Assembly: GCA_002497285.1 (NCBI GenBank)
Contig: DANJ01000011.1
Span: 3,091-67,090, forward strand
DNA: 64,000 nt
Reading direction: 5' to 3'
Source: Candidatus Pacearchaeota archaeon UBA92
Lineage (GTDB): Archaea > Nanobdellota > Nanobdellia > Pacearchaeales > GW2011-AR1
Shown: piece after piece, positions 1-64,000 of the stretch
How positions within the stretch are numbered: the first letter of the stretch is position 1
Layout of the letters: the number at the start of each line of letters is the position of its first letter
The notes under the pieces: model-generated
Told to the model about the DNA's origin: nothing
Seen by the model: only the letters and a program-made list of their open reading frames with translations
The model's database searches: none
Position numbers and translations under genes: made by a program

Positions 1-895
1 TCCTGTCGGCAATCACCTTTCTCTGTGCGTTAATACTTTTTCCAAACGCTTTCTCTCTTTCTGAATAATGCTCCTGTAAAACTTTTCTTGCCTTTTTCCT
101 CTCTTCTGCCAGTCTTCTGGCATTTTGCCTCATCAATGCCCCTATAAGTTTCTTCCTCTCTGAATCCAGCCTGTTTTTCAATTTTGCATTGAATTCTCTC
201 CTGACATCCTCCTTCAGCTTAGTATCCACGGCCTGCCTGTATTTCTCCTGAAATTCTCTGGCAAGCATATTATACTTGTCTGTAAAAATCTTCTTCTGGC
301 TGTCAAGGTCGTGCTCAAGCTCATTATCGGCAAGCTTTTCCTTCTCCCTTAATTTCTGGCTTATCTCTCCCTTTACGGCAAGAACAAAATCATCAAACTT
401 GCTGTCTATAATTATTCCCACTCCTGAATCAACTTTTATTTTAGATGAAGATGTGTGCTTTTGAAACATTTCTGTTAAATCTCTAAGCTCCCCCTCAAGA
501 CGAGGTATATCGCCTACATATTTTAGTTCTTTATCGCTCAACTGCTTCTTGACCGAAATTCTTCTCTTTTTATTAATCAAATCCTGTAATTCTTTAATTT
601 TATTTTTCATAGAAGCAGATTCCTTCAAAAGAGTTGCATGTTCCTTCTTTTTTTCAGCAGAAATTACAGGGGAAGATTTGTATTTCTTTTCAATCTTTTT
701 TCTTAATTCTATCAATTCCCTTGTAATCTGTGAAATTGCATTTATGTCTTTCAGCTTTGCCCTTATGAGTTTGGCATCTGTTTCAAACCCCTTTGTATCT
801 AAAGCATTTAGCTGTTGCCTCAATGATTCCAACCGAGCAATCTTGCCGGCAAATTCATCAAACTCTTTTTTTATCTGTACTCTTGTCTTTGGCAA
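1..895 (-). CDS. coiled-coil protein, C-terminus beyond left window edge
   Basis: Minus-strand frame is open from 904 to 1; it is absent from the ORF track because it has no stop in the window. TTG at 895-893 has GAGGGG 5 nt upstream; the first ATG is at 610. The sequence is K/E/L/R-rich (KIKELQDLINKKRR, LKEDVRREFNAKLKNRLDSERKKL). Plus-strand ORFs 276-464 and 549-914 are its low-complexity antisense. Confidence 0.5.
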   Translation of the reverse strand, partial: MPKTRVQIKKEFDEFAGKIARLESLRQQLNALDTKGFETDAKLIRAKLKDINAISQITRELIELRKKIEKKYKSSPVISAEKKKEHATLLKESASMKNKIKELQDLINKKRRISVKKQLSDKELKYVGDIPRLEGELRDLTEMFQKHTSSSKIKVDSGVGIIIDSKFDDFVLAVKGEISQKLREKEKLADNELEHDLDSQKKIFTDKYNMLAREFQEKYRQAVDTKLKEDVRREFNAKLKNRLDSERKKLIGALMRQNARRLAEERKKARKVLQEHYSEREKAFGKSINAQRKVIADR

Positions 896-949
896 TTTAG
901 CCCCTCACACTTAATATAGACCTGTTTTTTCTTTTTATATTCTTCGGTT

Positions 950-2164
950 TTATCCTTTTTTGTATCCCTGTTTTTTCCATTTGGAAATCTGTCTTTTCAT
1001 ATCCTTGGTAGAAATCACTTTTACTGCATTCTCCAGCCCGATAGTGTTATATCCATGCTTTTTCCACTCTTTTATTTTATTCTCCATTGATTTAACATTC
1101 CCTTCCTTCCTAAATCTTTCAAAATCCTCCATTCTTTTCTTCTGCCTTCGTTTAAGCACCGAAATTTTACTCCTAACCTTTTCCTTTATCTTCCGCCTAT
1201 CTTTAATCATTTTGCCTTTAACTTCTTTGTAAATGAGCTCTTTCTGTTTTCTTGTTTCCCAAGAGTTATACTTTTTCAATTCCAAAATAAGGCTATCCCT
1301 ATCATGCATCATATAGATAAAGAGCCCGACAACTATCAAAAAGAAGAATAATATTACTCCCACTAAAATTAAAACTAACATAGAATCTCCTGAAAAAAAA
1401 CCAGTTAAAGAGCCTGAACTACTTTTAGTAACTGTAAAGATTTGGCTTGATATTCCGACAGAAGATTTGTACTTAACAACAGAAAAAAAGACGTAATCTC
1501 CATTATCAATATTTTCAGGAATTGGAATCGATTTGGTAACTCTTGCCTCTTTGTTTACTATGACATTCTCATTAATCGAGCTTAACACACGCCCTTCAAA
1601 ATCCATTATAAAATATTCGGTTTCTACTTCTGTGGTTCCAAGACCTTCAGAAGTTCCCCCTGAAACAAGATCGAAAATCTTAGCTTGGGCAAAAATTTTA
1701 TCTCCTGCCTTAATATCGATATATTGGGGGGGAATTTCAAGATTTAAGTCAAAAAGAACATTTTCAGACTCGACTTCAAAAACAATTGGAAGAAATGAGG
1801 TTTCCATTCCATCACTAATCTTAAGTCTCCCTGCATGAACTCCTGGATCTAATTCTTTCGAATCAAATCTTAATTTTACTTCTTTTTTCTCGCCAATATC
1901 CAAACTAAGAATATCTAAATTTGATGCAACCCCAGGCATATTAAGAACTTCCAGATTTAAATCTCCAGCATAAGTATTAGAAACTAAAATTGTCTTCTCT
2001 AAAGAAGCCCCTTTATTCAAAGAAACCTTCAAAAAAACGCTACTTGTCTCAATCGCGACAGCAAAATTAATAAAAAGGATAACTAATGCAAGAACAACAC
2101 ATAATTTAACTTTAGGACTAAACCTCTTTAAATACACCATCTTAAAAAAAGTCGAAAGGAACAT
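950..2164 (-). CDS. membrane protein: beta-sandwich ectodomains + TM + Lys-rich cytoplasmic tail (paralog of the giant-protein C-terminal anchor cassette)
   Basis: N-terminal TM (LCVVLALVILFINFAVA) and central TM (MLVLILVGVILFFFLIVVGLFIYMM). The ectodomain aligns by eye with the C-terminus of the 2810-aa protein (VESENVLFDLNLEIP vs VKSENFLFDASLFLA; DNGDYVFFSVVKY vs SPGRYILGVEVFY). The tail has two copies of I(K/S)xWKK(H/Q)GY. Confidence 0.6.
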   Translation of the reverse strand: MFLSTFFKMVYLKRFSPKVKLCVVLALVILFINFAVAIETSSVFLKVSLNKGASLEKTILVSNTYAGDLNLEVLNMPGVASNLDILSLDIGEKKEVKLRFDSKELDPGVHAGRLKISDGMETSFLPIVFEVESENVLFDLNLEIPPQYIDIKAGDKIFAQAKIFDLVSGGTSEGLGTTEVETEYFIMDFEGRVLSSINENVIVNKEARVTKSIPIPENIDNGDYVFFSVVKYKSSVGISSQIFTVTKSSSGSLTGFFSGDSMLVLILVGVILFFFLIVVGLFIYMMHDRDSLILELKKYNSWETRKQKELIYKEVKGKMIKDRRKIKEKVRSKISVLKRRQKKRMEDFERFRKEGNVKSMENKIKEWKKHGYNTIGLENAVKVISTKDMKRQISKWKKQGYKKG

Positions 2165-2184
2165 TTAAATCTTACTAAAATTAG

Positions 2185-5100
2185 TTATTTCCGTTTAGAA
2201 ACCCTAAAAATCTTCTTCCTCCTAAAGAAGACTACTCCTAAAATAAGAGCCATAAATATCAATGTTCCAATAATTATAATCAAACTAGGGTTCTTCAAAA
2301 AGTCTTTTTTATTCTCTAAAATTTCAAACTGGGAAGTCGTTGTAGCAAAAGCTCCCGGGTAAAATACTTCAACTCCGAGGATATATCTGCCAGGAGAAAG
2401 ATCGTCTGTAGGAATATCCTTGACAAATTCTTTTACTCCAAGCACATAAAATGTTTCGCTCTCTTCAAAATAGCTGTTTCCCGAAAAATCCTTAATCACA
2501 TAAGTTGCCACAACATCTACTTTGTCTACCTGTCTGCCGACTTCCTTGAGGTTAATCTGCGCCTTCAGTGGCTCTCCTGCATTCACTCTTCTGAACTGTT
2601 CCGCCAGGAACAGAGATGCGTCAAACAGAAAATTTTCCGACTTTACATTCAAAACAACATCAACCTTTGCCACTACAAAATCCCCATCTTTGAATAATAT
2701 GCTTCCCGTCTCTAATTTTTTCCCTGACGATATTACTTCCATGTCTATTTCCTTCTCTTCTCCCGGCGCAAGGGTTACATCATTAGGCAACAAAATGTCA
2801 TCAAACCCCTTCCCTGATATCAAAAGAGTTATTGCCTTATCTCCGTCATTTCGCAATGTAATTGTTCTTTTTTCAGGCTTGCCAGGGCTGCTTTCAATTT
2901 CTAGGTCTCCTGTAAGGACTTTCACATCTGCTGTTCCAGAAGATGTTCCGCCGCCACCCCCGCCTCCGCCTCCACCGCCGGAGCCACCTGAACTTCCGCC
3001 ACTGCTTCCTCCAGAATCAGCAGGCGTTTCTTCAGTGGTATAAACAGAAAATCCGGTCACATTAAACACCAAAACTCCAGAACTATAGCTTAATTCTGTA
3101 CATGTATCTGTACAAACAACCCCATCTCTTAAAACACGAGGGTCTGTAAATGTCAAATTCTGCAATGTCAAATTCGCCGAAACATTCAATCCCAAAGCAG
3201 CAGTAGAATTAAGCTCAATTCTATTGGATGTAATATTAACCCATGAATCAAGGTCTGTGACATTATTTGAAGTATTTGTGTTAGTCAAATCAACACTTCT
3301 CAAAAATCTAATCTTCCCATGCGATGGATTATGCAATATAAAGCCAGACAAATTAGCCAATTGTGAATCGTTCAATCCATCTAAGTTAGTAGTATCTCCC
3401 TGTCCATAAAATCCTTCATATCTTACATATCTCCTGTCATTCAATATATGGAATATGACATTCTCACTATTATTCAAATTGTTGGAAGTATCATTAGCAT
3501 ATAAGAAGAAAGTAAAGTTACTCCCAGTCACAGGCATTGTAAATGTTGTATTTCCCGTCAGCGTCGTATTCGCAACAATCACAGCCCCAGAAGAATTCAA
3601 AACAAAATACCATGCAGTATCCAGGTCCGTTTCATCCGAAGCCCTGTATCGAACATCAATAGCTGAATGATTATTGTAAGTTCTGTTACGAGGGCTATTG
3701 ATAATTACTAAAGGATTAACAGAATCAAAACTAAATGTGACACTTTCGCTATAATTTCTGTTTCCAAAGGTATCATTGGCATAAACCTTGAAAGTATAGC
3801 TCCCTGAAGCTATTGAGCCATTAGAGGCATTAAATAAAGTTCCAAACAGCCCTTCATTCCCGGTCATTGTCACATTGTTTATTCCTGAGTCCAGAGTATA
3901 TTGCACGCTTCCGTTCTCGCTCAAAGAAACATTGAAATTAAGAGAAAGGTCGTTCAATCCATAACTTGCATTTGCAGGGAAATTAATAGTTACTCCTGGG
4001 CTGACAGTATCAACAACATCAATCCATCTTGTCACACTCTCTCCTGTATAATTCTGGCTTCCTGGAAGAACAGCAGTGATATTTATGCTTCCCGCAACGC
4101 TTGTAACAGTTGTATTTGTCGTTGCTGTTCCGTTAGCAACTAAAGCTCCATCAAGATAAACAACAGTATTTATTTCTCCTGTGAGCACAGAAGCATTATA
4201 AGTGACTGTAGCCCCTCTTTCAACACTCACATTCCCCGCACTTCCATTCAGATAAACTTCAACATTCCCAGTTGCCTGGGCAATGGTATAGCTCCTCAAG
4301 GAAGAAGAGTTGAAAAGAGCATTTGTCCCATTCCCATATCCGTGCCATCTGTAATTATACGCTCCTACCGCCAAGTTACTGACATTCCCGCTAAACACAC
4401 CCGATATATTTGTAGTGCTGTAATTAACGCTATTAAATTCAAGCAGGACAGTTCCGTTTGTAGACGTCACCGTAGCATTAAACTCATAGCTCACCCCCGA
4501 AGCATAAACAGTATTATTCGCAGGATTTTCAGTAAATTCTGAAAATATCGGATACTCCAAGTCTCCGGATTCTATTTCAACAACTCTCTCATCAGTCTGG
4601 TTTTTATTTCCAGAGGTATCAACCGCATGTGCAGTAAATGTATGATTCCCCACACTCAATTCAGTAAAGTTATTCGAATATTTTGTAGCAGATGCGTTAT
4701 ACAGGGATTGGACTTCTGCGGATGATAGGGAGCGGTTGAATATCAAGAATTCGTCTATTGAGCCGTTGAAATATCTTACAGCTCCTCCCGTGCCGGCACC
4801 TGTTCTTCCAATAAGAAAGTTGTTAGTTGTTGCATCTGTAATTACAGCTCCAGTTATAGCGACTGATTTATTTAATTGCCCGTCAACGTAAAGATAAATA
4901 TTAGATAGATTCCTAACTACAACCATATGTTGCCATGTATTTGTGATAAATGGATTATTAATTGACCAGCTTTGTGAAGAAGAGCCCCTGAAAAAAATCC
5001 TATTATCTTCCATAAAACTACTCGTTGATGAATCTCCTTGTCCCCAAATTCCTCTACTACTCCCGCCTTTGTGATAGGACCAAAATGACACACTCAAATC

Positions 5101-8100
5101 AGTTAAGTCGTTAAGCAACCCAACATTAGTATTAATATAGTCATTTATTCCGTCATGCCAACTGGCATTGCCAAAGTACCCTGTAGAATTAATTATGGCT
5201 CCATTACTCAAACTCCCATTATTTGAATAACTTGACAAATCAACAGGGTCTCCAGAAGCATTAACATCATCCATTCGCATCCACAAAACTAAACTATTAT
5301 CAAAATCCACAAAACTATAATGATCGCTTGCATCAGAGCTTGAAACATTAACATAAATATCTGTATTCGTCTGATTGCTTGCGTTGGCAGGCGTTGGAGA
5401 GACAAAGCTGATTGCCGGGGCAATAGAATCAAACTCAAAATTCACACTCTCGCTATAATTCTTATTTCCTACAGTATCATTAGCATAAACCCTGAAAGTA
5501 TAATTTCCTGAAGCAATACTTGAATTAGAAGCATTAAAGTTCTGATTATTTACGGATGACATAGTAATATTATTTATTCCATCATCTAGAGAATACAAAA
5601 CGCTTCCATTTTCGCTCAAAGAAACATTAAAGTTCAAAGGCAAATTATTCAAACCATATGTCTCGGATTCCGGAAAGACGATTGTAACTCCCAGTCCTGT
5701 CGTGTCGCATTCAGGTCCCTCGTCAATCCTCGCAGGATCAAAGACTCCTGTGAATGTTGATGAGCAGTCAGTGTAGGAAGTTGTTATCGTCCCGTCAGCC
5801 ATCCCATTAATATATTTAGTAGCATTGAAAATACCTGGCAAGTTCAAAAGAATAGAAGTCATATTAACTGTTCCTCCGGACTTCCCTTTTGATTCTAAAG
5901 TGCCAGATAATATTATTGAACTGGAAGAATTAATAAATATTGTTCCTCCGCCTCCATGGTCTATGCAAGGGGTTGATCCCAGGCAGGTTTCATATCCTCC
6001 CGACGCATTTATGTTGCCCAAAAAATTGAGATTATTAGAAGAAGTGATAGCAATTCTCCCTCCACCTCCTGCACCTCTGTTAAGGTTTCCTCCTATGTCC
6101 GAAGACCTTACGCTTAGAGATCCGTCTCCTGAAATCACATTCCCTTTGAGCCAGATGCTGCCTCCAGATCCCCTCAATCCTTGAGTAGAAGTAACTGCAT
6201 CCATTGAAATTGTCCCATTAACTATAATCCGGTCTCCTTCTAACTTAATCGCTGCCGCCCCGTTTCCACCTCCTCCGCCACTTCCTAAAGAAGTCGGGGC
6301 AGTTTCATTTCCATAAGTACTTACCCCTTGGCTTCCCAGACCCCCATACGATCCTCCATGTTTTGTGGATGAGCAGGTAAGAGGAGATCCAGGTCCTGCA
6401 CAAACGGGGAAACCAAAGTCAGTGCCCTTCAAAATACTCTTTTGTGAGATAGTTATATTTCCACTGCTATTAATCCATACTCCTTTTCCGTCAGATGTTA
6501 TATTATAACAAGTAATAGGATTAGATGCATTAAGAAAACAATCTCCGTATATTGAAACATTGAATCCATTACTATCAAAATTCCCAAGAACATTTATAAC
6601 ATCCCCGTCTCCGGCATCTCCTCCCAATAGCCCTATGTTTCCTGTTAAATTCCAATCCATTGGCCAGATATTATCTGTGAATGTAAGCGTTCCTTGGTCC
6701 CCAGAAGAGGAAAACCCGACACTTCCTGAAACAGATATATTTCCTGTATAATTCAATAGATTAGTATAATCTAACCTTATCCTTCCTCCACCTCCTCCTG
6801 GATTATTTGACCCTGTTAAACTCCCTGCATCTGCTCTTAGAGATCCGTCTCCTGAAATCGCATTTCCTTTGAGCCAGATGCTGCCTCCTGCTCCAGGTTT
6901 AGTGTTTGTGGTTCCGCCGACTCCATCAAAGACTAAATTACCATCTGCCAAAATAACATCCCCTTCCAACTTAACTGCAGAGCCACCGGGTCGACCTATT
7001 CCGCTTCCAGTAGAAGTTCCACCGCTTCCTAATGAGGTAGGAGCTGTTGCATTCCCATAAGGATCTTTTGTATTGCTTCCACCTCGACCGCCATGAGCCC
7101 CGCCGGATCTTACTCCTGCCAAAGAGCCAGGTCCGGAATCAGTACCAAATCCTAGCCCTGTACCATTCAATACTCCTGAACTTCCAATTGTTATATTCCC
7201 ATTTAAACTTCTCCATATCTGTCCTTCCCCATCCGCAGTTAAATTATATCCAGGCGTGTTAGTTGAATTCCCGACATAATCCCCATAAATCTTCATAGTT
7301 CCTCCAGAAACATTAATATTATTCGTAACATTCCAATACTGGCTTCCGACCGCATTTGCCCCCCAACTCCCGACGGCAAATAAAGCATTAAAATGTATAG
7401 ACCCTGTGTATCCGGAAGTAACTGTAAATGAACCAAGATCTTGAGGTAATGTATTATTTGTAACATTCACATTTCCTGTTCCAGATGAATTAAAGACAAT
7501 ATCATCGCCTGCAATTGGGACTCTTCCTCTGCTCCACGCAGTTGCATTGTCAAATAGTTGATTAGATGAAGATATCCAGGTATTTGTTCCAATTCCTGCC
7601 TGTACCGTCATAATTCTCTGTTCCGAATAATTCTTATTTCCTACAGTATCATTAGCATAAACCCTGAAAGTATATGCTCCATCAGCAATTGAATTATTTG
7701 TATAATTGAATCCGTTTCCTGTTCCATTTACAGTCATAGTAATATTATTTATTCCGCCATCTAAGGTATATTGAACCGAGCCATTTTCAGACAAACTAAC
7801 ATTAAAGTTCAATGGCAAAGCATTGTAAGTTGCTCCAGCAGTAGGGAAGATTACATTCACGTTTGGAGCAGTTGTGTCTGCAGACGCATTATTTATCGTC
7901 ACTGTCCTCTTGTCCGTGCTATTCTTATTTCCAGCGATATCAACTGCATAAGCGGTGAATGTATGATCTCCTACGGCAAGATTAGTGAAGTTATTCTGGT
8001 ATTGCGTTGCAGTAGCATTGTAAAGTGCAGAGATTTCACCAGCAGATAAACTCCTGTTGAATACTAAAACTTCATCTATTGAACCGGCGAGATAATTAGT

Positions 8101-10617
8101 TTCTCTGGCTCCAATAGAAAAGTTCTGATTGATAGAAGTAGAAATTTGTCCAAGTAAACTTGAGATAGTCGGATTTGCTCCGTCAAGATATATTAAAATA
8201 TCTGAACCATTATTAACCGTCGTAAAGAAATGCCAATTTCCATCAGATATTTGATTAGAATAAATACGCGCCAATCCTTGACCTGAAGCATAAGTATACA
8301 AAAATGTTAGATTAGAAGAGATAACCTCCGTCTCCCAGCCAAAAATAGCAAAGGGTAGAGAAGGAGTGAAAAAATCAGATACAATTCCCCCAGTCGTATC
8401 CGTTGTTTTTACCCATCCCGAAACACTAAATGGGTTTTTCCCATTAATAATATCATCAAGAGAATCTATTCTTATGTAATCACCATTCCCATCATAATGA
8501 CTTCCATTCCCAAACATTCCAGTACTATTAATTTGGGCATTTCCATTTAAAGTCCCATTATTCCCATAACTGCTCTCATCAAACACCGTAGATGAATTAG
8601 CACTATCCATCCCATACCATCCCAGCAAACTATCATCAAAATCTGTAAATGCATAATGATCTCCATTACCTGTCGAATTAGAGCTTACATTAACATAAAT
8701 ATCTGTATTTGTCTGTGAGCTTGCATTTGCAGGCGTTGGCGAAACAAAACTTATATCTGGCACTCCTCCCAGAACAGGGTCAACGATATGGTCAAACTCA
8801 ACAGCCCCATTTAAAACTCGCAAATCAAAAGTGTCCTGCTCTCCCTGCAGACCAGTCAAAATTACTCTATTATATTCATTATCCGTCAAACTATCAAATT
8901 GTGCAATTATATCATTTTGATTATTTTCATAAACATCAATACTTGGTGTTCCATTAACAGTTCTCGGATATACTGTAATATCTCTCTCGTTCGTCAGATT
9001 CCTCTCAAAAGTCACACGAACATACTCATCTTCGTTAATCGTCTCGCTCCAGTTTTCATCCAATTGTGAAACTTCCGGATAAATATCCGAAAGAACAGTT
9101 CGATTAGAGTCCAAATGTTCTGCTTTAGTTACTAAGATTATATCGAAAGTCTGGTTACTTAAATGTGGAACCATAAATTCTATATAATCATACAAACCAT
9201 TTCCATCAGTATCATAAAGATCGTATGAGATATAAGTATCATTTTCTATCCATTTTATCATTGCACTATTCTTGTTCTTTAAACCGAAGCTTTCATTTAT
9301 TGTTGTATAAGCAAGAACATTTTCATAATGCACACTGTCAGGTCCAAAAACTTTTATTCTCTTTCCATTTTCCATCAGTTCTTCCTCGCTGTATGGCGCA
9401 GGAGTTTCATATTCAATTTCAACTTCCTTAACTTCATCATGTATCTCAACTAATTGCACTTCTTGTCCTTGAGAATTAAGCTCTTCCGCAACAACCTTCC
9501 CTGAAAAGCCAAGATTTCCTAAAACTCTCGAAATCCAGTTTGAAAATCCGCTTTTACTATCTTCCCTGCTAATAACTTTAACAAAATTCCCTGTAACTCC
9601 TACAGAAACACTTCCATCTCCTGAATCAGAACCTAAATTTGAAGCAGAATCACTTCCTTCGACAGGGTCACTTCCAGAGTTATCTCCCGAATCGGTAGAA
9701 ACACTATTATCTCCAGCGTTACTTGTCTCATCTTCTTGCGGATTTGAATCAGGATTAGCAGAATTATCTCCCTCATTAGAATTTTCCTCCTGACTATCTA
9801 GATTATCTCCTGAATTACTTCCCTCATTATCAGGACTATTAGTGTCCTCCCCAGAACTTTCTACATTATTAGTGTTGCTTCCACTATCTTCAGTTTTATT
9901 CTTATAGACATCATTCCTTTCATCGTTTTTCTCATCCTTGCTATTCTTCTCAAAATCTTCAACATCGACAACCGTAGCATTTACAATTGTAACATTAAAT
10001 TCTTCTTTAGATTTTTTATCCTTAAACTCATCTGGAGAGGTTTTATTTTCAGTGGTCTCATTACTAATAACTTCATTCCCAATTGTTTCGTTTGCAAGAG
10101 TAATATTCCCAATTGTTTCGTTTGCAAGAGTAATATTATTAGTAAAATTACCCAAAAAGATACTAATAATAGATACATTAGTCGCGTCTATTGGAATTGC
10201 AATAGACAAATTGCTTTCCTGCGATAAAGAAATATTCTTATTCCATCTTACCGGCCTGTTAAGAACAGCCCCATACTGAAGAGTCTTAGATTTTACAGTT
10301 ATATCTTCTGCAGAATCAACAGATTCATAATCCTTAACAACCAAGTTTTTGTCCACTTCAGTTATTTTTCCAGAATCAAATGGAGTCAATTCATTTCCAT
10401 TAAAATCGTTTACAGAAAAACCAGTTATTTTAAAATTTATCAGAATAAAAATAAGTAGGATAACTGAAATGAGAAGCAAAATTAAAATTAATTCACTCTT
10501 TTTATTTTTATCTTTACCGACGTAACTAGTAACCACTTCTCCGTTCACTCTTTTGTTTTCATAAAGATAAGGGCCATACCTCTTACCTCCTCTCTTGATA
10601 TATTTTCTATGCACCAT
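2185..10617 (-). CDS. giant (2810 aa) modular cell-surface protein (LamG/ConA-like lectin, Ig-like and Gly-rich beta-helix-like modules)
   Basis: 8433-nt ORF. It has a basic N-terminus plus TM (SELILILLLISVILLIFILINF) and an acidic S/N/D/E low-complexity region. There are two LamG-like modules (GSIDEVLVFNRSLSAGEISALYN; GSIDEFLIFNRSLSSAEVQSLYN) and three Ig-like modules (LNFNVSLSENGSV.Y.LD.GINN.TM...YTF.VYANDT.GN.NYSE). Two Gly-rich blocks follow (GGSIWLKGN.ISGDGSL...GGGGRI), then a poly-Gly/Ser linker and a C-terminal TM plus basic tail (FFRRKKIFRVSKRK). Confidence 0.85.
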   Translation of the reverse strand: MVHRKYIKRGGKRYGPYLYENKRVNGEVVTSYVGKDKNKKSELILILLLISVILLIFILINFKITGFSVNDFNGNELTPFDSGKITEVDKNLVVKDYESVDSAEDITVKSKTLQYGAVLNRPVRWNKNISLSQESNLSIAIPIDATNVSIISIFLGNFTNNITLANETIGNITLANETIGNEVISNETTENKTSPDEFKDKKSKEEFNVTIVNATVVDVEDFEKNSKDEKNDERNDVYKNKTEDSGSNTNNVESSGEDTNSPDNEGSNSGDNLDSQEENSNEGDNSANPDSNPQEDETSNAGDNSVSTDSGDNSGSDPVEGSDSASNLGSDSGDGSVSVGVTGNFVKVISREDSKSGFSNWISRVLGNLGFSGKVVAEELNSQGQEVQLVEIHDEVKEVEIEYETPAPYSEEELMENGKRIKVFGPDSVHYENVLAYTTINESFGLKNKNSAMIKWIENDTYISYDLYDTDGNGLYDYIEFMVPHLSNQTFDIILVTKAEHLDSNRTVLSDIYPEVSQLDENWSETINEDEYVRVTFERNLTNERDITVYPRTVNGTPSIDVYENNQNDIIAQFDSLTDNEYNRVILTGLQGEQDTFDLRVLNGAVEFDHIVDPVLGGVPDISFVSPTPANASSQTNTDIYVNVSSNSTGNGDHYAFTDFDDSLLGWYGMDSANSSTVFDESSYGNNGTLNGNAQINSTGMFGNGSHYDGNGDYIRIDSLDDIINGKNPFSVSGWVKTTDTTGGIVSDFFTPSLPFAIFGWETEVISSNLTFLYTYASGQGLARIYSNQISDGNWHFFTTVNNGSDILIYLDGANPTISSLLGQISTSINQNFSIGARETNYLAGSIDEVLVFNRSLSAGEISALYNATATQYQNNFTNLAVGDHTFTAYAVDIAGNKNSTDKRTVTINNASADTTAPNVNVIFPTAGATYNALPLNFNVSLSENGSVQYTLDGGINNITMTVNGTGNGFNYTNNSIADGAYTFRVYANDTVGNKNYSEQRIMTVQAGIGTNTWISSSNQLFDNATAWSRGRVPIAGDDIVFNSSGTGNVNVTNNTLPQDLGSFTVTSGYTGSIHFNALFAVGSWGANAVGSQYWNVTNNINVSGGTMKIYGDYVGNSTNTPGYNLTADGEGQIWRSLNGNITIGSSGVLNGTGLGFGTDSGPGSLAGVRSGGAHGGRGGSNTKDPYGNATAPTSLGSGGTSTGSGIGRPGGSAVKLEGDVILADGNLVFDGVGGTTNTKPGAGGSIWLKGNAISGDGSLRADAGSLTGSNNPGGGGGRIRLDYTNLLNYTGNISVSGSVGFSSSGDQGTLTFTDNIWPMDWNLTGNIGLLGGDAGDGDVINVLGNFDSNGFNVSIYGDCFLNASNPITCYNITSDGKGVWINSSGNITISQKSILKGTDFGFPVCAGPGSPLTCSSTKHGGSYGGLGSQGVSTYGNETAPTSLGSGGGGGNGAAAIKLEGDRIIVNGTISMDAVTSTQGLRGSGGSIWLKGNVISGDGSLSVRSSDIGGNLNRGAGGGGRIAITSSNNLNFLGNINASGGYETCLGSTPCIDHGGGGTIFINSSSSIILSGTLESKGKSGGTVNMTSILLNLPGIFNATKYINGMADGTITTSYTDCSSTFTGVFDPARIDEGPECDTTGLGVTIVFPESETYGLNNLPLNFNVSLSENGSVLYSLDDGINNITMSSVNNQNFNASNSSIASGNYTFRVYANDTVGNKNYSESVNFEFDSIAPAISFVSPTPANASNQTNTDIYVNVSSSDASDHYSFVDFDNSLVLWMRMDDVNASGDPVDLSSYSNNGSLSNGAIINSTGYFGNASWHDGINDYINTNVGLLNDLTDLSVSFWSYHKGGSSRGIWGQGDSSTSSFMEDNRIFFRGSSSQSWSINNPFITNTWQHMVVVRNLSNIYLYVDGQLNKSVAITGAVITDATTNNFLIGRTGAGTGGAVRYFNGSIDEFLIFNRSLSSAEVQSLYNASATKYSNNFTELSVGNHTFTAHAVDTSGNKNQTDERVVEIESGDLEYPIFSEFTENPANNTVYASGVSYEFNATVTSTNGTVLLEFNSVNYSTTNISGVFSGNVSNLAVGAYNYRWHGYGNGTNALFNSSSLRSYTIAQATGNVEVYLNGSAGNVSVERGATVTYNASVLTGEINTVVYLDGALVANGTATTNTTVTSVAGSINITAVLPGSQNYTGESVTRWIDVVDTVSPGVTINFPANASYGLNDLSLNFNVSLSENGSVQYTLDSGINNVTMTGNEGLFGTLFNASNGSIASGSYTFKVYANDTFGNRNYSESVTFSFDSVNPLVIINSPRNRTYNNHSAIDVRYRASDETDLDTAWYFVLNSSGAVIVANTTLTGNTTFTMPVTGSNFTFFLYANDTSNNLNNSENVIFHILNDRRYVRYEGFYGQGDTTNLDGLNDSQLANLSGFILHNPSHGKIRFLRSVDLTNTNTSNNVTDLDSWVNITSNRIELNSTAALGLNVSANLTLQNLTFTDPRVLRDGVVCTDTCTELSYSSGVLVFNVTGFSVYTTEETPADSGGSSGGSSGGSGGGGGGGGGGGTSSGTADVKVLTGDLEIESSPGKPEKRTITLRNDGDKAITLLISGKGFDDILLPNDVTLAPGEEKEIDMEVISSGKKLETGSILFKDGDFVVAKVDVVLNVKSENFLFDASLFLAEQFRRVNAGEPLKAQINLKEVGRQVDKVDVVATYVIKDFSGNSYFEESETFYVLGVKEFVKDIPTDDLSPGRYILGVEVFYPGAFATTTSQFEILENKKDFLKNPSLIIIIGTLIFMALILGVVFFRRKKIFRVSKRK
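10075..10134. repeat. perfect 30-bp tandem duplication inside the giant gene
   Basis: attcccaattgtttcgtttgcaagagtaat occurs twice back to back (10075-10104 and 10105-10134). It encodes NITLANETIG twice. Confidence 0.9.
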
Positions 10618-10808
10618 CGACCTCTTAAATGTAGATTAAAAAAAGAGGATAAAACCCTATTTAAGTATTTCTGATAATGAGATGTAGGATAAATAATAAA
10701 ATGGAATTGCCAACGAAGCTCCTTCTCCTTGACAGAGCGGAACATCAGAAAAAACATTATTATGGACAAGTCTGTTAATTAGAGCATATGTTTTTAAGAA
10801 TTGTCCTT

Positions 10809-10852
10809 TAGAGAATTCTGGGGAAAAGTGTTATAATTACCAGAATTCTCTA
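10809..10852. repeat. perfect 13-bp inverted repeat (hairpin/palindrome) in the 385-bp intergenic region
   Basis: tagagaattctgg (10809-10821) and ccagaattctcta (10840-10852) are separated by an 18-nt spacer. Confidence 0.85.
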
Positions 10853-11002
10853 TATCTCTTACAACTCATTTTTATCAGACGCTGGATAATACTTGTTAGA
10901 CTATTTTATCTTTATATTATAATTCTGCCTTACTTTATTTATCCAAAAATCTACAGGGGGATTATAAAAGAATAAAAATTATGTAGGATAAACAAATTTT
11001 GA

Positions 11003-12022
11003 CTACTTCCCGAAATTTCTTTTTCGCATTCCATAAATTTTGACCGCTTTTCTAAGTTGTTCAGGTCCAAAATCTGGAAAATATTCATCCGCGAAATAAA
11101 ACTCCGTATATGCAGTTTGGAAAGGCATAAAACCGCTTAATCTTTTCTCTCCTGATGTTCTAATTACCAAATCTGGTTCAGGAATGCCTGCAGAATCTAA
11201 AAAGCTTGAAAAAACATGCTCATCCACTTCAGATTTTCCCAATTTTAGAATTTTATTAACTGTTCTGACAATTTCATCTTTTCCCCCATAATCAAGACAC
11301 AACTGAAAATTAAAATCATTATATTCCTTACTCTCTTCTTCAATCGCCAAAATTTCATTAAGCAATTTTTTAGGTAATCTGTCCTTTCTTCCAAGGTGTC
11401 TAAATCTTACCTTCTCCTTTGCAACATCCTTTCTGAATTCTTTAAGAACCCTAAGGAATAAATCAAAAAGGTTTTTCTTTTCTGCGATGCCCCTATTCCA
11501 ATTTTCAGTTGAAAAGCCCCATAAAGTGAAGTATTGCACACCTAAATTCCTAGCTTCGTTGAGTAAAGAATGTAAATTTTCATAAGAGCCAGATTTCAGA
11601 TGTCCCTCAATTTCCTTGAGCCCTTTCTCTTTAGCCCATCTCCTATTTCCATCAGGAATTACAGCAACATGCCCTGGAACCTCCAAATGTCCAAAAAAAC
11701 TCTTTCCAAGATTAGAAAAGCTCTTTTTTTGATCAAGAACAATTCCCTCATCTCTTTTAATTTTAAAATCCTTAAACTTCTCTTTACATTCAGAAAATAA
11801 ATAAGACATTCCTAAAACCGAAGAAGGAAAATAACCCTTTTGCAAGCTTAAAACTAATTCATTAAGTTTTTCCTTGCTTCCCTGAGCAAGAACAAATACA
11901 CTTCCGTTCTCTTGATTACTAACAAACCCCTTCAAGCCAAGCTTATCAGCACTCTCCCTTACAAAATGTCTAAATCCTACAGCTTGGACTCGCCCATACA
12001 ATTCAACTCTTATTTCTTCCAT
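11003..12022 (-). CDS. uppS: acylphosphatase domain fused to cis-prenyltransferase (UppS family isoprenyl transferase)
   Basis: The N-terminal ~90 aa, VELYGRVQAVGFRHFVRESADKLGLKGFVSNQENGSVFVLAQG, matches the acylphosphatase signature. The rest carries UppS motifs: HVAVIPDGNRRWAKEKG, TLWGFSTENWNR, LVIRTSGEKRLSGFMPFQTAYTEFYF. Confidence 0.8.
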   Translation of the reverse strand: MEEIRVELYGRVQAVGFRHFVRESADKLGLKGFVSNQENGSVFVLAQGSKEKLNELVLSLQKGYFPSSVLGMSYLFSECKEKFKDFKIKRDEGIVLDQKKSFSNLGKSFFGHLEVPGHVAVIPDGNRRWAKEKGLKEIEGHLKSGSYENLHSLLNEARNLGVQYFTLWGFSTENWNRGIAEKKNLFDLFLRVLKEFRKDVAKEKVRFRHLGRKDRLPKKLLNEILAIEEESKEYNDFNFQLCLDYGGKDEIVRTVNKILKLGKSEVDEHVFSSFLDSAGIPEPDLVIRTSGEKRLSGFMPFQTAYTEFYFADEYFPDFGPEQLRKAVKIYGMRKRNFGK

Positions 12023-13059
12023 TAAAGTTTCATATAGATGCTTTCTTTAAATCTTTCCAAATCTGCGCTTCTTAATCTTACCCCGACTGCATCTCTATGT
12101 CCTCCTCCAGTAGACCCAGGAAAATCAGGTAATATTTTCTCAATTAGTTCTCTTACATTATTTCCCCTTAAAGATAAGTTAGATATTCCTCCATTATCAT
12201 ATGCAACTACAGTTATTTTATCAGGATATAAATAATATAACTCATTTGAAATTTCAGAACTAATACTTAAATCTCCGCCATAAATAAAAAATAAAATTTT
12301 ATCCCCTACATCCTTCTTCGCCTTATTCACTAAAACGTCATACTTAGTTTTTATCTCTCTATACTTTTTACCAAAATTGCTGTAAGAATCTATTTCCTGC
12401 ATCAATATCTCTGGAGAACTGCATTCGAGTAAGAAGTTTTGCAAATAAACCACGTGTGTAACAGAATCCATCAATCCAAAACCAAGTGCTCTGGCAAGAG
12501 AGCCAATTCCGCTCTTATAATAAACATCAAATGGCTTCTTCATATCCTTGCCTGCAAACATTTTATACTTCTCCTTAAACTCATCATAAAAATCAGGCAT
12601 GAAATTATCTGCCACACACCCAATAACTGCAAACCACATATCCTCTTTTCTTCCTGTAATTTTATATGAAAGATAAGTAACTGGCTCTGCTTTCTTATCC
12701 CCTGATTTAGCAGAGTTATAAGTGAATACATCTTCATAACTTTCCTCAGTATCGTGGTGGTCTATCCATACAAGGGGTATTCCCATATCTCTCACCTCCT
12801 TAACAAAATTTTCTCCTAATATTGGCTGATCCAAAACAAAAACATAATCAGCCTTTAACTCCTGAATTTTTCTTAAATAACCCACATCGACTCCAGGATG
12901 GGTTCTTACAGCAACCCCCTTGCCTCTTCCAATAAATTTTCTCAGAATTATATAACTCATCAACCCGTCTGCATCATTATCATAAAAGAACAATGGGTTC
13001 TGTGCACTCTCAAGATGATCCTTTATCTCATTTATCTCTTTATCTGTCAACATAAACAA
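12022..13059 (-). CDS. DHH/DHHA1 phosphoesterase (RecJ/GAN-like)
   Basis: Motifs NDADGLMS, WIDHHD and GGGHRDAVG. It overlaps the uppS start by 1 nt. Confidence 0.7.
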   Translation of the reverse strand: MFMLTDKEINEIKDHLESAQNPLFFYDNDADGLMSYIILRKFIGRGKGVAVRTHPGVDVGYLRKIQELKADYVFVLDQPILGENFVKEVRDMGIPLVWIDHHDTEESYEDVFTYNSAKSGDKKAEPVTYLSYKITGRKEDMWFAVIGCVADNFMPDFYDEFKEKYKMFAGKDMKKPFDVYYKSGIGSLARALGFGLMDSVTHVVYLQNFLLECSSPEILMQEIDSYSNFGKKYREIKTKYDVLVNKAKKDVGDKILFFIYGGDLSISSEISNELYYLYPDKITVVAYDNGGISNLSLRGNNVRELIEKILPDFPGSTGGGHRDAVGVRLRSADLERFKESIYMKL

Positions 13060-13140
13060 ATTTCAGAAACAACCTATTTAAGTCTAACGCTATATATCAA
13101 AAACAACAATATTTATAAACCGAAATAGAATAAAAATAAC

Positions 13141-13344
13141 ATGGATAAATGGGCTGAAATTCTACTTGGACTTATCCTAGTAATAGTTCCAATACTATTA
13201 GCATGGTACTCAGGATCCTGGTTTGGAGTTTTCTGGAACTTCAAGCACGCAGCATGGGAATTTCTTAAAGGTGGAATCTTCTGGTTTATAGTAATGATAG
13301 GACTATTATTTATACTTCTAGGCATCTCAGATTTGAAAGGATAA
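13141..13344 (+). CDS. small membrane protein
   Basis: 67-aa ORF with two hydrophobic helices. Confidence 0.4.
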   Translation: MDKWAEILLGLILVIVPILLAWYSGSWFGVFWNFKHAAWEFLKGGIFWFIVMIGLLFILLGISDLKG

Positions 13345-13379
13345 ATAACATTTATAATCTCCTCATTCCTCTATTAAAA

Positions 13380-13631
13380 ATGAAAAGAGGCGTTTCATCC
13401 AAATTTCTTTTAGAACAAACCTTACTTTCCAATGAAAGAACCCTGTTAGCTTATATAAGAACAGCCATGGCTTCTCTAATATTTGGTTTTGCCCTATTAC
13501 AATTCGGCTCATCTGTTCCTAATGTAATTTCTCTTGGCTATTCGGCAATCGCAGTTGGAATCATATTTCTCCTCATCGGACTAACTCATTATCATTATAA
13601 CCGGCTAAAAATAACCCAAACGTTTAGATAA
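13380..13631 (+). CDS. DUF202 (YidH-like) membrane protein
   Basis: LSNERTLLAYIRTAMASL motif followed by two further TM helices. Confidence 0.55.
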   Translation: MKRGVSSKFLLEQTLLSNERTLLAYIRTAMASLIFGFALLQFGSSVPNVISLGYSAIAVGIIFLLIGLTHYHYNRLKITQTFR

Positions 13632-13671
13632 GCGCAATAATCAATAAATACCTACTTATTCCTTTCAAGTT

Positions 13672-14841
13672 ATGTCTCCATGCAAAATCTGCGGCCAAGA
13701 AGATTGTAAGAAGCACTCGTTCTTAATTCCTATAAAAAACATAAGAACTGAATTTTCAGGCTCATCCCCTCCAGAGATATTTGTAGGACGCTGGAATTAT
13801 CCAAATGTTTACACAGGAATCCTATCTCCTGAGACGTATGGAAATAATGAAATAATGTCTTCTCCGGAACAATGGAAAGAAAAAAATCTCAAAATCGGCG
13901 ACATTATGCAATTAAGAAACAAATTAATTTATTCCAGAACTCAAACATACATAAAGAAACAAGAATCCCAGTTCCTCAACGTTTTTCATGAAATTGCAAT
14001 GACTCATAAATCAGTGGCAACAGAATTCAAACTAAAAAAACCAATAAATTTTACAAACCATCCAGATTCAAGAGTTCCATTAATATCGAGAGCCGCACCA
14101 TTAGAAAGAGCAATTCTTCAAGAAAATACTAAAATAAAAACAAAGGTAGATTATCTAGTAAATGACACCGAAATAAAATCTTCACCTGCAATCCTTGAAC
14201 TACATAAATTCATCCCAGTATCAAATATAATAAAAATACTTTCAGCAGGCCTTCTAGGATTAAAGAAAAACAGAAAACTTGTCCCAACAAGATGGGCAAT
14301 AACGGCCACAGATGACACTCTCTCAAAAAGTAAGCTTGAAAAAATTCGTTATTTTCCAGAAATCTCTGAATTCCAAGTTTTCAACGTAGAATACCTCGGA
14401 AACCATTACGAGTTTCTCCTTTTTCCGGACAAATACTCATTTGAAGTAATCGAAATATCTATGAAAAATTTTTCTGCCTGGCAAGATTACGAAACCTTTT
14501 TTCCGAGAAAAAAATATGCTGATTCTGTAACTGGTGCATATTATGCTAACCGTCTCGCTTTGACGGAATACTTAGAAAGAATAAAAAGGCAAGCCTCTTG
14601 CCTAGTATTTCGCGAAATACGCCCAGAATATTACGCTCCTTGTGGTGTGGGAATATTAAGAGAAACAAGCCGGACTGCATTCCAACAAAAACCAATGGTC
14701 TTCCAGACATTAAAAGAATCTCTTCAAGATATTCAATCAAGACTCAGAATGAAAGTAGAAAATTTCACGCAACGCTCATGGTTAATAAAGAATTCAGGAA
14801 AACAGACAAAACTAAGTCAATTTTTAGGAATCGCTAATTAA
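13672..14841 (+). CDS. archaeal Nre-family (NreA-like) DNA-repair-associated protein
   Basis: N-terminal Cys cluster (CKICGQEDCKKH) followed by PPEIFVGRWNYPNVYTGIL. By memory this matches the Nre_N/Nre_C family pattern. Confidence 0.5.
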   Translation: MSPCKICGQEDCKKHSFLIPIKNIRTEFSGSSPPEIFVGRWNYPNVYTGILSPETYGNNEIMSSPEQWKEKNLKIGDIMQLRNKLIYSRTQTYIKKQESQFLNVFHEIAMTHKSVATEFKLKKPINFTNHPDSRVPLISRAAPLERAILQENTKIKTKVDYLVNDTEIKSSPAILELHKFIPVSNIIKILSAGLLGLKKNRKLVPTRWAITATDDTLSKSKLEKIRYFPEISEFQVFNVEYLGNHYEFLLFPDKYSFEVIEISMKNFSAWQDYETFFPRKKYADSVTGAYYANRLALTEYLERIKRQASCLVFREIRPEYYAPCGVGILRETSRTAFQQKPMVFQTLKESLQDIQSRLRMKVENFTQRSWLIKNSGKQTKLSQFLGIAN

Positions 14842-15410
14842 CTTTTATTACCCTTCTTTCCAGCAATTCTCTTCAAAACTGCCTTAACATTTTTATTCAG
14901 TTGTGTCATCGCATCTTCCAACTGCACCCTGCTCTTTGTCCCAGTGCAAACCAATTTCCCATTTGAAAATAGAAGAAAAGTAGTTGTTGGTTCAACTAAC
15001 TTGTAAACAAGTCCAGGAAATTGCTCTGGTTCATATTCAGTATTTTCCAATTCAAGAGCAAGAACATTGAGGTTAAGGTCAACGTCAATACTTCCAGATG
15101 CAACAATGTTTTGCACTGTTATCTTTGGTTTGTCCGTTATCTTAACCCCAATTTTAGCAAGTTGTTTTATGACTTGCTCAATCACCTCTTTAACTTGTGC
15201 AACACTTTTTGTCCCAGTACACACAAGATTCCCAGAAGAGAACACCAAAACCGCTGATTTTGGTTTTTGAACCCTTAAAACAAGTCCAGGAAATTGCTCA
15301 GGATTGTATTCTGTGTTGCTCTGACTTCTTGCCAGTTTTGTTAATGATACTGGTTTTCCCAAAGAACTTGTAGCCACAATATTTTGAACCTTTAAATCTG
15401 ATTTTGCCAT
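14838..15410 (-). CDS. tbp: TATA-box binding protein
   Basis: Two tandem TBP repeats: VQNIVATSSLG...EYNPEQFPGLVLRV...VLVFSSGNLVCTGTKS and VQNIVASGSID...EYEPEQFPGLVYKL...FLLFSNGKLVCTGTKS. Confidence 0.95.
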   Translation of the reverse strand: MAKSDLKVQNIVATSSLGKPVSLTKLARSQSNTEYNPEQFPGLVLRVQKPKSAVLVFSSGNLVCTGTKSVAQVKEVIEQVIKQLAKIGVKITDKPKITVQNIVASGSIDVDLNLNVLALELENTEYEPEQFPGLVYKLVEPTTTFLLFSNGKLVCTGTKSRVQLEDAMTQLNKNVKAVLKRIAGKKGNKS

Positions 15411-15479
15411 GTTAGAATATACCCTTTTTAAATAAAATTCATTTATAAACCTTCCGTCGAAGTTTAAAAAAATAAATCC

Positions 15480-17516
15480 CTAAGAAATATCAAATTCGCC
15501 TAGACTTTTTTGAATAGATTTGTTTCTCAGACTTAAAATAATCATAACAATTATTGCGATGATTCCAATAATTAATACGGCCACAACAATCCAAAAGTAA
15601 ACTCCGAAACTGCTTTTAGTAAAACTGCTAGAACAAATACCCTTGCAACAATCACCATCACTAGCACTTTCAGTCCCAATAGAACATTCCTGATTGACTT
15701 GGCAAATCTTTCCTCCAAGCTGACTACAAGTCCTGACTCCAGGAGAAACAACATTGCTACAACTCTGACTTTCTAAAGGCTTAGCAAGATTAACTCCACA
15801 ATTCCTTGAATCTGTACAAAGTCTTGTCTGGCTTCCTGAAACACAAGAACCCCAATCACTGCAACTCCATAATGGAGAGCAACTTCCAGGAACATACTGA
15901 AATTCCTTAACTGCCGAGTGCCTTAAACCTGAAACCTCATAATCTCCTCCTTGCTCGATACAACTAAATTTAGTTGAATTGTTTCCATCGCAAAGAACAA
16001 TCGTCTCCCCACCCTTTGAACAATCATTAGAAATAGAACTTATTGAATTAATTTCTTCGTCTTTTACACAAACAGCATTACTTACATTACTTAATTTATC
16101 AAGATATACCGTCTTATTCACATCAAGCCCATTGACAATCAAATACCCCTTGCTATCAGAATTTGCTTGTTTTCTAAGATAAAGATTTGTTAAATAGAGA
16201 TCGGTATTATTGAAAGCAAAAGTAAATTCTACTCTTATATCTCCCTCTTCGTCAATTTCAATATTTCTAGTGTCATTAAATTTCTTAGATAAATTGAGGG
16301 GTCTTCCATTTTCATATACTGAAAAGTTAAAATTGGCGTCGACATCGCTCAAATTTCCAATAAACCCATTATCTTCATAATCGCATCTTTCATAAATTAG
16401 ATTAGCAGGTAAATTAGTCACACAAGAATTATCTGAAAGATAACTAATTTCCCTTTTATCTCCCAATAAACAATTGCTTACGTTTGCAACAACTTTAGCT
16501 TCACAAATTGCAATTCCCTGATTATTAACAAAACCTCCTCCACTCCTTGAAACCGAAAAAGCAGTTACATTTTGAGTTTGATTATAAGACACAAAATTTG
16601 TACCTGAAGTCACAAATAAATGATTACCGTCGATTCCTAAACCCTCAAAATCAGATCCAAAACCAAAAAGAATTGGAATCGTTGCAACCCCTCCATTAGC
16701 AGGAAACTTTATCTGGAGATGGCTCCCTATAACTTCAAAAGTGAAGTGATGCGACTTATAAGGAAGCATACTACTATAGTTTAACTTAATTTCTCCATTT
16801 TCCCAATAAGCAGTAATTTCTTGAACAGCTCTGTCATATAACGAACCATCTTTGTCTAGAACTTTAAAGACATACTTATCAGCAGGTAATTCAGTCCCTA
16901 TCGGAAGAGTAATTTTATTATGCAAATCATCAAAAACAACTCTGAAAGGAGCCCCTGCACTGCCAAAACTAAACCTTCCCCATTTATTCTCTCCCAAAAC
17001 AAACAATTCATCAACAGATAAATCAATATTTCCGAAAGCACAAACATTTCCAGCAATCACATTTTCACAGACTGCATTATTGCTTGCGAGATTTGTTATC
17101 TTGACAACATCAGCAGTACCGTTATTGCTGAAATTAGCATTTAGAAAATAACTTTCTCTTGTCGTAGAACACGCTCCAGAATTACATCCTAAACTACAAT
17201 CATAAGTTCTATACGCATAAGTTTTATTATCTCCAATAGCGCACCCATAATCTATAACTCTGCTTGAATTAAAACAGACATCTGCAAGTTCAAGATTTTT
17301 CCCATAATTATAATTACTACTCACTACAGTTCCTTGGGTTGAAGGATAAATCCCTCCATCATTATCGCTACATGTTCCGGCAGAATTGTCTGGAGGGGAA
17401 AGAAAAGTTCCTTCAGCAACACTCTTGAAAGGCATTATAGGATTAAAAGAAAGAAGAAATAACGCAATAAGTAAAATTCCCAAAACCAAAAAATAATCCA
17501 ATTCCCTCTCTTCCAT
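15480..17516 (-). CDS. Cys-rich secreted/surface protein with C-terminal TM anchor
   Basis: N-terminal TM, a Cys-rich ectodomain and a C-terminal TM (VYFWIVVAVLIIGIIAIIVMIILSL). A TSR-like block, CSPLWSCSDWGSCVSGSQTRLCTDSRNCG, is present. Confidence 0.6.
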   Translation of the reverse strand: MEERELDYFLVLGILLIALFLLSFNPIMPFKSVAEGTFLSPPDNSAGTCSDNDGGIYPSTQGTVVSSNYNYGKNLELADVCFNSSRVIDYGCAIGDNKTYAYRTYDCSLGCNSGACSTTRESYFLNANFSNNGTADVVKITNLASNNAVCENVIAGNVCAFGNIDLSVDELFVLGENKWGRFSFGSAGAPFRVVFDDLHNKITLPIGTELPADKYVFKVLDKDGSLYDRAVQEITAYWENGEIKLNYSSMLPYKSHHFTFEVIGSHLQIKFPANGGVATIPILFGFGSDFEGLGIDGNHLFVTSGTNFVSYNQTQNVTAFSVSRSGGGFVNNQGIAICEAKVVANVSNCLLGDKREISYLSDNSCVTNLPANLIYERCDYEDNGFIGNLSDVDANFNFSVYENGRPLNLSKKFNDTRNIEIDEEGDIRVEFTFAFNNTDLYLTNLYLRKQANSDSKGYLIVNGLDVNKTVYLDKLSNVSNAVCVKDEEINSISSISNDCSKGGETIVLCDGNNSTKFSCIEQGGDYEVSGLRHSAVKEFQYVPGSCSPLWSCSDWGSCVSGSQTRLCTDSRNCGVNLAKPLESQSCSNVVSPGVRTCSQLGGKICQVNQECSIGTESASDGDCCKGICSSSFTKSSFGVYFWIVVAVLIIGIIAIIVMIILSLRNKSIQKSLGEFDIS

Positions 17517-17537
17517 AATATTCCTAGGTTTATTGGA

Positions 17538-17545
17538 TTTATAAA
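17538..17545 (-). promoter_or_regulatory. putative TATA box (TTTATAAA) for 15480-17516
   Basis: Centred ~25 nt upstream of the ATG at 17516, directly after the stop of the upstream gene. Confidence 0.4.
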
Positions 17546-17546
17546 A

Positions 17547-17810
17547 TTACTTTCTTCTGCGAATATGCTTTTTACTAGCCATTTCTTCATTTAAAACTCG
17601 TTTTTCTTTTAAATTTTTCATAACAATCAATAGAAAAACAAAAACAACAGACAGAATTAAACTTCCAAGAATAATCCAAAAATAAGGGCTAAATTCCGGT
17701 CCTCCTGGGCTTAAAGAAATTCCATTTCCAGAATTCAAAAATAAAAACAAACCAGTTAAAAGAATAAACTCTGAAGCAATTAAATCCAAATCTAATTTTT
17801 TATTCTTCAT
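17547..17810 (-). CDS. small membrane protein with basic C-terminal tail
   Basis: 87 aa with two TM helices and the tail KKHIRRRK. A 4-nt overlap with the ligase stop suggests co-translation. Confidence 0.45.
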   Translation of the reverse strand: MKNKKLDLDLIASEFILLTGLFLFLNSGNGISLSPGGPEFSPYFWIILGSLILSVVFVFLLIVMKNLKEKRVLNEEMASKKHIRRRK

Positions 17811-19489
17811 CTTCTTTCCTTCCCAGCCTCCTTTTTTATGTCCTCAATTGTTGCAATATCATAAATTCCTCTTTCGGGTCTGTAATGGGTAATCCTTGGA
17901 AATCTCATTGCAAATCCCGAACTGTAACTTGGGCTCTTCTGCATATTTTGATAGGTAACCGAAACAATAACCTTTGGTTTAACATGAACTATTGTTCCAT
18001 CCTTCTTAATAATTAATGGGGTCAAAAGGTTATTTATTTCTTTATATGTAGTTCCTTCAGATTCTTTTTCCTTAAGCCCAGAAGAAACCTTTCCAACTTC
18101 AAGAAAATCCTTTCCATCTCTGCATGCAACAATAAAACTCGTCAAGCCTCCAGCCCTCTTTCCAGTCCCATATTCCGCTCCAATAATTACCAAATCCAAG
18201 TCATTCACTACTGGCTTAATTTTTACCATATAACCCACCCTTCTTCCAGGCCGATAATGTGCACTAATATTCTTAATCATTATTCCTTCCTCTCCGATTT
18301 TCAAGGCATCTTTATAGAATTTCATTATCTTGTCTTTATCATTAGAAACAAACTGAGTCGAGAGTCTTATTTTTTTATCCTGAATCTTGATTATTTTTTC
18401 AAGTAATTTTCTTCTCTCCAAAAAAGGCATACCCATTGTGCTTTTTCCGTTATAAAAAAGAATATCAAAAACATTAATTTCAACGGGTAAATCTCTAATT
18501 AATTTATCAATATCATACTTCCTCCTTATCCTCTGACTAATAGCCTCGAATGGCTTATACTTACCACTCTTGGGGTCATAACCTACAACTTCTGAATCCA
18601 AAACGTAGCTTTTACCCTTAACATTATCTTTCACAACAGAAACAACATCAGAAAATTGTTTTGTTACATTGTCAAGTCTTCTTGTAAATAAGTCAATTTT
18701 GCGCCCATCGTTGCTTATCACAACCCTAAAACCATCATACTTATGTTCAACAGCAACAGTTTCTCCACAAATTCTAAGGGCTTCATCCAAATCCAAAACT
18801 TTGACCGGAAGCATAACCTTCATCGGCCTCCCCGGTTTAATATCTACTTCATGCAATGCACTCTTCCCCTTAATAGCTCGTTCATACACCTCTGCAAAAT
18901 CATTAACTTTGTCATACGCTTCATCAATAATATCTCTCATTTCATCTTCATTTTCAAAAAAAGCCTTTGCGATTGAATCTCTTAGAATAGCATCTGCGAC
19001 ACCAACCCTCAAATCGTTCAACAACGTTCGGATAATATATTTAGCCTCTTTTCCAGAAGCAGAAGTTAAAAGTTCAGAAATAAAATCCAACTTCTTATCA
19101 ACCGAACCCTTTCCGTCAGTATCCATTAATCGAGTTAAATTAGTAAATACCTTATCCACCTTTAATTTGGAAGAAAAAAGAGTATTTTGCTTTTTAAATT
19201 TAATAAATTCCTCAGCTACCTCTCCCAAATCCCCTATCTTTCTAAATTTTTCCACAACTTTTTCTATAGAAATTCCAGAAGCTCTAGAAATAGCCTTTAT
19301 TACTAGTTGAGTTGAAATCCCAAACTCTCTTTCATCATAATCCGCAACAACCCTTCCCCTCAGAAGATAAATCCATTCGCTATGTTCTTTTAGTTTTTTT
19401 AAAAAATCTGCCAGAATATCCGTTTTCCCAAGTTTTTTCGTAGTCTCTGAAAGCTCCTCATATACTTCAATAAATTCCGAATAATTCAT
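17807..19489 (-). CDS. lig: ATP-dependent DNA ligase
   Basis: Adenylation motif VAVEHKYDGFRV, with EGIMIK and the length (560 aa) typical of archaeal Lig. Confidence 0.9.
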   Translation of the reverse strand: MNYSEFIEVYEELSETTKKLGKTDILADFLKKLKEHSEWIYLLRGRVVADYDEREFGISTQLVIKAISRASGISIEKVVEKFRKIGDLGEVAEEFIKFKKQNTLFSSKLKVDKVFTNLTRLMDTDGKGSVDKKLDFISELLTSASGKEAKYIIRTLLNDLRVGVADAILRDSIAKAFFENEDEMRDIIDEAYDKVNDFAEVYERAIKGKSALHEVDIKPGRPMKVMLPVKVLDLDEALRICGETVAVEHKYDGFRVVISNDGRKIDLFTRRLDNVTKQFSDVVSVVKDNVKGKSYVLDSEVVGYDPKSGKYKPFEAISQRIRRKYDIDKLIRDLPVEINVFDILFYNGKSTMGMPFLERRKLLEKIIKIQDKKIRLSTQFVSNDKDKIMKFYKDALKIGEEGIMIKNISAHYRPGRRVGYMVKIKPVVNDLDLVIIGAEYGTGKRAGGLTSFIVACRDGKDFLEVGKVSSGLKEKESEGTTYKEINNLLTPLIIKKDGTIVHVKPKVIVSVTYQNMQKSPSYSSGFAMRFPRITHYRPERGIYDIATIEDIKKEAGKERR

Positions 19490-19510
19490 TACCTAAAAAA
19501 CCAACAAGCA

Positions 19511-19518
19511 TATTTAAT
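19511..19518 (-). promoter_or_regulatory. putative TATA box (ATTAAATA) for lig
   Basis: Centred ~25 nt upstream of the ATG at 19489. Confidence 0.4.
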
Positions 19519-19524
19519 CTTTAT

Positions 19525-19581
19525 CACAAACTTCCTACGTGTTGCTTTGGACAAAAGCCCAAAATTTGTTTGAAGTTTGTG
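19525..19581. other. nested hairpin element between radB and lig
   Basis: cacaaacttc (19525-19534) pairs with gaagtttgtg (19572-19581). An inner tttgg/ccaaa stem is present. Confidence 0.5.
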
Positions 19582-19644
19582 TATCAGAAAACAAACGACT
19601 GATTAATCACTCTTAAAAGAAAGAGTTTATTTTCTGTATCAAAT

Positions 19645-20349
19645 CTATAACCATCCCCTCTTTCTAATCCCTCCATCCCAGATTTGAAAAGTTAAATTCT
19701 TCTCTTCTAGCGACCTGTGTTTTCTTAAGTGCATCGTTCTTCTTCCTTTATCATTAACAATTTCAATCAGACATTTACTCCAATACTTCAAGATATCTCC
19801 TCCAACCATCTCAATTTGTCCATCCCAACTATAGACCTGATTCGTTACTAAAACTGGAATTCCCTGTTTTATCGCTATCTCCGCGAGTATTCTCATCTGC
19901 CTTGCAAGCTCAGAATTAACTCTCTGGATATCTTCTCTACTTTTATCCCTTGCATCTCCAAGCTCAAGACGATAAAGCATAGTCATTCCATCAACCAAAA
20001 TCAGGCTTACTTCTTTCTTCAAATTTTTAAGTAAATCATCGAAAGCTTTTTTCTGTTCAGAAAAATTTGTAGCCCTTAAAATTAAAATATTTTCTAAAAC
20101 TCCTTTTTCATCTAAGCCCTTGCCATTTCCCTTAGCAACAATTTGCTTAACTCTTTCTGAAGAAAAACCTCCCTCTGTGTCTATATAAATAACCTTATTC
20201 CCTTTCTTCGCCTGTGAAACTGCGGCAAGCAAGCATAAGTTAGTTTTTCCAGTTCCAGGTCCCCCATAAAAACAAGTTATCACATCTTTTTCATAACCCC
20301 CATAAAGCCAATTATTCAAATCATAACTCCCTGAAGAAATTTTAGCCAT
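19645..20349 (-). CDS. radB: RadB recombinase paralog
   Basis: Walker A GGPGTGKTNLCL, VIYIDTEGGFSSERVKQI, and 234 aa with no N-terminal HhH domain. Confidence 0.75.
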   Translation of the reverse strand: MAKISSGSYDLNNWLYGGYEKDVITCFYGGPGTGKTNLCLLAAVSQAKKGNKVIYIDTEGGFSSERVKQIVAKGNGKGLDEKGVLENILILRATNFSEQKKAFDDLLKNLKKEVSLILVDGMTMLYRLELGDARDKSREDIQRVNSELARQMRILAEIAIKQGIPVLVTNQVYSWDGQIEMVGGDILKYWSKCLIEIVNDKGRRTMHLRKHRSLEEKNLTFQIWDGGIRKRGWL

Positions 20350-20370
20350 AAAAATAAGAAGTCTAGAGAG

Positions 20371-20378
20371 TTATAAAT
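20371..20378 (-). promoter_or_regulatory. putative TATA box (ATTTATAA) for radB
   Basis: Centred ~25 nt upstream of the ATG at 20349. Confidence 0.4.
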
Positions 20379-20382
20379 TTAA

Positions 20383-20622
20383 TTATCTTCTCTTTTTATT
20401 TGTCTTTTTCCCTCGAATTATTTCTTTCTTTCTAAAAGACCAAGCAATAAAAATCAGAGCAATCCAGACAACAAAAAACATAGAAACAAAACTTACATTA
20501 TCTATAGAAGCAGGACTAAGAGAAGGACTTTTTAAGATGATTAAAATACCTGAAAAAACACTTACAATTAATCCAATACTAACAGTAGCAACGAGAAAAA
20601 CAGCTAACCATCCATCATCCAT
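20383..20622 (-). CDS. small membrane protein with basic tail
   Basis: 79 aa, two TM helices, tail GKKTNKKRR. Confidence 0.4.
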   Translation of the reverse strand: MDDGWLAVFLVATVSIGLIVSVFSGILIILKSPSLSPASIDNVSFVSMFFVVWIALIFIAWSFRKKEIIRGKKTNKKRR

Positions 20623-20680
20623 AAGATGAAAGAGATTGAAAGCTTATAAACTTAATTAAAATAAAAAAATAAATTACTCC

Positions 20681-20887
20681 CTATCTTCTTTTTCTTGATC
20701 TTGATCTTGATTCAGACTTAGCCATTCCCATATCACAATTCTTACAACTCTTACAAGTTAAAGCATGTAATAGAAGCAAAATAGCAGCTATTGCAATTAC
20801 CCATGTTGAATACGCAACGGTCCAGAATGTGAATACCAAGATTATTAGGGCAAGAACAGACTCTGTCCAAGTACAGTTACACTTCAT
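20681..20887 (-). CDS. small Cys-containing membrane protein with basic tail
   Basis: 68 aa with CNC...CKSCKNC and the tail SRSRSRKRR. A GGAGGTG Shine-Dalgarno-like box lies 4 nt upstream of the ATG. Confidence 0.45.
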   Translation of the reverse strand: MKCNCTWTESVLALIILVFTFWTVAYSTWVIAIAAILLLLHALTCKSCKNCDMGMAKSESRSRSRKRR

Positions 20888-20934
20888 TTAACACCTCCAT
20901 AAATAATAATAAACAAATGAGTTTATAAAAATAT

Positions 20935-21189
20935 CTACTTCCTAGCAAAACTAGAAATCTTATCTAGGTCTTTATTTATAACCGAAATTACATCGGCGAT
21001 TGCCTTTTTCACAGTTCCTTTATCACTTTCTATTCTAAAAATAATTGGCTTTGAAGGATGTTCAATTCTCCATGCGGCAAACTTTATTCCCGGTTCATTC
21101 AAATAAACTCTTAGCACCTCGGCAACAGTCGAATTATCAATCTTAAGTTCCAAAATATCTTTTTCCTGCTTCAATATCTCTATATCCAT
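20935..21189 (-). CDS. rpoL: DNA-directed RNA polymerase subunit L (Rpo11)
   Basis: ELKIDNSTVAEVLRVYLNEPGIKFAAWRIEHPSKPIIFRIES matches the Rpo11 pattern (..FAAY.IEHP..). Confidence 0.75.
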   Translation of the reverse strand: MDIEILKQEKDILELKIDNSTVAEVLRVYLNEPGIKFAAWRIEHPSKPIIFRIESDKGTVKKAIADVISVINKDLDKISSFARK

Positions 21190-21223
21190 AGTAGTCAGAT
21201 AAAATGAGTATTTTTAAAGGTTT

Positions 21224-21808
21224 CTAATCAATAACTTCAATATCATTACCAAACATATTGTCATCTACTTCATCTGCTTGCGAGCCTTGAGCCCTCTCTA
21301 ATTCAATCTTAACTCTCCTCTCATCCATTTTCTGCAACTCAGCTAATGTAACCACAGACTCAACTACTTTATCTTTTCTAAGATTAATTCCTAGTTTATT
21401 TTCAATCTTATTTATAAGAGAAAAATTATCATCAGGCAAACCACCATTTTCAATAATTCTTAATTTGTCTTCCGTCTCGCCTATCGCCTCGGCAAGCTGT
21501 TTTCTTGAAAGACCCTTTGAGATTCTTGTTTTGGAAATATCCCAGTGAAAATTGTCCTTTAAAGAAATTAGAACATTATTTCTTTGATAACTCTTCTTTC
21601 TCCAGGTCTCAACTCTTGGAACATCCCTCATACCTGGCTTCTTGTATTTATCAGTAAAATCAATTGTTCTTCCCTTCTCAACCTTTTCTTCCTTAACCTC
21701 TTCACTTATTGGAAAAGTTCTAAGAATAAAAAGTTCTTCCTCTCTTGCCTGAGATTCAGGAACCCGAACAATCTCACCCTCTTTTATCGCCTCTACCAGT
21801 CTTTCCAT
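21224..21808 (-). CDS. HTH (XRE/Cro-C1 type) DNA-binding protein, MBF1-like
   Basis: ISKTRISKGLSRKQLAEAIGETEDKLRIIENG is a helix-turn-helix. There is no N-terminal zinc ribbon. Confidence 0.5.
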   Translation of the reverse strand: MERLVEAIKEGEIVRVPESQAREEELFILRTFPISEEVKEEKVEKGRTIDFTDKYKKPGMRDVPRVETWRKKSYQRNNVLISLKDNFHWDISKTRISKGLSRKQLAEAIGETEDKLRIIENGGLPDDNFSLINKIENKLGINLRKDKVVESVVTLAELQKMDERRVKIELERAQGSQADEVDDNMFGNDIEVID

Positions 21809-21860
21809 ATAAAAAGTCCTATTTTCGTATTTAAATTAATTGTTGTTGGCAAGAATATAA

Positions 21861-22493
21861 TCACAATAAGGTCATTTCTTCAAGCTGGTCAATATTTCTT
21901 ATGTAAACTGTCTGTTTTTCACCAATAACAATAATCGGAGAATCAGTAACCTTGTAAAAATTCTTTAATTTATCGACAGTTTCATATTCAAGATTAAAAT
22001 CAAAAGAGTAAACCATAATCTCTGGATTCCTTCTTTTGAAAGTGGTCAAAATAGAACCCATATTTTCACTTTCATCTTGTTTTTCACCAAGGTTAGAATA
22101 AAAAAATATTATTGGCTGGAATGATTTATTGCAATTTCCGTTAAAGTTTTTTATTATCTGTAGATGCTTATATTCTAAATCAGAATAAATTTTCTTTTGT
22201 TCTAATACTCTGAAATCATCTTTTCCGAACCTGTTTTCCAAAAGGTTTAGCTGTGACCCTACTCTGTCAAGAGTTTCAGAAGACTCAAACAAGATTTCAT
22301 CATCACAACTCTGGCTTTCAATAATTTGATCAAGCCTTGTTAAAGATTCCTGAATAAGCTTATTCTTCGACTGTATGTTTTGATAATTTAAGTACGATAC
22401 AGAATAGGCTGACAAAAAGATTAAACTAAAAAGGACAGTTGCAACAAAGAAAGAAAGAATAAATCTAAGAAAATATCTTTCTTGAACCTTCAT
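21861..22493 (-). CDS. membrane-anchored hypothetical protein
   Basis: The start is taken at MKVQERYF (ATG 22493-22491), which forms an ATGA overlap with the TGA stop of the upstream GT2 gene. It has one N-terminal TM. Confidence 0.5.
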   Translation of the reverse strand: MKVQERYFLRFILSFFVATVLFSLIFLSAYSVSYLNYQNIQSKNKLIQESLTRLDQIIESQSCDDEILFESSETLDRVGSQLNLLENRFGKDDFRVLEQKKIYSDLEYKHLQIIKNFNGNCNKSFQPIIFFYSNLGEKQDESENMGSILTTFKRRNPEIMVYSFDFNLEYETVDKLKNFYKVTDSPIIVIGEKQTVYIRNIDQLEEMTLL

Positions 22494-23749
22494 CCTAAAC
22501 CCTCCCTCCAAGACACCTTTCTGTTCAAAGAAATATAAATGAATGAAACTATCCACCAAAAAGCGAATAATAGTGAATAGAATAAACTAAAAAGTACAAA
22601 ATTTATTTTTACCCCTTCTTTATAACCCATTTTTTTCCTAGAAAAGTGAATATAAACAGCAAGCATAGCTAAAAATAAAACTGCAAGGATAAAGACAGGT
22701 CTACTAAAGAGCGTATAAAAGAATCTCTGGATTAAGTATGTGTTAAAGCCAATCCATCCTCCAAAATCAAAATTAATAGATTTCAAAAAGATTATATCGT
22801 CAGCGAGCTGTAAAAGTACCCTTGTGAAAGTATAGATAGTAAGCACTACTGAAAGAATAACGGTGATAACTGCAACTGGCAAAACGAGATATCCTAAAGG
22901 CCCATGCTTGAAGCCAAAAAGTTTTCTATAATTCCAAAGATTTTTGACAAGTCCTGCATACCACCTTCTTCTTTGATACAACAAAGACCTAAAAGATTCA
23001 GGAGAGAAAGTATATGCCACTGCATCTTCAGCATTTTCTATCACTCCATTTTTACTCTGAATCCTCAAAGCAACTTCTAAATCCTCAGTTAAGTTGCGCT
23101 CATCGAAACCTCCATGCTCTAAAAAGAAACTCTGCCTATATGCAGAAAAAGCTCCGGGAGTGATGTGTATAGCGTTTACAGTTGCAAAACTTTTTCTCAA
23201 GAAAACACCCATATAATATTCTATCTGAACTATTCTTCCCCAAATTCCATTCGGCTTGTATACACCCATAGAAGGAGAAACAGACGTAACTTTTTCATCA
23301 TAGAAATACCCAACCATAATTTTCAAAGCATCTTTCTTCACAAAGGTATCTGCATCCATAGTTACAATTATGTCTCCCTTCGCCCTAAGAATCCCAAAAT
23401 TCAATGCAGATCCTTTACCTCCATTTGGTTTGCTAAAAACCCTAACCCTCGAACTAATTGATTCAAATTTTTTTGCTAATTTATAGGTATTATCTTTGCT
23501 CCCATCATCAACTACTATAATCTCCAAATTCTCAGATGGATAATCTAAAGATAAGGCAGATTTTATAGTTCTTGCAATTCCCTTACGCTCATTGTAAGCA
23601 GGTATTATTATACTAACACTTTTATCTGTTTTAGGCTCGGGTTTAGGAATATTTTTATAATACAAAAAAATATTTATCACATAAAAAGAAGTAGCTATCA
23701 ACCCTATATATGCCAAGATATACATCAAAGCAAAATAAAGATCCATCAT
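22490..23749 (-). CDS. family 2 glycosyltransferase, processive type (QxxRW), membrane-integrated
   Basis: VSIIIPAYNE, IIVVDDGSKDNT, DADT, QRRRWYAG, and C-terminal TM helices. Confidence 0.8.
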   Translation of the reverse strand: MMDLYFALMYILAYIGLIATSFYVINIFLYYKNIPKPEPKTDKSVSIIIPAYNERKGIARTIKSALSLDYPSENLEIIVVDDGSKDNTYKLAKKFESISSRVRVFSKPNGGKGSALNFGILRAKGDIIVTMDADTFVKKDALKIMVGYFYDEKVTSVSPSMGVYKPNGIWGRIVQIEYYMGVFLRKSFATVNAIHITPGAFSAYRQSFFLEHGGFDERNLTEDLEVALRIQSKNGVIENAEDAVAYTFSPESFRSLLYQRRRWYAGLVKNLWNYRKLFGFKHGPLGYLVLPVAVITVILSVVLTIYTFTRVLLQLADDIIFLKSINFDFGGWIGFNTYLIQRFFYTLFSRPVFILAVLFLAMLAVYIHFSRKKMGYKEGVKINFVLFSLFYSLLFAFWWIVSFIYISLNRKVSWREGLG

Positions 23750-24318
23750 TCCACCTTTCCGTCTTGCTTTTGTTCTTCATCCTGTTTTTCAGTTAACATC
23801 TCAGAGGCATCTGCCTTAACTGTCTGGAAATAATCATAAAATTCTTCGCTTAGGCTAAGCTCAGAAGTATGCCCCATTTTCTTCTTCTTTACTAGCCCCA
23901 TTTCAACAAAACTCTTAACGTGGTCATACGCCTTATTCCCTCTAATTTTAATAATAACGCTCTGTTTAATTGGTTGTTTATATGCTATTATCGCTAAAGT
24001 CTCCTGTTCTGCACTTGTGAACTCTGCATTGCCTCCGGCAAGCTTGCTGACCATCACATGATATTCCTGAGAAACATCCATCTTCCACTTACCTTCTCTT
24101 TCCACAACATTAATCGCGAAATCTTTATATTTATCCGTCAAGTCTCCTAAAATTTTCCTCAAAATTATCGGATTAATATTTGTAAGACTAATCAATTCCT
24201 GCAAGGATAAAAATCTACCTGAGATAAAAAGAGCTGCTTCGACTTTTCGAGCATTTTCTATTTCATTCTCCTCATCAAGCTCTTCAATACTTTTACTAGA
24301 AAATTCCATGCCTAACAA
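23746..24318 (-). CDS. scpB: segregation and condensation protein B
   Basis: VEAALFISGRFLSLQELISL and ETLAIIAYKQPIKQSVIIKIRG. An ATGA overlap joins it to the GT2 start. Confidence 0.8.
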   Translation of the reverse strand: MLGMEFSSKSIEELDEENEIENARKVEAALFISGRFLSLQELISLTNINPIILRKILGDLTDKYKDFAINVVEREGKWKMDVSQEYHVMVSKLAGGNAEFTSAEQETLAIIAYKQPIKQSVIIKIRGNKAYDHVKSFVEMGLVKKKKMGHTSELSLSEEFYDYFQTVKADASEMLTEKQDEEQKQDGKVE

Positions 24319-24377
24319 TAGACCAAGAGATTTTTAAAGGTTAAGGACTGAAGAAATTTAAATCAAATACAATAAAT

Positions 24378-26048
24378 CTAAGATTCATAGATTACTATTC
24401 TTTCATTATCCCCTACAAATTCACCAAATAAGAATTCATCTTTCCCATCTTTATCGTGATCTGCTGAAGCAATTGACCCAGACAACCCTCCAATTGGGAG
24501 ACCTCCTGTAAAGATGTTATGGCCAAATGATGAAAAATATCCTTTTTCTTTTGTTTTCTCAAAGGAATATAGGTAAGTTCCATACTGAATTGAGTTCAAA
24601 TCATCAGATTCATCATTATTCAGGTCGGATATGACAACATCTCCCAATCCTCCAAAATTGTTGTTGCTCGGACCTCCCCTAATCAAATCCTCTCTCGTAA
24701 AAGAATTATCTCCATTCGCTTCAAAAATGTAGTATACATCATATCCCCATATGCCTCCTCCAGATGTAAGTGCTCCAATGATAAATTCTTTCTTTCCGTC
24801 ATTATCAACATCTCCTAAACACTTAAGAAACTTAGGGACGGCAAATTGTCCACTTTTTTCTACCAAGGGAGTACGATAAACCTCTTGATAAGAGTTGTCT
24901 CCTGTGTTCTCAATGACCCTCAAATCTGGTTCCCCATAAAGCCCTCCTCCAGCAATGATAAATTCTTTCTTTCCGTCATTGTCTAAATCGTTACAGGTAT
25001 CAAATGCGCCAATTTGCTCATTATATTGGTTGAAACGAAAGTTTTCTTCGTAAACTTCTTGATAAGAGTTGTCTCCTGTGTTCTCATAAATAGTAACAAA
25101 GTTATCCGACCCATGTAACGATCTCACAGAGATTACTTCTTTCTTTCCGTCATTGTCTAAATCGTCTATTGCCCCATCAAGAGCATAGTCCTGTCCTGAA
25201 GGATAAGAAATTTCCCATGAGAGTTGACTTGGATAAGAGGATTCAGAAGTAGATTCATAAATTTTATGGTAACTTATCATTTGACTTGGAATTACTCCTG
25301 TAATTAAAAGTTCCTTAAGGGAATCTCCATCTGAATCATCAATATCACTCAATTTTGCATAATAGCCTGCGGCTGATACGGGTACATCGAAAGAAGCGAC
25401 TGGAGCAAAAATATTGTCTCCTTGGGCTTCGTAAAAATGGAATCTGGCTAAGTTCACGTTAACATTTTCCTTCAGGATAAACTCTCTGTTGTTATCGTTA
25501 TCAAAATCAAAACCATCTGAAGAATAATCAGAATAAATAAATTGATTATTAGGAAAATCGGCTATCTTGGTAATTCCTGCCTCGGAGAGGTTGCCTAAAA
25601 CCTCGAACTGATAGTAATTACTATTATTATCTTCTAGATACTTCTTGTTAATATCCTTAGCCTCAATATAAAATTCATAAGTTCCTGGACTGGGGCGGCC
25701 ATTTATCTCGTTTATAAGAGGGCATGTATGAAGCGTACCCGGATATCTGGGCGGCGTGGACTCGCAATCATTAAACTCATCACTTGAGCCTGCTTCTCTC
25801 CAAAACAAATGAGACTCAGCATCAGAAAAAGTCTTCCAAAAAATAATCTTTCCGAAAAAGTTTCCAACCAAATAATCAGTAGATTCAATTTCGCCGATAA
25901 ACGGCGGTCTTGCAGTAATAGAAGGGGGACCAAACCTTAGTTCCCCTGAGTTATCAAACCCTATAAACCCCGAAACCAAGAGCACAAAAAACAATAAACC
26001 CAAAACAATAGCTAAATAATGAACCCCTCCCTTCCCAAATTGAATCAT
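24378..26048 (-). CDS. FG-GAP/VCBS-repeat beta-propeller surface protein
   Basis: N-terminal TM and repeated Ca-binding-like DxDxDG blocks (DDLDNDGKKEVI, NDLDNDGKKEFII, GDVDNDGKKEFII, ADHDKDGKDEFLF). There is an internal 29-nt exact DNA repeat, cttgataagagttgtctcctgtgttctca. Confidence 0.7.
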   Translation of the reverse strand: MIQFGKGGVHYLAIVLGLLFFVLLVSGFIGFDNSGELRFGPPSITARPPFIGEIESTDYLVGNFFGKIIFWKTFSDAESHLFWREAGSSDEFNDCESTPPRYPGTLHTCPLINEINGRPSPGTYEFYIEAKDINKKYLEDNNSNYYQFEVLGNLSEAGITKIADFPNNQFIYSDYSSDGFDFDNDNNREFILKENVNVNLARFHFYEAQGDNIFAPVASFDVPVSAAGYYAKLSDIDDSDGDSLKELLITGVIPSQMISYHKIYESTSESSYPSQLSWEISYPSGQDYALDGAIDDLDNDGKKEVISVRSLHGSDNFVTIYENTGDNSYQEVYEENFRFNQYNEQIGAFDTCNDLDNDGKKEFIIAGGGLYGEPDLRVIENTGDNSYQEVYRTPLVEKSGQFAVPKFLKCLGDVDNDGKKEFIIGALTSGGGIWGYDVYYIFEANGDNSFTREDLIRGGPSNNNFGGLGDVVISDLNNDESDDLNSIQYGTYLYSFEKTKEKGYFSSFGHNIFTGGLPIGGLSGSIASADHDKDGKDEFLFGEFVGDNERIVIYES

Positions 26049-26086
26049 AAGAAAAAATAAAAGTTTAAGGTATATAAATAATTGGA

Positions 26087-26689
26087 TTATCCACTCAAAG
26101 CTATCAAAAAGCCTTCAATAATTGCCGCAATTACAAGCAAAGGCAGAACAATCACTAAAAAGACCTTCAGGCTCTTCCAAAGCCTTCTCTTGAATTCTTT
26201 ACCTCTTTCTTTTCCAGAGAACCAGACTAACCCTAACTTTATTCCCAGCCCTACAGAAATAAATATAGCTGGAAGCTCAAAAACCCCATGCGGCGCAAGC
26301 CTCCAGATGGTAAACCATCCTTCTACAGCGACCGCTTTAGACATTACATATCCCAAAATAAGTCCATTCAGCAAAATACTTGCCACTGGAAAAATACCTA
26401 AAAAAGCACCAAGAATAATCGCAAGAAAGACCGAAATAAGATTATTTTGGAATATATAAGCAATCAACTCGGCAGTATTCAAGCCCGAAGTTTTATCAAT
26501 CAATTCTTTTATAATTTTATCAAAAAAAACAGAAAAATAATCAGGAAACAAAAATCCTATTACCGACCCAAAGACAAAAATAAGAAAAGCCCACAAGACA
26601 AAATTAGAACTCTCTTTCAAATAGTTCCAGCTCTCTCTCCAGATAGTTTCTTTCTTTCCCATTTTTCCCGTCCTTTTTTTCAACTTCAT
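26087..26689 (-). CDS. SpoIIM-family (DUF95) membrane protein
   Basis: PHGVFELPAIFISVGLGIKLG motif and multiple TM helices. Confidence 0.65.
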   Translation of the reverse strand: MKLKKRTGKMGKKETIWRESWNYLKESSNFVLWAFLIFVFGSVIGFLFPDYFSVFFDKIIKELIDKTSGLNTAELIAYIFQNNLISVFLAIILGAFLGIFPVASILLNGLILGYVMSKAVAVEGWFTIWRLAPHGVFELPAIFISVGLGIKLGLVWFSGKERGKEFKRRLWKSLKVFLVIVLPLLVIAAIIEGFLIALSG

Positions 26690-27397
26690 CTAAGCGAACA
26701 TCCTGTTAAGCATTTTTACTTTTCTCGCATACTTATGTCTTAAATAAAATCCATAGATTACTCCTACAACAAGTCCTCCGAAATGAGCAGTATTTCCAAT
26801 CGGCCATCCTCCAACTGCAGAGATTGCCCATAATCCAAACATCATAAATATCATTGCAGCCCATAAGGGCATTGGAATAACAAAAAATACTAGCACCTTC
26901 AAGCGAGGAAGCAAAACAGCAAGCAATCCTCCAAGTCCAAATAATGCCCCAGAAGCGCCTACCGCTGCAGCATTAATTCCCCCGAACAAAGCTTCTCCTC
27001 CTTTGACATATAATCCAAGGTATGCAAAACCCACAAAAGACAAGCCTGCAACAATTCCAGCAATCATATAGAACCATAAAAATCTCTTTCTTCCAATTAT
27101 CTTCTCAACTAAATTTCCAATAAAAAACATAGAAACCATGTTAACAAACAAGTGAGTAAATCCTCCATGCATAAACATACTTGTGATTAAAGTCCAAACA
27201 TAACCTTGCACAAATAAGCTCGGAGTCAATGCAATATACTTGAATACATCTGCAACGCCAGATTCAATTCCCTTAGATGCAATAAATAAACTAACTAAAA
27301 TAAAAAAGATTACATTTACATAAATCAATATATTGGTCAGACTTTGCCTAGCAAAAAATCCCTCCTTGGCCCGACGATTACCAAAATACCTAACCAT
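26690..27397 (-). CDS. rhomboid intramembrane serine protease
   Basis: MHGGFTHLFVNM, GASGALFGLGG and HFGGLVVG motifs. Confidence 0.85.
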   Translation of the reverse strand: MVRYFGNRRAKEGFFARQSLTNILIYVNVIFFILVSLFIASKGIESGVADVFKYIALTPSLFVQGYVWTLITSMFMHGGFTHLFVNMVSMFFIGNLVEKIIGRKRFLWFYMIAGIVAGLSFVGFAYLGLYVKGGEALFGGINAAAVGASGALFGLGGLLAVLLPRLKVLVFFVIPMPLWAAMIFMMFGLWAISAVGGWPIGNTAHFGGLVVGVIYGFYLRHKYARKVKMLNRMFA

Positions 27398-28281
27398 TAC
27401 TTGCCTCTCTTTTTAGTTTTCTTTGGAGTTTTCTTAATGCCCTTAGCCTTTTTTTTAGTTTTTAGAACCTTAACCTTTGTCTTAGGATTTAGCTTTTCTT
27501 CTTTTTTCTTAAGTTTAGCCTTTTCTTTTTCCCTTTCCTTTCTTCTAACTGCCCTCTCAATTTTTTTGTTTTTCTCTTCTTTCTTAATCTTCCTTACCAA
27601 AGCTTCATCGCTCTTCTTGGCTAATTTTTCAACTTCCTCATTTATAACAGCTAAGTCTTTCCTAAATTTTTCAAGTTCGGAACTTGCTTCATCAATAAAC
27701 TTATCATTATCTTTGAGTTCCAGAACATCCCCACATTCTGCACATACAAAAAGAGCGTGCAAAGCATCCTCTTCATTATATTCTAAATCGCAATTTTTAC
27801 AATAATAAAACCTCTCCTGTTTTCTTTTCTCAAGTTCCTTTTCCAAGGCCTCAATTTTATCTCCAAGTACCTTCTTTAAACTCTCAAAAGATTTTCCTGT
27901 TTCCAATGTCCAAAAATAAGTATACCATCCACCGTTTTTCTTATCTTTTTTCCTGACAAAACTAACCAACCCTTCATCCGAAAGTTTATACAAAATATTT
28001 CTAGTTTGATTTATTGTCAGCTTCAGTTTTTCAGCAATGGTAAACTCATTAACATTTTTTCTTCCAGATAGAAGCTCAACAATACCTACAACATCTGGGC
28101 CAATGGTAGACGCCACCGCATTTTTCAAAAGTGTAATCTGAACGTCAGAAACATCCGCTTGTTTACCAATTTTTCCAGGTTTTTTGTTTTTAGATTTAAA
28201 TTTACGTTTAAACATCACCTTCATTAAAAAACAGCAAATAAAAACCTTTCGTCCGATATAATCGACATATATTTCAAACAT
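27397..28281 (-). CDS. tfe: transcription factor E alpha subunit with long Lys-rich C-terminal extension (start uncertain: 28281, 28224 or 28215)
   Basis: Winged helix EFTIAEKLKLTINQTRNILYKLSDEGLVSFVRKKDKKNGGWYTYFWTL, zinc ribbon YYCKNCDLEY...FVCAECGDVL, and a ~70-aa K/E-rich tail. Confidence 0.75.
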   Translation of the reverse strand: MFEIYVDYIGRKVFICCFLMKVMFKRKFKSKNKKPGKIGKQADVSDVQITLLKNAVASTIGPDVVGIVELLSGRKNVNEFTIAEKLKLTINQTRNILYKLSDEGLVSFVRKKDKKNGGWYTYFWTLETGKSFESLKKVLGDKIEALEKELEKRKQERFYYCKNCDLEYNEEDALHALFVCAECGDVLELKDNDKFIDEASSELEKFRKDLAVINEEVEKLAKKSDEALVRKIKKEEKNKKIERAVRRKEREKEKAKLKKKEEKLNPKTKVKVLKTKKKAKGIKKTPKKTKKRGK

Positions 28282-28349
28282 AAGCGTCGTAACATATATA
28301 AACCAAAATACCTATTTAGCCATATAAACTAAATAGAAAAGGTGATAAA

Positions 28350-28904
28350 ATGTTTTGGGACAAAAAAGAAAAAAAAGAATCTAATGAACTTCCAGATTTG
28401 CCTCCAGCTCCTACTTCGAGGCCACAATTGCCTCCAATCAGGGTAGATAATATGAATAAGAGTCCAAGGCTATCTGAACTACCTGCTATGAATACCCATA
28501 TGGAAAGTTCGGAAAACTTTACACCAAGAACAAAACTTCCTGAGCTTCCAAAATTTAGAGAAATGGAAAATGAAAGAATTGTAGAAAATGGAATGGAAGA
28601 AGAGTTCGAAGTAATTCATCCGCAAATACCTACGCCAAGAGTTCAAGAGTTTCGTGAACAACGTGAAATCCATGAGTCCCACGAAGCTGGACCGATCTTT
28701 GTTAAACTAGAAAAATTCAAATCAGCGAAAAATTCAATTATGAAAGTTCAGGAAAAACTTAAAGAAATGGACGAGCTCCTTAAAGTCATAAGAGAGATAA
28801 GAACTAAAGAAGAATCTGAATTAGATTTCTGGGAAAAAGAGACAGATGCTCTCAAATCAAGACTAGATTTGATAGCTAGAGAATTATTTGAGAAGGTAGA
28901 ATGA
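28350..28904 (+). CDS. hypothetical protein (Pro-rich N-terminus, coiled-coil C-terminus)
   Basis: 184-aa ORF with AGGTGA 4 nt upstream of the ATG. Confidence 0.45.
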   Translation: MFWDKKEKKESNELPDLPPAPTSRPQLPPIRVDNMNKSPRLSELPAMNTHMESSENFTPRTKLPELPKFREMENERIVENGMEEEFEVIHPQIPTPRVQEFREQREIHESHEAGPIFVKLEKFKSAKNSIMKVQEKLKEMDELLKVIREIRTKEESELDFWEKETDALKSRLDLIARELFEKVE

Positions 28905-29224
28905 TGGAATATGTAAAACTGTCCCATTCCGAAGAAATATTTGGACAGAAAAACCTCTTGAGTTCACAAATAGACTGCCTAAATCTAGTAAAAAAGTTTG
29001 GAGAATATAATAAAATAAGACAGCAAGAAACTGCAGCAAAAATCCTTCTTAAAAGAAAAGTAGCAGAAGCCTTAGATGAACTAAAAATTCTGGAAAAACT
29101 AATGCCTAAAGTAAAAAATGAATCAAATGAAAACAATGAAATTGACAAACCTGCACAAAAGAAAAGACAAAGCTTAGAGCTAGAAATTGAAGAGATTCGC
29201 AGAAAAATTGAAAGATTACAATAG
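28901..29224 (+). CDS. hypothetical coiled-coil protein
   Basis: 107-aa ORF with an ATGA overlap to the upstream gene. Confidence 0.45.
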   Translation: MMEYVKLSHSEEIFGQKNLLSSQIDCLNLVKKFGEYNKIRQQETAAKILLKRKVAEALDELKILEKLMPKVKNESNENNEIDKPAQKKRQSLELEIEEIRRKIERLQ

Positions 29225-29260
29225 CAATAAATCTAAAAATCCCCAAGTCTAAAACATCTA

Positions 29261-31039
29261 ATGATAACAAGAGAAGAACTAATAAAAGAGTATATAGAAT
29301 TTTTTAGAAAAAACAAACATAAACAAATTCCATCTTCCTCTCTAATCCCTATCAACGACCCCACTGTTCTATTCACAACAGCAGGTATGCATCCATTAGT
29401 TCCTTATCTCACTGGACAAAAACATCCCTTTGGAAAACGCCTTGTAAGTGTTCAAAAATGTGTTCGTACTGGAGACATAGATTCTGTAGGTGATAAAGTT
29501 CATCATACCTTCTTTGAAATGCTTGGCAACTGGTCTCTCGGAGATTATTGGAAAAAAGAAGCAATCCAGTTTTCATTCGATTTCCTAACAAAGGAATTAA
29601 AAATACCCCTAGAAAAATTAGCAATCACTTGCTTCAAAGGAAATGAAGACGCCCCAAAAGACGAAGAGTCCGAAAAAATCTGGCGTTCTCTTGAAATATC
29701 AAAAGACAGAATTGCATTTCTTGGAAAGGAAGATAACTGGTGGGGCCCTGCAGGCAAGACAGGCCCATGTGGCCCAGATACAGAAATATTTTATTACACG
29801 GGAAAAACAGTTCCAAAAAAGTTCGACCCCAAAGACAAAGATTGGGTAGAAATTTGGAACGACGTTTTTATGCAGTATGAAAAAACAAAAGAAAATAAAT
29901 ACATCCCACTAAAACAAAAAAACGTAGATACTGGAATGGGCGTTGAAAGAACACTTGCAGTATTAAATCAATTAGAAGATAATTATCAAACCCCTATATT
30001 CCATCCAATAATAAAAGAAATAGAAATTCTATCCAAAAAGAAATATGAGGGCCACTACAAAAAAGATATGAGGATAATCGCAGACCACATAAGAGCAACT
30101 ACACTAGTCCTTGGAGATGACCATTTAGTAAAGCCTTCAAATACCGAGCAGGGTTATGTTATAAGACGATTAATAAGAAGGGCCGTAAGGTACGGAAATA
30201 GGTTAGAAATAAAAAACAATTTCGCTACAAAAATAGCCCTTATAGTGATTGAAACCTATGAAAATTATTATCCAGAACTTAAAAAGAATAAGAATTTCAT
30301 ATTAACTCAGTTAGATGAAGAAGAAAACAAATTCAGAAAGACCTTAGAATCAGGAATAAAAGAATTTGAAAAGATATCTAAAAGCAAAAAAATAATTTCA
30401 GGAAAAGAAGCTTTTCTTTTATATCAATCCTATGGTTTTCCTATTGAACTAACGGAAGAATTAGCTTCTGAAAAGAAAATAAAGTTAAACATGGATGAAT
30501 ATGATAAAGAATTCGAAAAGCACCAACACCTTTCGAGAACCCAGTCTGCAGGAATGTTCAAATCTGGTCTATCAGACAATTCAGAACAAACAACTAAACT
30601 ACACACAGCAACCCATTTACTAAATGAGGCACTTAGAAAAGTCCTTGGAAAAGAAGTAAAACAGCGTGGTTCCAACATTACACCAGAAAGATTAAGATTC
30701 GACTTTAACTTTCCAAGAAAATTAACTGAAAAAGAAATCAAAGAAGTAGAAGATTTAGTAAATAAAAAAATAAAACAAGGATTAAAAGTAGAAAGAACAG
30801 AAGGAAATCTCCAATCTGCTTTAAAATCTGGAGCGCAGGCAGAATTCGGACACAAATATCCAGACAAAGTTTCAGTTTACACAATTCTAGATAAAAAAGA
30901 AAAATCAGGCTTCTTCTCAAAAGAAATCTGCACAGGCCCCCATGTAAAGAACACAAAAGAGATTGGACATTTCAAGATAATAAAAGAAGAATCATCAGCC
31001 GCGGGAATAAGAAGAATTAAGGCTATTGTAGAAGATTAG
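29261..31039 (+). CDS. alaS: alanyl-tRNA synthetase, compact bacterial-type form lacking a C-Ala domain
   Basis: SSSLIPINDPTVLFTTAGM, QKCVRTGDIDSVGDKVHHTFFEMLGNWSLGDYW, and editing-domain motifs HTATHLLNEAL and CTGPHV. It is only 592 aa. Confidence 0.85.
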   Translation: MITREELIKEYIEFFRKNKHKQIPSSSLIPINDPTVLFTTAGMHPLVPYLTGQKHPFGKRLVSVQKCVRTGDIDSVGDKVHHTFFEMLGNWSLGDYWKKEAIQFSFDFLTKELKIPLEKLAITCFKGNEDAPKDEESEKIWRSLEISKDRIAFLGKEDNWWGPAGKTGPCGPDTEIFYYTGKTVPKKFDPKDKDWVEIWNDVFMQYEKTKENKYIPLKQKNVDTGMGVERTLAVLNQLEDNYQTPIFHPIIKEIEILSKKKYEGHYKKDMRIIADHIRATTLVLGDDHLVKPSNTEQGYVIRRLIRRAVRYGNRLEIKNNFATKIALIVIETYENYYPELKKNKNFILTQLDEEENKFRKTLESGIKEFEKISKSKKIISGKEAFLLYQSYGFPIELTEELASEKKIKLNMDEYDKEFEKHQHLSRTQSAGMFKSGLSDNSEQTTKLHTATHLLNEALRKVLGKEVKQRGSNITPERLRFDFNFPRKLTEKEIKEVEDLVNKKIKQGLKVERTEGNLQSALKSGAQAEFGHKYPDKVSVYTILDKKEKSGFFSKEICTGPHVKNTKEIGHFKIIKEESSAAGIRRIKAIVED

Positions 31040-31335
31040 CCTCTTACAGAATTCGCTTCTAATTCCTTTTTGAAATCATCCTTGGCAGAAGCAAACTTAA
31101 CCAAAACTTGAAGTTCCCTAAGGTCAGAATATCTAAGAGGGATGCTCCTATTTTCACTCCTTAGAAAATAAAAATCACGACTTCCTTTATTAGACAATCC
31201 GATTATGCCCTGCATACCGTATCCCTTTCTTTCAATCGCATCTCCAACTATAACTTCTGTACCTTCAAGTCCAGAAAAAATTTTTCTTCTTTCATCGACA
31301 TCCATAGGTAGATGTATTTCTTTCCAATATTTCAT
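31036..31335 (-). CDS. hypothetical protein
   Basis: 99-aa ORF with TTTATAAAA at 31367-31375 upstream. Confidence 0.4.
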   Translation of the reverse strand: MKYWKEIHLPMDVDERRKIFSGLEGTEVIVGDAIERKGYGMQGIIGLSNKGSRDFYFLRSENRSIPLRYSDLRELQVLVKFASAKDDFKKELEANSVRG

Positions 31336-31380
31336 GAATCCTCGCGGATTACATTTCTAAGAACAGTTTATAAAACTACC

Positions 31381-31389
31381 TATTAGGCA
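31381..31389. repeat. left 9-bp target-site duplication TATTAGGCA
   Basis: Identical 9-mer at 43829-43837, each abutting a terminal inverted repeat. Confidence 0.7.
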
Positions 31390-31406
31390 GGCTTTGTTTA
31401 ATAAGT
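31390..31406. repeat. left terminal inverted repeat GGCTTTGTTTAATAAGT
   Basis: Exact reverse complement of 43812-43828. Confidence 0.8.
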
Positions 31407-31466
31407 AGGGGTTGTTTAAATAATCCCTCCTTCCTAAGATATCTTCTAAAAATGAAGAAAGGAATC

Positions 31467-31946
31467 TTAGAAGGTATTATAGACCTTAATCGCTTTATTC
31501 AATTGAAATTCACAGTTGCCCCAATCAATATATTTACAAATATCCCTTGGATCAATAAATTTTCTTTCTAAAATTTCCCCGATTGCAGGGTCTTCGGTTT
31601 GATTATTAATTTTATCTACAAAAGCTGTATATCTTAATAAATAATGAATCTTTGATCCATCCCTTGGTATGACTTTTATGTAACCAACTCTTTTGATATT
31701 TTTTATTTTTAAATCTGCTTCTTCTTGTACTTCCCTTTTCAGAGTATCTTCAAAGGATTTATCTTCTTTTTCGGGTGTCCCTCCCGGAATTCCCCACATA
31801 CCATTATATTTAATCAAACAAACTTTCCCTTCTTTATCAAATATAAATGCATAAACTTGTGTTACATTATCCAAATTTTCAAAGTTTGTGTTATCATGCC
31901 ATTCATTATCTGAAATCCTTCCCTTAAAATCTACTCTAAATTTCAT
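31467..31946 (-). CDS. NUDIX hydrolase
   Basis: Nudix box GIPGGTPEKEDKSFEDTLKREVQEEADL. Confidence 0.85.
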   Translation of the reverse strand: MKFRVDFKGRISDNEWHDNTNFENLDNVTQVYAFIFDKEGKVCLIKYNGMWGIPGGTPEKEDKSFEDTLKREVQEEADLKIKNIKRVGYIKVIPRDGSKIHYLLRYTAFVDKINNQTEDPAIGEILERKFIDPRDICKYIDWGNCEFQLNKAIKVYNTF

Positions 31947-32027
31947 ATTAATAAATAACTTTTTAGCCTTAAAAGGTTTTCTTTTATAATTAAATAAATT
32001 TATAATGTTATATTTATTATTAAAAAA

Positions 32028-32972
32028 ATGAGATATGTGAGAAATTTAAATTCGATTAATAAAAATGATGTTGAAATAGCGGGTGGAAAGGGCGCTTCAT
32101 TAGGAGAGCTAATTAACTCTAATATAGAAGTACCTGGAGGATTTGTTATACTCTCAAATGCATTTGAAGAATTTATTAAAGAAACCGATACAACAATAGA
32201 AATTGACTCAGAATTGGATTCTATAAATCTAAAAGATATTAATAGCATAAATAGGGCTTCAGAAAGGATAAATTTTGCAATTGTTTCTAAGGATATCCCT
32301 AAAAAGATTAAAGATGAAATAATAAAATCTTATAATCAATTAAAATCAAAATATGTTGCTGTTAGGAGTTCAGCGACTTCAGAAGATGGCGCTAATTCAG
32401 CATGGGCAGGACAATTAGATACTTATCTTAATACTTCAAAAGAAAACCTAATAATGAATATTAAAAGATGTTGGGCCTCTCTGTTCACTCCAAGAGCATT
32501 AATATATCGTCTTGAAAAAAAATTAAAAAAAGAAAAAATATCTGTGGCTGTAGTTATTCAAAAAATGATAGATAGCAGTGAATCTGGAGTTGCATTTTCT
32601 GTCCACCCAATTACAAAAGACAAAAACCAATTAGTAATTGAGGCATGTTTTGGGTTAGGAGATGCTATAGTTTCTGGAGAGATCATCCCCGATAGTTATG
32701 TTTTAAATAAGAGTGACTGGAGAATTTTAGATATAAATATCAACAATAAAGTAAAAGGATTGTTTAAGGAAAAGAATGGTGAAAATAAATGGAAACAATT
32801 AAAGAAAAAGGGGGGAAATCAGGTTTTGACAAAAAAAGAAATTGTAGTATTGGGCAAATTAGTAAAAATGATTGAAGAGCATTATAAATTCCCGGTAGAT
32901 ATTGAATGGGCAAAAAGGAAGGATAAATTTTATATTCTTCAAAGTAGACCAATTACGACTTTATTGGATTAA
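32028..32972 (+). CDS. PEP synthase/PPDK N-terminal ATP-grasp (nucleotide-binding) domain, stand-alone
   Basis: GGKGASLGELINSNIEVPGGFVI, VAVRSSATSEDGANSAWAGQLDTYLN, VAVVIQKMIDSSESGVAFSVHP, DIEWAKRKDKFYILQSRPIT. Confidence 0.85.
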   Translation: MRYVRNLNSINKNDVEIAGGKGASLGELINSNIEVPGGFVILSNAFEEFIKETDTTIEIDSELDSINLKDINSINRASERINFAIVSKDIPKKIKDEIIKSYNQLKSKYVAVRSSATSEDGANSAWAGQLDTYLNTSKENLIMNIKRCWASLFTPRALIYRLEKKLKKEKISVAVVIQKMIDSSESGVAFSVHPITKDKNQLVIEACFGLGDAIVSGEIIPDSYVLNKSDWRILDININNKVKGLFKEKNGENKWKQLKKKGGNQVLTKKEIVVLGKLVKMIEEHYKFPVDIEWAKRKDKFYILQSRPITTLLD

Positions 32973-33002
32973 CTTTTTAAATCTGTTTGTGTTATCCTTG
33001 TT

Positions 33003-34082
33003 ATGAAATTAGAGATATTTAAAGCAGGAAAAATATTTAACCCAATTAAGGGAACAAAAAACAAACCAGTACTCCAACATAAAAAGATAAAGGTGACAGT
33101 TCCCGCAAGATTAAATACAATGTGTTTTGATTTAAAAACACTAACTAAGCCTAAAAAGAAATTTATTTATAATGCTGGGGAACTTGCTTTCTCAGTAAAT
33201 GTAAATACTTATGCAAAATTAATAATTACAAAAAATGATAATGGTTCTGTTTTGCTTTCTAAAAACACAAAAAGAAAATCGATAGTTAAACATGCAGCAT
33301 TAATGATGAAAAATGCTCTTAAAATAAATGATTTGTTTTTAATTGAAGCAAACAATGTATATGACTATCCTCACGCTGGTCTTGGATCTTCATCTTCATT
33401 AATTAGTGCAGTTTGTATAGCCATCAATGAGGCCTATGGTAAACCATTAAGCCCAAGACAATTAACACTATTTATTGCTCAAAATCATGGAGAAGAAATT
33501 GAATCAGATGATGAAAGATTAATTCATGTCCAGTGTAATGGTGGTTCTCCTTCTGTAGCCCTATATTATGGAGGTATGCAGATAATTGCAGGAGAATCAA
33601 ATATGATCTTTAGAGAGGAATTTCCTGAAGAATATACATTTGTTTTTGGAATACCTAAGATGTATAAAAAGTGTGATGCTCAATGCTTAATGGCAATCGA
33701 AAAAACTCAATTCCCAAAAATGCTAAAATCGAGTAAAGATTTCTCAAAAGAGATTGCTTGGAAAGTTTTACATGAACTTATTCCTTCAATAATGAATAAA
33801 GATATGAAATCTATCGGAGACATATTACAATATTATAGATTTAATACCGGGAGTTTAGTAATAGATTCAAGAACATGGAAAGGATTATATTCTTTAGTAA
33901 AATCATTGATGAAGTATAGAAATGATGCAACCCCCATAATCTCTGTTTCATCTTGTGGTCCTGCAATATATATTTTAACAAAAAATCCAAAGATGATAGA
34001 AAAAATTTTAAAAGATAAAAAAATGATTACATTCACAGCTAAACCAAATAATAAAGGTTATTCAATCTTATATAATTTTTAA
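33003..34082 (+). CDS. GHMP-kinase-superfamily enzyme, beta-RFAP-synthase-like
   Basis: P-loop-like PHAGLGSSSSLISAVCIAINEAYG. The N-terminal VTVPARLNTMCFDL resembles the PSRLH start of beta-ribofuranosylaminobenzene-5'-phosphate synthases rather than that of classical kinases. Confidence 0.55.
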   Translation: MKLEIFKAGKIFNPIKGTKNKPVLQHKKIKVTVPARLNTMCFDLKTLTKPKKKFIYNAGELAFSVNVNTYAKLIITKNDNGSVLLSKNTKRKSIVKHAALMMKNALKINDLFLIEANNVYDYPHAGLGSSSSLISAVCIAINEAYGKPLSPRQLTLFIAQNHGEEIESDDERLIHVQCNGGSPSVALYYGGMQIIAGESNMIFREEFPEEYTFVFGIPKMYKKCDAQCLMAIEKTQFPKMLKSSKDFSKEIAWKVLHELIPSIMNKDMKSIGDILQYYRFNTGSLVIDSRTWKGLYSLVKSLMKYRNDATPIISVSSCGPAIYILTKNPKMIEKILKDKKMITFTAKPNNKGYSILYNF

Positions 34083-35192
34083 TAATTCTTCGTAACTTTT
34101 AAGATATTCTGGATAAAAATAAATTGTATAAGTATAACCCTCCTCTCTTTTTATTGAGTGGATTCTAAATTTTATTTCGATATCTTTTGGGAGCCTTTTC
34201 TTTAAAATTATACAAACCATCGGCATAGAAGGGGTTTCAAGATATTTGATATCTTTTTCATTTAATCTTTTAATAAATTTATTTTTATTTGAGATAATTT
34301 TCATCGCTCTTTTCTTAAATCCTTTTTTGGATAAATATTCTGTATTTGCCCAAATAATTGCAGGCAATATTCCAGACCTTGATCCTATAAGTGTGTCGTC
34401 AAAAATTTTAACATATTCAGTATTACTACCAATATTATCTTGCAAACCCTTTCTACACAAAAAAATTCCTGAGGGGTAATAAAGGAAACCATATTTATGA
34501 TAATCAAAGGTTAATGATTTAACAAAAGAATTTCCAAAGTCTGAATATTTATTTTTATTTAGAAATGGGATAAAAAATCCTCCAACAGCAGCATCAAGGT
34601 GCAAAAAACATGGTTTTTTATACTCTTTGATAAATTCGGATATTGATTCTATATTGTCTATTATTCCAGTTGAAGTATGCCCTAAGGTTCCAACTATAAT
34701 TAAAGGAGATTCAATATTTTTTGTTGCTTCCTTAAGTTGAGTTTTATCAAGGGGTTTGTTCCAAAATTTAGCTTTTGTTTTTATTATTTTTAAATCAAGC
34801 AATCTTGCTGCTTTATCTAAAGAATAATGGCCCTCACTATGAGAAATAATAATGGGCCTGCCTTTCTTTTTAAGATATTCTCTTCCTATCCATAATGCCA
34901 TAATATTTCCTTCGGTTGAACCACTATTAATGTATCCATCAAGGTTAGAACCATGGAACCAATTAGAGATTTTTTTTATAACCTTATTCTCAAGTTCTCT
35001 ACAACTATCTTGAGAAAACTTCATCCTCGTAGTAGTGCCAATATTATTTGGGTTTAATTTTAATAATTGTTTTATTTCTTTCTTAAAATAATTTTGAGGT
35101 GTGGGAGGTTGAGGAATTCCGATTCTAAGTAAGGAAGTTTCTTTTTCTCTTTTTATTACCTTTTTTAATTTGTTTTTAATTTGTTTTATCAT
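34068..35192 (-). CDS. PLP-dependent group II amino-acid decarboxylase (MfnA-like)
   Basis: SGSTEGNIMALWIGREY, HLDAAVGGFFIPF, and SLTFDYHKYGFLYYPSGIFLCRK (PLP lysine in DxHK). Confidence 0.75.
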   Translation of the reverse strand: MIKQIKNKLKKVIKREKETSLLRIGIPQPPTPQNYFKKEIKQLLKLNPNNIGTTTRMKFSQDSCRELENKVIKKISNWFHGSNLDGYINSGSTEGNIMALWIGREYLKKKGRPIIISHSEGHYSLDKAARLLDLKIIKTKAKFWNKPLDKTQLKEATKNIESPLIIVGTLGHTSTGIIDNIESISEFIKEYKKPCFLHLDAAVGGFFIPFLNKNKYSDFGNSFVKSLTFDYHKYGFLYYPSGIFLCRKGLQDNIGSNTEYVKIFDDTLIGSRSGILPAIIWANTEYLSKKGFKKRAMKIISNKNKFIKRLNEKDIKYLETPSMPMVCIILKKRLPKDIEIKFRIHSIKREEGYTYTIYFYPEYLKSYEELLKII

Positions 35193-36748
35193 AGTCCTAA
35201 ACTTATATACTGAACACCTTTTTTACTTATTATAAAAAGAACAGGTATTGTTAAATCTTCTCTTTGTGTTTTTTTCAATAGATTAGATAATTTATCGATA
35301 TCATTCTCAAAGACTTTAGTATATTTTTTTGGAAAATCTCCCACTATTTCCCCCATTTCATATATTAAATTGTAGTCTGGAACATAATCTCTTGGCAGAA
35401 GTTTAAGTGATTTCCCTTCTTCCCTCATAACAAATGGTTCTTCAGGATTCTTTGATATTGTAATAATCACTTTATTCTTAAAATTATTTTTATCAATCAA
35501 AAAAGAACCATAATATAAAACGTCCTTTCTTGAGGGGCTTAACCTAACAATATATATTTTATTTGGTTTCTTATTTTTAATCATAAATTTTTTTATGTTA
35601 TTATAGTCTCTTGAAAATAAGTGATCTGTATTAATTATATCTCCCTCTTCATCTCTTATAGTTATGCTCCAAATCTCTTCTTTCTTTTTCATAAAATGAT
35701 TTGGATTAAATTCCGATGGATTCCTATATATTTTTACTGGTAACAATTTGTCTGGATATAAATATTTTAAAATTTTAATCCCATCCCATCTTGATAACAA
35801 CTTATTTTCTTTAAAGGTATCACTAACTGATTTATTAATTGTATATCTTGGTTTCCAAGAAACATATTTTTTTGCTTTATCAATACCATATATACGATTT
35901 CTTGATAAACTTATTATGTCTTCTTTTAAAAGGGAAGGTTTCTTATTTGATTCGTTATATTCTTTCTGTTGTTTTTGAGCAATTCTGAATAATTCTCTTA
36001 AAGTCGCAGATTTATCTATTCTTTTATCAAATATATTTGCAACCAGATTTAGATAATCTTTTTGTGATGTAAATCCAGAAGCGATATTAAAATCTTCATT
36101 TTTAATTTCTAAATTTTTAATAATTTTCATAATAAAATTTGATAAATCATTTTGATGAATAAAAGAAAAATTATTACTCCCATCACCAAACATTATAGCT
36201 TTATCTTTTTTTATTGCTTCAATAAATCTATTGAATTTATTTTTAAAATATAATCCAAATATAATTGGAAATCTAACTATAACAAAATCTATGTCCGACT
36301 TTTTTAAAATATTTTCTGCTTTTAATTTATAATTTCCATAGTAACTAGTAGGAATTTTGTTCGAATTTTCAAAGATAATTTTAGATTTATAATTTCCATA
36401 TACTGCCGATGATGAACAAAATATTATTCTAATATTTTTCTTTTTCTTTTTCAAATAACTAACTAAATTTTCCAATGTCTTATAATTAATTTTGGAAGAT
36501 TCTTCATTTAAAAATTCTGCTTTTCCTATAGTAAATATGATGTCAGAAATATTTTTTATTTTATCAAGTTTATTTAGATCTTCATTAATTATAAAATTAA
36601 TTTTTATTAATTGTTCATAACACTCCGGATTTTGAGGATATTTTTTATAATAAGTACCAATCAGCTCAAAATCATAATTGGTTAACGTTTCAGAAATAGA
36701 TTGAGCAACTTTACTAGATGCGCCAATAATGATGATTTTTCCTCTCAT
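35189..36748 (-). CDS. NAD-dependent epimerase/dehydratase (SDR) fused to an uncharacterised ~200-aa C-terminal domain
   Basis: KIIIIGASSKVAQS, CSSSAVYGNYK (S...YxxxK), VRFPIIFG. The C-terminal half has no motif I recognise. Confidence 0.6.
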   Translation of the reverse strand: MRGKIIIIGASSKVAQSISETLTNYDFELIGTYYKKYPQNPECYEQLIKINFIINEDLNKLDKIKNISDIIFTIGKAEFLNEESSKINYKTLENLVSYLKKKKKNIRIIFCSSSAVYGNYKSKIIFENSNKIPTSYYGNYKLKAENILKKSDIDFVIVRFPIIFGLYFKNKFNRFIEAIKKDKAIMFGDGSNNFSFIHQNDLSNFIMKIIKNLEIKNEDFNIASGFTSQKDYLNLVANIFDKRIDKSATLRELFRIAQKQQKEYNESNKKPSLLKEDIISLSRNRIYGIDKAKKYVSWKPRYTINKSVSDTFKENKLLSRWDGIKILKYLYPDKLLPVKIYRNPSEFNPNHFMKKKEEIWSITIRDEEGDIINTDHLFSRDYNNIKKFMIKNKKPNKIYIVRLSPSRKDVLYYGSFLIDKNNFKNKVIITISKNPEEPFVMREEGKSLKLLPRDYVPDYNLIYEMGEIVGDFPKKYTKVFENDIDKLSNLLKKTQREDLTIPVLFIISKKGVQYISLGL

Positions 36749-37836
36749 TTTCGTAGGTCGACAATATGTCTTAATTTGTGAGAGCTTGTTTTTGGAACCT
36801 CAATTTTATTTTGAAAGATAAATTCCTTCTTAGCGAAAATAAATGAAAGTTCTTTGATGATATCCTTTTCTTTATCTTTAAATTCAGATGGAAGAATAAA
36901 TTCAACATAATCTCTATTCTCTTTTGTTTTAAAATTAACAATAAATTCATTAGTATATTTTGATAAAGTATCTTCTATTTTTGTTTTTGATGTAAGCATT
37001 CCTTGCAATTTTATAAGGTCATCATCTCTTCCTGTAACTGAAAATTCACTTATTGAACCATCATCATTATATTTGACTTTTTCTAGAACATCTTTAGTAT
37101 TATATCTTATTATTTTTGTAGAACTATTATTTAAATCAGTTATTGCTAATTCTAAATTTTTATTTATCTCTACTGCCTCTACATATATCCCCTCATTAAT
37201 TACTTTTATTAATTTTGGATCTCCTTTTTTAGAAACTCCAAGGGCAGGACATTCTGTTAAACCAAAATGATTTACAACTTCAACACCCAAGTCTTTAAAT
37301 CGTGAAATATATGAATCTAATAACATTTCCCCTGCTACAAGAACTTTTTTTGGCATAATTTTCGGATTAATTTTATTTAAAACCTCAAGTAAACCAAGAG
37401 CATAGCTTGGAACTGAGAACCATACTGTTGGTTTCACCTTTAAAATAACTTCCATTATTTTTTCCTTGGGATATGTATTTGGAGCGCCTAATGGCAATAT
37501 TGATATGCCATCCAATAAACAAGCTCGTTCATACATACTGCCAGGAACATAATTTCCATATGCGAAAAGATTCAAAACAATATCTTTATTTGATACCCCC
37601 GATAGTTTTATCGATTTTCTTGTTCTGTTAATAAATCCTTCTACAGCTTTGTTAGAGTAAAAAACATAAAGAGCTTTTCCGGTTGATCCACTTGTAATTC
37701 TTAGTTCAAGAAAATTTTTAGGAACTATAAATGCCGATAGGTCTTTTTTCGTACTAATTTTAATCTTTTTCCAATCTTCAATAGATTTAATTTTATCTTC
37801 TCCAACTAAATCATTCATTTTTTTTATTATTTTCAT
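36745..37836 (-). CDS. adenylate-forming ligase, PaaK/CapK/coenzyme-F390-synthetase family
   Basis: TSGSTGKALYVFYS AMP-binding motif. The C-terminal SSHKLRHIVDLRK resembles the PaaK-type SGKxxRxxDxR ending. Confidence 0.65.
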   Translation of the reverse strand: MKIIKKMNDLVGEDKIKSIEDWKKIKISTKKDLSAFIVPKNFLELRITSGSTGKALYVFYSNKAVEGFINRTRKSIKLSGVSNKDIVLNLFAYGNYVPGSMYERACLLDGISILPLGAPNTYPKEKIMEVILKVKPTVWFSVPSYALGLLEVLNKINPKIMPKKVLVAGEMLLDSYISRFKDLGVEVVNHFGLTECPALGVSKKGDPKLIKVINEGIYVEAVEINKNLELAITDLNNSSTKIIRYNTKDVLEKVKYNDDGSISEFSVTGRDDDLIKLQGMLTSKTKIEDTLSKYTNEFIVNFKTKENRDYVEFILPSEFKDKEKDIIKELSFIFAKKEFIFQNKIEVPKTSSHKLRHIVDLRK

Positions 37837-37887
37837 AGTATTTATTTGGAAAGTATATTTTAAAAGCTTTCTAAACTTATTTTATTC

Positions 37888-38553
37888 ATGAATAAATCAA
37901 AAAATAATAAAGAAATTTGGAATAAGTTCTATAAAAAAAGTTCAAAGTATATATACTGACCGTCTGAAGAAATATTTACTTTTTCTGAAAAATATTTAGG
38001 AAACCTTAAGGGCAAAAAGGTTCTTGATATTGGGTGTGGGGCTGGAAGGCATTTATTGATGTTTGATTATAGGGGATGTATTACCTTTGGAATCGATAGT
38101 TCGAAAGAGGCTGTATCAACATCTAAAAAATTCTTGAAAAAGTGGAATGTTAATTCAGAAATAAGGTTGGCTAGTTCCACTAATATCCCCTATAATGATA
38201 ATTCATTTGATATTATTCTTCTTTGGGATATTTTTCATTACCTCTCAAAAAGAGATCAAGAAAAAACTATTGAAGAAATTATGCGAGTATCAAAAAATGG
38301 TGCATGGGTTATATTTTCACTTAGATCAAAAAATGATTCTAGATATAGGATAGGAAAAGAAATGAGAAAGAATACTTATTTACAAGATAAACCAGGAAAG
38401 AGAGATATTGTGATAGAATATTGGAGCAAAAAAGAAGCGGAAAGTTTTTTTAGATTAGATAATTTATTGATTGGAGAGAAAATTATTGCCCCCATTGGTA
38501 GATATAATGTAAAAAGTGCTCATTGGATTCTAGCTGGGAAAATTAACAAATAA
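37888..38553 (+). pseudogene. class I SAM-dependent methyltransferase interrupted by one in-frame TGA (37957-37959)
   Basis: ATG at 37888 is in frame with ORF 38056-38553. Motif I VLDIGCGAGRH (38020-38052) lies between the TGA and the first possible restart, so any restart product lacks the SAM-binding loop. Confidence 0.7.
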
Positions 38554-38587
38554 ATAACTTTAAAAATGTAACTTGGTATTTCATTTT

Positions 38588-39487
38588 ATGGAAATAAATA
38601 AAATATTGAAAAATATCTCCAGAGATGTAGCCAAGGTACAACACGAATCAGGCGTTTTATCACAATGGCCAATAAATTCAGTAGAGGCAATGTATTATTC
38701 TGGCCCTTTTTTAATCCCAGAAGTAGGGAAAAATTTAATGAGTTGGAAGAATGATCCAAAAAGTTTATTTGAAAAAGGATTGATGCCCGGAAAACTTTCA
38801 GGATTAATTTTTTATTTTTTAAATGAAAAGGCAAAAGAGATGATGGGAGAAGAGAATCATAAAAATCTATTAATGGGAATTTTATCAAAAATCATGCTAT
38901 TTAAAAAAGAAAATTATTTTACTGATTATACCTCCAAATCATGGATGCCTGAATGGGATTTGGATGCTAATCCAAAAAAAGTAGATGTAAAAAAATTAGT
39001 ATTTTTACTCGATAACTTAACAGAAATGATTAATCCTATTTTTAGATCTAATGGAGTACAATTGTTTTTTGATGATAACAATGTTTATCGTTATTATTAT
39101 AGATTAGAATTAAACAAGAAAATAATTATTGTATCTCCAAAACAAGGTATGAAAATTGATTTTTTTGAACATATTATTGAACCTGAAAATCTTGATCATT
39201 CTCAAGTATTTATTGAAAACGGGGGGGAAATTATCGAAGGAGATTCGAATATTTTATTTGAAGAAGTAAAAAATAAAATTAAAAAATTAAAAAATTCTAA
39301 AGAGTTCAATAGGGAATATGTTATTAACCAAATTTTTGATGCTTTTGATTTTGATATTCCAGAAGCACAAAAAGGATTTCTTAAAACACCCTTTCCTGAA
39401 GAAATAGTTAAATTTTATATGAAAACATGTGAGATTCCAGAAGATAAACTTAGTCAAGGAATATATCATATTTTAGGAGGTTCATAA
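38588..39487 (+). CDS. hypothetical protein (candidate substrate-binding partner of the split dikinase)
   Basis: ~300-aa ORF (first ATG at 38588, TTG at 38573). Its stop abuts the start of the swivel-domain gene (TAAATG). No motif recognised. Confidence 0.5.
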   Translation: MEINKILKNISRDVAKVQHESGVLSQWPINSVEAMYYSGPFLIPEVGKNLMSWKNDPKSLFEKGLMPGKLSGLIFYFLNEKAKEMMGEENHKNLLMGILSKIMLFKKENYFTDYTSKSWMPEWDLDANPKKVDVKKLVFLLDNLTEMINPIFRSNGVQLFFDDNNVYRYYYRLELNKKIIIVSPKQGMKIDFFEHIIEPENLDHSQVFIENGGEIIEGDSNILFEEVKNKIKKLKNSKEFNREYVINQIFDAFDFDIPEAQKGFLKTPFPEEIVKFYMKTCEIPEDKLSQGIYHILGGS

Positions 39488-39808
39488 ATGATACTCAAAG
39501 GCATTCCTGCTTCTGAAGGAGAATTTGAAGGAACTCTCAAGATTTTCTCAAAAGAGAAAGAATTTAATAAAAATGATATTCTTGTAGCTATCTCAACCTC
39601 TCCCGAAATGAGTGCAGAGATGTTAAATGCTGGAGCAGTTCTTACAGAGTATGGAGGATTGTTATCTCATGCTTCAATATTTTGCAGGGAGATTAAAAAA
39701 CCATGTGTTGTTGGAATAAAAGATTTATTAAACGTAGTTTCTGATGGTATGAAAGCCAAAATTAATGGTAAAAATGGTATTGTTGAAATTAGCCCAAATG
39801 AAGAATAA
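39488..39808 (+). CDS. PEP-utilising enzyme mobile (swivelling phosphohistidine) domain, stand-alone
   Basis: ILVAISTSPEMSAEMLNAGAVLTEYGGLLSHASIFCREIKKPCVVGI, with the catalytic His in GGLLSHAS. Confidence 0.8.
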   Translation: MILKGIPASEGEFEGTLKIFSKEKEFNKNDILVAISTSPEMSAEMLNAGAVLTEYGGLLSHASIFCREIKKPCVVGIKDLLNVVSDGMKAKINGKNGIVEISPNEE

Positions 39809-40853
39809 AAAGTGGTATTCAAGACTTTTAAAAAGAGTGAACTTATCAACTACATATGAAATATTTAATCTCTTTAAAACTTCGAAATTTGTTGTATTGA
39901 AACAAGAAGAATTTAAAAATCATTTCTATAGAGAGATAGCCTTTATACTGGGCCCGTATGTTTTATGTTTTGCAAAGAATAAGACTATGAAAAATGAATT
40001 AGTTTTAAATTGGACAAGTAAAAATCCCCAAATCCCTTTTGGAAAAATTTTCAAAAACAAAAATACTGAAAGAAAACTGATTGAAAAGACGATCAATAGT
40101 AGAAAATATATTGTTTCAGGAGAAATTAATGCTACTATTGAAGAAAAATTTAGAGGTTTAGAGATTCTTAAGGTTTCGGCCTTTTGCGGAAATGTCATGA
40201 ATTCTAAGGAGGATATTAATATTTCAAAAAAATTTATTTCAAAAAATAAATCCGATTTATATTTATTTCCTGAATCATATCCTTTCTCAAGGATAGTTTT
40301 TAATTCAAAAGGATTTCCGGAAGGCACAATATTTGGCAGGTATGGTAACCATGGACCTGAAACATACTTTATGAAAAAAAATCCGGTTCAAATAAGCAAG
40401 TCTACAGCTTTTGCTGATGAAAAAAAAATAATGAAAAAGGGAAGATTTCCAAAAATAATTGATCACAAAGGAATAAAAGTGGCAGTAATAATCTGTTATG
40501 ATTTATTAAATCCAAGAATCTCCCATTATTTGGCTAATAAAGATATAGACATTGTTTTTATTCCTTCCATGATTCCTTCCAATGATGTAGAAAAATGGAA
40601 AAAATTTCTTTATGTTAGGGGGCAGGAAATACAATGTCCGTTAATTCTAGCAAGCAATAAAGACAAAAGGAATATTTGTATCCCAAAAATATTATATTAT
40701 GATCCTATTGAAGAAAAAGTTAATGAGTATAATAAACCTCAAGTTTTTGAAATTCCATTTGGAAAATTGAAGATAAAAGAATCCCCAAGAGTACATTGGA
40801 GCTGGTTATTGAAGAATAAGGTGTTTGGTCCTTTTTCAAAAGATTTTGATTAA
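39798..40853 (+). CDS. carbon-nitrogen hydrolase (nitrilase superfamily)-like protein
   Basis: LYLFPESYPF (Glu motif) and GIKVAVIICYDLLNP (Cys motif). Alternative starts are at 39765 and 39774. Confidence 0.5.
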   Translation: MKNKKWYSRLLKRVNLSTTYEIFNLFKTSKFVVLKQEEFKNHFYREIAFILGPYVLCFAKNKTMKNELVLNWTSKNPQIPFGKIFKNKNTERKLIEKTINSRKYIVSGEINATIEEKFRGLEILKVSAFCGNVMNSKEDINISKKFISKNKSDLYLFPESYPFSRIVFNSKGFPEGTIFGRYGNHGPETYFMKKNPVQISKSTAFADEKKIMKKGRFPKIIDHKGIKVAVIICYDLLNPRISHYLANKDIDIVFIPSMIPSNDVEKWKKFLYVRGQEIQCPLILASNKDKRNICIPKILYYDPIEEKVNEYNKPQVFEIPFGKLKIKESPRVHWSWLLKNKVFGPFSKDFD

Positions 40854-41476
40854 TTTTTTGCTTTATCTATGAACTTTTTAACTTTTAAGAGGTCTCTAAA
40901 ACCCATGTTGTTTCTAAGGGAAGATTCAGCATCTACAGCATATGGTTTAACTTTACTAATGGCTCCTTTAACATTTGATTCATTCAAACCTCCTGCCAAG
41001 ATTATGGGTATATTGTTATTTTTTACAATTTTTTTACTTAGGTTCCAATCATGAACTTTACCCGTTCCTCCGAGGTGATGTCCAAGTTTTGAATCAAGTA
41101 AAATATAATCTGCCTCACAATATAACTCTATCTTTGATTCATCATTTTTATTAGTAATATGCACAACAGGTATGATTTTTATATCACAATTTTTTGATAA
41201 ATATTCTACATTTGTTTTAGTAGGATTCAACAATTGAATTCCCCAGGGAGAAATATATTCTATCAAATTCAATAATTTAATTGGATCATCTTCAATAGTT
41301 AAAATAATAAATTTTCCTTTATTATTATGGGATATGATCTTTTTAGCTTCGGTTGGATTTAAACTTAAATTAGTCTCAGGAATCTCTATAAGTAATCCTA
41401 AAAAATCAGCCCCATATTCAATAGCCTTTTTTGCTTCATTGCTAGAATGTATTCCACAAATTTTTACTTTTACCAT
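40850..41476 (-). CDS. trpF: phosphoribosylanthranilate isomerase (TrpF) family
   Basis: MVKVKICGIHSSNEAKKAIEYGADFLGLL, GGTGKVHDWNL, PIILAGGLNESNV, AVDAESSLR. The start is taken at the internal Met; the ORF-track extension to 41665 is non-homologous. Confidence 0.8.
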   Translation of the reverse strand: MVKVKICGIHSSNEAKKAIEYGADFLGLLIEIPETNLSLNPTEAKKIISHNNKGKFIILTIEDDPIKLLNLIEYISPWGIQLLNPTKTNVEYLSKNCDIKIIPVVHITNKNDESKIELYCEADYILLDSKLGHHLGGTGKVHDWNLSKKIVKNNNIPIILAGGLNESNVKGAISKVKPYAVDAESSLRNNMGFRDLLKVKKFIDKAKN

Positions 41477-41553
41477 AATCTCAATACGAAAATCAAGTTT
41501 TTTAATATTTGTAAAATGCAAAGATTTATATCTTGTAACTATGGAGTAGCAAT

Positions 41554-42123
41554 ATGGCAAAAAGAATAGAATTTGTTTGTACAGCAAATAATGGGAAAAG
41601 TCCGGTAGCATTAGCTGTAGCCAGAAATTATGTTGGAAAAAATGAAAACTATGCATTGTCTTCAACAGGAACCATGGTTGATGTGATTACAAGGTCTGAT
41701 GGCAATCAACTTTCTAAATACTTAAACCAATTTTTAAGTGATGCCTATGAGCGAAATATTTTGTCTACAAAAGAAGTTGAGAATTTAGAAAAGAATCCTA
41801 GAGGAATATTAGAAAAATTTCTCAGAAACGAAAGAACAAATAGGGACAGATATCTTACTGGAATAGGTTTAGAATTTGTAGATTATCCTAATCAAACACA
41901 TGCAATTGAGGGTGGAGGGATAATTGCTTGTATTGGAGATTCAAATTTAAAGAGAGTTAGGGAGATATATAACTGTTCAGATCATTCACCAAGAATCATA
42001 AATCTAATGGGTGAAGAATATCCTGATGTAAGTAATCAATGGGTGTTAACTTATGATGAGTTTAGAGATGTAGCAAGAGTGGTGAGAGAAAATACGATTA
42101 GATTGATTGAGTTAGATAAATAA
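41554..42123 (+). CDS. low-molecular-weight phosphatase-like protein with variant P-loop (CX5K)
   Basis: IEFVCTANNGKSPVA compared with the canonical VCxGNxCRS. Confidence 0.4.
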   Translation: MAKRIEFVCTANNGKSPVALAVARNYVGKNENYALSSTGTMVDVITRSDGNQLSKYLNQFLSDAYERNILSTKEVENLEKNPRGILEKFLRNERTNRDRYLTGIGLEFVDYPNQTHAIEGGGIIACIGDSNLKRVREIYNCSDHSPRIINLMGEEYPDVSNQWVLTYDEFRDVARVVRENTIRLIELDK

Positions 42124-42165
42124 TTTTCTATTTTTTCAAAATGTAAGTCTGCTTTCAAACATCTA

Positions 42166-42354
42166 TTACTTTTTGGTTTTAGGTTCCAAATCCCAATATG
42201 CACTTTTACAATTAGGGCATATTCTCGGTTTTTCTTTTAACTCGCCCTCAAGTTGCGATAATTCAACACGAGGTATCCACTCGTGACCGCACCTTAAACA
42301 TCTGAAAGCATTAACCTCCTTCTTAATTCTATACTTATCTTTAGTATCTTTCAT
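42166..42354 (-). CDS. small zinc-ribbon protein
   Basis: CLRCGHEW...CPNCKS. Confidence 0.5.
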   Translation of the reverse strand: MKDTKDKYRIKKEVNAFRCLRCGHEWIPRVELSQLEGELKEKPRICPNCKSAYWDLEPKTKK

Positions 42355-42529
42355 AGTTTATTTAAGTTTAACTCCTTTATATAATTATCGTTTATAAAAA
42401 CTATGTTAATATTAGTTAATTTTATTATAATGTGGGATATAATTGTATTTTTATCGTCGGTTATTGTATTTACTTATAAAAGTAAGAAATAGAAAGGTTT
42501 ATATAGTAGTTATTACTTATATAAGTAAG

Positions 42530-43792
42530 ATGATAAAAGTAAATAATCAAATACAAACAACGGACATAAGAAAACTTAACCGAGAAGAACGAGGTAAGTT
42601 AATCTTTGAGAATGGAAGGATTAGACAGAAAGATAACTATTGGGTTGTTGATTCTCAAACTTCATTTAAAGCATATAAAGTAAGTTTTAATGGACACAAA
42701 CCAAAATGCACTTGCCCAGATTGTCAAATAAGAAAAGGCAAATGCAAACATATTTTCGCAGTAGAACTTTATATTAAAAGACAAATAGATGAAGAAGGTA
42801 AGATAACAGAAACAAGAGGAGTAAACATAAAACAATATTCTCAAAAATGGTCTGCTTATAATAAATCTCAAACAAACGAAAAGTTAATTTTTATGAAATT
42901 GTTAAAAGATTTATGTGAGAATGTAGAACAGCCAGAATATAAATTTGGTCGTCCAACTTTGCCTTTTAGTGATATGCTCTTTGGCTCTGTAATGAAAGTT
43001 TATACAGGATTTTCATTAAGAAGATTTATGTCTGATATGAAAATTGCCCACGATTACGGATTAGTTGATAATGTGCCTTGTTATTCTTCTCTATCTAATT
43101 TTATGAATAAAGAAGAAGTTAAGTCAATATTGGAAAATCTAATAACAATTAGTTCTCTACCTCTTAAAGAAATTGAAAAAGATTTTGCAGTTGATAGTTC
43201 AGGATTTTCAACTTCAAGATATGCTCGTTGGTTTGATTACAAATGGGGGAAAGAAAGAAAGTATAAAGTTTGGTTAAAAGCACATTTAATTTCAGGAGTT
43301 AAAACTAATGTTATTACAGGAGTTAAGATAACAGAAGGACAGGAAAACGACAGCCCACAATTAAAAGAATTAGTTAAGAAAACGGCAGAGAACTTTGGAA
43401 TTTCAGAAGTAAGCGGAGATAAGGCATACAACAGCCGAGAGAATCTTAAAGTTATTGAAGAAGTTGGTGGAATTCCTTATATTCCTTTCAAAAAGAATGT
43501 TACAGGAAAAAGAGGTGGTTGTTCAATTTGGGGTAAGATGTATCATTATTTTATGTATAAACACGATGAATTTTTAGAACACTATCATAAAAGGTCTAAT
43601 TCAGAAACAATTTTTCATATGATTAAAACAAAATTCAGAGGAGATATTAAAAGCAAAAAGCAGACCGCACAATTTAACGAACTTCTGATTAAAGTTTTAT
43701 GTCATAATGTTTGTGTTGTAATTCAAGAAATAAACGAATTGGGGGTAAAAGCAGAATTTAATCTTGAACAGACAAGAGAAATTTCTGTTTAA
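42530..43792 (+). CDS. DDE transposase (IS4/IS5 superfamily-like) with N-terminal SWIM zinc finger
   Basis: SWIM motif CTCPDCQIRKGKCKHIFAVELY. Candidate DDE residues are in FAVDSSGFS, VSGDKAYNS and RSNSETIFHMIKTKF. The start is taken at MIKVNN. Confidence 0.8.
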   Translation: MIKVNNQIQTTDIRKLNREERGKLIFENGRIRQKDNYWVVDSQTSFKAYKVSFNGHKPKCTCPDCQIRKGKCKHIFAVELYIKRQIDEEGKITETRGVNIKQYSQKWSAYNKSQTNEKLIFMKLLKDLCENVEQPEYKFGRPTLPFSDMLFGSVMKVYTGFSLRRFMSDMKIAHDYGLVDNVPCYSSLSNFMNKEEVKSILENLITISSLPLKEIEKDFAVDSSGFSTSRYARWFDYKWGKERKYKVWLKAHLISGVKTNVITGVKITEGQENDSPQLKELVKKTAENFGISEVSGDKAYNSRENLKVIEEVGGIPYIPFKKNVTGKRGGCSIWGKMYHYFMYKHDEFLEHYHKRSNSETIFHMIKTKFRGDIKSKKQTAQFNELLIKVLCHNVCVVIQEINELGVKAEFNLEQTREISV

Positions 43793-43811
43793 AAAGTATG
43801 GACTGATTAGG

Positions 43812-43828
43812 ACTTATTAAACAAAGCC
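43812..43828. repeat. right terminal inverted repeat ACTTATTAAACAAAGCC
   Basis: Exact reverse complement of 31390-31406. Confidence 0.8.
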
Positions 43829-43837
43829 TATTAGGCA
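43829..43837. repeat. right 9-bp target-site duplication TATTAGGCA (contains the uppP stop codon)
   Basis: Identical to 31381-31389. The uppP TAA is at 43833-43831. Confidence 0.7.
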
Positions 43838-44610
43838 ATACTCAAATAAATCCCAATACTTGCAGCCAATAACAAACAATAAAGTCCAAACCACATAAAA
43901 CTTTTCCTATTTACAAGAATATAATTAAAAATGAGGTGTATAGCTATAATTCCTACAATAAAGCTAGCCAATGCCGCCCAAATCAAATCAGGAGGCAGAG
44001 TATTATTCCCTATGGTGATTAAATTTGCTCCAAAAACCACAGGGATTGAAAGTAAAAATGAAAATTTCATCGCCTCTTTTTCATTTAAGCCAAGCATAAT
44101 TCCAGAGGATATTGTTGACCCGCTTCTTGATATTCCGGGAATAATTGATAAAGCTTGAGCAACCCCAATAAAAAAGGCCCCTCTAAAACCAAGTTTTTCC
44201 TGTTTAACCTTTCCTGGAACACTCGCGATAAGCAAAAACATACCTGTAAGTGCAAACCCTGAAGCTATAATCCCAAGATTAGATAGAACACTGTCAAAAT
44301 AAGATTTAGCAAAAAATCCAAAAAGCGCTGTAGGCAAAGAAGCAATTATAAGTAAAATGCCCATTCTTCCTTTCTCACTCCTAAATTTTCCCCTAAGCAA
44401 TTCTTCAATGATATCAACAATATCTTTTCCAAAATAAACGAAAACAGCCATGAGTGTTCCGAAATGTAAAGCAACATCGAAGATTAATCCAACTTTGTAA
44501 TCGAGTAATCTTTCAACTAAAACTAAATGTCCTGAACTTGAAATAGGCAACCATTCAGTAGATCCCTGTACGATAGCTAAAATGATAGCTGAAAAAAGTT
44601 CGTTTACCAT
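43831..44610 (-). CDS. uppP: undecaprenyl-diphosphate phosphatase (BacA/UppP)
   Basis: GSTEWLPISSSGHL and PGISRSGSTI motifs; polytopic membrane protein. Confidence 0.9.
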   Translation of the reverse strand: MVNELFSAIILAIVQGSTEWLPISSSGHLVLVERLLDYKVGLIFDVALHFGTLMAVFVYFGKDIVDIIEELLRGKFRSEKGRMGILLIIASLPTALFGFFAKSYFDSVLSNLGIIASGFALTGMFLLIASVPGKVKQEKLGFRGAFFIGVAQALSIIPGISRSGSTISSGIMLGLNEKEAMKFSFLLSIPVVFGANLITIGNNTLPPDLIWAALASFIVGIIAIHLIFNYILVNRKSFMWFGLYCLLLAASIGIYLSIA

Positions 44611-44670
44611 GGTTTAGGCAAAAAACTTCTTATTAATAAACTTAATTAGGGTAAAACATAACTAACACTA

Positions 44671-44820
44671 TTAAAAAAAAGAAACAACCCGGCATTTCCA
44701 GCACAAAGGATCCCAAAAACTAAGGAATCCTGTTTCCTCTTGGATTACCAGGTCGTACTTCAAATCAAACAAATTTTTGCAATTCAAACAAACCTCTGCT
44801 AGTTGGAATTTATTTTCCAT
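44671..44820 (-). CDS. possible 49-aa zinc-ribbon mini-protein (below ORF-track cutoff)
   Basis: My own translation is MENKFQLAEVCLNCKNLFDLKYDLVIQEETGFLSFWDPLCWKCRVVSFF, with CxxC...CxxC. TATTTATAT lies ~25-30 nt upstream. Confidence 0.3.
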   Translation of the reverse strand: MENKFQLAEVCLNCKNLFDLKYDLVIQEETGFLSFWDPLCWKCRVVSFF

Positions 44821-44984
44821 ATCAAAAAATAGAAAATCTGATATAAATACTCATAAGCGATTCTAAAGCATCCTTCTCCGGACAATCTTGCTTATATACA
44901 ATAGCACTGAAAAAAGACAAAACATAAACTTATAAGCAGACTCACTGAAAAAGACAACAGGCGTTTACTAAATGTTAGGAGTGA

Positions 44985-45416
44985 CTAAAACCCTCTTCTC
45001 CTACCCATAATCTCCCTATAAACCTCCTGAACTCTCTCTTCAAAATCTTCTTGTCCAACCGGACTTTTAGAAAAAAACTCAAAATTACATCTTCCCCATT
45101 GTTCAGAAAAGTCTCTTGAAGATATTCCAATTACATAAGCAGTTGGCATTAAAGCTCTATCTCTAAGCAAACAGCAAAGCTCATAACCTCTAGGCATGTT
45201 TCTAGAAAAGCCAAGTTGAGTATCACAGACAAACAAGTCTATCCGAGGCGTGCTATGAACTAATCTGTCTAATTCGCTTTCACTTGTAGTTTCTTCAACC
45301 CTGAAACCTGCAATTATTAACTTAGTTGCATAATGAACTGCCCACTGCGCATCATCATCATATACAATAGCAAATGGGGCGTCTGTAAATGAACTCATAA
45401 AAAGAAAGAATATCAA
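44985..45416 (-). CDS. CheY-like receiver-domain protein (stand-alone)
   Basis: IVYDDD, DLFVCDTQLG, VIGISS and FFSK fall at the expected receiver positions. The likely start is MSSFTD (45398). Confidence 0.45.
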   Translation of the reverse strand: MIFFLFMSSFTDAPFAIVYDDDAQWAVHYATKLIIAGFRVEETTSESELDRLVHSTPRIDLFVCDTQLGFSRNMPRGYELCCLLRDRALMPTAYVIGISSRDFSEQWGRCNFEFFSKSPVGQEDFEERVQEVYREIMGRRRGF

Positions 45417-45432
45417 AAATATATAGAGTTTA

Positions 45433-48400
45433 CTATTCTACATATATTCCAGGTCTTCCGGGTTTTACCTTCCCAGATTTCCCAGAAGGATCATATTTAT
45501 TCTTATCATTAACTGCATACACCTTAACCTTTAATCCCATCTTTTCTCCCAATGCATTCTCATCATAACTCTTCAATTCTTGAGGAAGAACATAAAGATA
45601 AATCTTCTCGGCCTTCCCTCCTTTACCTTCAACCAACTTCAAAATCTGCCCAATGTCATTAACTGTCTTCTCCAATGCCTTATCCGCTTCTTCAATCTTG
45701 TCATCAATTTTCTTCTCATCAAACTCGGGCCAAGTAGATAAGGAAACAAAACCTTTCCCTCCAATCTTACTCCACAATTCCTCGGCAATGTGTGGACAGA
45801 AAAGTCCAAACATTTTCAAAAAACTTTCTAAGTCTTTCTTCCCAGCTCCTTCCTTTTCAATAACTCCAAACAATTCTCTTAATTTTATAACTGCAAGATT
45901 ATACTTCATATTTTCAATATCAATTCCAATTGTCCTTATTCCCTTATTCACATAATGTTCCAATTTCTTACTACTCTTTCCTAACTTCAAATCAGAGAAA
46001 TAATCCCAAACTTTCAAAACAAATCTTAAACTTCCCTGTGCTCCTTCCTCGCTCCAGCTGAAATCCTTATCCGGCCCTGCAACAGATACCAAAAACAATC
46101 GGACTCCATCAACCCCATATTTCTTTGCAGCAATTTCAGGAACAATCACATTTCCCAAGGATTTTGACATCTTTTTCCCATCTTCTCCATAAATGAACCC
46201 CTGTGTGAAAAGCCTTTTTGCTGGTTCTCTTACACTTACCAAACCCAAGTCGCTCAAAAACTTTGTATAAAATCTGAAATAGATGTCATGCATCGTCGCA
46301 TGCTCCTTTCCTCCGATATATAGGTCAATAGGCATCCAGTAATCAGCCTTCTTTTTCTCAAATATTTTATTTTTATTTTTAGAATCCAGATATCTTAAGA
46401 AATACCAGCTGCTGTCAACAAAAGTATCCATCGTGTCAGTCTCTCTCCTTCCCATTTTACCGCACTTCCAGCATTTCACATTTACAAAATTATTATTTCC
46501 TTTCAAGGGATTTTCAACACCTTGAAACTTAATATTTTCAGGCAACTTCACTGGCAAATCTTTCTCTCTAACGGGCTGAATTCCGCAATTATCGCAATAG
46601 ATAATTGGAATTGGAGTTCCCCAAAATCTCTGCCTACTTATCAGCCAGTCCCGTAACTTATATGCAACCTTCTTTCTCCCAAGCCCTTTCTCATTCAATG
46701 CAATTGTAATATGTTCCTTTGCCTCTTCAGACGACAAGCCGGAAAATCCCTCGCTATTAATCAACTTGCCATAAACTACATAAGCTTCCTTACTCACATC
46801 ACCTTCAATGACTTGCTTTATCTTTAAACCATACTTCTTAGCAAAATCCCAATCACGGGCATCATGCGCAGGCACACCCATCACAATGCCAGAGCCATAA
46901 TCAGAAACAACAAAATTCCCTGTCCAGATTGGTATTCTTTCCCCTGTCAGAGGATGCTTAGCATAACTGCCTGTAAATACGCCTTCCTTATTCATCCTAT
47001 CCCTGTCTTCATCTTTCGTACTCTTGACCTTCTTCAAAAACGCCTCAACTTCCCTCTTCCTGTCAGACGTAACAAGACTCATCAGTTCAGGATGCTGCGC
47101 AGAAACAACTAAAAATGTAGCGCCAAATAAAGTGTCAACTCGCGTTGTAAATACTTTCCACTTTTTACCAGAAACGATTTCATTTAGTAATTCAGGGAAT
47201 TCTTTTGTCCCCATCTGCCTATCCAAAAAATGTCCTCTTTCATCCAACCTTATTAGTTTAGCACCCAAATCCCTTGCATATTTTTCTGCATTTTCAATCC
47301 TATGCACCTCATCATTCGAAATAAATATTGAAATTTCATCAACATTATCTTTTATCTTTGCATTCAAATTAAAATCGTAAAGCCCAGAATTTAGAACCTT
47401 ATAGGCTTTCTTGTGTTTTCCACCAGGGGCAACTAAAATCAATTTATTGATTTTCTTATTAGTCTCACTTAACCACCGAAGCAAAAAAGCTCCTCCTGCA
47501 GAATGCCCTATTAATATACTTCTCTCATCAATCTGTTTGTTTAGCTTTTCTAGTTCTGCCTTCCACTCATTATACTTAGGTGTGCTTACGTGAGGCATCA
47601 AAGGAACAAAAGTCTTTATTCCTTTTCTTTCTAATTTATCCTTTATCCAAGTTAGCCAATGCCTTTCATTTATAGTCTCTTCTCTACCACTAGCAGCAAA
47701 CCCATGAATAATTATAGCATTAGAAATTTTTTTCTCATCTCCGACCTCAAAATCAACCTCCGTCCCTTCTGACTTCCCGATCCAATTTCTCTGTAAAGTC
47801 TTAATCATCTCAGGCCATTCATCCAGCTTGTCCAAGCCAGAAAGCAATTCATCGGCATAATCCGTAGTCTTTAGAAACCACTGCTCCAATTGTTTTACTT
47901 CAACATTCGTATCTTCATGTCTCCAGCATTTGCCATCAACAACCTGTTCATTCGCCAATACCGTATTGCACTTAGGGCAGAAATTTACGCCCGCTTTCTT
48001 CCTATATGCTAATCCCGATTCAAGCATCTTCAAAAATATCCACTGATCCCATTTATAGTAAGCAGGATCATGGCTCTTCAGCATCCTGTCCCAGTCATAA
48101 GACAGCCCGAAGCCTTTCATCTGTTTTATAAAATTCTTAATGGCCTCATCAGTAAACTTCCTTGGATGGCTCTTGTTTTTTATAGCGGCATTTTCAGCTG
48201 GCAACCCAAAAGAATCAAAGCCCATTGGATGCATTACATTGTATCCTTGCATTCTCTTAAACCTGGCAAAAATATCTCCTATTGTATAGATGAAAGCGTG
48301 CCCCATATGCAACCCAGATCCAGAGGGATAAGGATATTGTTCCAGGACATAAAACTTCTTCTTACCTTTTACATTATCCTTGGCAACAAACGCTTTACCT

Positions 48401-48462
48401 TTCTCCCATTTTCCCTGCCATTTTTTCTCTATTGCCTTAAAATTAATCATCTTCTTAACCAT
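45433..48462 (-). CDS. leuS: leucyl-tRNA synthetase, bacterial type, with inserted YdeN/RBBP9-like serine hydrolase domain
   Basis: PYPSGSGLHMGHAFIYTIGD, MGFDSFGLPAENAAI, Zn motif CPKCNTV...CWRH, CP1 motifs VFTTRVDTLFG and GVPAHDARDWDFAKK, and KMSKS. An extra ~190 aa sits between NWIGKSEGTEVDF and VFTTR. Confidence 0.9.
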   Translation of the reverse strand: MVKKMINFKAIEKKWQGKWEKGKAFVAKDNVKGKKKFYVLEQYPYPSGSGLHMGHAFIYTIGDIFARFKRMQGYNVMHPMGFDSFGLPAENAAIKNKSHPRKFTDEAIKNFIKQMKGFGLSYDWDRMLKSHDPAYYKWDQWIFLKMLESGLAYRKKAGVNFCPKCNTVLANEQVVDGKCWRHEDTNVEVKQLEQWFLKTTDYADELLSGLDKLDEWPEMIKTLQRNWIGKSEGTEVDFEVGDEKKISNAIIIHGFAASGREETINERHWLTWIKDKLERKGIKTFVPLMPHVSTPKYNEWKAELEKLNKQIDERSILIGHSAGGAFLLRWLSETNKKINKLILVAPGGKHKKAYKVLNSGLYDFNLNAKIKDNVDEISIFISNDEVHRIENAEKYARDLGAKLIRLDERGHFLDRQMGTKEFPELLNEIVSGKKWKVFTTRVDTLFGATFLVVSAQHPELMSLVTSDRKREVEAFLKKVKSTKDEDRDRMNKEGVFTGSYAKHPLTGERIPIWTGNFVVSDYGSGIVMGVPAHDARDWDFAKKYGLKIKQVIEGDVSKEAYVVYGKLINSEGFSGLSSEEAKEHITIALNEKGLGRKKVAYKLRDWLISRQRFWGTPIPIIYCDNCGIQPVREKDLPVKLPENIKFQGVENPLKGNNNFVNVKCWKCGKMGRRETDTMDTFVDSSWYFLRYLDSKNKNKIFEKKKADYWMPIDLYIGGKEHATMHDIYFRFYTKFLSDLGLVSVREPAKRLFTQGFIYGEDGKKMSKSLGNVIVPEIAAKKYGVDGVRLFLVSVAGPDKDFSWSEEGAQGSLRFVLKVWDYFSDLKLGKSSKKLEHYVNKGIRTIGIDIENMKYNLAVIKLRELFGVIEKEGAGKKDLESFLKMFGLFCPHIAEELWSKIGGKGFVSLSTWPEFDEKKIDDKIEEADKALEKTVNDIGQILKLVEGKGGKAEKIYLYVLPQELKSYDENALGEKMGLKVKVYAVNDKNKYDPSGKSGKVKPGRPGIYVE
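47161..47733 (-). other. alpha/beta serine-hydrolase domain inserted in LeuRS (about aa 244-434)
   Basis: AIIIHGF, RHWLTWIKDKLERKGIKTFVPLMP, LIGHSAGG (GxSxG), ERGHFLDRQMGTKEFPELL. It is collinear with the product of 48462-49082. Confidence 0.75.
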
Positions 48463-49082
48463 TATTCTAATATTGCCTCCAACAATTCTGGAAATTCTTC
48501 AGTCCCCATATCTTCTAAACAATAATGCCCATTACCTTTTAATTCTACCAATTTTCCTCCAAGGGCATCATGAAAGATTTTAGCACTTTTCTTCCCATCT
48601 TCCTCTTCATCGTCAGAAGTGAATATGGTTATCTTTGCAACATTCTTTTTGATTTCTGGATTTATCTGATAATTATAAAATTTCTTCTTTAATTCTAATC
48701 GTTCTCCTTCGCCATAAGGAATTTTCCAAGGAGCCACCAAAATTAATTTTTTAACCTTCTTGTCAATATCTCCAAGCCACCTTACTAAAAAAGCGGCCCC
48801 ACAACTATGGCCAACCAAAACGGTATCTTCATTAATTTCTAACTTACTAAACCCCTCTTTCCAAATTTCATAATCAGCTCTCCAAGGATTGGGCATATGG
48901 GGTGCTTCTACTTCTATACCGCCCTTCTCCAATTTTTTCTTTACCCAAGGAATCCAGTGTTTATCATAAGTCCTTTCTTCGAGACTCATGGCTTTTTCTT
49001 CATCATAAGGACAACCGTGTAGTATTATCACATTCATACATACATCAAAACCAGCTGAATTATAAAACTTTCCAATCGCCAA
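48462..49082 (-). CDS. YdeN/RBBP9-family serine hydrolase (free-standing paralog of the LeuRS insert)
   Basis: VIILHGC, KHWIPWVKKKLEKGGIEVEAPHMPNP, LVGHSCGAAFLVRWL, GNGHYCLEDMGTEEFPELL. Its TAA overlaps the leuS ATG by 1 nt (TAATG). Confidence 0.75.
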   Translation of the reverse strand: MAIGKFYNSAGFDVCMNVIILHGCPYDEEKAMSLEERTYDKHWIPWVKKKLEKGGIEVEAPHMPNPWRADYEIWKEGFSKLEINEDTVLVGHSCGAAFLVRWLGDIDKKVKKLILVAPWKIPYGEGERLELKKKFYNYQINPEIKKNVAKITIFTSDDEEEDGKKSAKIFHDALGGKLVELKGNGHYCLEDMGTEEFPELLEAILE

Positions 49083-49112
49083 CCTTAAATATCCTAAATC
49101 CTAAATATAACT

Positions 49113-49625
49113 ATGATACAAGCATATATGTCGGGAGACAAAATAACAAGTAATCAGGCGTCCGCATTCTCTCTTCATGAAAAGTCGCACTTCGGAGAAA
49201 AGAAATCGGGAAAAATAGAATACTCTCCAGTTGAAGCCCTCTTCCTACTTAAAGAAGAAAAAATACAAATAACTCAAAATAAAAAGTTAATCTCTGAAGA
49301 GCAGTTAATAAAAAAGCTTAAAAGTAAGGACAAAAGAATAGAACTCAAATTACCCGCATTCTCAGATTTAAGAAAAAAAGGATATGTCCTAAAAACAGCC
49401 CTCAAGTTTGGAGCAGACTTCAGGGTATATGAAAAAGGCATAAAGCCCGGAGAAGATCACGCTCTCTGGCTAATGCAATGCGTGAAAGAATCTGCAACAT
49501 TCACCTGGCAGGATTTTGCAGCCAAAAACCGTGTTGCCCATTCAGCAAGAAAGAACCTGGTAATCGCAATAATTGATGACGAAGACGACGTTACTTATTA
49601 CAAAGTTGAGTGGATGAAACCATAA
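49113..49625 (+). CDS. endA: tRNA-splicing endonuclease
   Basis: VEALFLL, FSDLRKKGYVLKTALKFGADFRVYEKG, HALWLMQCV, VAHSARKNLVIAIIDDEDDVTYY. Confidence 0.85.
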   Translation: MIQAYMSGDKITSNQASAFSLHEKSHFGEKKSGKIEYSPVEALFLLKEEKIQITQNKKLISEEQLIKKLKSKDKRIELKLPAFSDLRKKGYVLKTALKFGADFRVYEKGIKPGEDHALWLMQCVKESATFTWQDFAAKNRVAHSARKNLVIAIIDDEDDVTYYKVEWMKP

Positions 49626-49659
49626 CAATATTAATAAACCTGAACAATATTTCTTCATT

Positions 49660-50646
49660 ATGCCTGATTTACAAAAAGTGGGAGATACAAAAAATAGGAT
49701 TTTATCAATAATTAAAAACAAGGGCCCTTCCTATCCTGCACAGGTATCAAAAGAAGCAGGAGTTTCCCCTTTATTCACTGCAGCGTTCCTTTCAGAACTT
49801 GTAAAAGACAGACAATTAAAAATGAGTAGTATGAAAGTAGGAAGCTCGCCAATTTATTACGCTCCTGGTCAAGAGCCACAATTAGAAAATTTTGTAAAAT
49901 ATTTAAATTCGAAAGAAAGAGAAGCTTTTGAAAAGCTAAAAAACTCAGAGGTGGTAGAAGATTTATCCCAACAACCAGCCATTAGAGTTGCCCTAAGAAA
50001 TATCAATGATTTTGCAGTTCCAATAAACGTCCGTATTGATGGAGAAACAAAACTTTTTTGGAGGCATTTCCAATTCCCTGAATCACAAACAAGAGACAGA
50101 ATTAGAGAACTCTTATCTCCTTCAAATATTATAAGACCAAAACAAAAAGAAACAGTCCTGGTTCAAGTTAAGGAAGAGCCTAAAAAAGAAGAAACTATTC
50201 CAACGCAGACAGAAACTGCAATCAAAGAGACAAAATCACAAATAGAACCTCTGATAAAAGAGACAGAAAGAAAAGTAGAGAAAATAATAGAAAAACCCAT
50301 AAAAATAAAATCTAAAAAAGAAAAAATAATCTCTTCAGAATTTGCAGAGTCTGTAAAAGACTACCTAGCTACAAAAGATGTAGAGATATTAGAAGAAGTA
50401 ATGGTAAAAAAGAAAGAATTTGTGGCAAAAGTCCGCACAGATGAATCCTTTGGCAAACAAGAATTCTACCTCATAGCAAAAGACAAAAAAAAGATTAATC
50501 AGGACGATTTAACCCTAGCAATCCAACATGCCCAGTCTCAAAGAATGCCTGCCCTATTTCTCTCTCCTGGCTCTTTAGACGCCAATGCCTCCTCTTATAT
50601 CCAAGAATGGAAAAATGTAATAAAATTCAACAAGGTTAAGATTTGA
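49660..50646 (+). CDS. winged-helix-like hypothetical protein
   Basis: The N-terminal ILSIIKNKGPSYPAQVSKEAGVSPLFTAAFLSELVKDRQLK looks wHTH-like, followed by a K/E-rich linker. The C-terminal domain is unassigned. Confidence 0.4.
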   Translation: MPDLQKVGDTKNRILSIIKNKGPSYPAQVSKEAGVSPLFTAAFLSELVKDRQLKMSSMKVGSSPIYYAPGQEPQLENFVKYLNSKEREAFEKLKNSEVVEDLSQQPAIRVALRNINDFAVPINVRIDGETKLFWRHFQFPESQTRDRIRELLSPSNIIRPKQKETVLVQVKEEPKKEETIPTQTETAIKETKSQIEPLIKETERKVEKIIEKPIKIKSKKEKIISSEFAESVKDYLATKDVEILEEVMVKKKEFVAKVRTDESFGKQEFYLIAKDKKKINQDDLTLAIQHAQSQRMPALFLSPGSLDANASSYIQEWKNVIKFNKVKI

Positions 50647-50978
50647 TACTAAACTATGGTCCTAAAACAATCTTTCTCATTTTGATAGCCCTAGCAGTTG
50701 TCCTAGAAGTAACAGGCGACATATATTTCAAAAAATACTCAATAGAAAATAAAAATGTTCTACTTTTTATAGGATTAATAGTTTACTTCTTAGGCTCTAT
50801 CTTTTGGGCAATATCCCTAAAATACGAGCTATTGTCAAAATCAATAACCCTATTTACAATACTCAACCTAATTATCGTTTTAGCTGTAGGTGTACTAATT
50901 TTTAATGAACAAATATCCGATATAAATAAAATTGGAATAGTGCTAGGAATAATAAGTGTGGCACTTATGGAGATATAA
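50643..50978 (+). CDS. SMR/DMT-type small 4-TM transporter
   Basis: 111 aa, four TM helices, with a membrane-embedded Glu in TM1 (VVLEVTGDIYFK). Confidence 0.5.
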   Translation: MILNYGPKTIFLILIALAVVLEVTGDIYFKKYSIENKNVLLFIGLIVYFLGSIFWAISLKYELLSKSITLFTILNLIIVLAVGVLIFNEQISDINKIGIVLGIISVALMEI

Positions 50979-51016
50979 CTCGCAAAGTTTAAATACCACA
51001 TTTTCAAACTCTAAAC

Positions 51017-51229
51017 ATGGGAAAAATAAAATCAGCTATGATAAAGAGAGCAGCTCATCAGATGATGAAAGAAGAGAATACATTCACAACAGAGTTTAAT
51101 ACAAATAAGAAACTCTTAGGCGACACTATGCCGAGCAAGAAAAACAGAAACAAGATAGCTGGCTATATAGCTAGACTAAAGAGAGTAGAAAAAAGAAAAA
51201 AAATAATCGTAGCTGCTAAAGATGATTGA
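51017..51229 (+). CDS. rps17e: ribosomal protein eS17
   Basis: The MGKIKSAMIKRAAHQMMKEENTFTTEFNTNKK pattern of S17e. Confidence 0.75.
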   Translation: MGKIKSAMIKRAAHQMMKEENTFTTEFNTNKKLLGDTMPSKKNRNKIAGYIARLKRVEKRKKIIVAAKDD

Positions 51230-51524
51230 AGAAAACAATGAAAAGAACATTGTATTTGTAGGAAATAAACAAGTTATGAATTATGTTACTAGTGCAGTCA
51301 TGCAATTAAAAACCGGTTCTCCAAATGTAATAATCAAGGCAAGGGGAAAATTCATATCTAAAGCTGTAGATGTTGCAGAAGTTCTCAGAAAAAGATTTCT
51401 TAAGGACTTATCCCCAACAATAGAGGATATTAAAATAGATACAGAAGAGTATGATAAAGAGGGAAAAACCATAAAAGTCTCAACAATAGACATAATAATT
51501 GCCAAAGCTAGTTCTCTTTCTTAA
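51222..51524 (+). CDS. albA: Alba DNA/RNA-binding protein
   Basis: NIVFVGNKQVMNYVTSAVMQL...VIIKARGKFISKAVDVAEVLRKRF. Confidence 0.9.
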   Translation: MIEENNEKNIVFVGNKQVMNYVTSAVMQLKTGSPNVIIKARGKFISKAVDVAEVLRKRFLKDLSPTIEDIKIDTEEYDKEGKTIKVSTIDIIIAKASSLS

Positions 51525-51532
51525 TCCAACAA

Positions 51533-51540
51533 ACTTAAAA
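51533..51540 (+). promoter_or_regulatory. putative TATA-like box (CTTAAAAA) for tRNA-Met
   Basis: Centred ~26 nt upstream of the tRNA 5' end. Confidence 0.35.
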
Positions 51541-51562
51541 ACCATTTTTTGCTTCTAATTTT

Positions 51563-51635
51563 GGCTCTGTAGCTTAGTGGTTAAAGCGCCTGTCTCATAC
51601 GCAGGAGATCGAGAGTTCAATTCTCTCCAGAGCCA
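51563..51635 (+). tRNA. tRNA-Met (anticodon CAT; elongator Met or Ile2-type, G1:C72)
   Basis: Hand-folded cloverleaf: acceptor GGCTCTG/CAGAGCC, D arm GCTT/AAGC, anticodon arm CCTGT-CTCATAC-GCAGG, T arm GAGAG-TTCAATT-CTCTC, discriminator A. Confidence 0.9.
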
Positions 51636-51680
51636 TTATGGATATTAAACCTGGACTCCTAGAACCCGGAGAGGTTGTAG

Positions 51681-51697
51681 AATTCTCTCCAGAGCCA
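51681..51697 (+). repeat. second copy of the tRNA-Met 3' end (AATTCTCTCCAGAGCCA)
   Basis: Exact 17-mer also at 51619-51635, with a degenerate T-arm remnant (GAGAGGTTGTAG) upstream. Confidence 0.85.
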
Positions 51698-51735
51698 TCC
51701 CCAATATTTATATTCTTATTTTTCTTTCAATCAAG

Positions 51736-51948
51736 ATGAACAGACTGGAAAAAGAACTAAGACATTATACTCTCGCCGAAAAGATCCTCTTTCTATTTAA
51801 TGTATTTATAGCAATCCTAATAATCCTATTTTCAGGAAATCTCCTTCAAACAACATTTGGAAAATCAACCCTCGCACTTGGCTTAGTAATGGTAGCATTA
51901 ATAACAATTCTCCGAGTATTGAAAAAATGGGGTCCTAAAAACTATTAA
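51736..51948 (+). CDS. small membrane protein
   Basis: 70 aa, two TM helices. Confidence 0.4.
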   Translation: MNRLEKELRHYTLAEKILFLFNVFIAILIILFSGNLLQTTFGKSTLALGLVMVALITILRVLKKWGPKNY

Positions 51949-52295
51949 GGCTTCTCAAAAACTTTAACCCCATCTCCCTCTTTTCTAGGAAGAACATGAA
52001 AATGCAGATGCATCACTATTTGTCCTGCAGACTTTCCATTATTAACGATTAAATTGAAACTATCTCCAAAACCAGAATCTATCAGGCTCTTGCTAACCTC
52101 TTTAATAAAGCTCATCAATTCCTTACCAAACTTATCAGGAAATTCTGAAATCTCTTTGTAATGAGTTTTAGGAATAATTAGACTATGTCCATCAGTCCTA
52201 GGGTTGACATCCCGAATAGCAAAAAAGTTATCACTTTCTATAAACTTTTCAGCACTGACTTCCCCTTTAACCATCTTACAAAATATGCAATTCAT
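51945..52295 (-). CDS. HIT-family (histidine triad) nucleotide hydrolase
   Basis: CIFCKMV and the HLHFHVLPR triad. Confidence 0.85.
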   Translation of the reverse strand: MNCIFCKMVKGEVSAEKFIESDNFFAIRDVNPRTDGHSLIIPKTHYKEISEFPDKFGKELMSFIKEVSKSLIDSGFGDSFNLIVNNGKSAGQIVMHLHFHVLPRKEGDGVKVFEKP

Positions 52296-52297
52296 TG

Positions 52298-53104
52298 TTA
52301 ATTCTTAAAGATACTTCTATAAAAACTTTCCCTTAAAACTTCTCTATTAACTTCCTCTTTTCTCATATCTCTATTCCAGAACCATGGTTTTCTTTTCTCT
52401 TTTAAACCAACTAATGAAGCAGCCAGCTTCCCTATCTCCCTGGAAAATTGACTTCTCTTAGCATATATTGGCATTGGCACTCTTTGATACAAACTCTTAG
52501 CAACTCTTCTATCATCTTTAATCATGGCAACAACCGGAATATTAATAGACTCCTGAACCTCCTCAAGACTAACTTGAGAACTTCTTCCAAGAACACGATT
52601 AACAATTATCCCAGAAATATCTCTCCCCGATTGCCTAATTATTTTTGCAGTTTTCATACTGCAACTTAAAGTTGGATAATCTGGAGTAGAAACAATAAAC
52701 AATGAATCTGAAGCAAGCATAGCAGAAGTCAATTCTTCATTCAAAGAAGGAGAAGAATCTATAATAATAAAATCATATCCCCTTCTAATCTGAGCAATCT
52801 TTTGTTTCAGTTTCAGAGGACTGTACTCCTTATTAAACATAAAATTCCCAGGAATGACATCAACGTTATATTTCTCATGCACTGCAGCACTAACTCGAGT
52901 TCCTGCACTTGATAATACATCATGCACAGTTTTCCCAGGAGAAATTATGTCCATATGCAATCCCAAATTTGGAGCTGAATAATTCGCATCAATAAGTAAA
53001 ACTTTCTTATCAAACCTATTAGCTAATTCAACAGCCAAAGCCGCACTTAATGTCGTTTTACCCACTCCGCCTTTCAAAGAAACCAAACTTATCACCCTTC
53101 CCAT
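52298..53104 (-). CDS. MinD/ParA-family P-loop ATPase
   Basis: Deviant Walker A SLKGGVGKTTLSAALA; IIIDSSPS. Confidence 0.7.
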   Translation of the reverse strand: MGRVISLVSLKGGVGKTTLSAALAVELANRFDKKVLLIDANYSAPNLGLHMDIISPGKTVHDVLSSAGTRVSAAVHEKYNVDVIPGNFMFNKEYSPLKLKQKIAQIRRGYDFIIIDSSPSLNEELTSAMLASDSLFIVSTPDYPTLSCSMKTAKIIRQSGRDISGIIVNRVLGRSSQVSLEEVQESINIPVVAMIKDDRRVAKSLYQRVPMPIYAKRSQFSREIGKLAASLVGLKEKRKPWFWNRDMRKEEVNREVLRESFYRSIFKN

Positions 53105-53140
53105 TGTATCTAAAATTCAAACTTCCTTATAAGCGTTTCC

Positions 53141-53887
53141 CTATTCAAGAAGTAGAAGCAAAGCCATGACTCCTATTCCGGCTAATAAGGCAATAAGCTG
53201 AAGAAATGCCTTTCTTATCCCGACATCCTTGTGCAATTCAGGGATTAAGTCAGCTCCTGCAATATAAATGAATCCGCCAGCAGCAAGAGGAAGCAGGATA
53301 TCTGCAATATATTCTATTCTCGTGCTCAAAATCAGACCTATGACTGCGCCAAGAACTGCTAAAAGCGCAGAAACAAAATTCAAGAACAAAGCCTTGCCTT
53401 TAGAAAATCCTCCATGAATCATGACTCCAAAGTCTCCTATTTCTTGAGGAATCTCATGGAAGATGACTGCAAGAGTTGTAGCAATCCCGATAGGCAGAGA
53501 AACCAGATAACCGGCTGCAATTATCAAGCCATCCAGAAAATTATGGAACCCGTCTCCTATTAAATTCGTATATGCGAAAGGATGAATATGATTTTTAGTT
53601 ATGGGCATATGGCAATGTTGCCAGTGTACGAACTTTTCTATAACAAAGAATAGCAAAAACCCTGCTAAAATCCAGATTGAAGAAACTAAAGAAAATCCTT
53701 CCTCTCCCATTTCAGGGATAATATGAAGAAAAACATCGCCAAATAAAGCCCCAGCAGAAAAAGCAAGCAGATAGATTAAAACGACTTTAAGCTTGCTGGA
53801 GGAAATGCCCAGGATAATTACTCCGACAAGTGAGACAATGCTAACGACTAACACACTGGTCAGAGTGTAAAACCATGCTTCTAACAT
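53141..53887 (-). CDS. ZIP-family divalent metal transporter (ZupT-like)
   Basis: HNFLDGL and HEIPQEIGDF motifs; 8 TM-like segments. Confidence 0.8.
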   Translation of the reverse strand: MLEAWFYTLTSVLVVSIVSLVGVIILGISSSKLKVVLIYLLAFSAGALFGDVFLHIIPEMGEEGFSLVSSIWILAGFLLFFVIEKFVHWQHCHMPITKNHIHPFAYTNLIGDGFHNFLDGLIIAAGYLVSLPIGIATTLAVIFHEIPQEIGDFGVMIHGGFSKGKALFLNFVSALLAVLGAVIGLILSTRIEYIADILLPLAAGGFIYIAGADLIPELHKDVGIRKAFLQLIALLAGIGVMALLLLLE

Positions 53888-53900
53888 GCACCATGTAGCT

Positions 53901-53963
53901 ATTAATAACTTTTAAACCTTTTGTTAATAACTTTAAGGAAAATATATAAATGCAGTTAATAAC
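53901..53963. promoter_or_regulatory. three copies of quasi-palindrome (G/A)TTAATAAC in the ZIP/nikR divergent promoter region
   Basis: Copies at 53901-53909, 53923-53931 and 53955-53963. The outer copies each lie between a TATA box (53910-53917 minus; 53943-53950 plus) and its start codon. Confidence 0.45.
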
Positions 53964-53971
53964 CCATTATA

Positions 53972-54364
53972 GTGTCAAAACCTAAAATAATATCAATATC
54001 TATTCCGGAAGAAGCTCTTTCCACTCTGAATTCTTTGCAAAAAAACCTGAGGCTTAAAGGAAGGAGCGAAACAATAAGGGAAGCGATAAATGCCCTTGAG
54101 AGTAAGACAAGAGACCTTGATAACCTAAAAGGAGACCTGAATGCAATAGCCACTATAATACACAAGGAAAAATACAACAAGGAGATATCAGGAATAGTCC
54201 ACAAGCACTCAAAAATAATAAAGACACATATCCACAATCACCTTGACAATCATAAATGTGCAGAAGTCCTTGTTCTAAAAGGTAAAGCCTCAGAAATAAA
54301 AGCTCTGATAAATGCAACACAGACAAATAAAAAACTTGAAAAAACAGACTTGATTATCTGCTAG
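53972..54364 (+). CDS. nikR: NikR-like metal-responsive RHH regulator (GTG start)
   Basis: N-terminal ribbon-helix-helix ISISIPEEALSTLNSL...GRSETIREAINAL. C-terminal His-rich ACT-like domain HKHSKIIKTHIHNHLDNHKCAEVLVLKG. Confidence 0.65.
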   Translation: MSKPKIISISIPEEALSTLNSLQKNLRLKGRSETIREAINALESKTRDLDNLKGDLNAIATIIHKEKYNKEISGIVHKHSKIIKTHIHNHLDNHKCAEVLVLKGKASEIKALINATQTNKKLEKTDLIIC

Positions 54365-54605
54365 TTTTAGCCAATCCCCTCGGATTGTACATTCTTATAA
54401 CAAGGAAATAAACAAGCGCGCCTATCCAGCTTCCCAAGACTATAACTATAATCCAGACAATTTTCTCAACATTATTCTTAAATCCTCTCTGTGCACAGTC
54501 AACAATCATCCAGATCCAGAATGCAAACACTATCAGTCCAACCACGATTGCAAACAATCCTCCAAGAGCCATAAAAGGCCATATCCAAAAATCCATTAAT
54601 CCCAT
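54354..54605 (-). CDS. PLDc_N-type small membrane protein
   Basis: WIWMIVDCAQR...VWIIVIVLGSWIGALVYFLV. Confidence 0.5.
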   Translation of the reverse strand: MGLMDFWIWPFMALGGLFAIVVGLIVFAFWIWMIVDCAQRGFKNNVEKIVWIIVIVLGSWIGALVYFLVIRMYNPRGLAKTSR

Positions 54606-54638
54606 GATAAAGAAAGCCTACGGCTCTTTATAAAATTA

Positions 54639-55820
54639 TCATCTCATATTTTTATGTTGGTATGTGAATAAGAACATTATTGCCATAAAAGCTGCAAACA
54701 ATAAAAATAAATATTTGAAAGGCAAAACAAATAACAATAGAGAAGCCAAAATCTTTCCAAGGGACTGCATCACATCAACACTTGTATTGAAAGGTCCATA
54801 AAATCTATGCACACTATTTCTACTTGAAACTTCTAAGAAATAAGCTTCCGTAGTCGGCTCAAGCATGGCCATCCCAAATGAAGCCAATATCAAAAAGAAC
54901 ATTATCAAAAAAATATCTCCTGCAAGAAATGAAGCAATTGCAAAAAAGAAGGCAATTGCAAATCCAGTCATAAAAACTTTTCTGAAGCCATAATGTCTTG
55001 TCATCTTAGAAAATAAATATTCCGAAGTTATGAGTGGCACAGCTACCGCAAACAAAGAGTACCCAATCCATATTTCCCTTAAACCATTTTGAACAATATA
55101 AAGAGGCATAAAAATATAGGACAATGTCCACCAGATGAAAGTTCCCCCTCTGAAAAAGTAAGCAGAGACTCTTTCTTTGTTTCCAAAAAACTCAAAAAAG
55201 TTACGGAAAAATTTATCATTAATTTTCTTGCTTTGATTATTATCTTTAACCTTGGAGAAAGAAAAAATCATCAATCCTACAAAACAAAAGATAAATGCTA
55301 ATAAGAAGACATAATTATTTCCAAAAAATGATCCAATATAACCCCCTATAAATGGACCCAATACCCATCCAAGATTAAGAAAAGTATAAATAAATCCTTC
55401 ATTTTCTGATAATTCCCCATCCTTGGATTTATCTCTGACAATAATACCAAAAACACTCACTCTTATAGTATAAAGTATTGTAATAAATGTTGCAAGAAAA
55501 ATAAACAAAATGAAACTGTGATTAAAATAAAATAGCAAATATATTATGCAAAGCAATATTAAAGAATAAACAAAAAGCTGTGATTTCTTAGATTTTTGTA
55601 CAATTGGAATAAAAAGAAAATAAGAAATTACAGAAACCAGAGAAAGACCCGCAGAAATTAATCCAGTAAGTGCAATATTATTGACAAAACTATTAATATA
55701 CACTGCCCAAATAACCGAAATAGATGCAATAGCAAGAGCAGAAAATAAATTTACAAAAGCAAGAACAAAAATGCTTCTAGAAACAAATAATCCAGTATGT
55801 CTTCTGAATTGCACCACCAT
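54639..55820 (-). CDS. MFS-like polytopic transporter
   Basis: 393 aa with ~11-12 hydrophobic helices. No strong signature was read. Confidence 0.45.
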   Translation of the reverse strand: MVVQFRRHTGLFVSRSIFVLAFVNLFSALAIASISVIWAVYINSFVNNIALTGLISAGLSLVSVISYFLFIPIVQKSKKSQLFVYSLILLCIIYLLFYFNHSFILFIFLATFITILYTIRVSVFGIIVRDKSKDGELSENEGFIYTFLNLGWVLGPFIGGYIGSFFGNNYVFLLAFIFCFVGLMIFSFSKVKDNNQSKKINDKFFRNFFEFFGNKERVSAYFFRGGTFIWWTLSYIFMPLYIVQNGLREIWIGYSLFAVAVPLITSEYLFSKMTRHYGFRKVFMTGFAIAFFFAIASFLAGDIFLIMFFLILASFGMAMLEPTTEAYFLEVSSRNSVHRFYGPFNTSVDVMQSLGKILASLLLFVLPFKYLFLLFAAFMAIMFLFTYQHKNMR

Positions 55821-55854
55821 CTTAGAAAATTAAATTCTATTTAATATTTAAACA

Positions 55855-57540
55855 CTACTTAATCCTTGTCTCAACAATTTTCCCTGCATTTTCAAAAACA
55901 ACTTTATCCTTAAGCAAATCTTTCAAAATCTTGATTAAATCCTTAATATGAACTCTAATCTGTCTTGTTGAATCTCTATCCCTGATTGTAACTGTCTTGT
56001 CTTCTATAGTCTGTCCATCAATAGCAATGCAATAAGGAGTTCCAATTTCGTCCTGCCTACTATAACGTCTACCAATACTTCCAGATTTATCATAAAATAC
56101 GTTTAACTCTTCTTTCAACTCCTTATATAATTCATACCCTGCATCAGCAATTTCTCCTTTTGAAATAACAGGCATTACAGCCGCTTTATAGGGAGCTAAT
56201 TTTGGACTTAGATGCAGAACAACATTCTCTCTCTTTTTGTCAAATTCATAGGCATCGAGCATAAAAGCAATAAATGCTCTTCCTACACCAAGAGACGGTT
56301 CACAAGCAACTTCAGGAATAAGTCTAGATTTAGAATCCTCATCAAAAATCTCAAAACTCTTCCCGCTTTTCTCCTGATGTTGAGTTAAATCATAAATTCC
56401 ACGATTAGCAAATCCCTGTAATTCTCTCCAACCCATAGGAAATTTATATTCCAAGTCCCACGTATCGATGGCATAATGACTCTTTTCCTCACTAATATGC
56501 TGTCTCGCCCTGAAGTTTTCGGGGTTTGCTCCCAAAAGCAAAAACCAGCTAAATTCTTGAGCAAGCCAATATGCATGCCAATCTATCATCATTCCTTTCT
56601 TCCAAGAATCTAATATTTTCATTTTCTCTCCCTCCCTATTTTCTTTCTGCATACCTTCAGTCAAGAATGTAATTTCCAAATCAGGCAATTCATCCATATA
56701 AGGACATTTTGAACCTGGCTTGGTAAAATATTCAATTTCCATTTGCTCAAACTCTCGACTTCTAAACAAAAATTCTCTCGGTGCTATTTCATTCCTAAAA
56801 GCTTTTCCAATTTGTGCAATTCCAAAAGGCAACTTTCCCCTTGCATTATCAAAAACATTTCTAAAATTTACAAAAATAGATTGTGCAGTTTCCGGACGCA
56901 GATAGGATTCACTTCCTTTACCAGGACCAACTTTTGTTTCAAACATCGGATTGAACTTGCCTTCTATCTCATACTCTGCTTTATTCTCATAATTTTTAAC
57001 TTCATGCGCATCAACCTTGAATCTTTCTTTCTTCTTTTTATCATAAACAATGTAATCTACAAAGTTCTCGACATGTCCCGAAGCTTCCCAAACTTTTGGA
57101 TTCGTAATTATGCTCCCATCAACGCCTTCAACATCCTCTCTATTTCTAACATGAAATGCCCACCAAGAATCTTTTATATTCTTAGCAAGTTCAACACCCA
57201 AAGGCCCATAATCCCAAAATCCAGCTAATCCTCCATAAATTTCTCCAGAAGGATAAACAAATCCTTTCCTCTTACAAAATGAGGCGAGTTCATCAATTCC
57301 AATCTCGGTCCTCTCTGTCTTAACAACCATCTTAATCTTATTTTTGTTTTCTTGGTTTTTAATCTCTTCGCTACTTTCATTCATAACAAACTTTTTCATC
57401 CTCTCCTCTGCTTCCTTTTTCGTCTTACCTAAATAAGCAATAGTTTTTGCAACAACCTTTCCCTTAATTCTTTTGCTTTCTCGTAAATAATAATATTCAT
57501 TATTCCCAATCTTCTTTTTAACTATGAACATTTTATACAA
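55855..57540 (-). CDS. glyS: glycyl-tRNA synthetase (archaeal/eukaryotic alpha2 type) with ~80-aa N-terminal extension
   Basis: RKGFVYPSGEIYGGLAGFWDYGPLGVELAKN, FRNEIAPREFLFRSREFEQMEIEYF, SLGVGRAF. The extension carries IGNNEYYYLRESKRIKGKVVAKTIAYLGK. Confidence 0.9.
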   Translation of the reverse strand: MYKMFIVKKKIGNNEYYYLRESKRIKGKVVAKTIAYLGKTKKEAEERMKKFVMNESSEEIKNQENKNKIKMVVKTERTEIGIDELASFCKRKGFVYPSGEIYGGLAGFWDYGPLGVELAKNIKDSWWAFHVRNREDVEGVDGSIITNPKVWEASGHVENFVDYIVYDKKKKERFKVDAHEVKNYENKAEYEIEGKFNPMFETKVGPGKGSESYLRPETAQSIFVNFRNVFDNARGKLPFGIAQIGKAFRNEIAPREFLFRSREFEQMEIEYFTKPGSKCPYMDELPDLEITFLTEGMQKENREGEKMKILDSWKKGMMIDWHAYWLAQEFSWFLLLGANPENFRARQHISEEKSHYAIDTWDLEYKFPMGWRELQGFANRGIYDLTQHQEKSGKSFEIFDEDSKSRLIPEVACEPSLGVGRAFIAFMLDAYEFDKKRENVVLHLSPKLAPYKAAVMPVISKGEIADAGYELYKELKEELNVFYDKSGSIGRRYSRQDEIGTPYCIAIDGQTIEDKTVTIRDRDSTRQIRVHIKDLIKILKDLLKDKVVFENAGKIVETRIK

Positions 57541-57793
57541 ATCCTATTATTTGATAGCCATAATTTTCAACATCTTCCTCTTTCCAAAACTTTTGACCCT
57601 TAGTTTTGACAACATAGCCTACCTTCTTGCTGATTTTCCTACCTGTATAATTATTTGTTTCAGGATCCCATTCTTCTAAAACCAAAACATCACCTTCCTT
57701 AACCTCAAAATCTGCTAAGTGGAGTTCAAATTTCTTCTTTCCAGATAAGATGGCTTCAAAAAATTTAGACCACACTTTTTTCTTTACTTCCAT
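57533..57793 (-). CDS. ASCH/DUF3850-like PUA-fold protein
   Basis: KKFELHLADFEVKEGDVLVLEEWDPETNNYTGRKISKKVGYV. It overlaps glyS by 8 nt. Confidence 0.5.
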   Translation of the reverse strand: MEVKKKVWSKFFEAILSGKKKFELHLADFEVKEGDVLVLEEWDPETNNYTGRKISKKVGYVVKTKGQKFWKEEDVENYGYQIIGFV

Positions 57794-57815
57794 GCATTAC
57801 CCACTACATAATTAT

Positions 57816-57823
57816 ATTTAAAT
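57816..57823 (-). promoter_or_regulatory. putative TATA box (TTTAAATA) for the ASCH-glyS operon
   Basis: Centred ~26 nt upstream of the ATG at 57793. Confidence 0.4.
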
Positions 57824-57901
57824 CTTTCTAGACACTACATAACCACTACACAACCCATAATTAGGCACTACAAGAGAAATTTTCTTCAATTCTATAGGGT
57901 A

Positions 57902-57973
57902 AGCGCGGAGAGGGATTCGAACCCCCGCATGGAAGCTCTGCAGGCTTCTGCCTTACCACTTGGCTATCCGCGC
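57902..57973 (-). tRNA. tRNA-Cys (GCA)
   Basis: Hand-folded: acceptor GCGCGGA/TCCGCGC, anticodon arm GAAGC-CTGCAGA-GCTTC, T arm GGGGG-TTCGAAT-CCCTC. TTTAAATA lies ~27 nt upstream (57997-58004). Confidence 0.85.
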
Positions 57974-58015
57974 ATGAAAATAAAGTAAAAAGATTCTATT
58001 TAAAGATATTCATAA

Positions 58016-58654
58016 CTAGGGAAGATTAACCCCCTCAACCAACTCGTTATTTGTCTCATCTACTTCACCTACTTGATAAGAGGTATCGACCCTAAATCTT
58101 ACAAAATGATTGCCAAAAGACAAGTTGCTAAAAACATAAGAAAATTCCTTTTCATCTCCAGGATAAAATGGCCCCTCTGTTGGAAAGATATCAACAAGAG
58201 AATCTAAATCTAAATCAACAAAAGAAGAAAAGAATTTACCTTCAATAACTTTAGTTCCAATATTTCTTGCTTTCGCAGAAATCGTCAGTTCGCATGTTCC
58301 ATTATATCCACTAGTACACGCTCCTTTGGTAAAAACAAATTCTATTGCTTCCAAATCATAAAACTTTTCCTTCTCTTCTACAATCTTTAACCCACACAAG
58401 GATTCATTTTCATTCCAAGAACACATATTGCTAGAAACATTATAAGCATCCTCTTCACATTTTGCTTTATCAATATAATCTAGACATGAAGTATATATTA
58501 CCTCAGAATTATTTTGAAAACCAATCGTGGACTCATTAGTTACATTTAGCTCTCCAATATTATCTGAAGGACTATAGAAAAAAATGAAAAACAGAACAAC
58601 TGCTCCCATAGCTACAAGCAAAATCATCAAAAAGACAGGACTCTTAAAATTCAT
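58016..58654 (-). CDS. membrane-anchored surface protein with CARDB-like C-terminal domain
   Basis: The start is taken at MNFKSPVFLMILL (the upstream extension is the antisense of tRNA-Arg). C-terminal GNHFVRFRVDTSYQVGEVDETNNE. Confidence 0.55.
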   Translation of the reverse strand: MNFKSPVFLMILLVAMGAVVLFFIFFYSPSDNIGELNVTNESTIGFQNNSEVIYTSCLDYIDKAKCEEDAYNVSSNMCSWNENESLCGLKIVEEKEKFYDLEAIEFVFTKGACTSGYNGTCELTISAKARNIGTKVIEGKFFSSFVDLDLDSLVDIFPTEGPFYPGDEKEFSYVFSNLSFGNHFVRFRVDTSYQVGEVDETNNELVEGVNLP

Positions 58655-58692
58655 AATGCCAATAAGAACCTCTTTTTTATAAATTCTTCCAA

Positions 58693-58767
58693 CGGCCTCG
58701 ACAGGATTTGAACCTGCGACCCCTTGCTTAGAAGGCAAGTGCTCTATCCAGGCTGAGCTACGAGGCC
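58693..58767 (-). tRNA. tRNA-Arg (TCT)
   Basis: Hand-folded: acceptor GGCCTCG/CGAGGCC, D arm GCTC/GAGC, anticodon arm CTTGC-CTTCTAA-GCAAG, T arm GCAGG-TTCAAAT-CCTGT. TTTAAATA lies ~27 nt upstream (58791-58798). Confidence 0.9.
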
Positions 58768-58804
58768 ATATATAAAAACCAAAAAAAGAATATTTAAAGC
58801 TATC

Positions 58805-61800
58805 CTATTTCATCCTAAGGCGAATAATCTCTTTGGACTTGCTCGCCGTTCTCGCATAATGCCTTTGCACAAACCTCAGCACGAAGAAAAGAAGAGCGAG
58901 AGCAATAATAATCAAGCCGAGAAAAGAAATAATTCTTAAATTATCGCCGGAAATAGCAAATCCAGTAATCCCTCTTTCAGACAAAAGAACACTCTGCTCC
59001 AGCTTAATGCTTTCTTTTCCATTAGATCCAATCAAAATCAAATCAAACTCGCCTACAGAATTCTTTGGAAGAAGAATATTAAGTTCATGCTCCTCTTTTA
59101 CCCCATCACTGAGAGTTATAATTTCAGACCCTTTGCCTACATTAATCCCATTTGGATTAACTAACTCATAACTGACCTCGACATCCTGATTAGAACCGCT
59201 AAAATCTTCTAACGAATATCTAACATTTAACTCAGTTCCTTCTCTAATAGCACTCAAGAAAACAAAATCAAAATCCGAGGGCATAACTATCAGACTAAGC
59301 GAAGTAATTCCGCTTACCTCATTGCACTCTACAATAATGTTAGATGAATATTGTCCCGCTTTTGTATTTTTAGGAACATTCAAGGCAAATACAAACTCTG
59401 TTCTTTGTCCAGAACTTAAAGATTCAACCTGCTCACTAGATATCCAATTGCTGATCGCCCCGAAAGAACTTAGCTTACAGCTATTCAAAAATCTCTGCCC
59501 CGAATTCAGAACATTAACCGTAACTAAATCACTCTCTCCTTTTTTTAATCTCAATTCAGGAATACTGGACAAAGTCAACTCTCCAATCCCTTCAATAGCA
59601 GGCACACTGCTTCCTCCAGAACTTCCGCCTCCGCTACCTCCGGAGTTTCCGCCAGAATTTCCACTTCCTCCGCTAGAGCTAGTTACACCAAATGTGCTCG
59701 TAGAATGTCCTATATTGCCTGCGGCATCGCCTGCATCGACATTTAAATTATAAGTGCCGCTATTTGGAATATTAGCATTCACAACTATGACTACATTATC
59801 ACATCTGACACCAGTATTATTCACTACAACAGCCTCTCCAGTGCTAGTCACAGTAATATTATATGTGCAAGTAGTAGGGCTAGAATCATTTACTGTATAG
59901 TTCAAAGAAATATCTCCTGTAGTAAAGTCAGATCCGACATCAATAGTTACATTTGGAGGAGTAAAATCAGAAATTAAACTTCTATTTCCGCTTATAACCT
60001 CTCCCTGAGAATCAACGCATCCAATGGCCCAGATATAATTTCCTTCAGCTAAATTCAAACTAAATGTATTTTCTATTCCTGAAGTCACACCATCCGTCTG
60101 ATTTAATAAATAACTCCCGTTAAAGTCACCATAAAGACTGCAATTAATTAAACTATCGGAAGTAGGAATATATGCAAAATTGACATTGCTCAGATTCGTA
60201 TAATTATTATTCTTTGGACTTAACAAGTGAATTGTCGCTTTTCCAGAATTGACATAGAATACCAAATCATCTCTGCCAATTTCTCCAGAAATTGTTTCAT
60301 TCGCATAAACGCTCAAGTTATAAATTCCATCTCCAGAAACACTAAAAGTGGTGTTAACGCAATTCAAAATGCTTGTATTAATGTTCCCATTATCCGTCGT
60401 ATACCAACAACTATGGAGGTTATCTGAAACCACGGAAAAGTTCAAAGCAATTGCCGTGAAATTATAGGTGGAAGAATGAGATGGATAAAGAATACTAACA
60501 TTAGGACTTACTCCGATACTTCCGCTTAAATTAACGCTAAATGTAACTGCCAAACTATTTTTATTCCCAACGCTATCGTTAATCCAAATCATCCATGTGT
60601 TGCTTCCCTCACTTGCTATTGGCGTTACATTTTGTCCGCAGACAACACTGGCATTTGTCAATCCTAAATTCAAGGAATACCAGCATGAATCAGGATTCAA
60701 TTCAACAAACGTGTAATTCAAATTAATATTGGAATAATTATAAGTAACATTTAATGGCGAAGTAATTGTTATTTCAGGATATACAGAGTCAACAAAGAAT
60801 GTAACATTTGCGCGTCCAATATTTCCAAGGATATCGCTAGCGTAAACAAAGATGGTAGAGGAACCTTGAGAAGCAGTATAGGTGACATTTTGTCCGCAGA
60901 CAACACTGGCATTTGTCAATCCTTCATTATCACTCCGCCAACAGCTATCCAAATTAGCATCCGAAGCAGAATAATTAATTTCTAAAGAATTAGTGTTATA
61001 AGATAAATTTTGTGGCTCAACGATACTAACTACGGGAGAAATACCATCAACATCGAAGGTAATTGTGCTGGAATTGACATTATTGCTTGTGTCATTTGCC
61101 CAGATTTTCCAAGTGCTGTTGCCTTGTCCGGAATTCAAGCCAGTAACATTTTGTCCGCAGACAACACTGGCATTTGTCAATCCTAAATTCAAGGAATACC
61201 AGCAACTGCTCAAAGCAGTTTCGTCAGATGCCGTATAATTTAGTTCCGTCTGGATAAAGTTGTAAGTCGTATTTTGAGGATAAACCATCCTGACTGATGG
61301 AAGTGTTGTGTCTAGTATCTGTCCAACCCCAACGAAAAAATCAACGCTTGTAGAATTAGCATTTCCAAGAGTATCATTAGCATAAACCACAAGAGAATGA
61401 GACCCGTATGCAAGAGATTTATGGATTTCGATATCATCGAAATAAGCAGTATGGGTATTTGTATCATCAAAAGCAATTACCGCAAAACCACTATAATTTA
61501 AAGAATTGTCGAGCACACTTAATGCCAACTGTCCATCTACATATGCAGAAATATTCGTTCCAATTACACTAAACCCAAGAGTATGCCACTCGCCCTTGCT
61601 TACATAAACTGGTGCAGGCAAATCCCCTGTCCAAAGAGCACCAAGATTCGTCCAGGTTCCATTTACGACCTTATTTATATTGATAGAACTGAAATCATAA
61701 TCGAGTACAATTTCATATTTATTATTAACATCGTTAAATCTTGGAGTCAGATAAGCGCCTCCGAATGAATTAACCGGTACCATTACCTTTGCAGAACCAT

Positions 61801-62818
61801 GATAATCGGTGGCATTAAAATTAGTAATATATGAAAGAGCATCATCAATTGGTGTTTCATTAAATAATTTGTAAACTCCATCCACGACATTAGCCGTACC
61901 AAAACCGGAAGGATTTGTCCAAATTGGAGTTCCATTAGAGTTATTTTGATAATTCTGAAAATCATCGGCAAAAATCAAATCAAGTTTTCCAAAATCAATG
62001 GTTCCATTTTTGTGAGAATAAGTAATATTAGGTTTGTCATCAAGAGATATTAAAATACCATTAATATTTGGCTCAATAACCGTAACATTCAAATTAGGTG
62101 TAGGAGTATTAAGAGTTAAATTTTGTGGTGAATTGATAGTCAACAGGGGAGCGGTCGTGTCTGAAGTAATAATATCTCCCATTATGCTGACATTATCCAT
62201 CCTGCAAAATTCAGAAACGGCGCCTGCAGTGCATTCAAACCTAATGGTGATATTTAAATCATTATTAGCAGTCAAACCGAAACTTTTGGAAACATAGGAG
62301 GCATCATCTGCAGAATTCCCCAACGTCTCTTCCAAAACTACAAAAGAGGTGTTACTTGTTTTATATTTTACTTTAAACTCATCTGCAGTATCTAATCCAA
62401 TCAATCTCCTATGATAATTAAAAACAATGGTAGCATACCCTATAGTGCTAATATTTCTTTCAATTACTGACGCAGGCTCGGATGTTGATGATGGATTAGA
62501 CTGCGCATGACTAAGTCCTTCGTAAGGATTAACTTGTGAAACCGTCCAATTATTAGCTCTCCCTGAACTTATCAACTGCCAACCATTCAAATTTCCATCT
62601 TCGAAATCATCTGAAAAAATAGTCACAGCACTAACATTGGAGAACAAAAAGATAGCCATAATAAATAGTAGAGACCACTTAAAACCGCCATTCTTTAATA
62701 TCTCCCTCATAACCAATTCAATCTTCTTTGAAAGAATAAGAGCATTATTATCACAATATTTTTGAAATCCTTTGTAAACCTTAGAGTCTATGCTAAAGGT
62801 CACCTTCTTTTTAGTCAT
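58805..62818 (-). CDS. giant (1337 aa) modular cell-surface protein with RHH-like cytoplasmic N-terminus
   Basis: The N-terminal KKVTFSIDSKVYKGFQKYCDNNALILSKKIELVMREIL is followed by a TM, then a MAM-like jelly-roll module and a ConA/LamG-like module. Four ~87-aa Ig-like repeats contain SCW.S.N.GLTNASVVCGQNVT. These are followed by a Gly/Ser linker, the anchor cassette, and a C-terminal TM. Confidence 0.85.
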   Translation of the reverse strand: MTKKKVTFSIDSKVYKGFQKYCDNNALILSKKIELVMREILKNGGFKWSLLFIMAIFLFSNVSAVTIFSDDFEDGNLNGWQLISSGRANNWTVSQVNPYEGLSHAQSNPSSTSEPASVIERNISTIGYATIVFNYHRRLIGLDTADEFKVKYKTSNTSFVVLEETLGNSADDASYVSKSFGLTANNDLNITIRFECTAGAVSEFCRMDNVSIMGDIITSDTTAPLLTINSPQNLTLNTPTPNLNVTVIEPNINGILISLDDKPNITYSHKNGTIDFGKLDLIFADDFQNYQNNSNGTPIWTNPSGFGTANVVDGVYKLFNETPIDDALSYITNFNATDYHGSAKVMVPVNSFGGAYLTPRFNDVNNKYEIVLDYDFSSININKVVNGTWTNLGALWTGDLPAPVYVSKGEWHTLGFSVIGTNISAYVDGQLALSVLDNSLNYSGFAVIAFDDTNTHTAYFDDIEIHKSLAYGSHSLVVYANDTLGNANSTSVDFFVGVGQILDTTLPSVRMVYPQNTTYNFIQTELNYTASDETALSSCWYSLNLGLTNASVVCGQNVTGLNSGQGNSTWKIWANDTSNNVNSSTITFDVDGISPVVSIVEPQNLSYNTNSLEINYSASDANLDSCWRSDNEGLTNASVVCGQNVTYTASQGSSTIFVYASDILGNIGRANVTFFVDSVYPEITITSPLNVTYNYSNINLNYTFVELNPDSCWYSLNLGLTNASVVCGQNVTPIASEGSNTWMIWINDSVGNKNSLAVTFSVNLSGSIGVSPNVSILYPSHSSTYNFTAIALNFSVVSDNLHSCWYTTDNGNINTSILNCVNTTFSVSGDGIYNLSVYANETISGEIGRDDLVFYVNSGKATIHLLSPKNNNYTNLSNVNFAYIPTSDSLINCSLYGDFNGSYLLNQTDGVTSGIENTFSLNLAEGNYIWAIGCVDSQGEVISGNRSLISDFTPPNVTIDVGSDFTTGDISLNYTVNDSSPTTCTYNITVTSTGEAVVVNNTGVRCDNVVIVVNANIPNSGTYNLNVDAGDAAGNIGHSTSTFGVTSSSGGSGNSGGNSGGSGGGSSGGSSVPAIEGIGELTLSSIPELRLKKGESDLVTVNVLNSGQRFLNSCKLSSFGAISNWISSEQVESLSSGQRTEFVFALNVPKNTKAGQYSSNIIVECNEVSGITSLSLIVMPSDFDFVFLSAIREGTELNVRYSLEDFSGSNQDVEVSYELVNPNGINVGKGSEIITLSDGVKEEHELNILLPKNSVGEFDLILIGSNGKESIKLEQSVLLSERGITGFAISGDNLRIISFLGLIIIALALLFFVLRFVQRHYARTASKSKEIIRLRMK
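60628..61204. repeat. intragenic ~260-bp module repeats with long exact cores
   Basis: A 59-nt exact repeat, acattttgtccgcagacaacactggcatttgtcaatcctaaattcaaggaataccagca, occurs at 60628-60686 and 61146-61204. A 39-nt partial copy is at 60885-60923. Confidence 0.85.
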
Positions 62819-62840
62819 TAATCAAAGAGAAAAAGAGAAT

Positions 62841-62848
62841 TTATAAAC
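62841..62848 (-). promoter_or_regulatory. putative TATA box (TTTATAA) for the 1337-aa gene
   Basis: Centred ~27 nt upstream of the ATG at 62818, which supports use of the RHH-encoding start. Confidence 0.4.
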
Positions 62849-62860
62849 ATTTGTTTCCTA

Positions 62861-62910
62861 CATAAATTTACATATTTATACATATAAATACAGGAATATA
62901 CAGAAAAATA
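62861..62910. repeat. five tandem 10-bp phased units (CA-N8, A/T-rich)
   Basis: cataaattta catatttata catataaata caggaatata cagaaaaata. Confidence 0.6.
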
Positions 62911-62936
62911 AATACTAAAAAAAATAAGGAAATCAA

Positions 62937-64000
62937 TTATTGCGCAGTTATTCTAACATTGTCTACACTACAGCTTTCAGAAACGGCCCCGACTTCACAC
63001 TTAAACCTTATTTTGCTAGCTATTGCTGGAATCGGATAACTTTTGAAAACATAAGAAGCATCATTAGCACTCCCACTTCCTAAATGTTCTAAGCTAACCC
63101 AAGCTCCATTGAAATAACTAACTTCGAAATCGTCTGCAGTATCTAATCCGACAAGCTTTCTTCTATATTCAAAAGTAACCTCTGAATAACCTGAAACATC
63201 TATAGATTTTTCCATGAAACTATCCTCTCCTGCTCCAGTTTGCTTGGCTCTCGCACTCCAAACGCCCTCAAAACTATCTCCGCTAAATGAATTCCAAGGA
63301 ACTCCTGTTCCATATAAATACCAATTAGACAAAGATCCCGACTCGAATCCGTCAAAGAAAACTTCAACATTAATCAAATCAGTTTCATCATTGTCAGAAG
63401 GACTTGCACAACCAGGATCAACCATATCTATTAGATTGTCTCCATCATTGTCAATTCCATCAGCACATTGTTTAGGTTGTACGAATGGAGGAACATAGAA
63501 ATTAGTTCCTGCAACACCATTTACTGAATTTGCAAACCATTTGTAGTTTTCAATTCTCTGTTCTGTAGTTAATCCAGAAATCCCATCATTCTCATAAGCC
63601 TCTGCATGTACGCTCATCAAAAGCATTTTATTATACTTAATAGATGCGGGCAAATTGCCTGGAATATCTGAGAAACTCATCAGTTTTTCTCCTAAAATAT
63701 CTGAAGGAGTATCTCTCCAACCTCTTGTAGGTCCGCCATAGTAAATCATTTCGTGCCCATTATCCATGGTTGTAAGCGCATATCCTGGATTTCCATCATA
63801 GTCAGCTATATCAGTTATAGAACCTTCAAGAATAGGATACCTTCCTAACAAATCTGGCCAATTATAATATTGACCTTGCCAGTAATAATCGCCTGCCATG
63901 TAAAAGAAACCAGCACAAATTCCAACATAACTTCCACCATCACGATCTATAAAATCCAAGATGTTTGTCTTGCCTGCACTTCCAAGAGACCTCTGCATAT
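62937..64000 (-). CDS. secreted protein, N-terminus probably beyond right edge: GATase1/BPL_N-like domain + Cys/Asp-rich metal-binding-like motif + MAM-like module
   Basis: GGSYVGICAGFFYMAG, CADGIDNDGDNLIDMVDPGC, and a C-terminal ~150 aa collinear with the N-terminal module of the 1337-aa protein (YRRKLVGLDTADDFEVSY vs YHRRLIGLDTADEFKVKY). Confidence 0.6.
   Translation of the reverse strand, partial: MQRSLGSAGKTNILDFIDRDGGSYVGICAGFFYMAGDYYWQGQYYNWPDLLGRYPILEGSITDIADYDGNPGYALTTMDNGHEMIYYGGPTRGWRDTPSDILGEKLMSFSDIPGNLPASIKYNKMLLMSVHAEAYENDGISGLTTEQRIENYKWFANSVNGVAGTNFYVPPFVQPKQCADGIDNDGDNLIDMVDPGCASPSDNDETDLINVEVFFDGFESGSLSNWYLYGTGVPWNSFSGDSFEGVWSARAKQTGAGEDSFMEKSIDVSGYSEVTFEYRRKLVGLDTADDFEVSYFNGAWVSLEHLGSGSANDASYVFKSYPIPAIASKIRFKCEVGAVSESCSVDNVRITAQ

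What the first reader, a model, noticed from the sequence alone, without database searches (positions are those of the whole stretch)
45433..49082. LeuRS with a YdeN/RBBP9-type serine-hydrolase domain inserted at the CP1 editing-domain hinge, plus an adjacent coupled free-standing paralog
About 190 aa are inserted between the conserved NWIGKSEGTEVDF and VFTTRVDTLFG segments, which are normally a few residues apart in bacterial-type LeuRS. The insert spans roughly aa 244-434 (DNA 47161-47733). It has the alpha/beta-hydrolase hallmarks IIIHGF, LIGHSAGG (nucleophile elbow) and ERGHF. The insert is collinear with the 206-aa protein encoded immediately upstream: RHWLTWIKDKLERKGIKTFVPLMP vs KHWIPWVKKKLEKGGIEVEAPHMP, LIGHSAGGAFLLRWL vs LVGHSCGAAFLVRWL, and MGTKEFPELL vs MGTEEFPELL. 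The upstream gene's stop overlaps the leuS start (TAATG). The CP1 editing motifs, HIGH and KMSKS are all intact. I know of no aminoacyl-tRNA synthetase carrying this hydrolase family. Sitting next to the path of the tRNA 3' end, it could be an additional ester-hydrolysing (proofreading or deacylating) site, and the neighbour could be a trans-acting version.
Basis: partly seen in the sequence, partly recalled or inferred. Interest (0 to 1): 0.85.

Follow-up and report, generated by a model that had tools for sequence, protein, structure and literature searches.

The report
Serine hydrolase module inside leucyl-tRNA synthetase
The leucyl-tRNA synthetase of a tiny symbiotic archaeon has a complete, apparently active YdeN/RBBP9-type serine hydrolase inserted into its proofreading domain, plus a free copy encoded just upstream; this pairing is widespread but undescribed in DPANN archaea and CPR bacteria, and its biochemical role is untested.

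Summary
The minus-strand ORF 45433..48462 is a 1009-aa bacterial-type LeuRS. A 198-aa segment holding a PF06821 (YdeN/RBBP9) serine hydrolase sits in a beta-hairpin tip that is 8 aa long in insert-less relatives. The Ser/acid/His residues, HIGH, KMSKS and the CP1 editing residues are all intact. A 191-aa paralog (41% identical) lies upstream with a TAATG overlap.

It is not a misassembly: the identical protein occurs on 8 independently assembled contigs.

It is not unique. 81 of the 119 nearest LeuRS cluster representatives carry the hydrolase, 79 at this site and 2 at a second CP1 site. Of the 79 loci kept from a scan of species genomes, 43 link this hydrolase to LeuRS. The links are in-frame insertions at two sites, tandem copies, adjacent genes on either side, and a fusion or adjacency to archaeal-type LeuRS. 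CPR bacteria have it too.

The module behaves as a cassette that is present, absent or swapped. It occasionally sits in other hosts (ValRS, GT2, Der, UvrB, NUDIX).

My best reading, which is inferred and not shown, is an alpha-aminoacyl ester/amide hydrolase coupled to LeuRS in cis and in trans. I found no publication describing it.

The parts
45433..48462 (-). leuS: a 1009-aa LeuRS with a bacterial-type catalytic core and CP1, and an archaeal-type C-terminal domain
   Evidence: TIGR00396 scores 893 bits. The AF2 model has pLDDT 87.5 and TMt 0.75-0.80 to T. thermophilus and E. coli LeuRS. The last 109 aa are 50% identical to the C-terminal domain of an archaeal-type LeuRS.
47749..47787 (-). 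NWIGKSEGTEVDF (aa 226-238): the conserved strand that leads into CP1 and forms the 5' flank of the insert
47155..47748 (-). Inserted segment, aa 239-436 (198 aa): hairpin remnants plus a type-A PF06821 serine hydrolase domain. Pfam matches aa 250-425, DNA 47188-47715.
   Evidence: PF06821 E 2.2e-19. Relatives without the insert have 8 aa here. The AF2 model of the domain has pLDDT 91.2 and TM 0.83-0.85 to YdeN (1uxo) and RBBP9 (7oex, 2qs9).
47698..47715 (-). IIIHGF (aa 250-255): strand beta-1 and the HG dipeptide that lines the oxyanion hole
   Evidence: H253 and G254 are each conserved in 79 of 81 inserts.
47491..47508 (-). GHSAGG nucleophile elbow; Ser321 is at 47500-47502
   Evidence: Ser is present in 80 of 81 inserts; the one exception, P0188, is not a hydrolase.
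47308..47319 (-). SNDE (aa 382-385): the catalytic-acid position, D384/E385
   Evidence: The column at position 385 is D in 49 and E in 29 of 81 inserts, and D in 64 of 70 free-standing proteins. It aligns with the DD of YdeN and RBBP9.
47227..47238 (-). RGHF (aa 409-412): the catalytic His411, followed by the type-A signature MGTKEFPELL
   Evidence: His is present in 79 of 81 inserts. The signature served as the search pattern that found 371 species genomes.
46603..47154 (-). The rest of the CP1 editing domain (aa 437-620), with VFTTRVDT (T439, T440, T444) and HDARD (D534, D537)
   Evidence: PF13603 profile positions 21-181. These residues are invariant in alignment A2. They were mapped onto T. 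thermophilus and E. coli LeuRS.
48298..48309 (-). HMGH (the HIGH motif), aa 52-55
46159..46173 (-). KMSKS motif, aa 764-768
48462..49037 (-). Free-standing type-A PF06821 hydrolase, 191 aa from the ATG (the ORF extends to the TTG at 49082). It has GHSCGA, SDDE and NGHY.
   Evidence: PF06821 E 4.3e-15. It is 41% identical to the insert, 75% identical to the upstream gene of the insert-less relative L007, and up to 63% identical to inserts of other LeuRS.
48460..48464 (-). TAATG: the stop codon of the hydrolase gene overlaps the leuS ATG by one base
   Evidence: L007 has a 4-nt overlap.
49038..49112 (.). 75-bp divergent intergenic region between the hydrolase-leuS operon and the tRNA-splicing endonuclease gene. 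It has a TTTATAA element about 27 nt upstream of the hydrolase ATG.
   Evidence: Sequence read. Calling it a promoter is my inference only.

Best explanation
What is shown. The window encodes a two-gene operon in a Pacearchaeota (DPANN) archaeon. A free-standing YdeN/RBBP9-family serine hydrolase is followed, with overlapping stop and start codons, by a fully equipped LeuRS. That LeuRS carries a second, diverged copy of the same hydrolase as a folded domain in the tip of the first beta-hairpin of its CP1 editing domain. Both copies keep the Ser-acid-His triad and the HG oxyanion motif.

What is inferred. The hydrolase clade is a LeuRS accessory enzyme that acts in cis when inserted and in trans when encoded next to leuS. 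It most likely hydrolyses an alpha-aminoacyl ester or amide with a free alpha-amine that arises at LeuRS. The leading candidate is the aminoacyl ester on the 3' end of (mis)acylated tRNA-Leu, which would add to CP1 editing rather than replace it. Chemically related leucyl by-products are the alternative substrates.

How it evolved. The module behaves as a cassette that is gained, lost or swapped between otherwise near-identical leuS genes.
For: Identity and catalytic competence. PF06821 is above threshold for both copies. The AF2 domain model has pLDDT 91.2, TM 0.83-0.85 to YdeN and RBBP9, and only about 0.6 to other alpha/beta hydrolases. Across 81 inserts, Ser is kept in 80, His in 79, the acid (D or E) in 78 and HG in 79.

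Coupling to LeuRS. 79 of the 119 nearest LeuRS representatives have the insert at this site, and 2 more have it at a second CP1 site. Of the 79 kept genome loci, 29 have site-1 insertions; 4 of these are in CPR bacteria and 3 carry tandem copies. A further 4 have the hydrolase elsewhere in LeuRS, 9 have it only as a separate gene next to leuS on the same strand (L035 about 0.8 kb away), and 1 is an N-terminal fusion. Two of these partners are archaeal-type LeuRS (TIGR00395, 823-892 bits) that is only about 30% identical to the bacterial type. The closest insert-less LeuRS keeps the orthologous upstream hydrolase with an overlapping stop/start. A ValRS fragment also hosts the module. Loci not linked to LeuRS share no other recurrent neighbour.

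Chemistry. RBBP9, the only characterised family member, is a serine aminopeptidase that strictly needs a free alpha-amine (PMC8866121). It is also cited as a valacyclovir-activating enzyme (Shenoy et al. 2020, cited in PMC7730578). Valacyclovir is the L-valyl ester of a nucleoside analogue (my own knowledge).

Additive to CP1. The editing residues are invariant in 64 LeuRS with or without the insert.

Cassette behaviour. The window LeuRS and P0071 are 80-97% identical right up to both junctions. The window LeuRS and P0073 have flanks 87-90% identical but inserts only 23-40% identical.
Against: No activity or substrate has been tested for any member of this clade.

The RBBP9 pocket residues are not conserved. 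S76 aligns with A/C/L/R, and Y99 and E108 fall in a variable loop of low pLDDT.

The same module also occurs inside a GT2 glycosyltransferase, the Der GTPase, UvrB and YdjC, and is fused to NUDIX. Its presence in a protein therefore does not by itself imply a tRNA-related role.

Its position is not fixed: two CP1 loops, the N-terminus, separate genes, and a non-CP1 loop in ValRS. Other unrelated domains (NUDIX, a nucleotidyltransferase-like domain, unknown domains) occupy the same LeuRS loops. These loops may simply tolerate insertions.

CP1 is intact, so no editing gap is evident. About 36 of the 79 loci, mostly CPR, are not near leuS.

Confidence: 0.4

Rival explanations
1. Leucine supply. 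The hydrolase is an RBBP9-like aminopeptidase, or an amino-acid ester or amide hydrolase, that releases leucine from imported peptides. It would be co-expressed with or tethered to LeuRS in organisms that cannot make amino acids.
For: RBBP9 is an aminopeptidase that removes N-terminal residues and needs a free alpha-amine. Linkage to Leu- and Val-specific synthetases of both evolutionary types fits an amino-acid-centred role rather than a structure-centred one. Function from a separate adjacent gene needs no defined geometry. That DPANN and CPR organisms are amino-acid auxotrophs is general knowledge that I did not test here.
Against: It does not explain why in-frame insertion into CP1 loops dominates over simple terminal fusion, given that the genes are so often adjacent. 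No peptide transporter or peptidase recurs as a neighbour. The RBBP9 specificity pocket is not conserved. Free leucine would not be channelled by tethering alone.
Confidence: 0.2
2. Promiscuous passenger. This is a compact 190-aa enzyme that folds on its own and whose termini are presumably close together. It spreads by recombination into permissive surface loops of highly expressed essential proteins and keeps its own housekeeping esterase function, unrelated to leucylation.
For: The same clade is inserted in GT2 (58% identical to LeuRS inserts), Der, UvrB and ValRS, and is fused to YdjC and NUDIX. The two LeuRS loops also host NUDIX, a nucleotidyltransferase-like domain and unknown domains. 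Presence, absence and swapping occur between near-identical leuS genes. Free-standing genes are nested among inserts in the tree, so adjacency could come from fission of fused genes.
Against: LeuRS is the partner in 43 of 79 loci, while every other host was seen once. There is independent linkage to archaeal-type LeuRS, which is too divergent for homologous hopping. The upstream-gene-plus-leuS operon is conserved in a relative that lacks the insert. No terminal repeats or other mobile-element hallmarks flank the insert.
Confidence: 0.25
3. Clean-up of reactive by-products of leucine activation. The hydrolase would remove leucyl groups transferred from Leu-AMP to lysines or thiols (protein leucylation, aminoacyl-CoA), or would hydrolyse homocysteine thiolactone. 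The NUDIX domain found in some relatives would remove nucleotide by-products such as Ap4A.
For: The family acts on aminoacyl amides and esters with a free amine. The hydrolase and NUDIX co-occur in the same LeuRS and as stand-alone two-domain proteins. That synthetases make such by-products is established knowledge that I recalled and did not test here.
Against: It is purely analogical. The NUDIX subtype could not be assigned. MetRS, the main source of homocysteine thiolactone, was not found as a host.
Confidence: 0.1
4. Artefact or selfish element. The insert would be a misassembly or chimera, or an intein-like or mobile-DNA insertion with no enzymatic role.
For: There is a short A-rich direct repeat at the two junctions, GAG AAA AAA and GGT AAA AAG.
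Against: The identical protein is on 8 independent contigs. The insert is in frame and the triad is under clear purifying selection across about 80 diverged homologs. There is no Hint domain, no conserved Cys/Ser/Thr or Asn at the junctions, and there are no inverted terminal repeats.
Confidence: 0.02

Closest known systems
YdeN (B. subtilis, PDB 1uxo) and human RBBP9 (PDB 2qs9, 7oex), Pfam PF06821 Ser_hydrolase
   Same: Same family by sequence (70.5 bits against a cutoff of 22) and by fold (TM 0.82-0.85). Both are minimal alpha/beta hydrolases of about 190 aa with a GHSxG nucleophile elbow, an acid after the SxDD strand and a GH(F) histidine.
   Different: The known members are free-standing proteins. 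Here the domain is inserted inside an aminoacyl-tRNA synthetase. The residues that RBBP9 uses to hold phenylalanine and its alpha-amine (S76, Y99, L103, E108, F140, L141) are not conserved. This clade also has its own C-terminal signature, MGTxEFPELL.
aaRS editing domains and free-standing trans-editing factors: CP1 of LeuRS/IleRS/ValRS, and AlaXp, YbaK/ProXp and DTD (family descriptions from my own knowledge)
   Same: It is a hydrolytic module that occurs both inside a synthetase and as a free-standing paralog encoded next to it. That is the same cis/trans pattern as INS with YbaK, or the AlaRS editing domain with AlaXp.
   Different: The fold is unrelated (alpha/beta hydrolase with a serine nucleophile). 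It coexists with an intact CP1 instead of replacing it. Deacylation of tRNA has not been shown. The module also occurs in proteins that are not synthetases.
BPHL (valacyclovirase), a human alpha-amino-acid ester hydrolase (recalled from my own knowledge, not checked here)
   Same: It is an alpha/beta serine hydrolase that cleaves hydrophobic alpha-aminoacyl esters of nucleoside analogues. This is the chemistry proposed here, and RBBP9 is cited as sharing the valacyclovir activity.
   Different: It belongs to a different and larger alpha/beta-hydrolase family that has a cap domain. It has no known link to a synthetase.
Chimeric haloarchaeal LeuRS: bacterial core plus archaeal C-terminal domain (Fang et al. 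2014, PMC4005665)
   Same: The host protein here has the same mosaic. It has a bacterial-type Rossmann fold and CP1 (TIGR00396), and a C-terminal domain 50% identical to that of an archaeal-type LeuRS.
   Different: No hydrolase, NUDIX or other enzyme domain inside CP1 is mentioned in the passages I searched in that paper.
IleRS with an appended GNAT domain (NCBIfam NF040702, ileS_w_GNAT)
   Same: It is another class Ia synthetase that carries an extra enzyme domain and has been recognised as a distinct architecture (listed).
   Different: It is a different enzyme class, an acetyltransferase. The window protein matches that model only through the shared synthetase core (115 bits against a cutoff of 1999).

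Membership tests
Bacterial-type leucyl-tRNA synthetase (TIGR00396) | Whole-protein score above the curated cutoff | tested here: met
   893.2 bits against a cutoff of 548.4. The archaeal model TIGR00395 scores only 218 bits against a cutoff of 648.
Bacterial-type leucyl-tRNA synthetase (TIGR00396) | HIGH and KMSKS class I signature motifs | tested here: met
   HMGH at aa 52-55 and KMSKS at aa 764-768. Both are invariant or nearly invariant in A2.
Bacterial-type leucyl-tRNA synthetase (TIGR00396) | CP1 editing domain with the T-rich motif and the conserved Asp residues | tested here: met
   PF13603 E 1.6e-57. T439, T440, T444, D534 and D537 align with E. coli T247, T248, T252, D342 and D345.
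Bacterial-type leucyl-tRNA synthetase (TIGR00396) | Overall fold of bacterial LeuRS | tested here: met
   The AF2 model has pLDDT 87.5. Foldseek gives TMt 0.75-0.80 to 2bte, 4aq7 and 5omw.
Bacterial-type leucyl-tRNA synthetase (TIGR00396) | Bacterial-type C-terminal tRNA-binding domain | tested here: not met
   The bacterial model ends at aa 921. The last 109 aa are 50% identical (E 8e-35) to the C-terminal domain of an archaeal-type LeuRS. The protein is a chimera like the haloarchaeal LeuRS.
PF06821 Ser_hydrolase (YdeN/RBBP9) | Pfam score above the gathering threshold | tested here: met
   The insert scores 70.5 bits and the upstream protein 56.5 bits, against a cutoff of 22.
PF06821 Ser_hydrolase (YdeN/RBBP9) | Ser-Asp-His triad with a GxSxG elbow and the HG oxyanion motif | tested here: met
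   S321, D384/E385, H411 and H253-G254. Across 81 inserts these are kept in 80 (Ser), 78 (D or E), 79 (His) and 79 (HG).
PF06821 Ser_hydrolase (YdeN/RBBP9) | Minimal alpha/beta-hydrolase fold of about 190 aa without a cap | tested here: met
   TM 0.83/0.85 to 1uxo and 0.82/0.85 to 7oex, with rmsd 2.3-2.4 A. The next-best hydrolases score about 0.6.
PF06821 Ser_hydrolase (YdeN/RBBP9) | RBBP9-type substrate pocket (S76, Y99, L103, E108, F140, L141) for an aromatic aminoacyl group with a free amine | tested here: not met
   By sequence alignment these positions are variable or fall in a gapped lid loop of low pLDDT. I could not make a structure-based residue mapping.
PF06821 Ser_hydrolase (YdeN/RBBP9) | Aminopeptidase or aminoacyl-ester hydrolase activity | not testable with these tools
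   It needs enzymology. The only basis is the RBBP9 literature.
aaRS editing domains and trans-editing factors | Homology to a known editing fold (CP1, INS/YbaK, AlaX, DTD, N2) | tested here: not met
   The insert matches only alpha/beta-hydrolase families in Pfam and the PDB.
aaRS editing domains and trans-editing factors | Occurs both fused to and free-standing beside the cognate synthetase | tested here: met
   In-frame fusion to LeuRS in 34 of 79 loci (29 at site 1, 4 elsewhere in the protein, 1 N-terminal). Adjacent on the same strand in 9 more loci without a fusion and in 2 loci that also have an insert. The window has both arrangements.
aaRS editing domains and trans-editing factors | Hydrolysis of mischarged aminoacyl-tRNA | not testable with these tools
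   A deacylation assay is required.
Intein or mobile in-frame element | Hint domain, nucleophile and Asn at the junctions, or terminal repeats | tested here: not met
   There is no such Pfam hit. The junction residues are not conserved. There are no inverted repeats, only a short A-rich direct repeat.

The most novel reading that the evidence does not exclude
DPANN archaea and CPR bacteria possess a previously unrecognised class of synthetase-associated aminoacyl-ester hydrolase built on the alpha/beta-hydrolase (YdeN/RBBP9) fold. It would deacylate (mis)acylated tRNA-Leu, or a related leucyl ester, in cis as a domain inside CP1 and in trans as a neighbouring gene product. That would make it a new, serine-nucleophile type of editing or trans-editing factor that works alongside CP1.
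Probability: 0.25. Interest if true: 0.9.

Novelty: new variant of a known kind. Interest (0 to 1): 0.72.

Why it matters
Aminoacyl-tRNA synthetases are among the best-studied enzymes, and their proofreading modules belong to a handful of known folds. Here a large, environmentally widespread group of LeuRS enzymes carries an apparently active serine hydrolase of a different fold inside the editing domain. The scan matched 371 species-level genomes, and the hydrolase is in most of the nearest LeuRS relatives. A free-standing twin often sits beside the gene, and some relatives also carry NUDIX or other enzyme domains in a neighbouring loop.

If the hydrolase acts on aminoacyl-tRNA or on leucyl by-products, it would be a new mechanism of translational quality control or of regulating tRNA charging. 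It would be found in the two radiations of ultra-small symbionts whose biology is least understood.

If it does not, it is a striking natural example of modular insertion of an enzyme domain into an essential protein, with cassette-like gain, loss and swapping. That would be useful for protein engineering and for understanding genome streamlining.

Either outcome is directly testable with recombinant proteins. The finding also gives the orphan YdeN/RBBP9 family its first strong genomic functional association.

Tried and rejected
1. Misassembly. Rejected: the identical 1009-aa protein and the same neighbours are on 8 contigs from independent assemblies.

2. Uniqueness. Rejected. The first search, with the insert alone, returned only free-standing proteins and not even the window's own protein, which is a limit of the word index. 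Searching with the whole LeuRS revealed the many insert-bearing relatives.

3. The hydrolase replaces a degenerate CP1. Rejected: the editing residues are invariant.

4. Intein or mobile DNA. No Hint domain, no junction nucleophiles and no terminal inverted repeats.

5. Recombination tract around the insert. There is no dip in identity to P0071 at either flank.

6. Neighbour analysis of 36 loci not linked to LeuRS. Nothing recurs except a second PF06821 paralog.

7. Net charge as a proxy for tRNA binding. Uninformative: the insert is +6 and the upstream copy is -8.

8. Geometry of the triad relative to the editing and synthetic sites. Not possible, because model coordinates and PAE are not exposed.

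9. Subtyping the NUDIX insert of relatives. Only weak, mixed matches.

10. Literature searches. I searched for LeuRS or aaRS together with DPANN, CPR, hydrolase, NUDIX and PF06821 and found no description. One search failed on a syntax error.

11. The NJ trees are crude and star-like. I rely on them only for well-separated relationships that pairwise identities also support.

Full report
OBSERVATION. The minus strand carries a 1009-aa ORF at 45433..48462 and, overlapping its start, a 206-aa ORF at 48462..49082. The long ORF is a bacterial-type LeuRS: TIGR00396 scores 893 bits against a cutoff of 548. Pfam places a PF06821 Ser_hydrolase domain at aa 250-425 (E 2.2e-19). This domain splits the LeuRS editing-domain model PF13603, whose match resumes at profile position 21 after the insert. 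The upstream ORF is also PF06821 (E 4.3e-15) and is 41% identical to the insert over its whole length (E 1e-45). The stop/start overlap TAATG is present. The upstream gene most likely begins at the ATG at 49037 (191 aa). JGI's gene call and the start of its ortholog in locus L007 both indicate this.

NOT AN ARTEFACT. The exact 1009-aa protein is on 8 contigs assembled independently from different samples. The sources are NCBI GCA_001872795.1 (Candidatus Pacearchaeota archaeon CG1_02_32_132), JGI, ENA and Logan. All show the same gene order: tRNA-splicing endonuclease, then divergently the hydrolase, leuS, a 137-aa ORF and uppP/BacA. The neighbouring genes (EndA, Alba, S17e) and the source name place the window in a DPANN archaeon.

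ANATOMY OF THE INSERTION.
- In 37 insert-less relatives, the conserved strand ...GTE(V/I)DF is followed by an 8-residue turn (for example SVNDKKWK, xINGxKWx) and then (V/I)FTTRxDT. The window has 198 residues there.
- Aligned to solved structures, the insert lies between E237 and I243 of T. thermophilus LeuRS. In native E. coli numbering it lies between about 239 and 244. That is the tip of the first beta-hairpin of CP1, three to eight residues before T247, T248 and T252. It is therefore just inside the editing domain rather than in the hinge strands themselves.
- The editing residues (T439, T440, T444, D534, D537), HMGH and KMSKS are invariant or nearly so in a 64-sequence alignment of LeuRS with and without inserts.
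- An AF2 model of the whole protein is confident (pLDDT 87.5, pTM 0.76, hydrolase region mostly 83-92). It superposes on bacterial LeuRS structures with TMt 0.75-0.80.
- The insert modelled alone (pLDDT 91.2, pTM 0.90) is closest to YdeN (TM 0.83/0.85) and RBBP9 (TM 0.82/0.85). All other alpha/beta hydrolases score near 0.6.
- Model coordinates are not exposed, so I could not measure where the triad points.

THE HYDROLASE IS UNDER SELECTION. I aligned 81 site-1 inserts; 80 are hydrolases and the other, P0188, is an unrelated 165-aa segment. The nucleophile Ser is present in all 80 hydrolases, the His in 79, the acid position is D in 49 and E in 29, and the HG oxyanion dipeptide is present in 79. 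The window has D384-E385 at the acid position, and the upstream copy has DD.

There are at least two insert subtypes.
- Type A is the window's type. It has GHS(A/C)G, GHF and the signature MGTxEFPELL.
- Type B is divergent, with LLGHSLGS and AEDxHICGKxEP. It is still PF06821 (31 bits).

IT IS WIDESPREAD.
- Among the 119 nearest LeuRS cluster representatives, 79 carry the hydrolase at this site and 39 have only a short turn. They are labelled Pacearchaeota, Woesearchaeota and Nanoarchaeota and are 53-77% identical in the best BLASTP alignment.
- A second hot spot lies inside CP1 after FAKKYGLxIKQVI. There, relatives carry a NUDIX domain, a nucleotidyltransferase-like domain, unknown domains, or the same hydrolase (P0149, P0181).
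- A scan of one genome per GTDB species with the type-A signature found 371 genomes.
- I classified the best 79 loci by tblastn and reading frame. 29 have the in-frame site-1 insertion. Four of these are Patescibacteria/CPR bacteria (L038, L059, L066, L081) and three carry tandem double copies (L010, L033, L059). 4 have the hydrolase at another position in LeuRS (L034, L039, L041, L049). 6 have it only as a separate gene immediately downstream of leuS, and 2 insert-bearing loci have a further downstream copy. 3 have it upstream (L035 about 0.8 kb away). 1 is an N-terminal fusion. About 36, mostly CPR, have no LeuRS within 6 kb.
- Two of the partners (L040 adjacent, L077 fused) are archaeal-type LeuRS (TIGR00395, 892 and 823 bits). 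They share only about 30% identity with the bacterial type, so these associations arose independently.
- Loci not linked to LeuRS have no recurrent neighbour other than a second PF06821 gene.

CASSETTE-LIKE EVOLUTION.
- The window's nearest LeuRS relative, P0071, lacks the insert (77% identical by BLASTP, 84% in A2). It has the same operon: an orthologous upstream hydrolase (75% identical to the window's, 42% to the window's insert) that overlaps leuS by 4 nt.
- Identity between the window LeuRS and P0071 is 80-97% right up to both junctions. P0073 is equally close in the flanks (87-90%), but it carries a type-B insert only 23-40% identical, plus a NUDIX domain at site 2.
- The window's upstream gene is more similar to the inserts of other LeuRS (up to 63%) than to its own genome's insert. 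Free-standing DPANN hydrolases are nested among the inserts in a neighbour-joining tree. These trees are crude, but pairwise identities support these particular relationships.
- At the DNA level the junctions carry a short A-rich direct repeat (GAG AAA AAA ... GGT AAA AAG) that could mediate precise loss. There are no inverted terminal repeats.

PROMISCUITY. A profile search of 1.84 billion representatives found 3467 family members at E<=1e-3 and 202 at E<=1e-30. Most long hits are LeuRS or LeuRS fragments. The same clade is also inserted in a GT2 glycosyltransferase (58% identical to LeuRS inserts), in the Der/EngA GTPase between its two G domains, in UvrB, and as a tandem pair in a ValRS fragment in the loop between DTWFSS...WP and FYPT. 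It is also fused to YdjC and to NUDIX in stand-alone two-domain proteins. Each of these hosts was seen once, whereas LeuRS is the partner in the majority of cases.

HOW IT LIKELY WORKS. The following points are shown:
- a folded, catalytically equipped YdeN/RBBP9-type hydrolase sits inside an otherwise complete LeuRS;
- a diverged free copy is co-transcribed or translationally coupled;
- there is a strong, repeatedly evolved linkage of this hydrolase clade to LeuRS of both evolutionary types.

The rest is inferred. The enzyme acts on something produced or handled by LeuRS. The only characterised family member, RBBP9, is a serine aminopeptidase that requires a free alpha-amine (PMC8866121). It is also cited as a valacyclovir-activating enzyme; valacyclovir is the L-valyl ester of a nucleoside analogue (my own knowledge). 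An aminoacyl ester on the terminal adenosine of tRNA is chemically the same kind of substrate.

I therefore rank the readings as follows.
- First, a cis/trans aminoacyl-ester hydrolase that adds to CP1 editing (confidence about 0.4 for this broad reading, about 0.25 for tRNA deacylation specifically).
- Second, a promiscuous passenger enzyme tolerated in permissive loops (0.25).
- Third, an aminopeptidase that supplies leucine (0.2).
- Fourth, clean-up of leucyl adducts and thioesters (0.1).

Several points count against the leading model. The RBBP9 pocket residues are not conserved. The position of the module is not fixed. Unrelated domains use the same loops. CP1 shows no deficiency.

NOVELTY. 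Sources name these proteins only as leucine--tRNA ligase, class I tRNA ligase family protein or hypothetical protein. Seven full-text searches and three papers read found no description of a hydrolase, or a NUDIX domain, inside LeuRS. The host's mosaic nature, with a bacterial core and an archaeal C-terminal domain, does have a precedent in haloarchaea (PMC4005665). I classify the finding as a new variant of a known kind: a synthetase with an accessory hydrolytic module and a free-standing paralog. It is real, widespread and unexplained.

Noticed in passing
window 45433-45762 (last 109 aa of LeuRS); locus L040 3320-5998: The LeuRS is a chimera. Its core and CP1 are bacterial-type, but its C-terminal domain, which ends ...KVKPGRPGIYVE, is 50% identical (E 8e-35) to the C-terminal domain of an archaeal-type LeuRS. 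The rest of the protein is only about 30% identical to that enzyme. This resembles the chimeric haloarchaeal LeuRS of Fang et al. 2014.
   Followed up: partly
relatives P0073, P0082, P0099, P0110, P0121, P0130, P0172, P0189 (site 2, after FAKKYGLxIKQVI; window aa 552-566 has no insert): A second insertion hot spot inside CP1 carries a NUDIX domain of about 150 aa in many relatives. In others it carries a nucleotidyltransferase-like domain (P0102), unknown domains (P0089, P0143) or the PF06821 hydrolase itself (P0149, P0181). The NUDIX subtype could not be assigned.
   Followed up: partly
proteins P0197, P0271, P0242, P0301, P0221, P0222, P0226 (representative library): The same type-A hydrolase clade is inserted in frame into a GT2 glycosyltransferase, the Der/EngA GTPase, UvrB and a ValRS fragment (as a tandem pair). 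It is also fused to YdjC and to NUDIX in stand-alone proteins. A compact enzyme domain that hops between host proteins is unusual in itself.
   Followed up: partly
loci L010, L033, L059 (tandem inserts); L014, L055, L068, L070, L084 (tandem genes): The hydrolase often occurs as two diverged copies side by side (27-34% identical to the query for the second copy). This happens both inside LeuRS and as adjacent genes, as in the window's insert-plus-upstream pair. It hints at paired or heterodimeric function.
   Followed up: no
window 42443-43792 (+): A DDE_Tnp_1 transposase ORF lies two genes downstream of leuS. It is called at 449 aa on one contig and 420 aa on others that carry the identical LeuRS (different start calls). 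It is absent from the syntenic region of the insert-less relative L007, where an AlaRS gene follows instead.
   Followed up: no
window 44985-45416 (-): A 137-143-aa ORF immediately downstream of leuS has no Pfam or NCBIfam match. It is conserved on all contigs that carry this LeuRS. The relative L007 has a different small ORF (77 aa) at that place.
   Followed up: no
window 2185-10617 (-): A giant 2810-aa ORF has Laminin_G/ConA-like lectin, Ig-like and Y_Y_Y domains and a weak match, just below Pfam's cutoff, to a Nup98-type S59 autopeptidase domain (aa 2404-2491). It is presumably a cell-surface protein of the symbiont.
   Followed up: no
window 29261-31039 (+), 55855-57540 (-), 51562-51636, 57902-57973, 58692-58768: Other translation genes lie in the window. 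There is a short 592-aa AlaRS (catalytic domain plus tRNA_SAD, no C-terminal extension) and a class II synthetase with an HGTP anticodon-binding domain. There are also tRNA-Met, tRNA-Cys and tRNA-Arg genes. No tRNA-Leu gene is in the window.
   Followed up: no
window 49660-50646 (+): A 328-aa ORF lies between the tRNA-splicing endonuclease and the EamA-like gene. It has no family match but is conserved in synteny in the relative L007 (303 aa).
   Followed up: no
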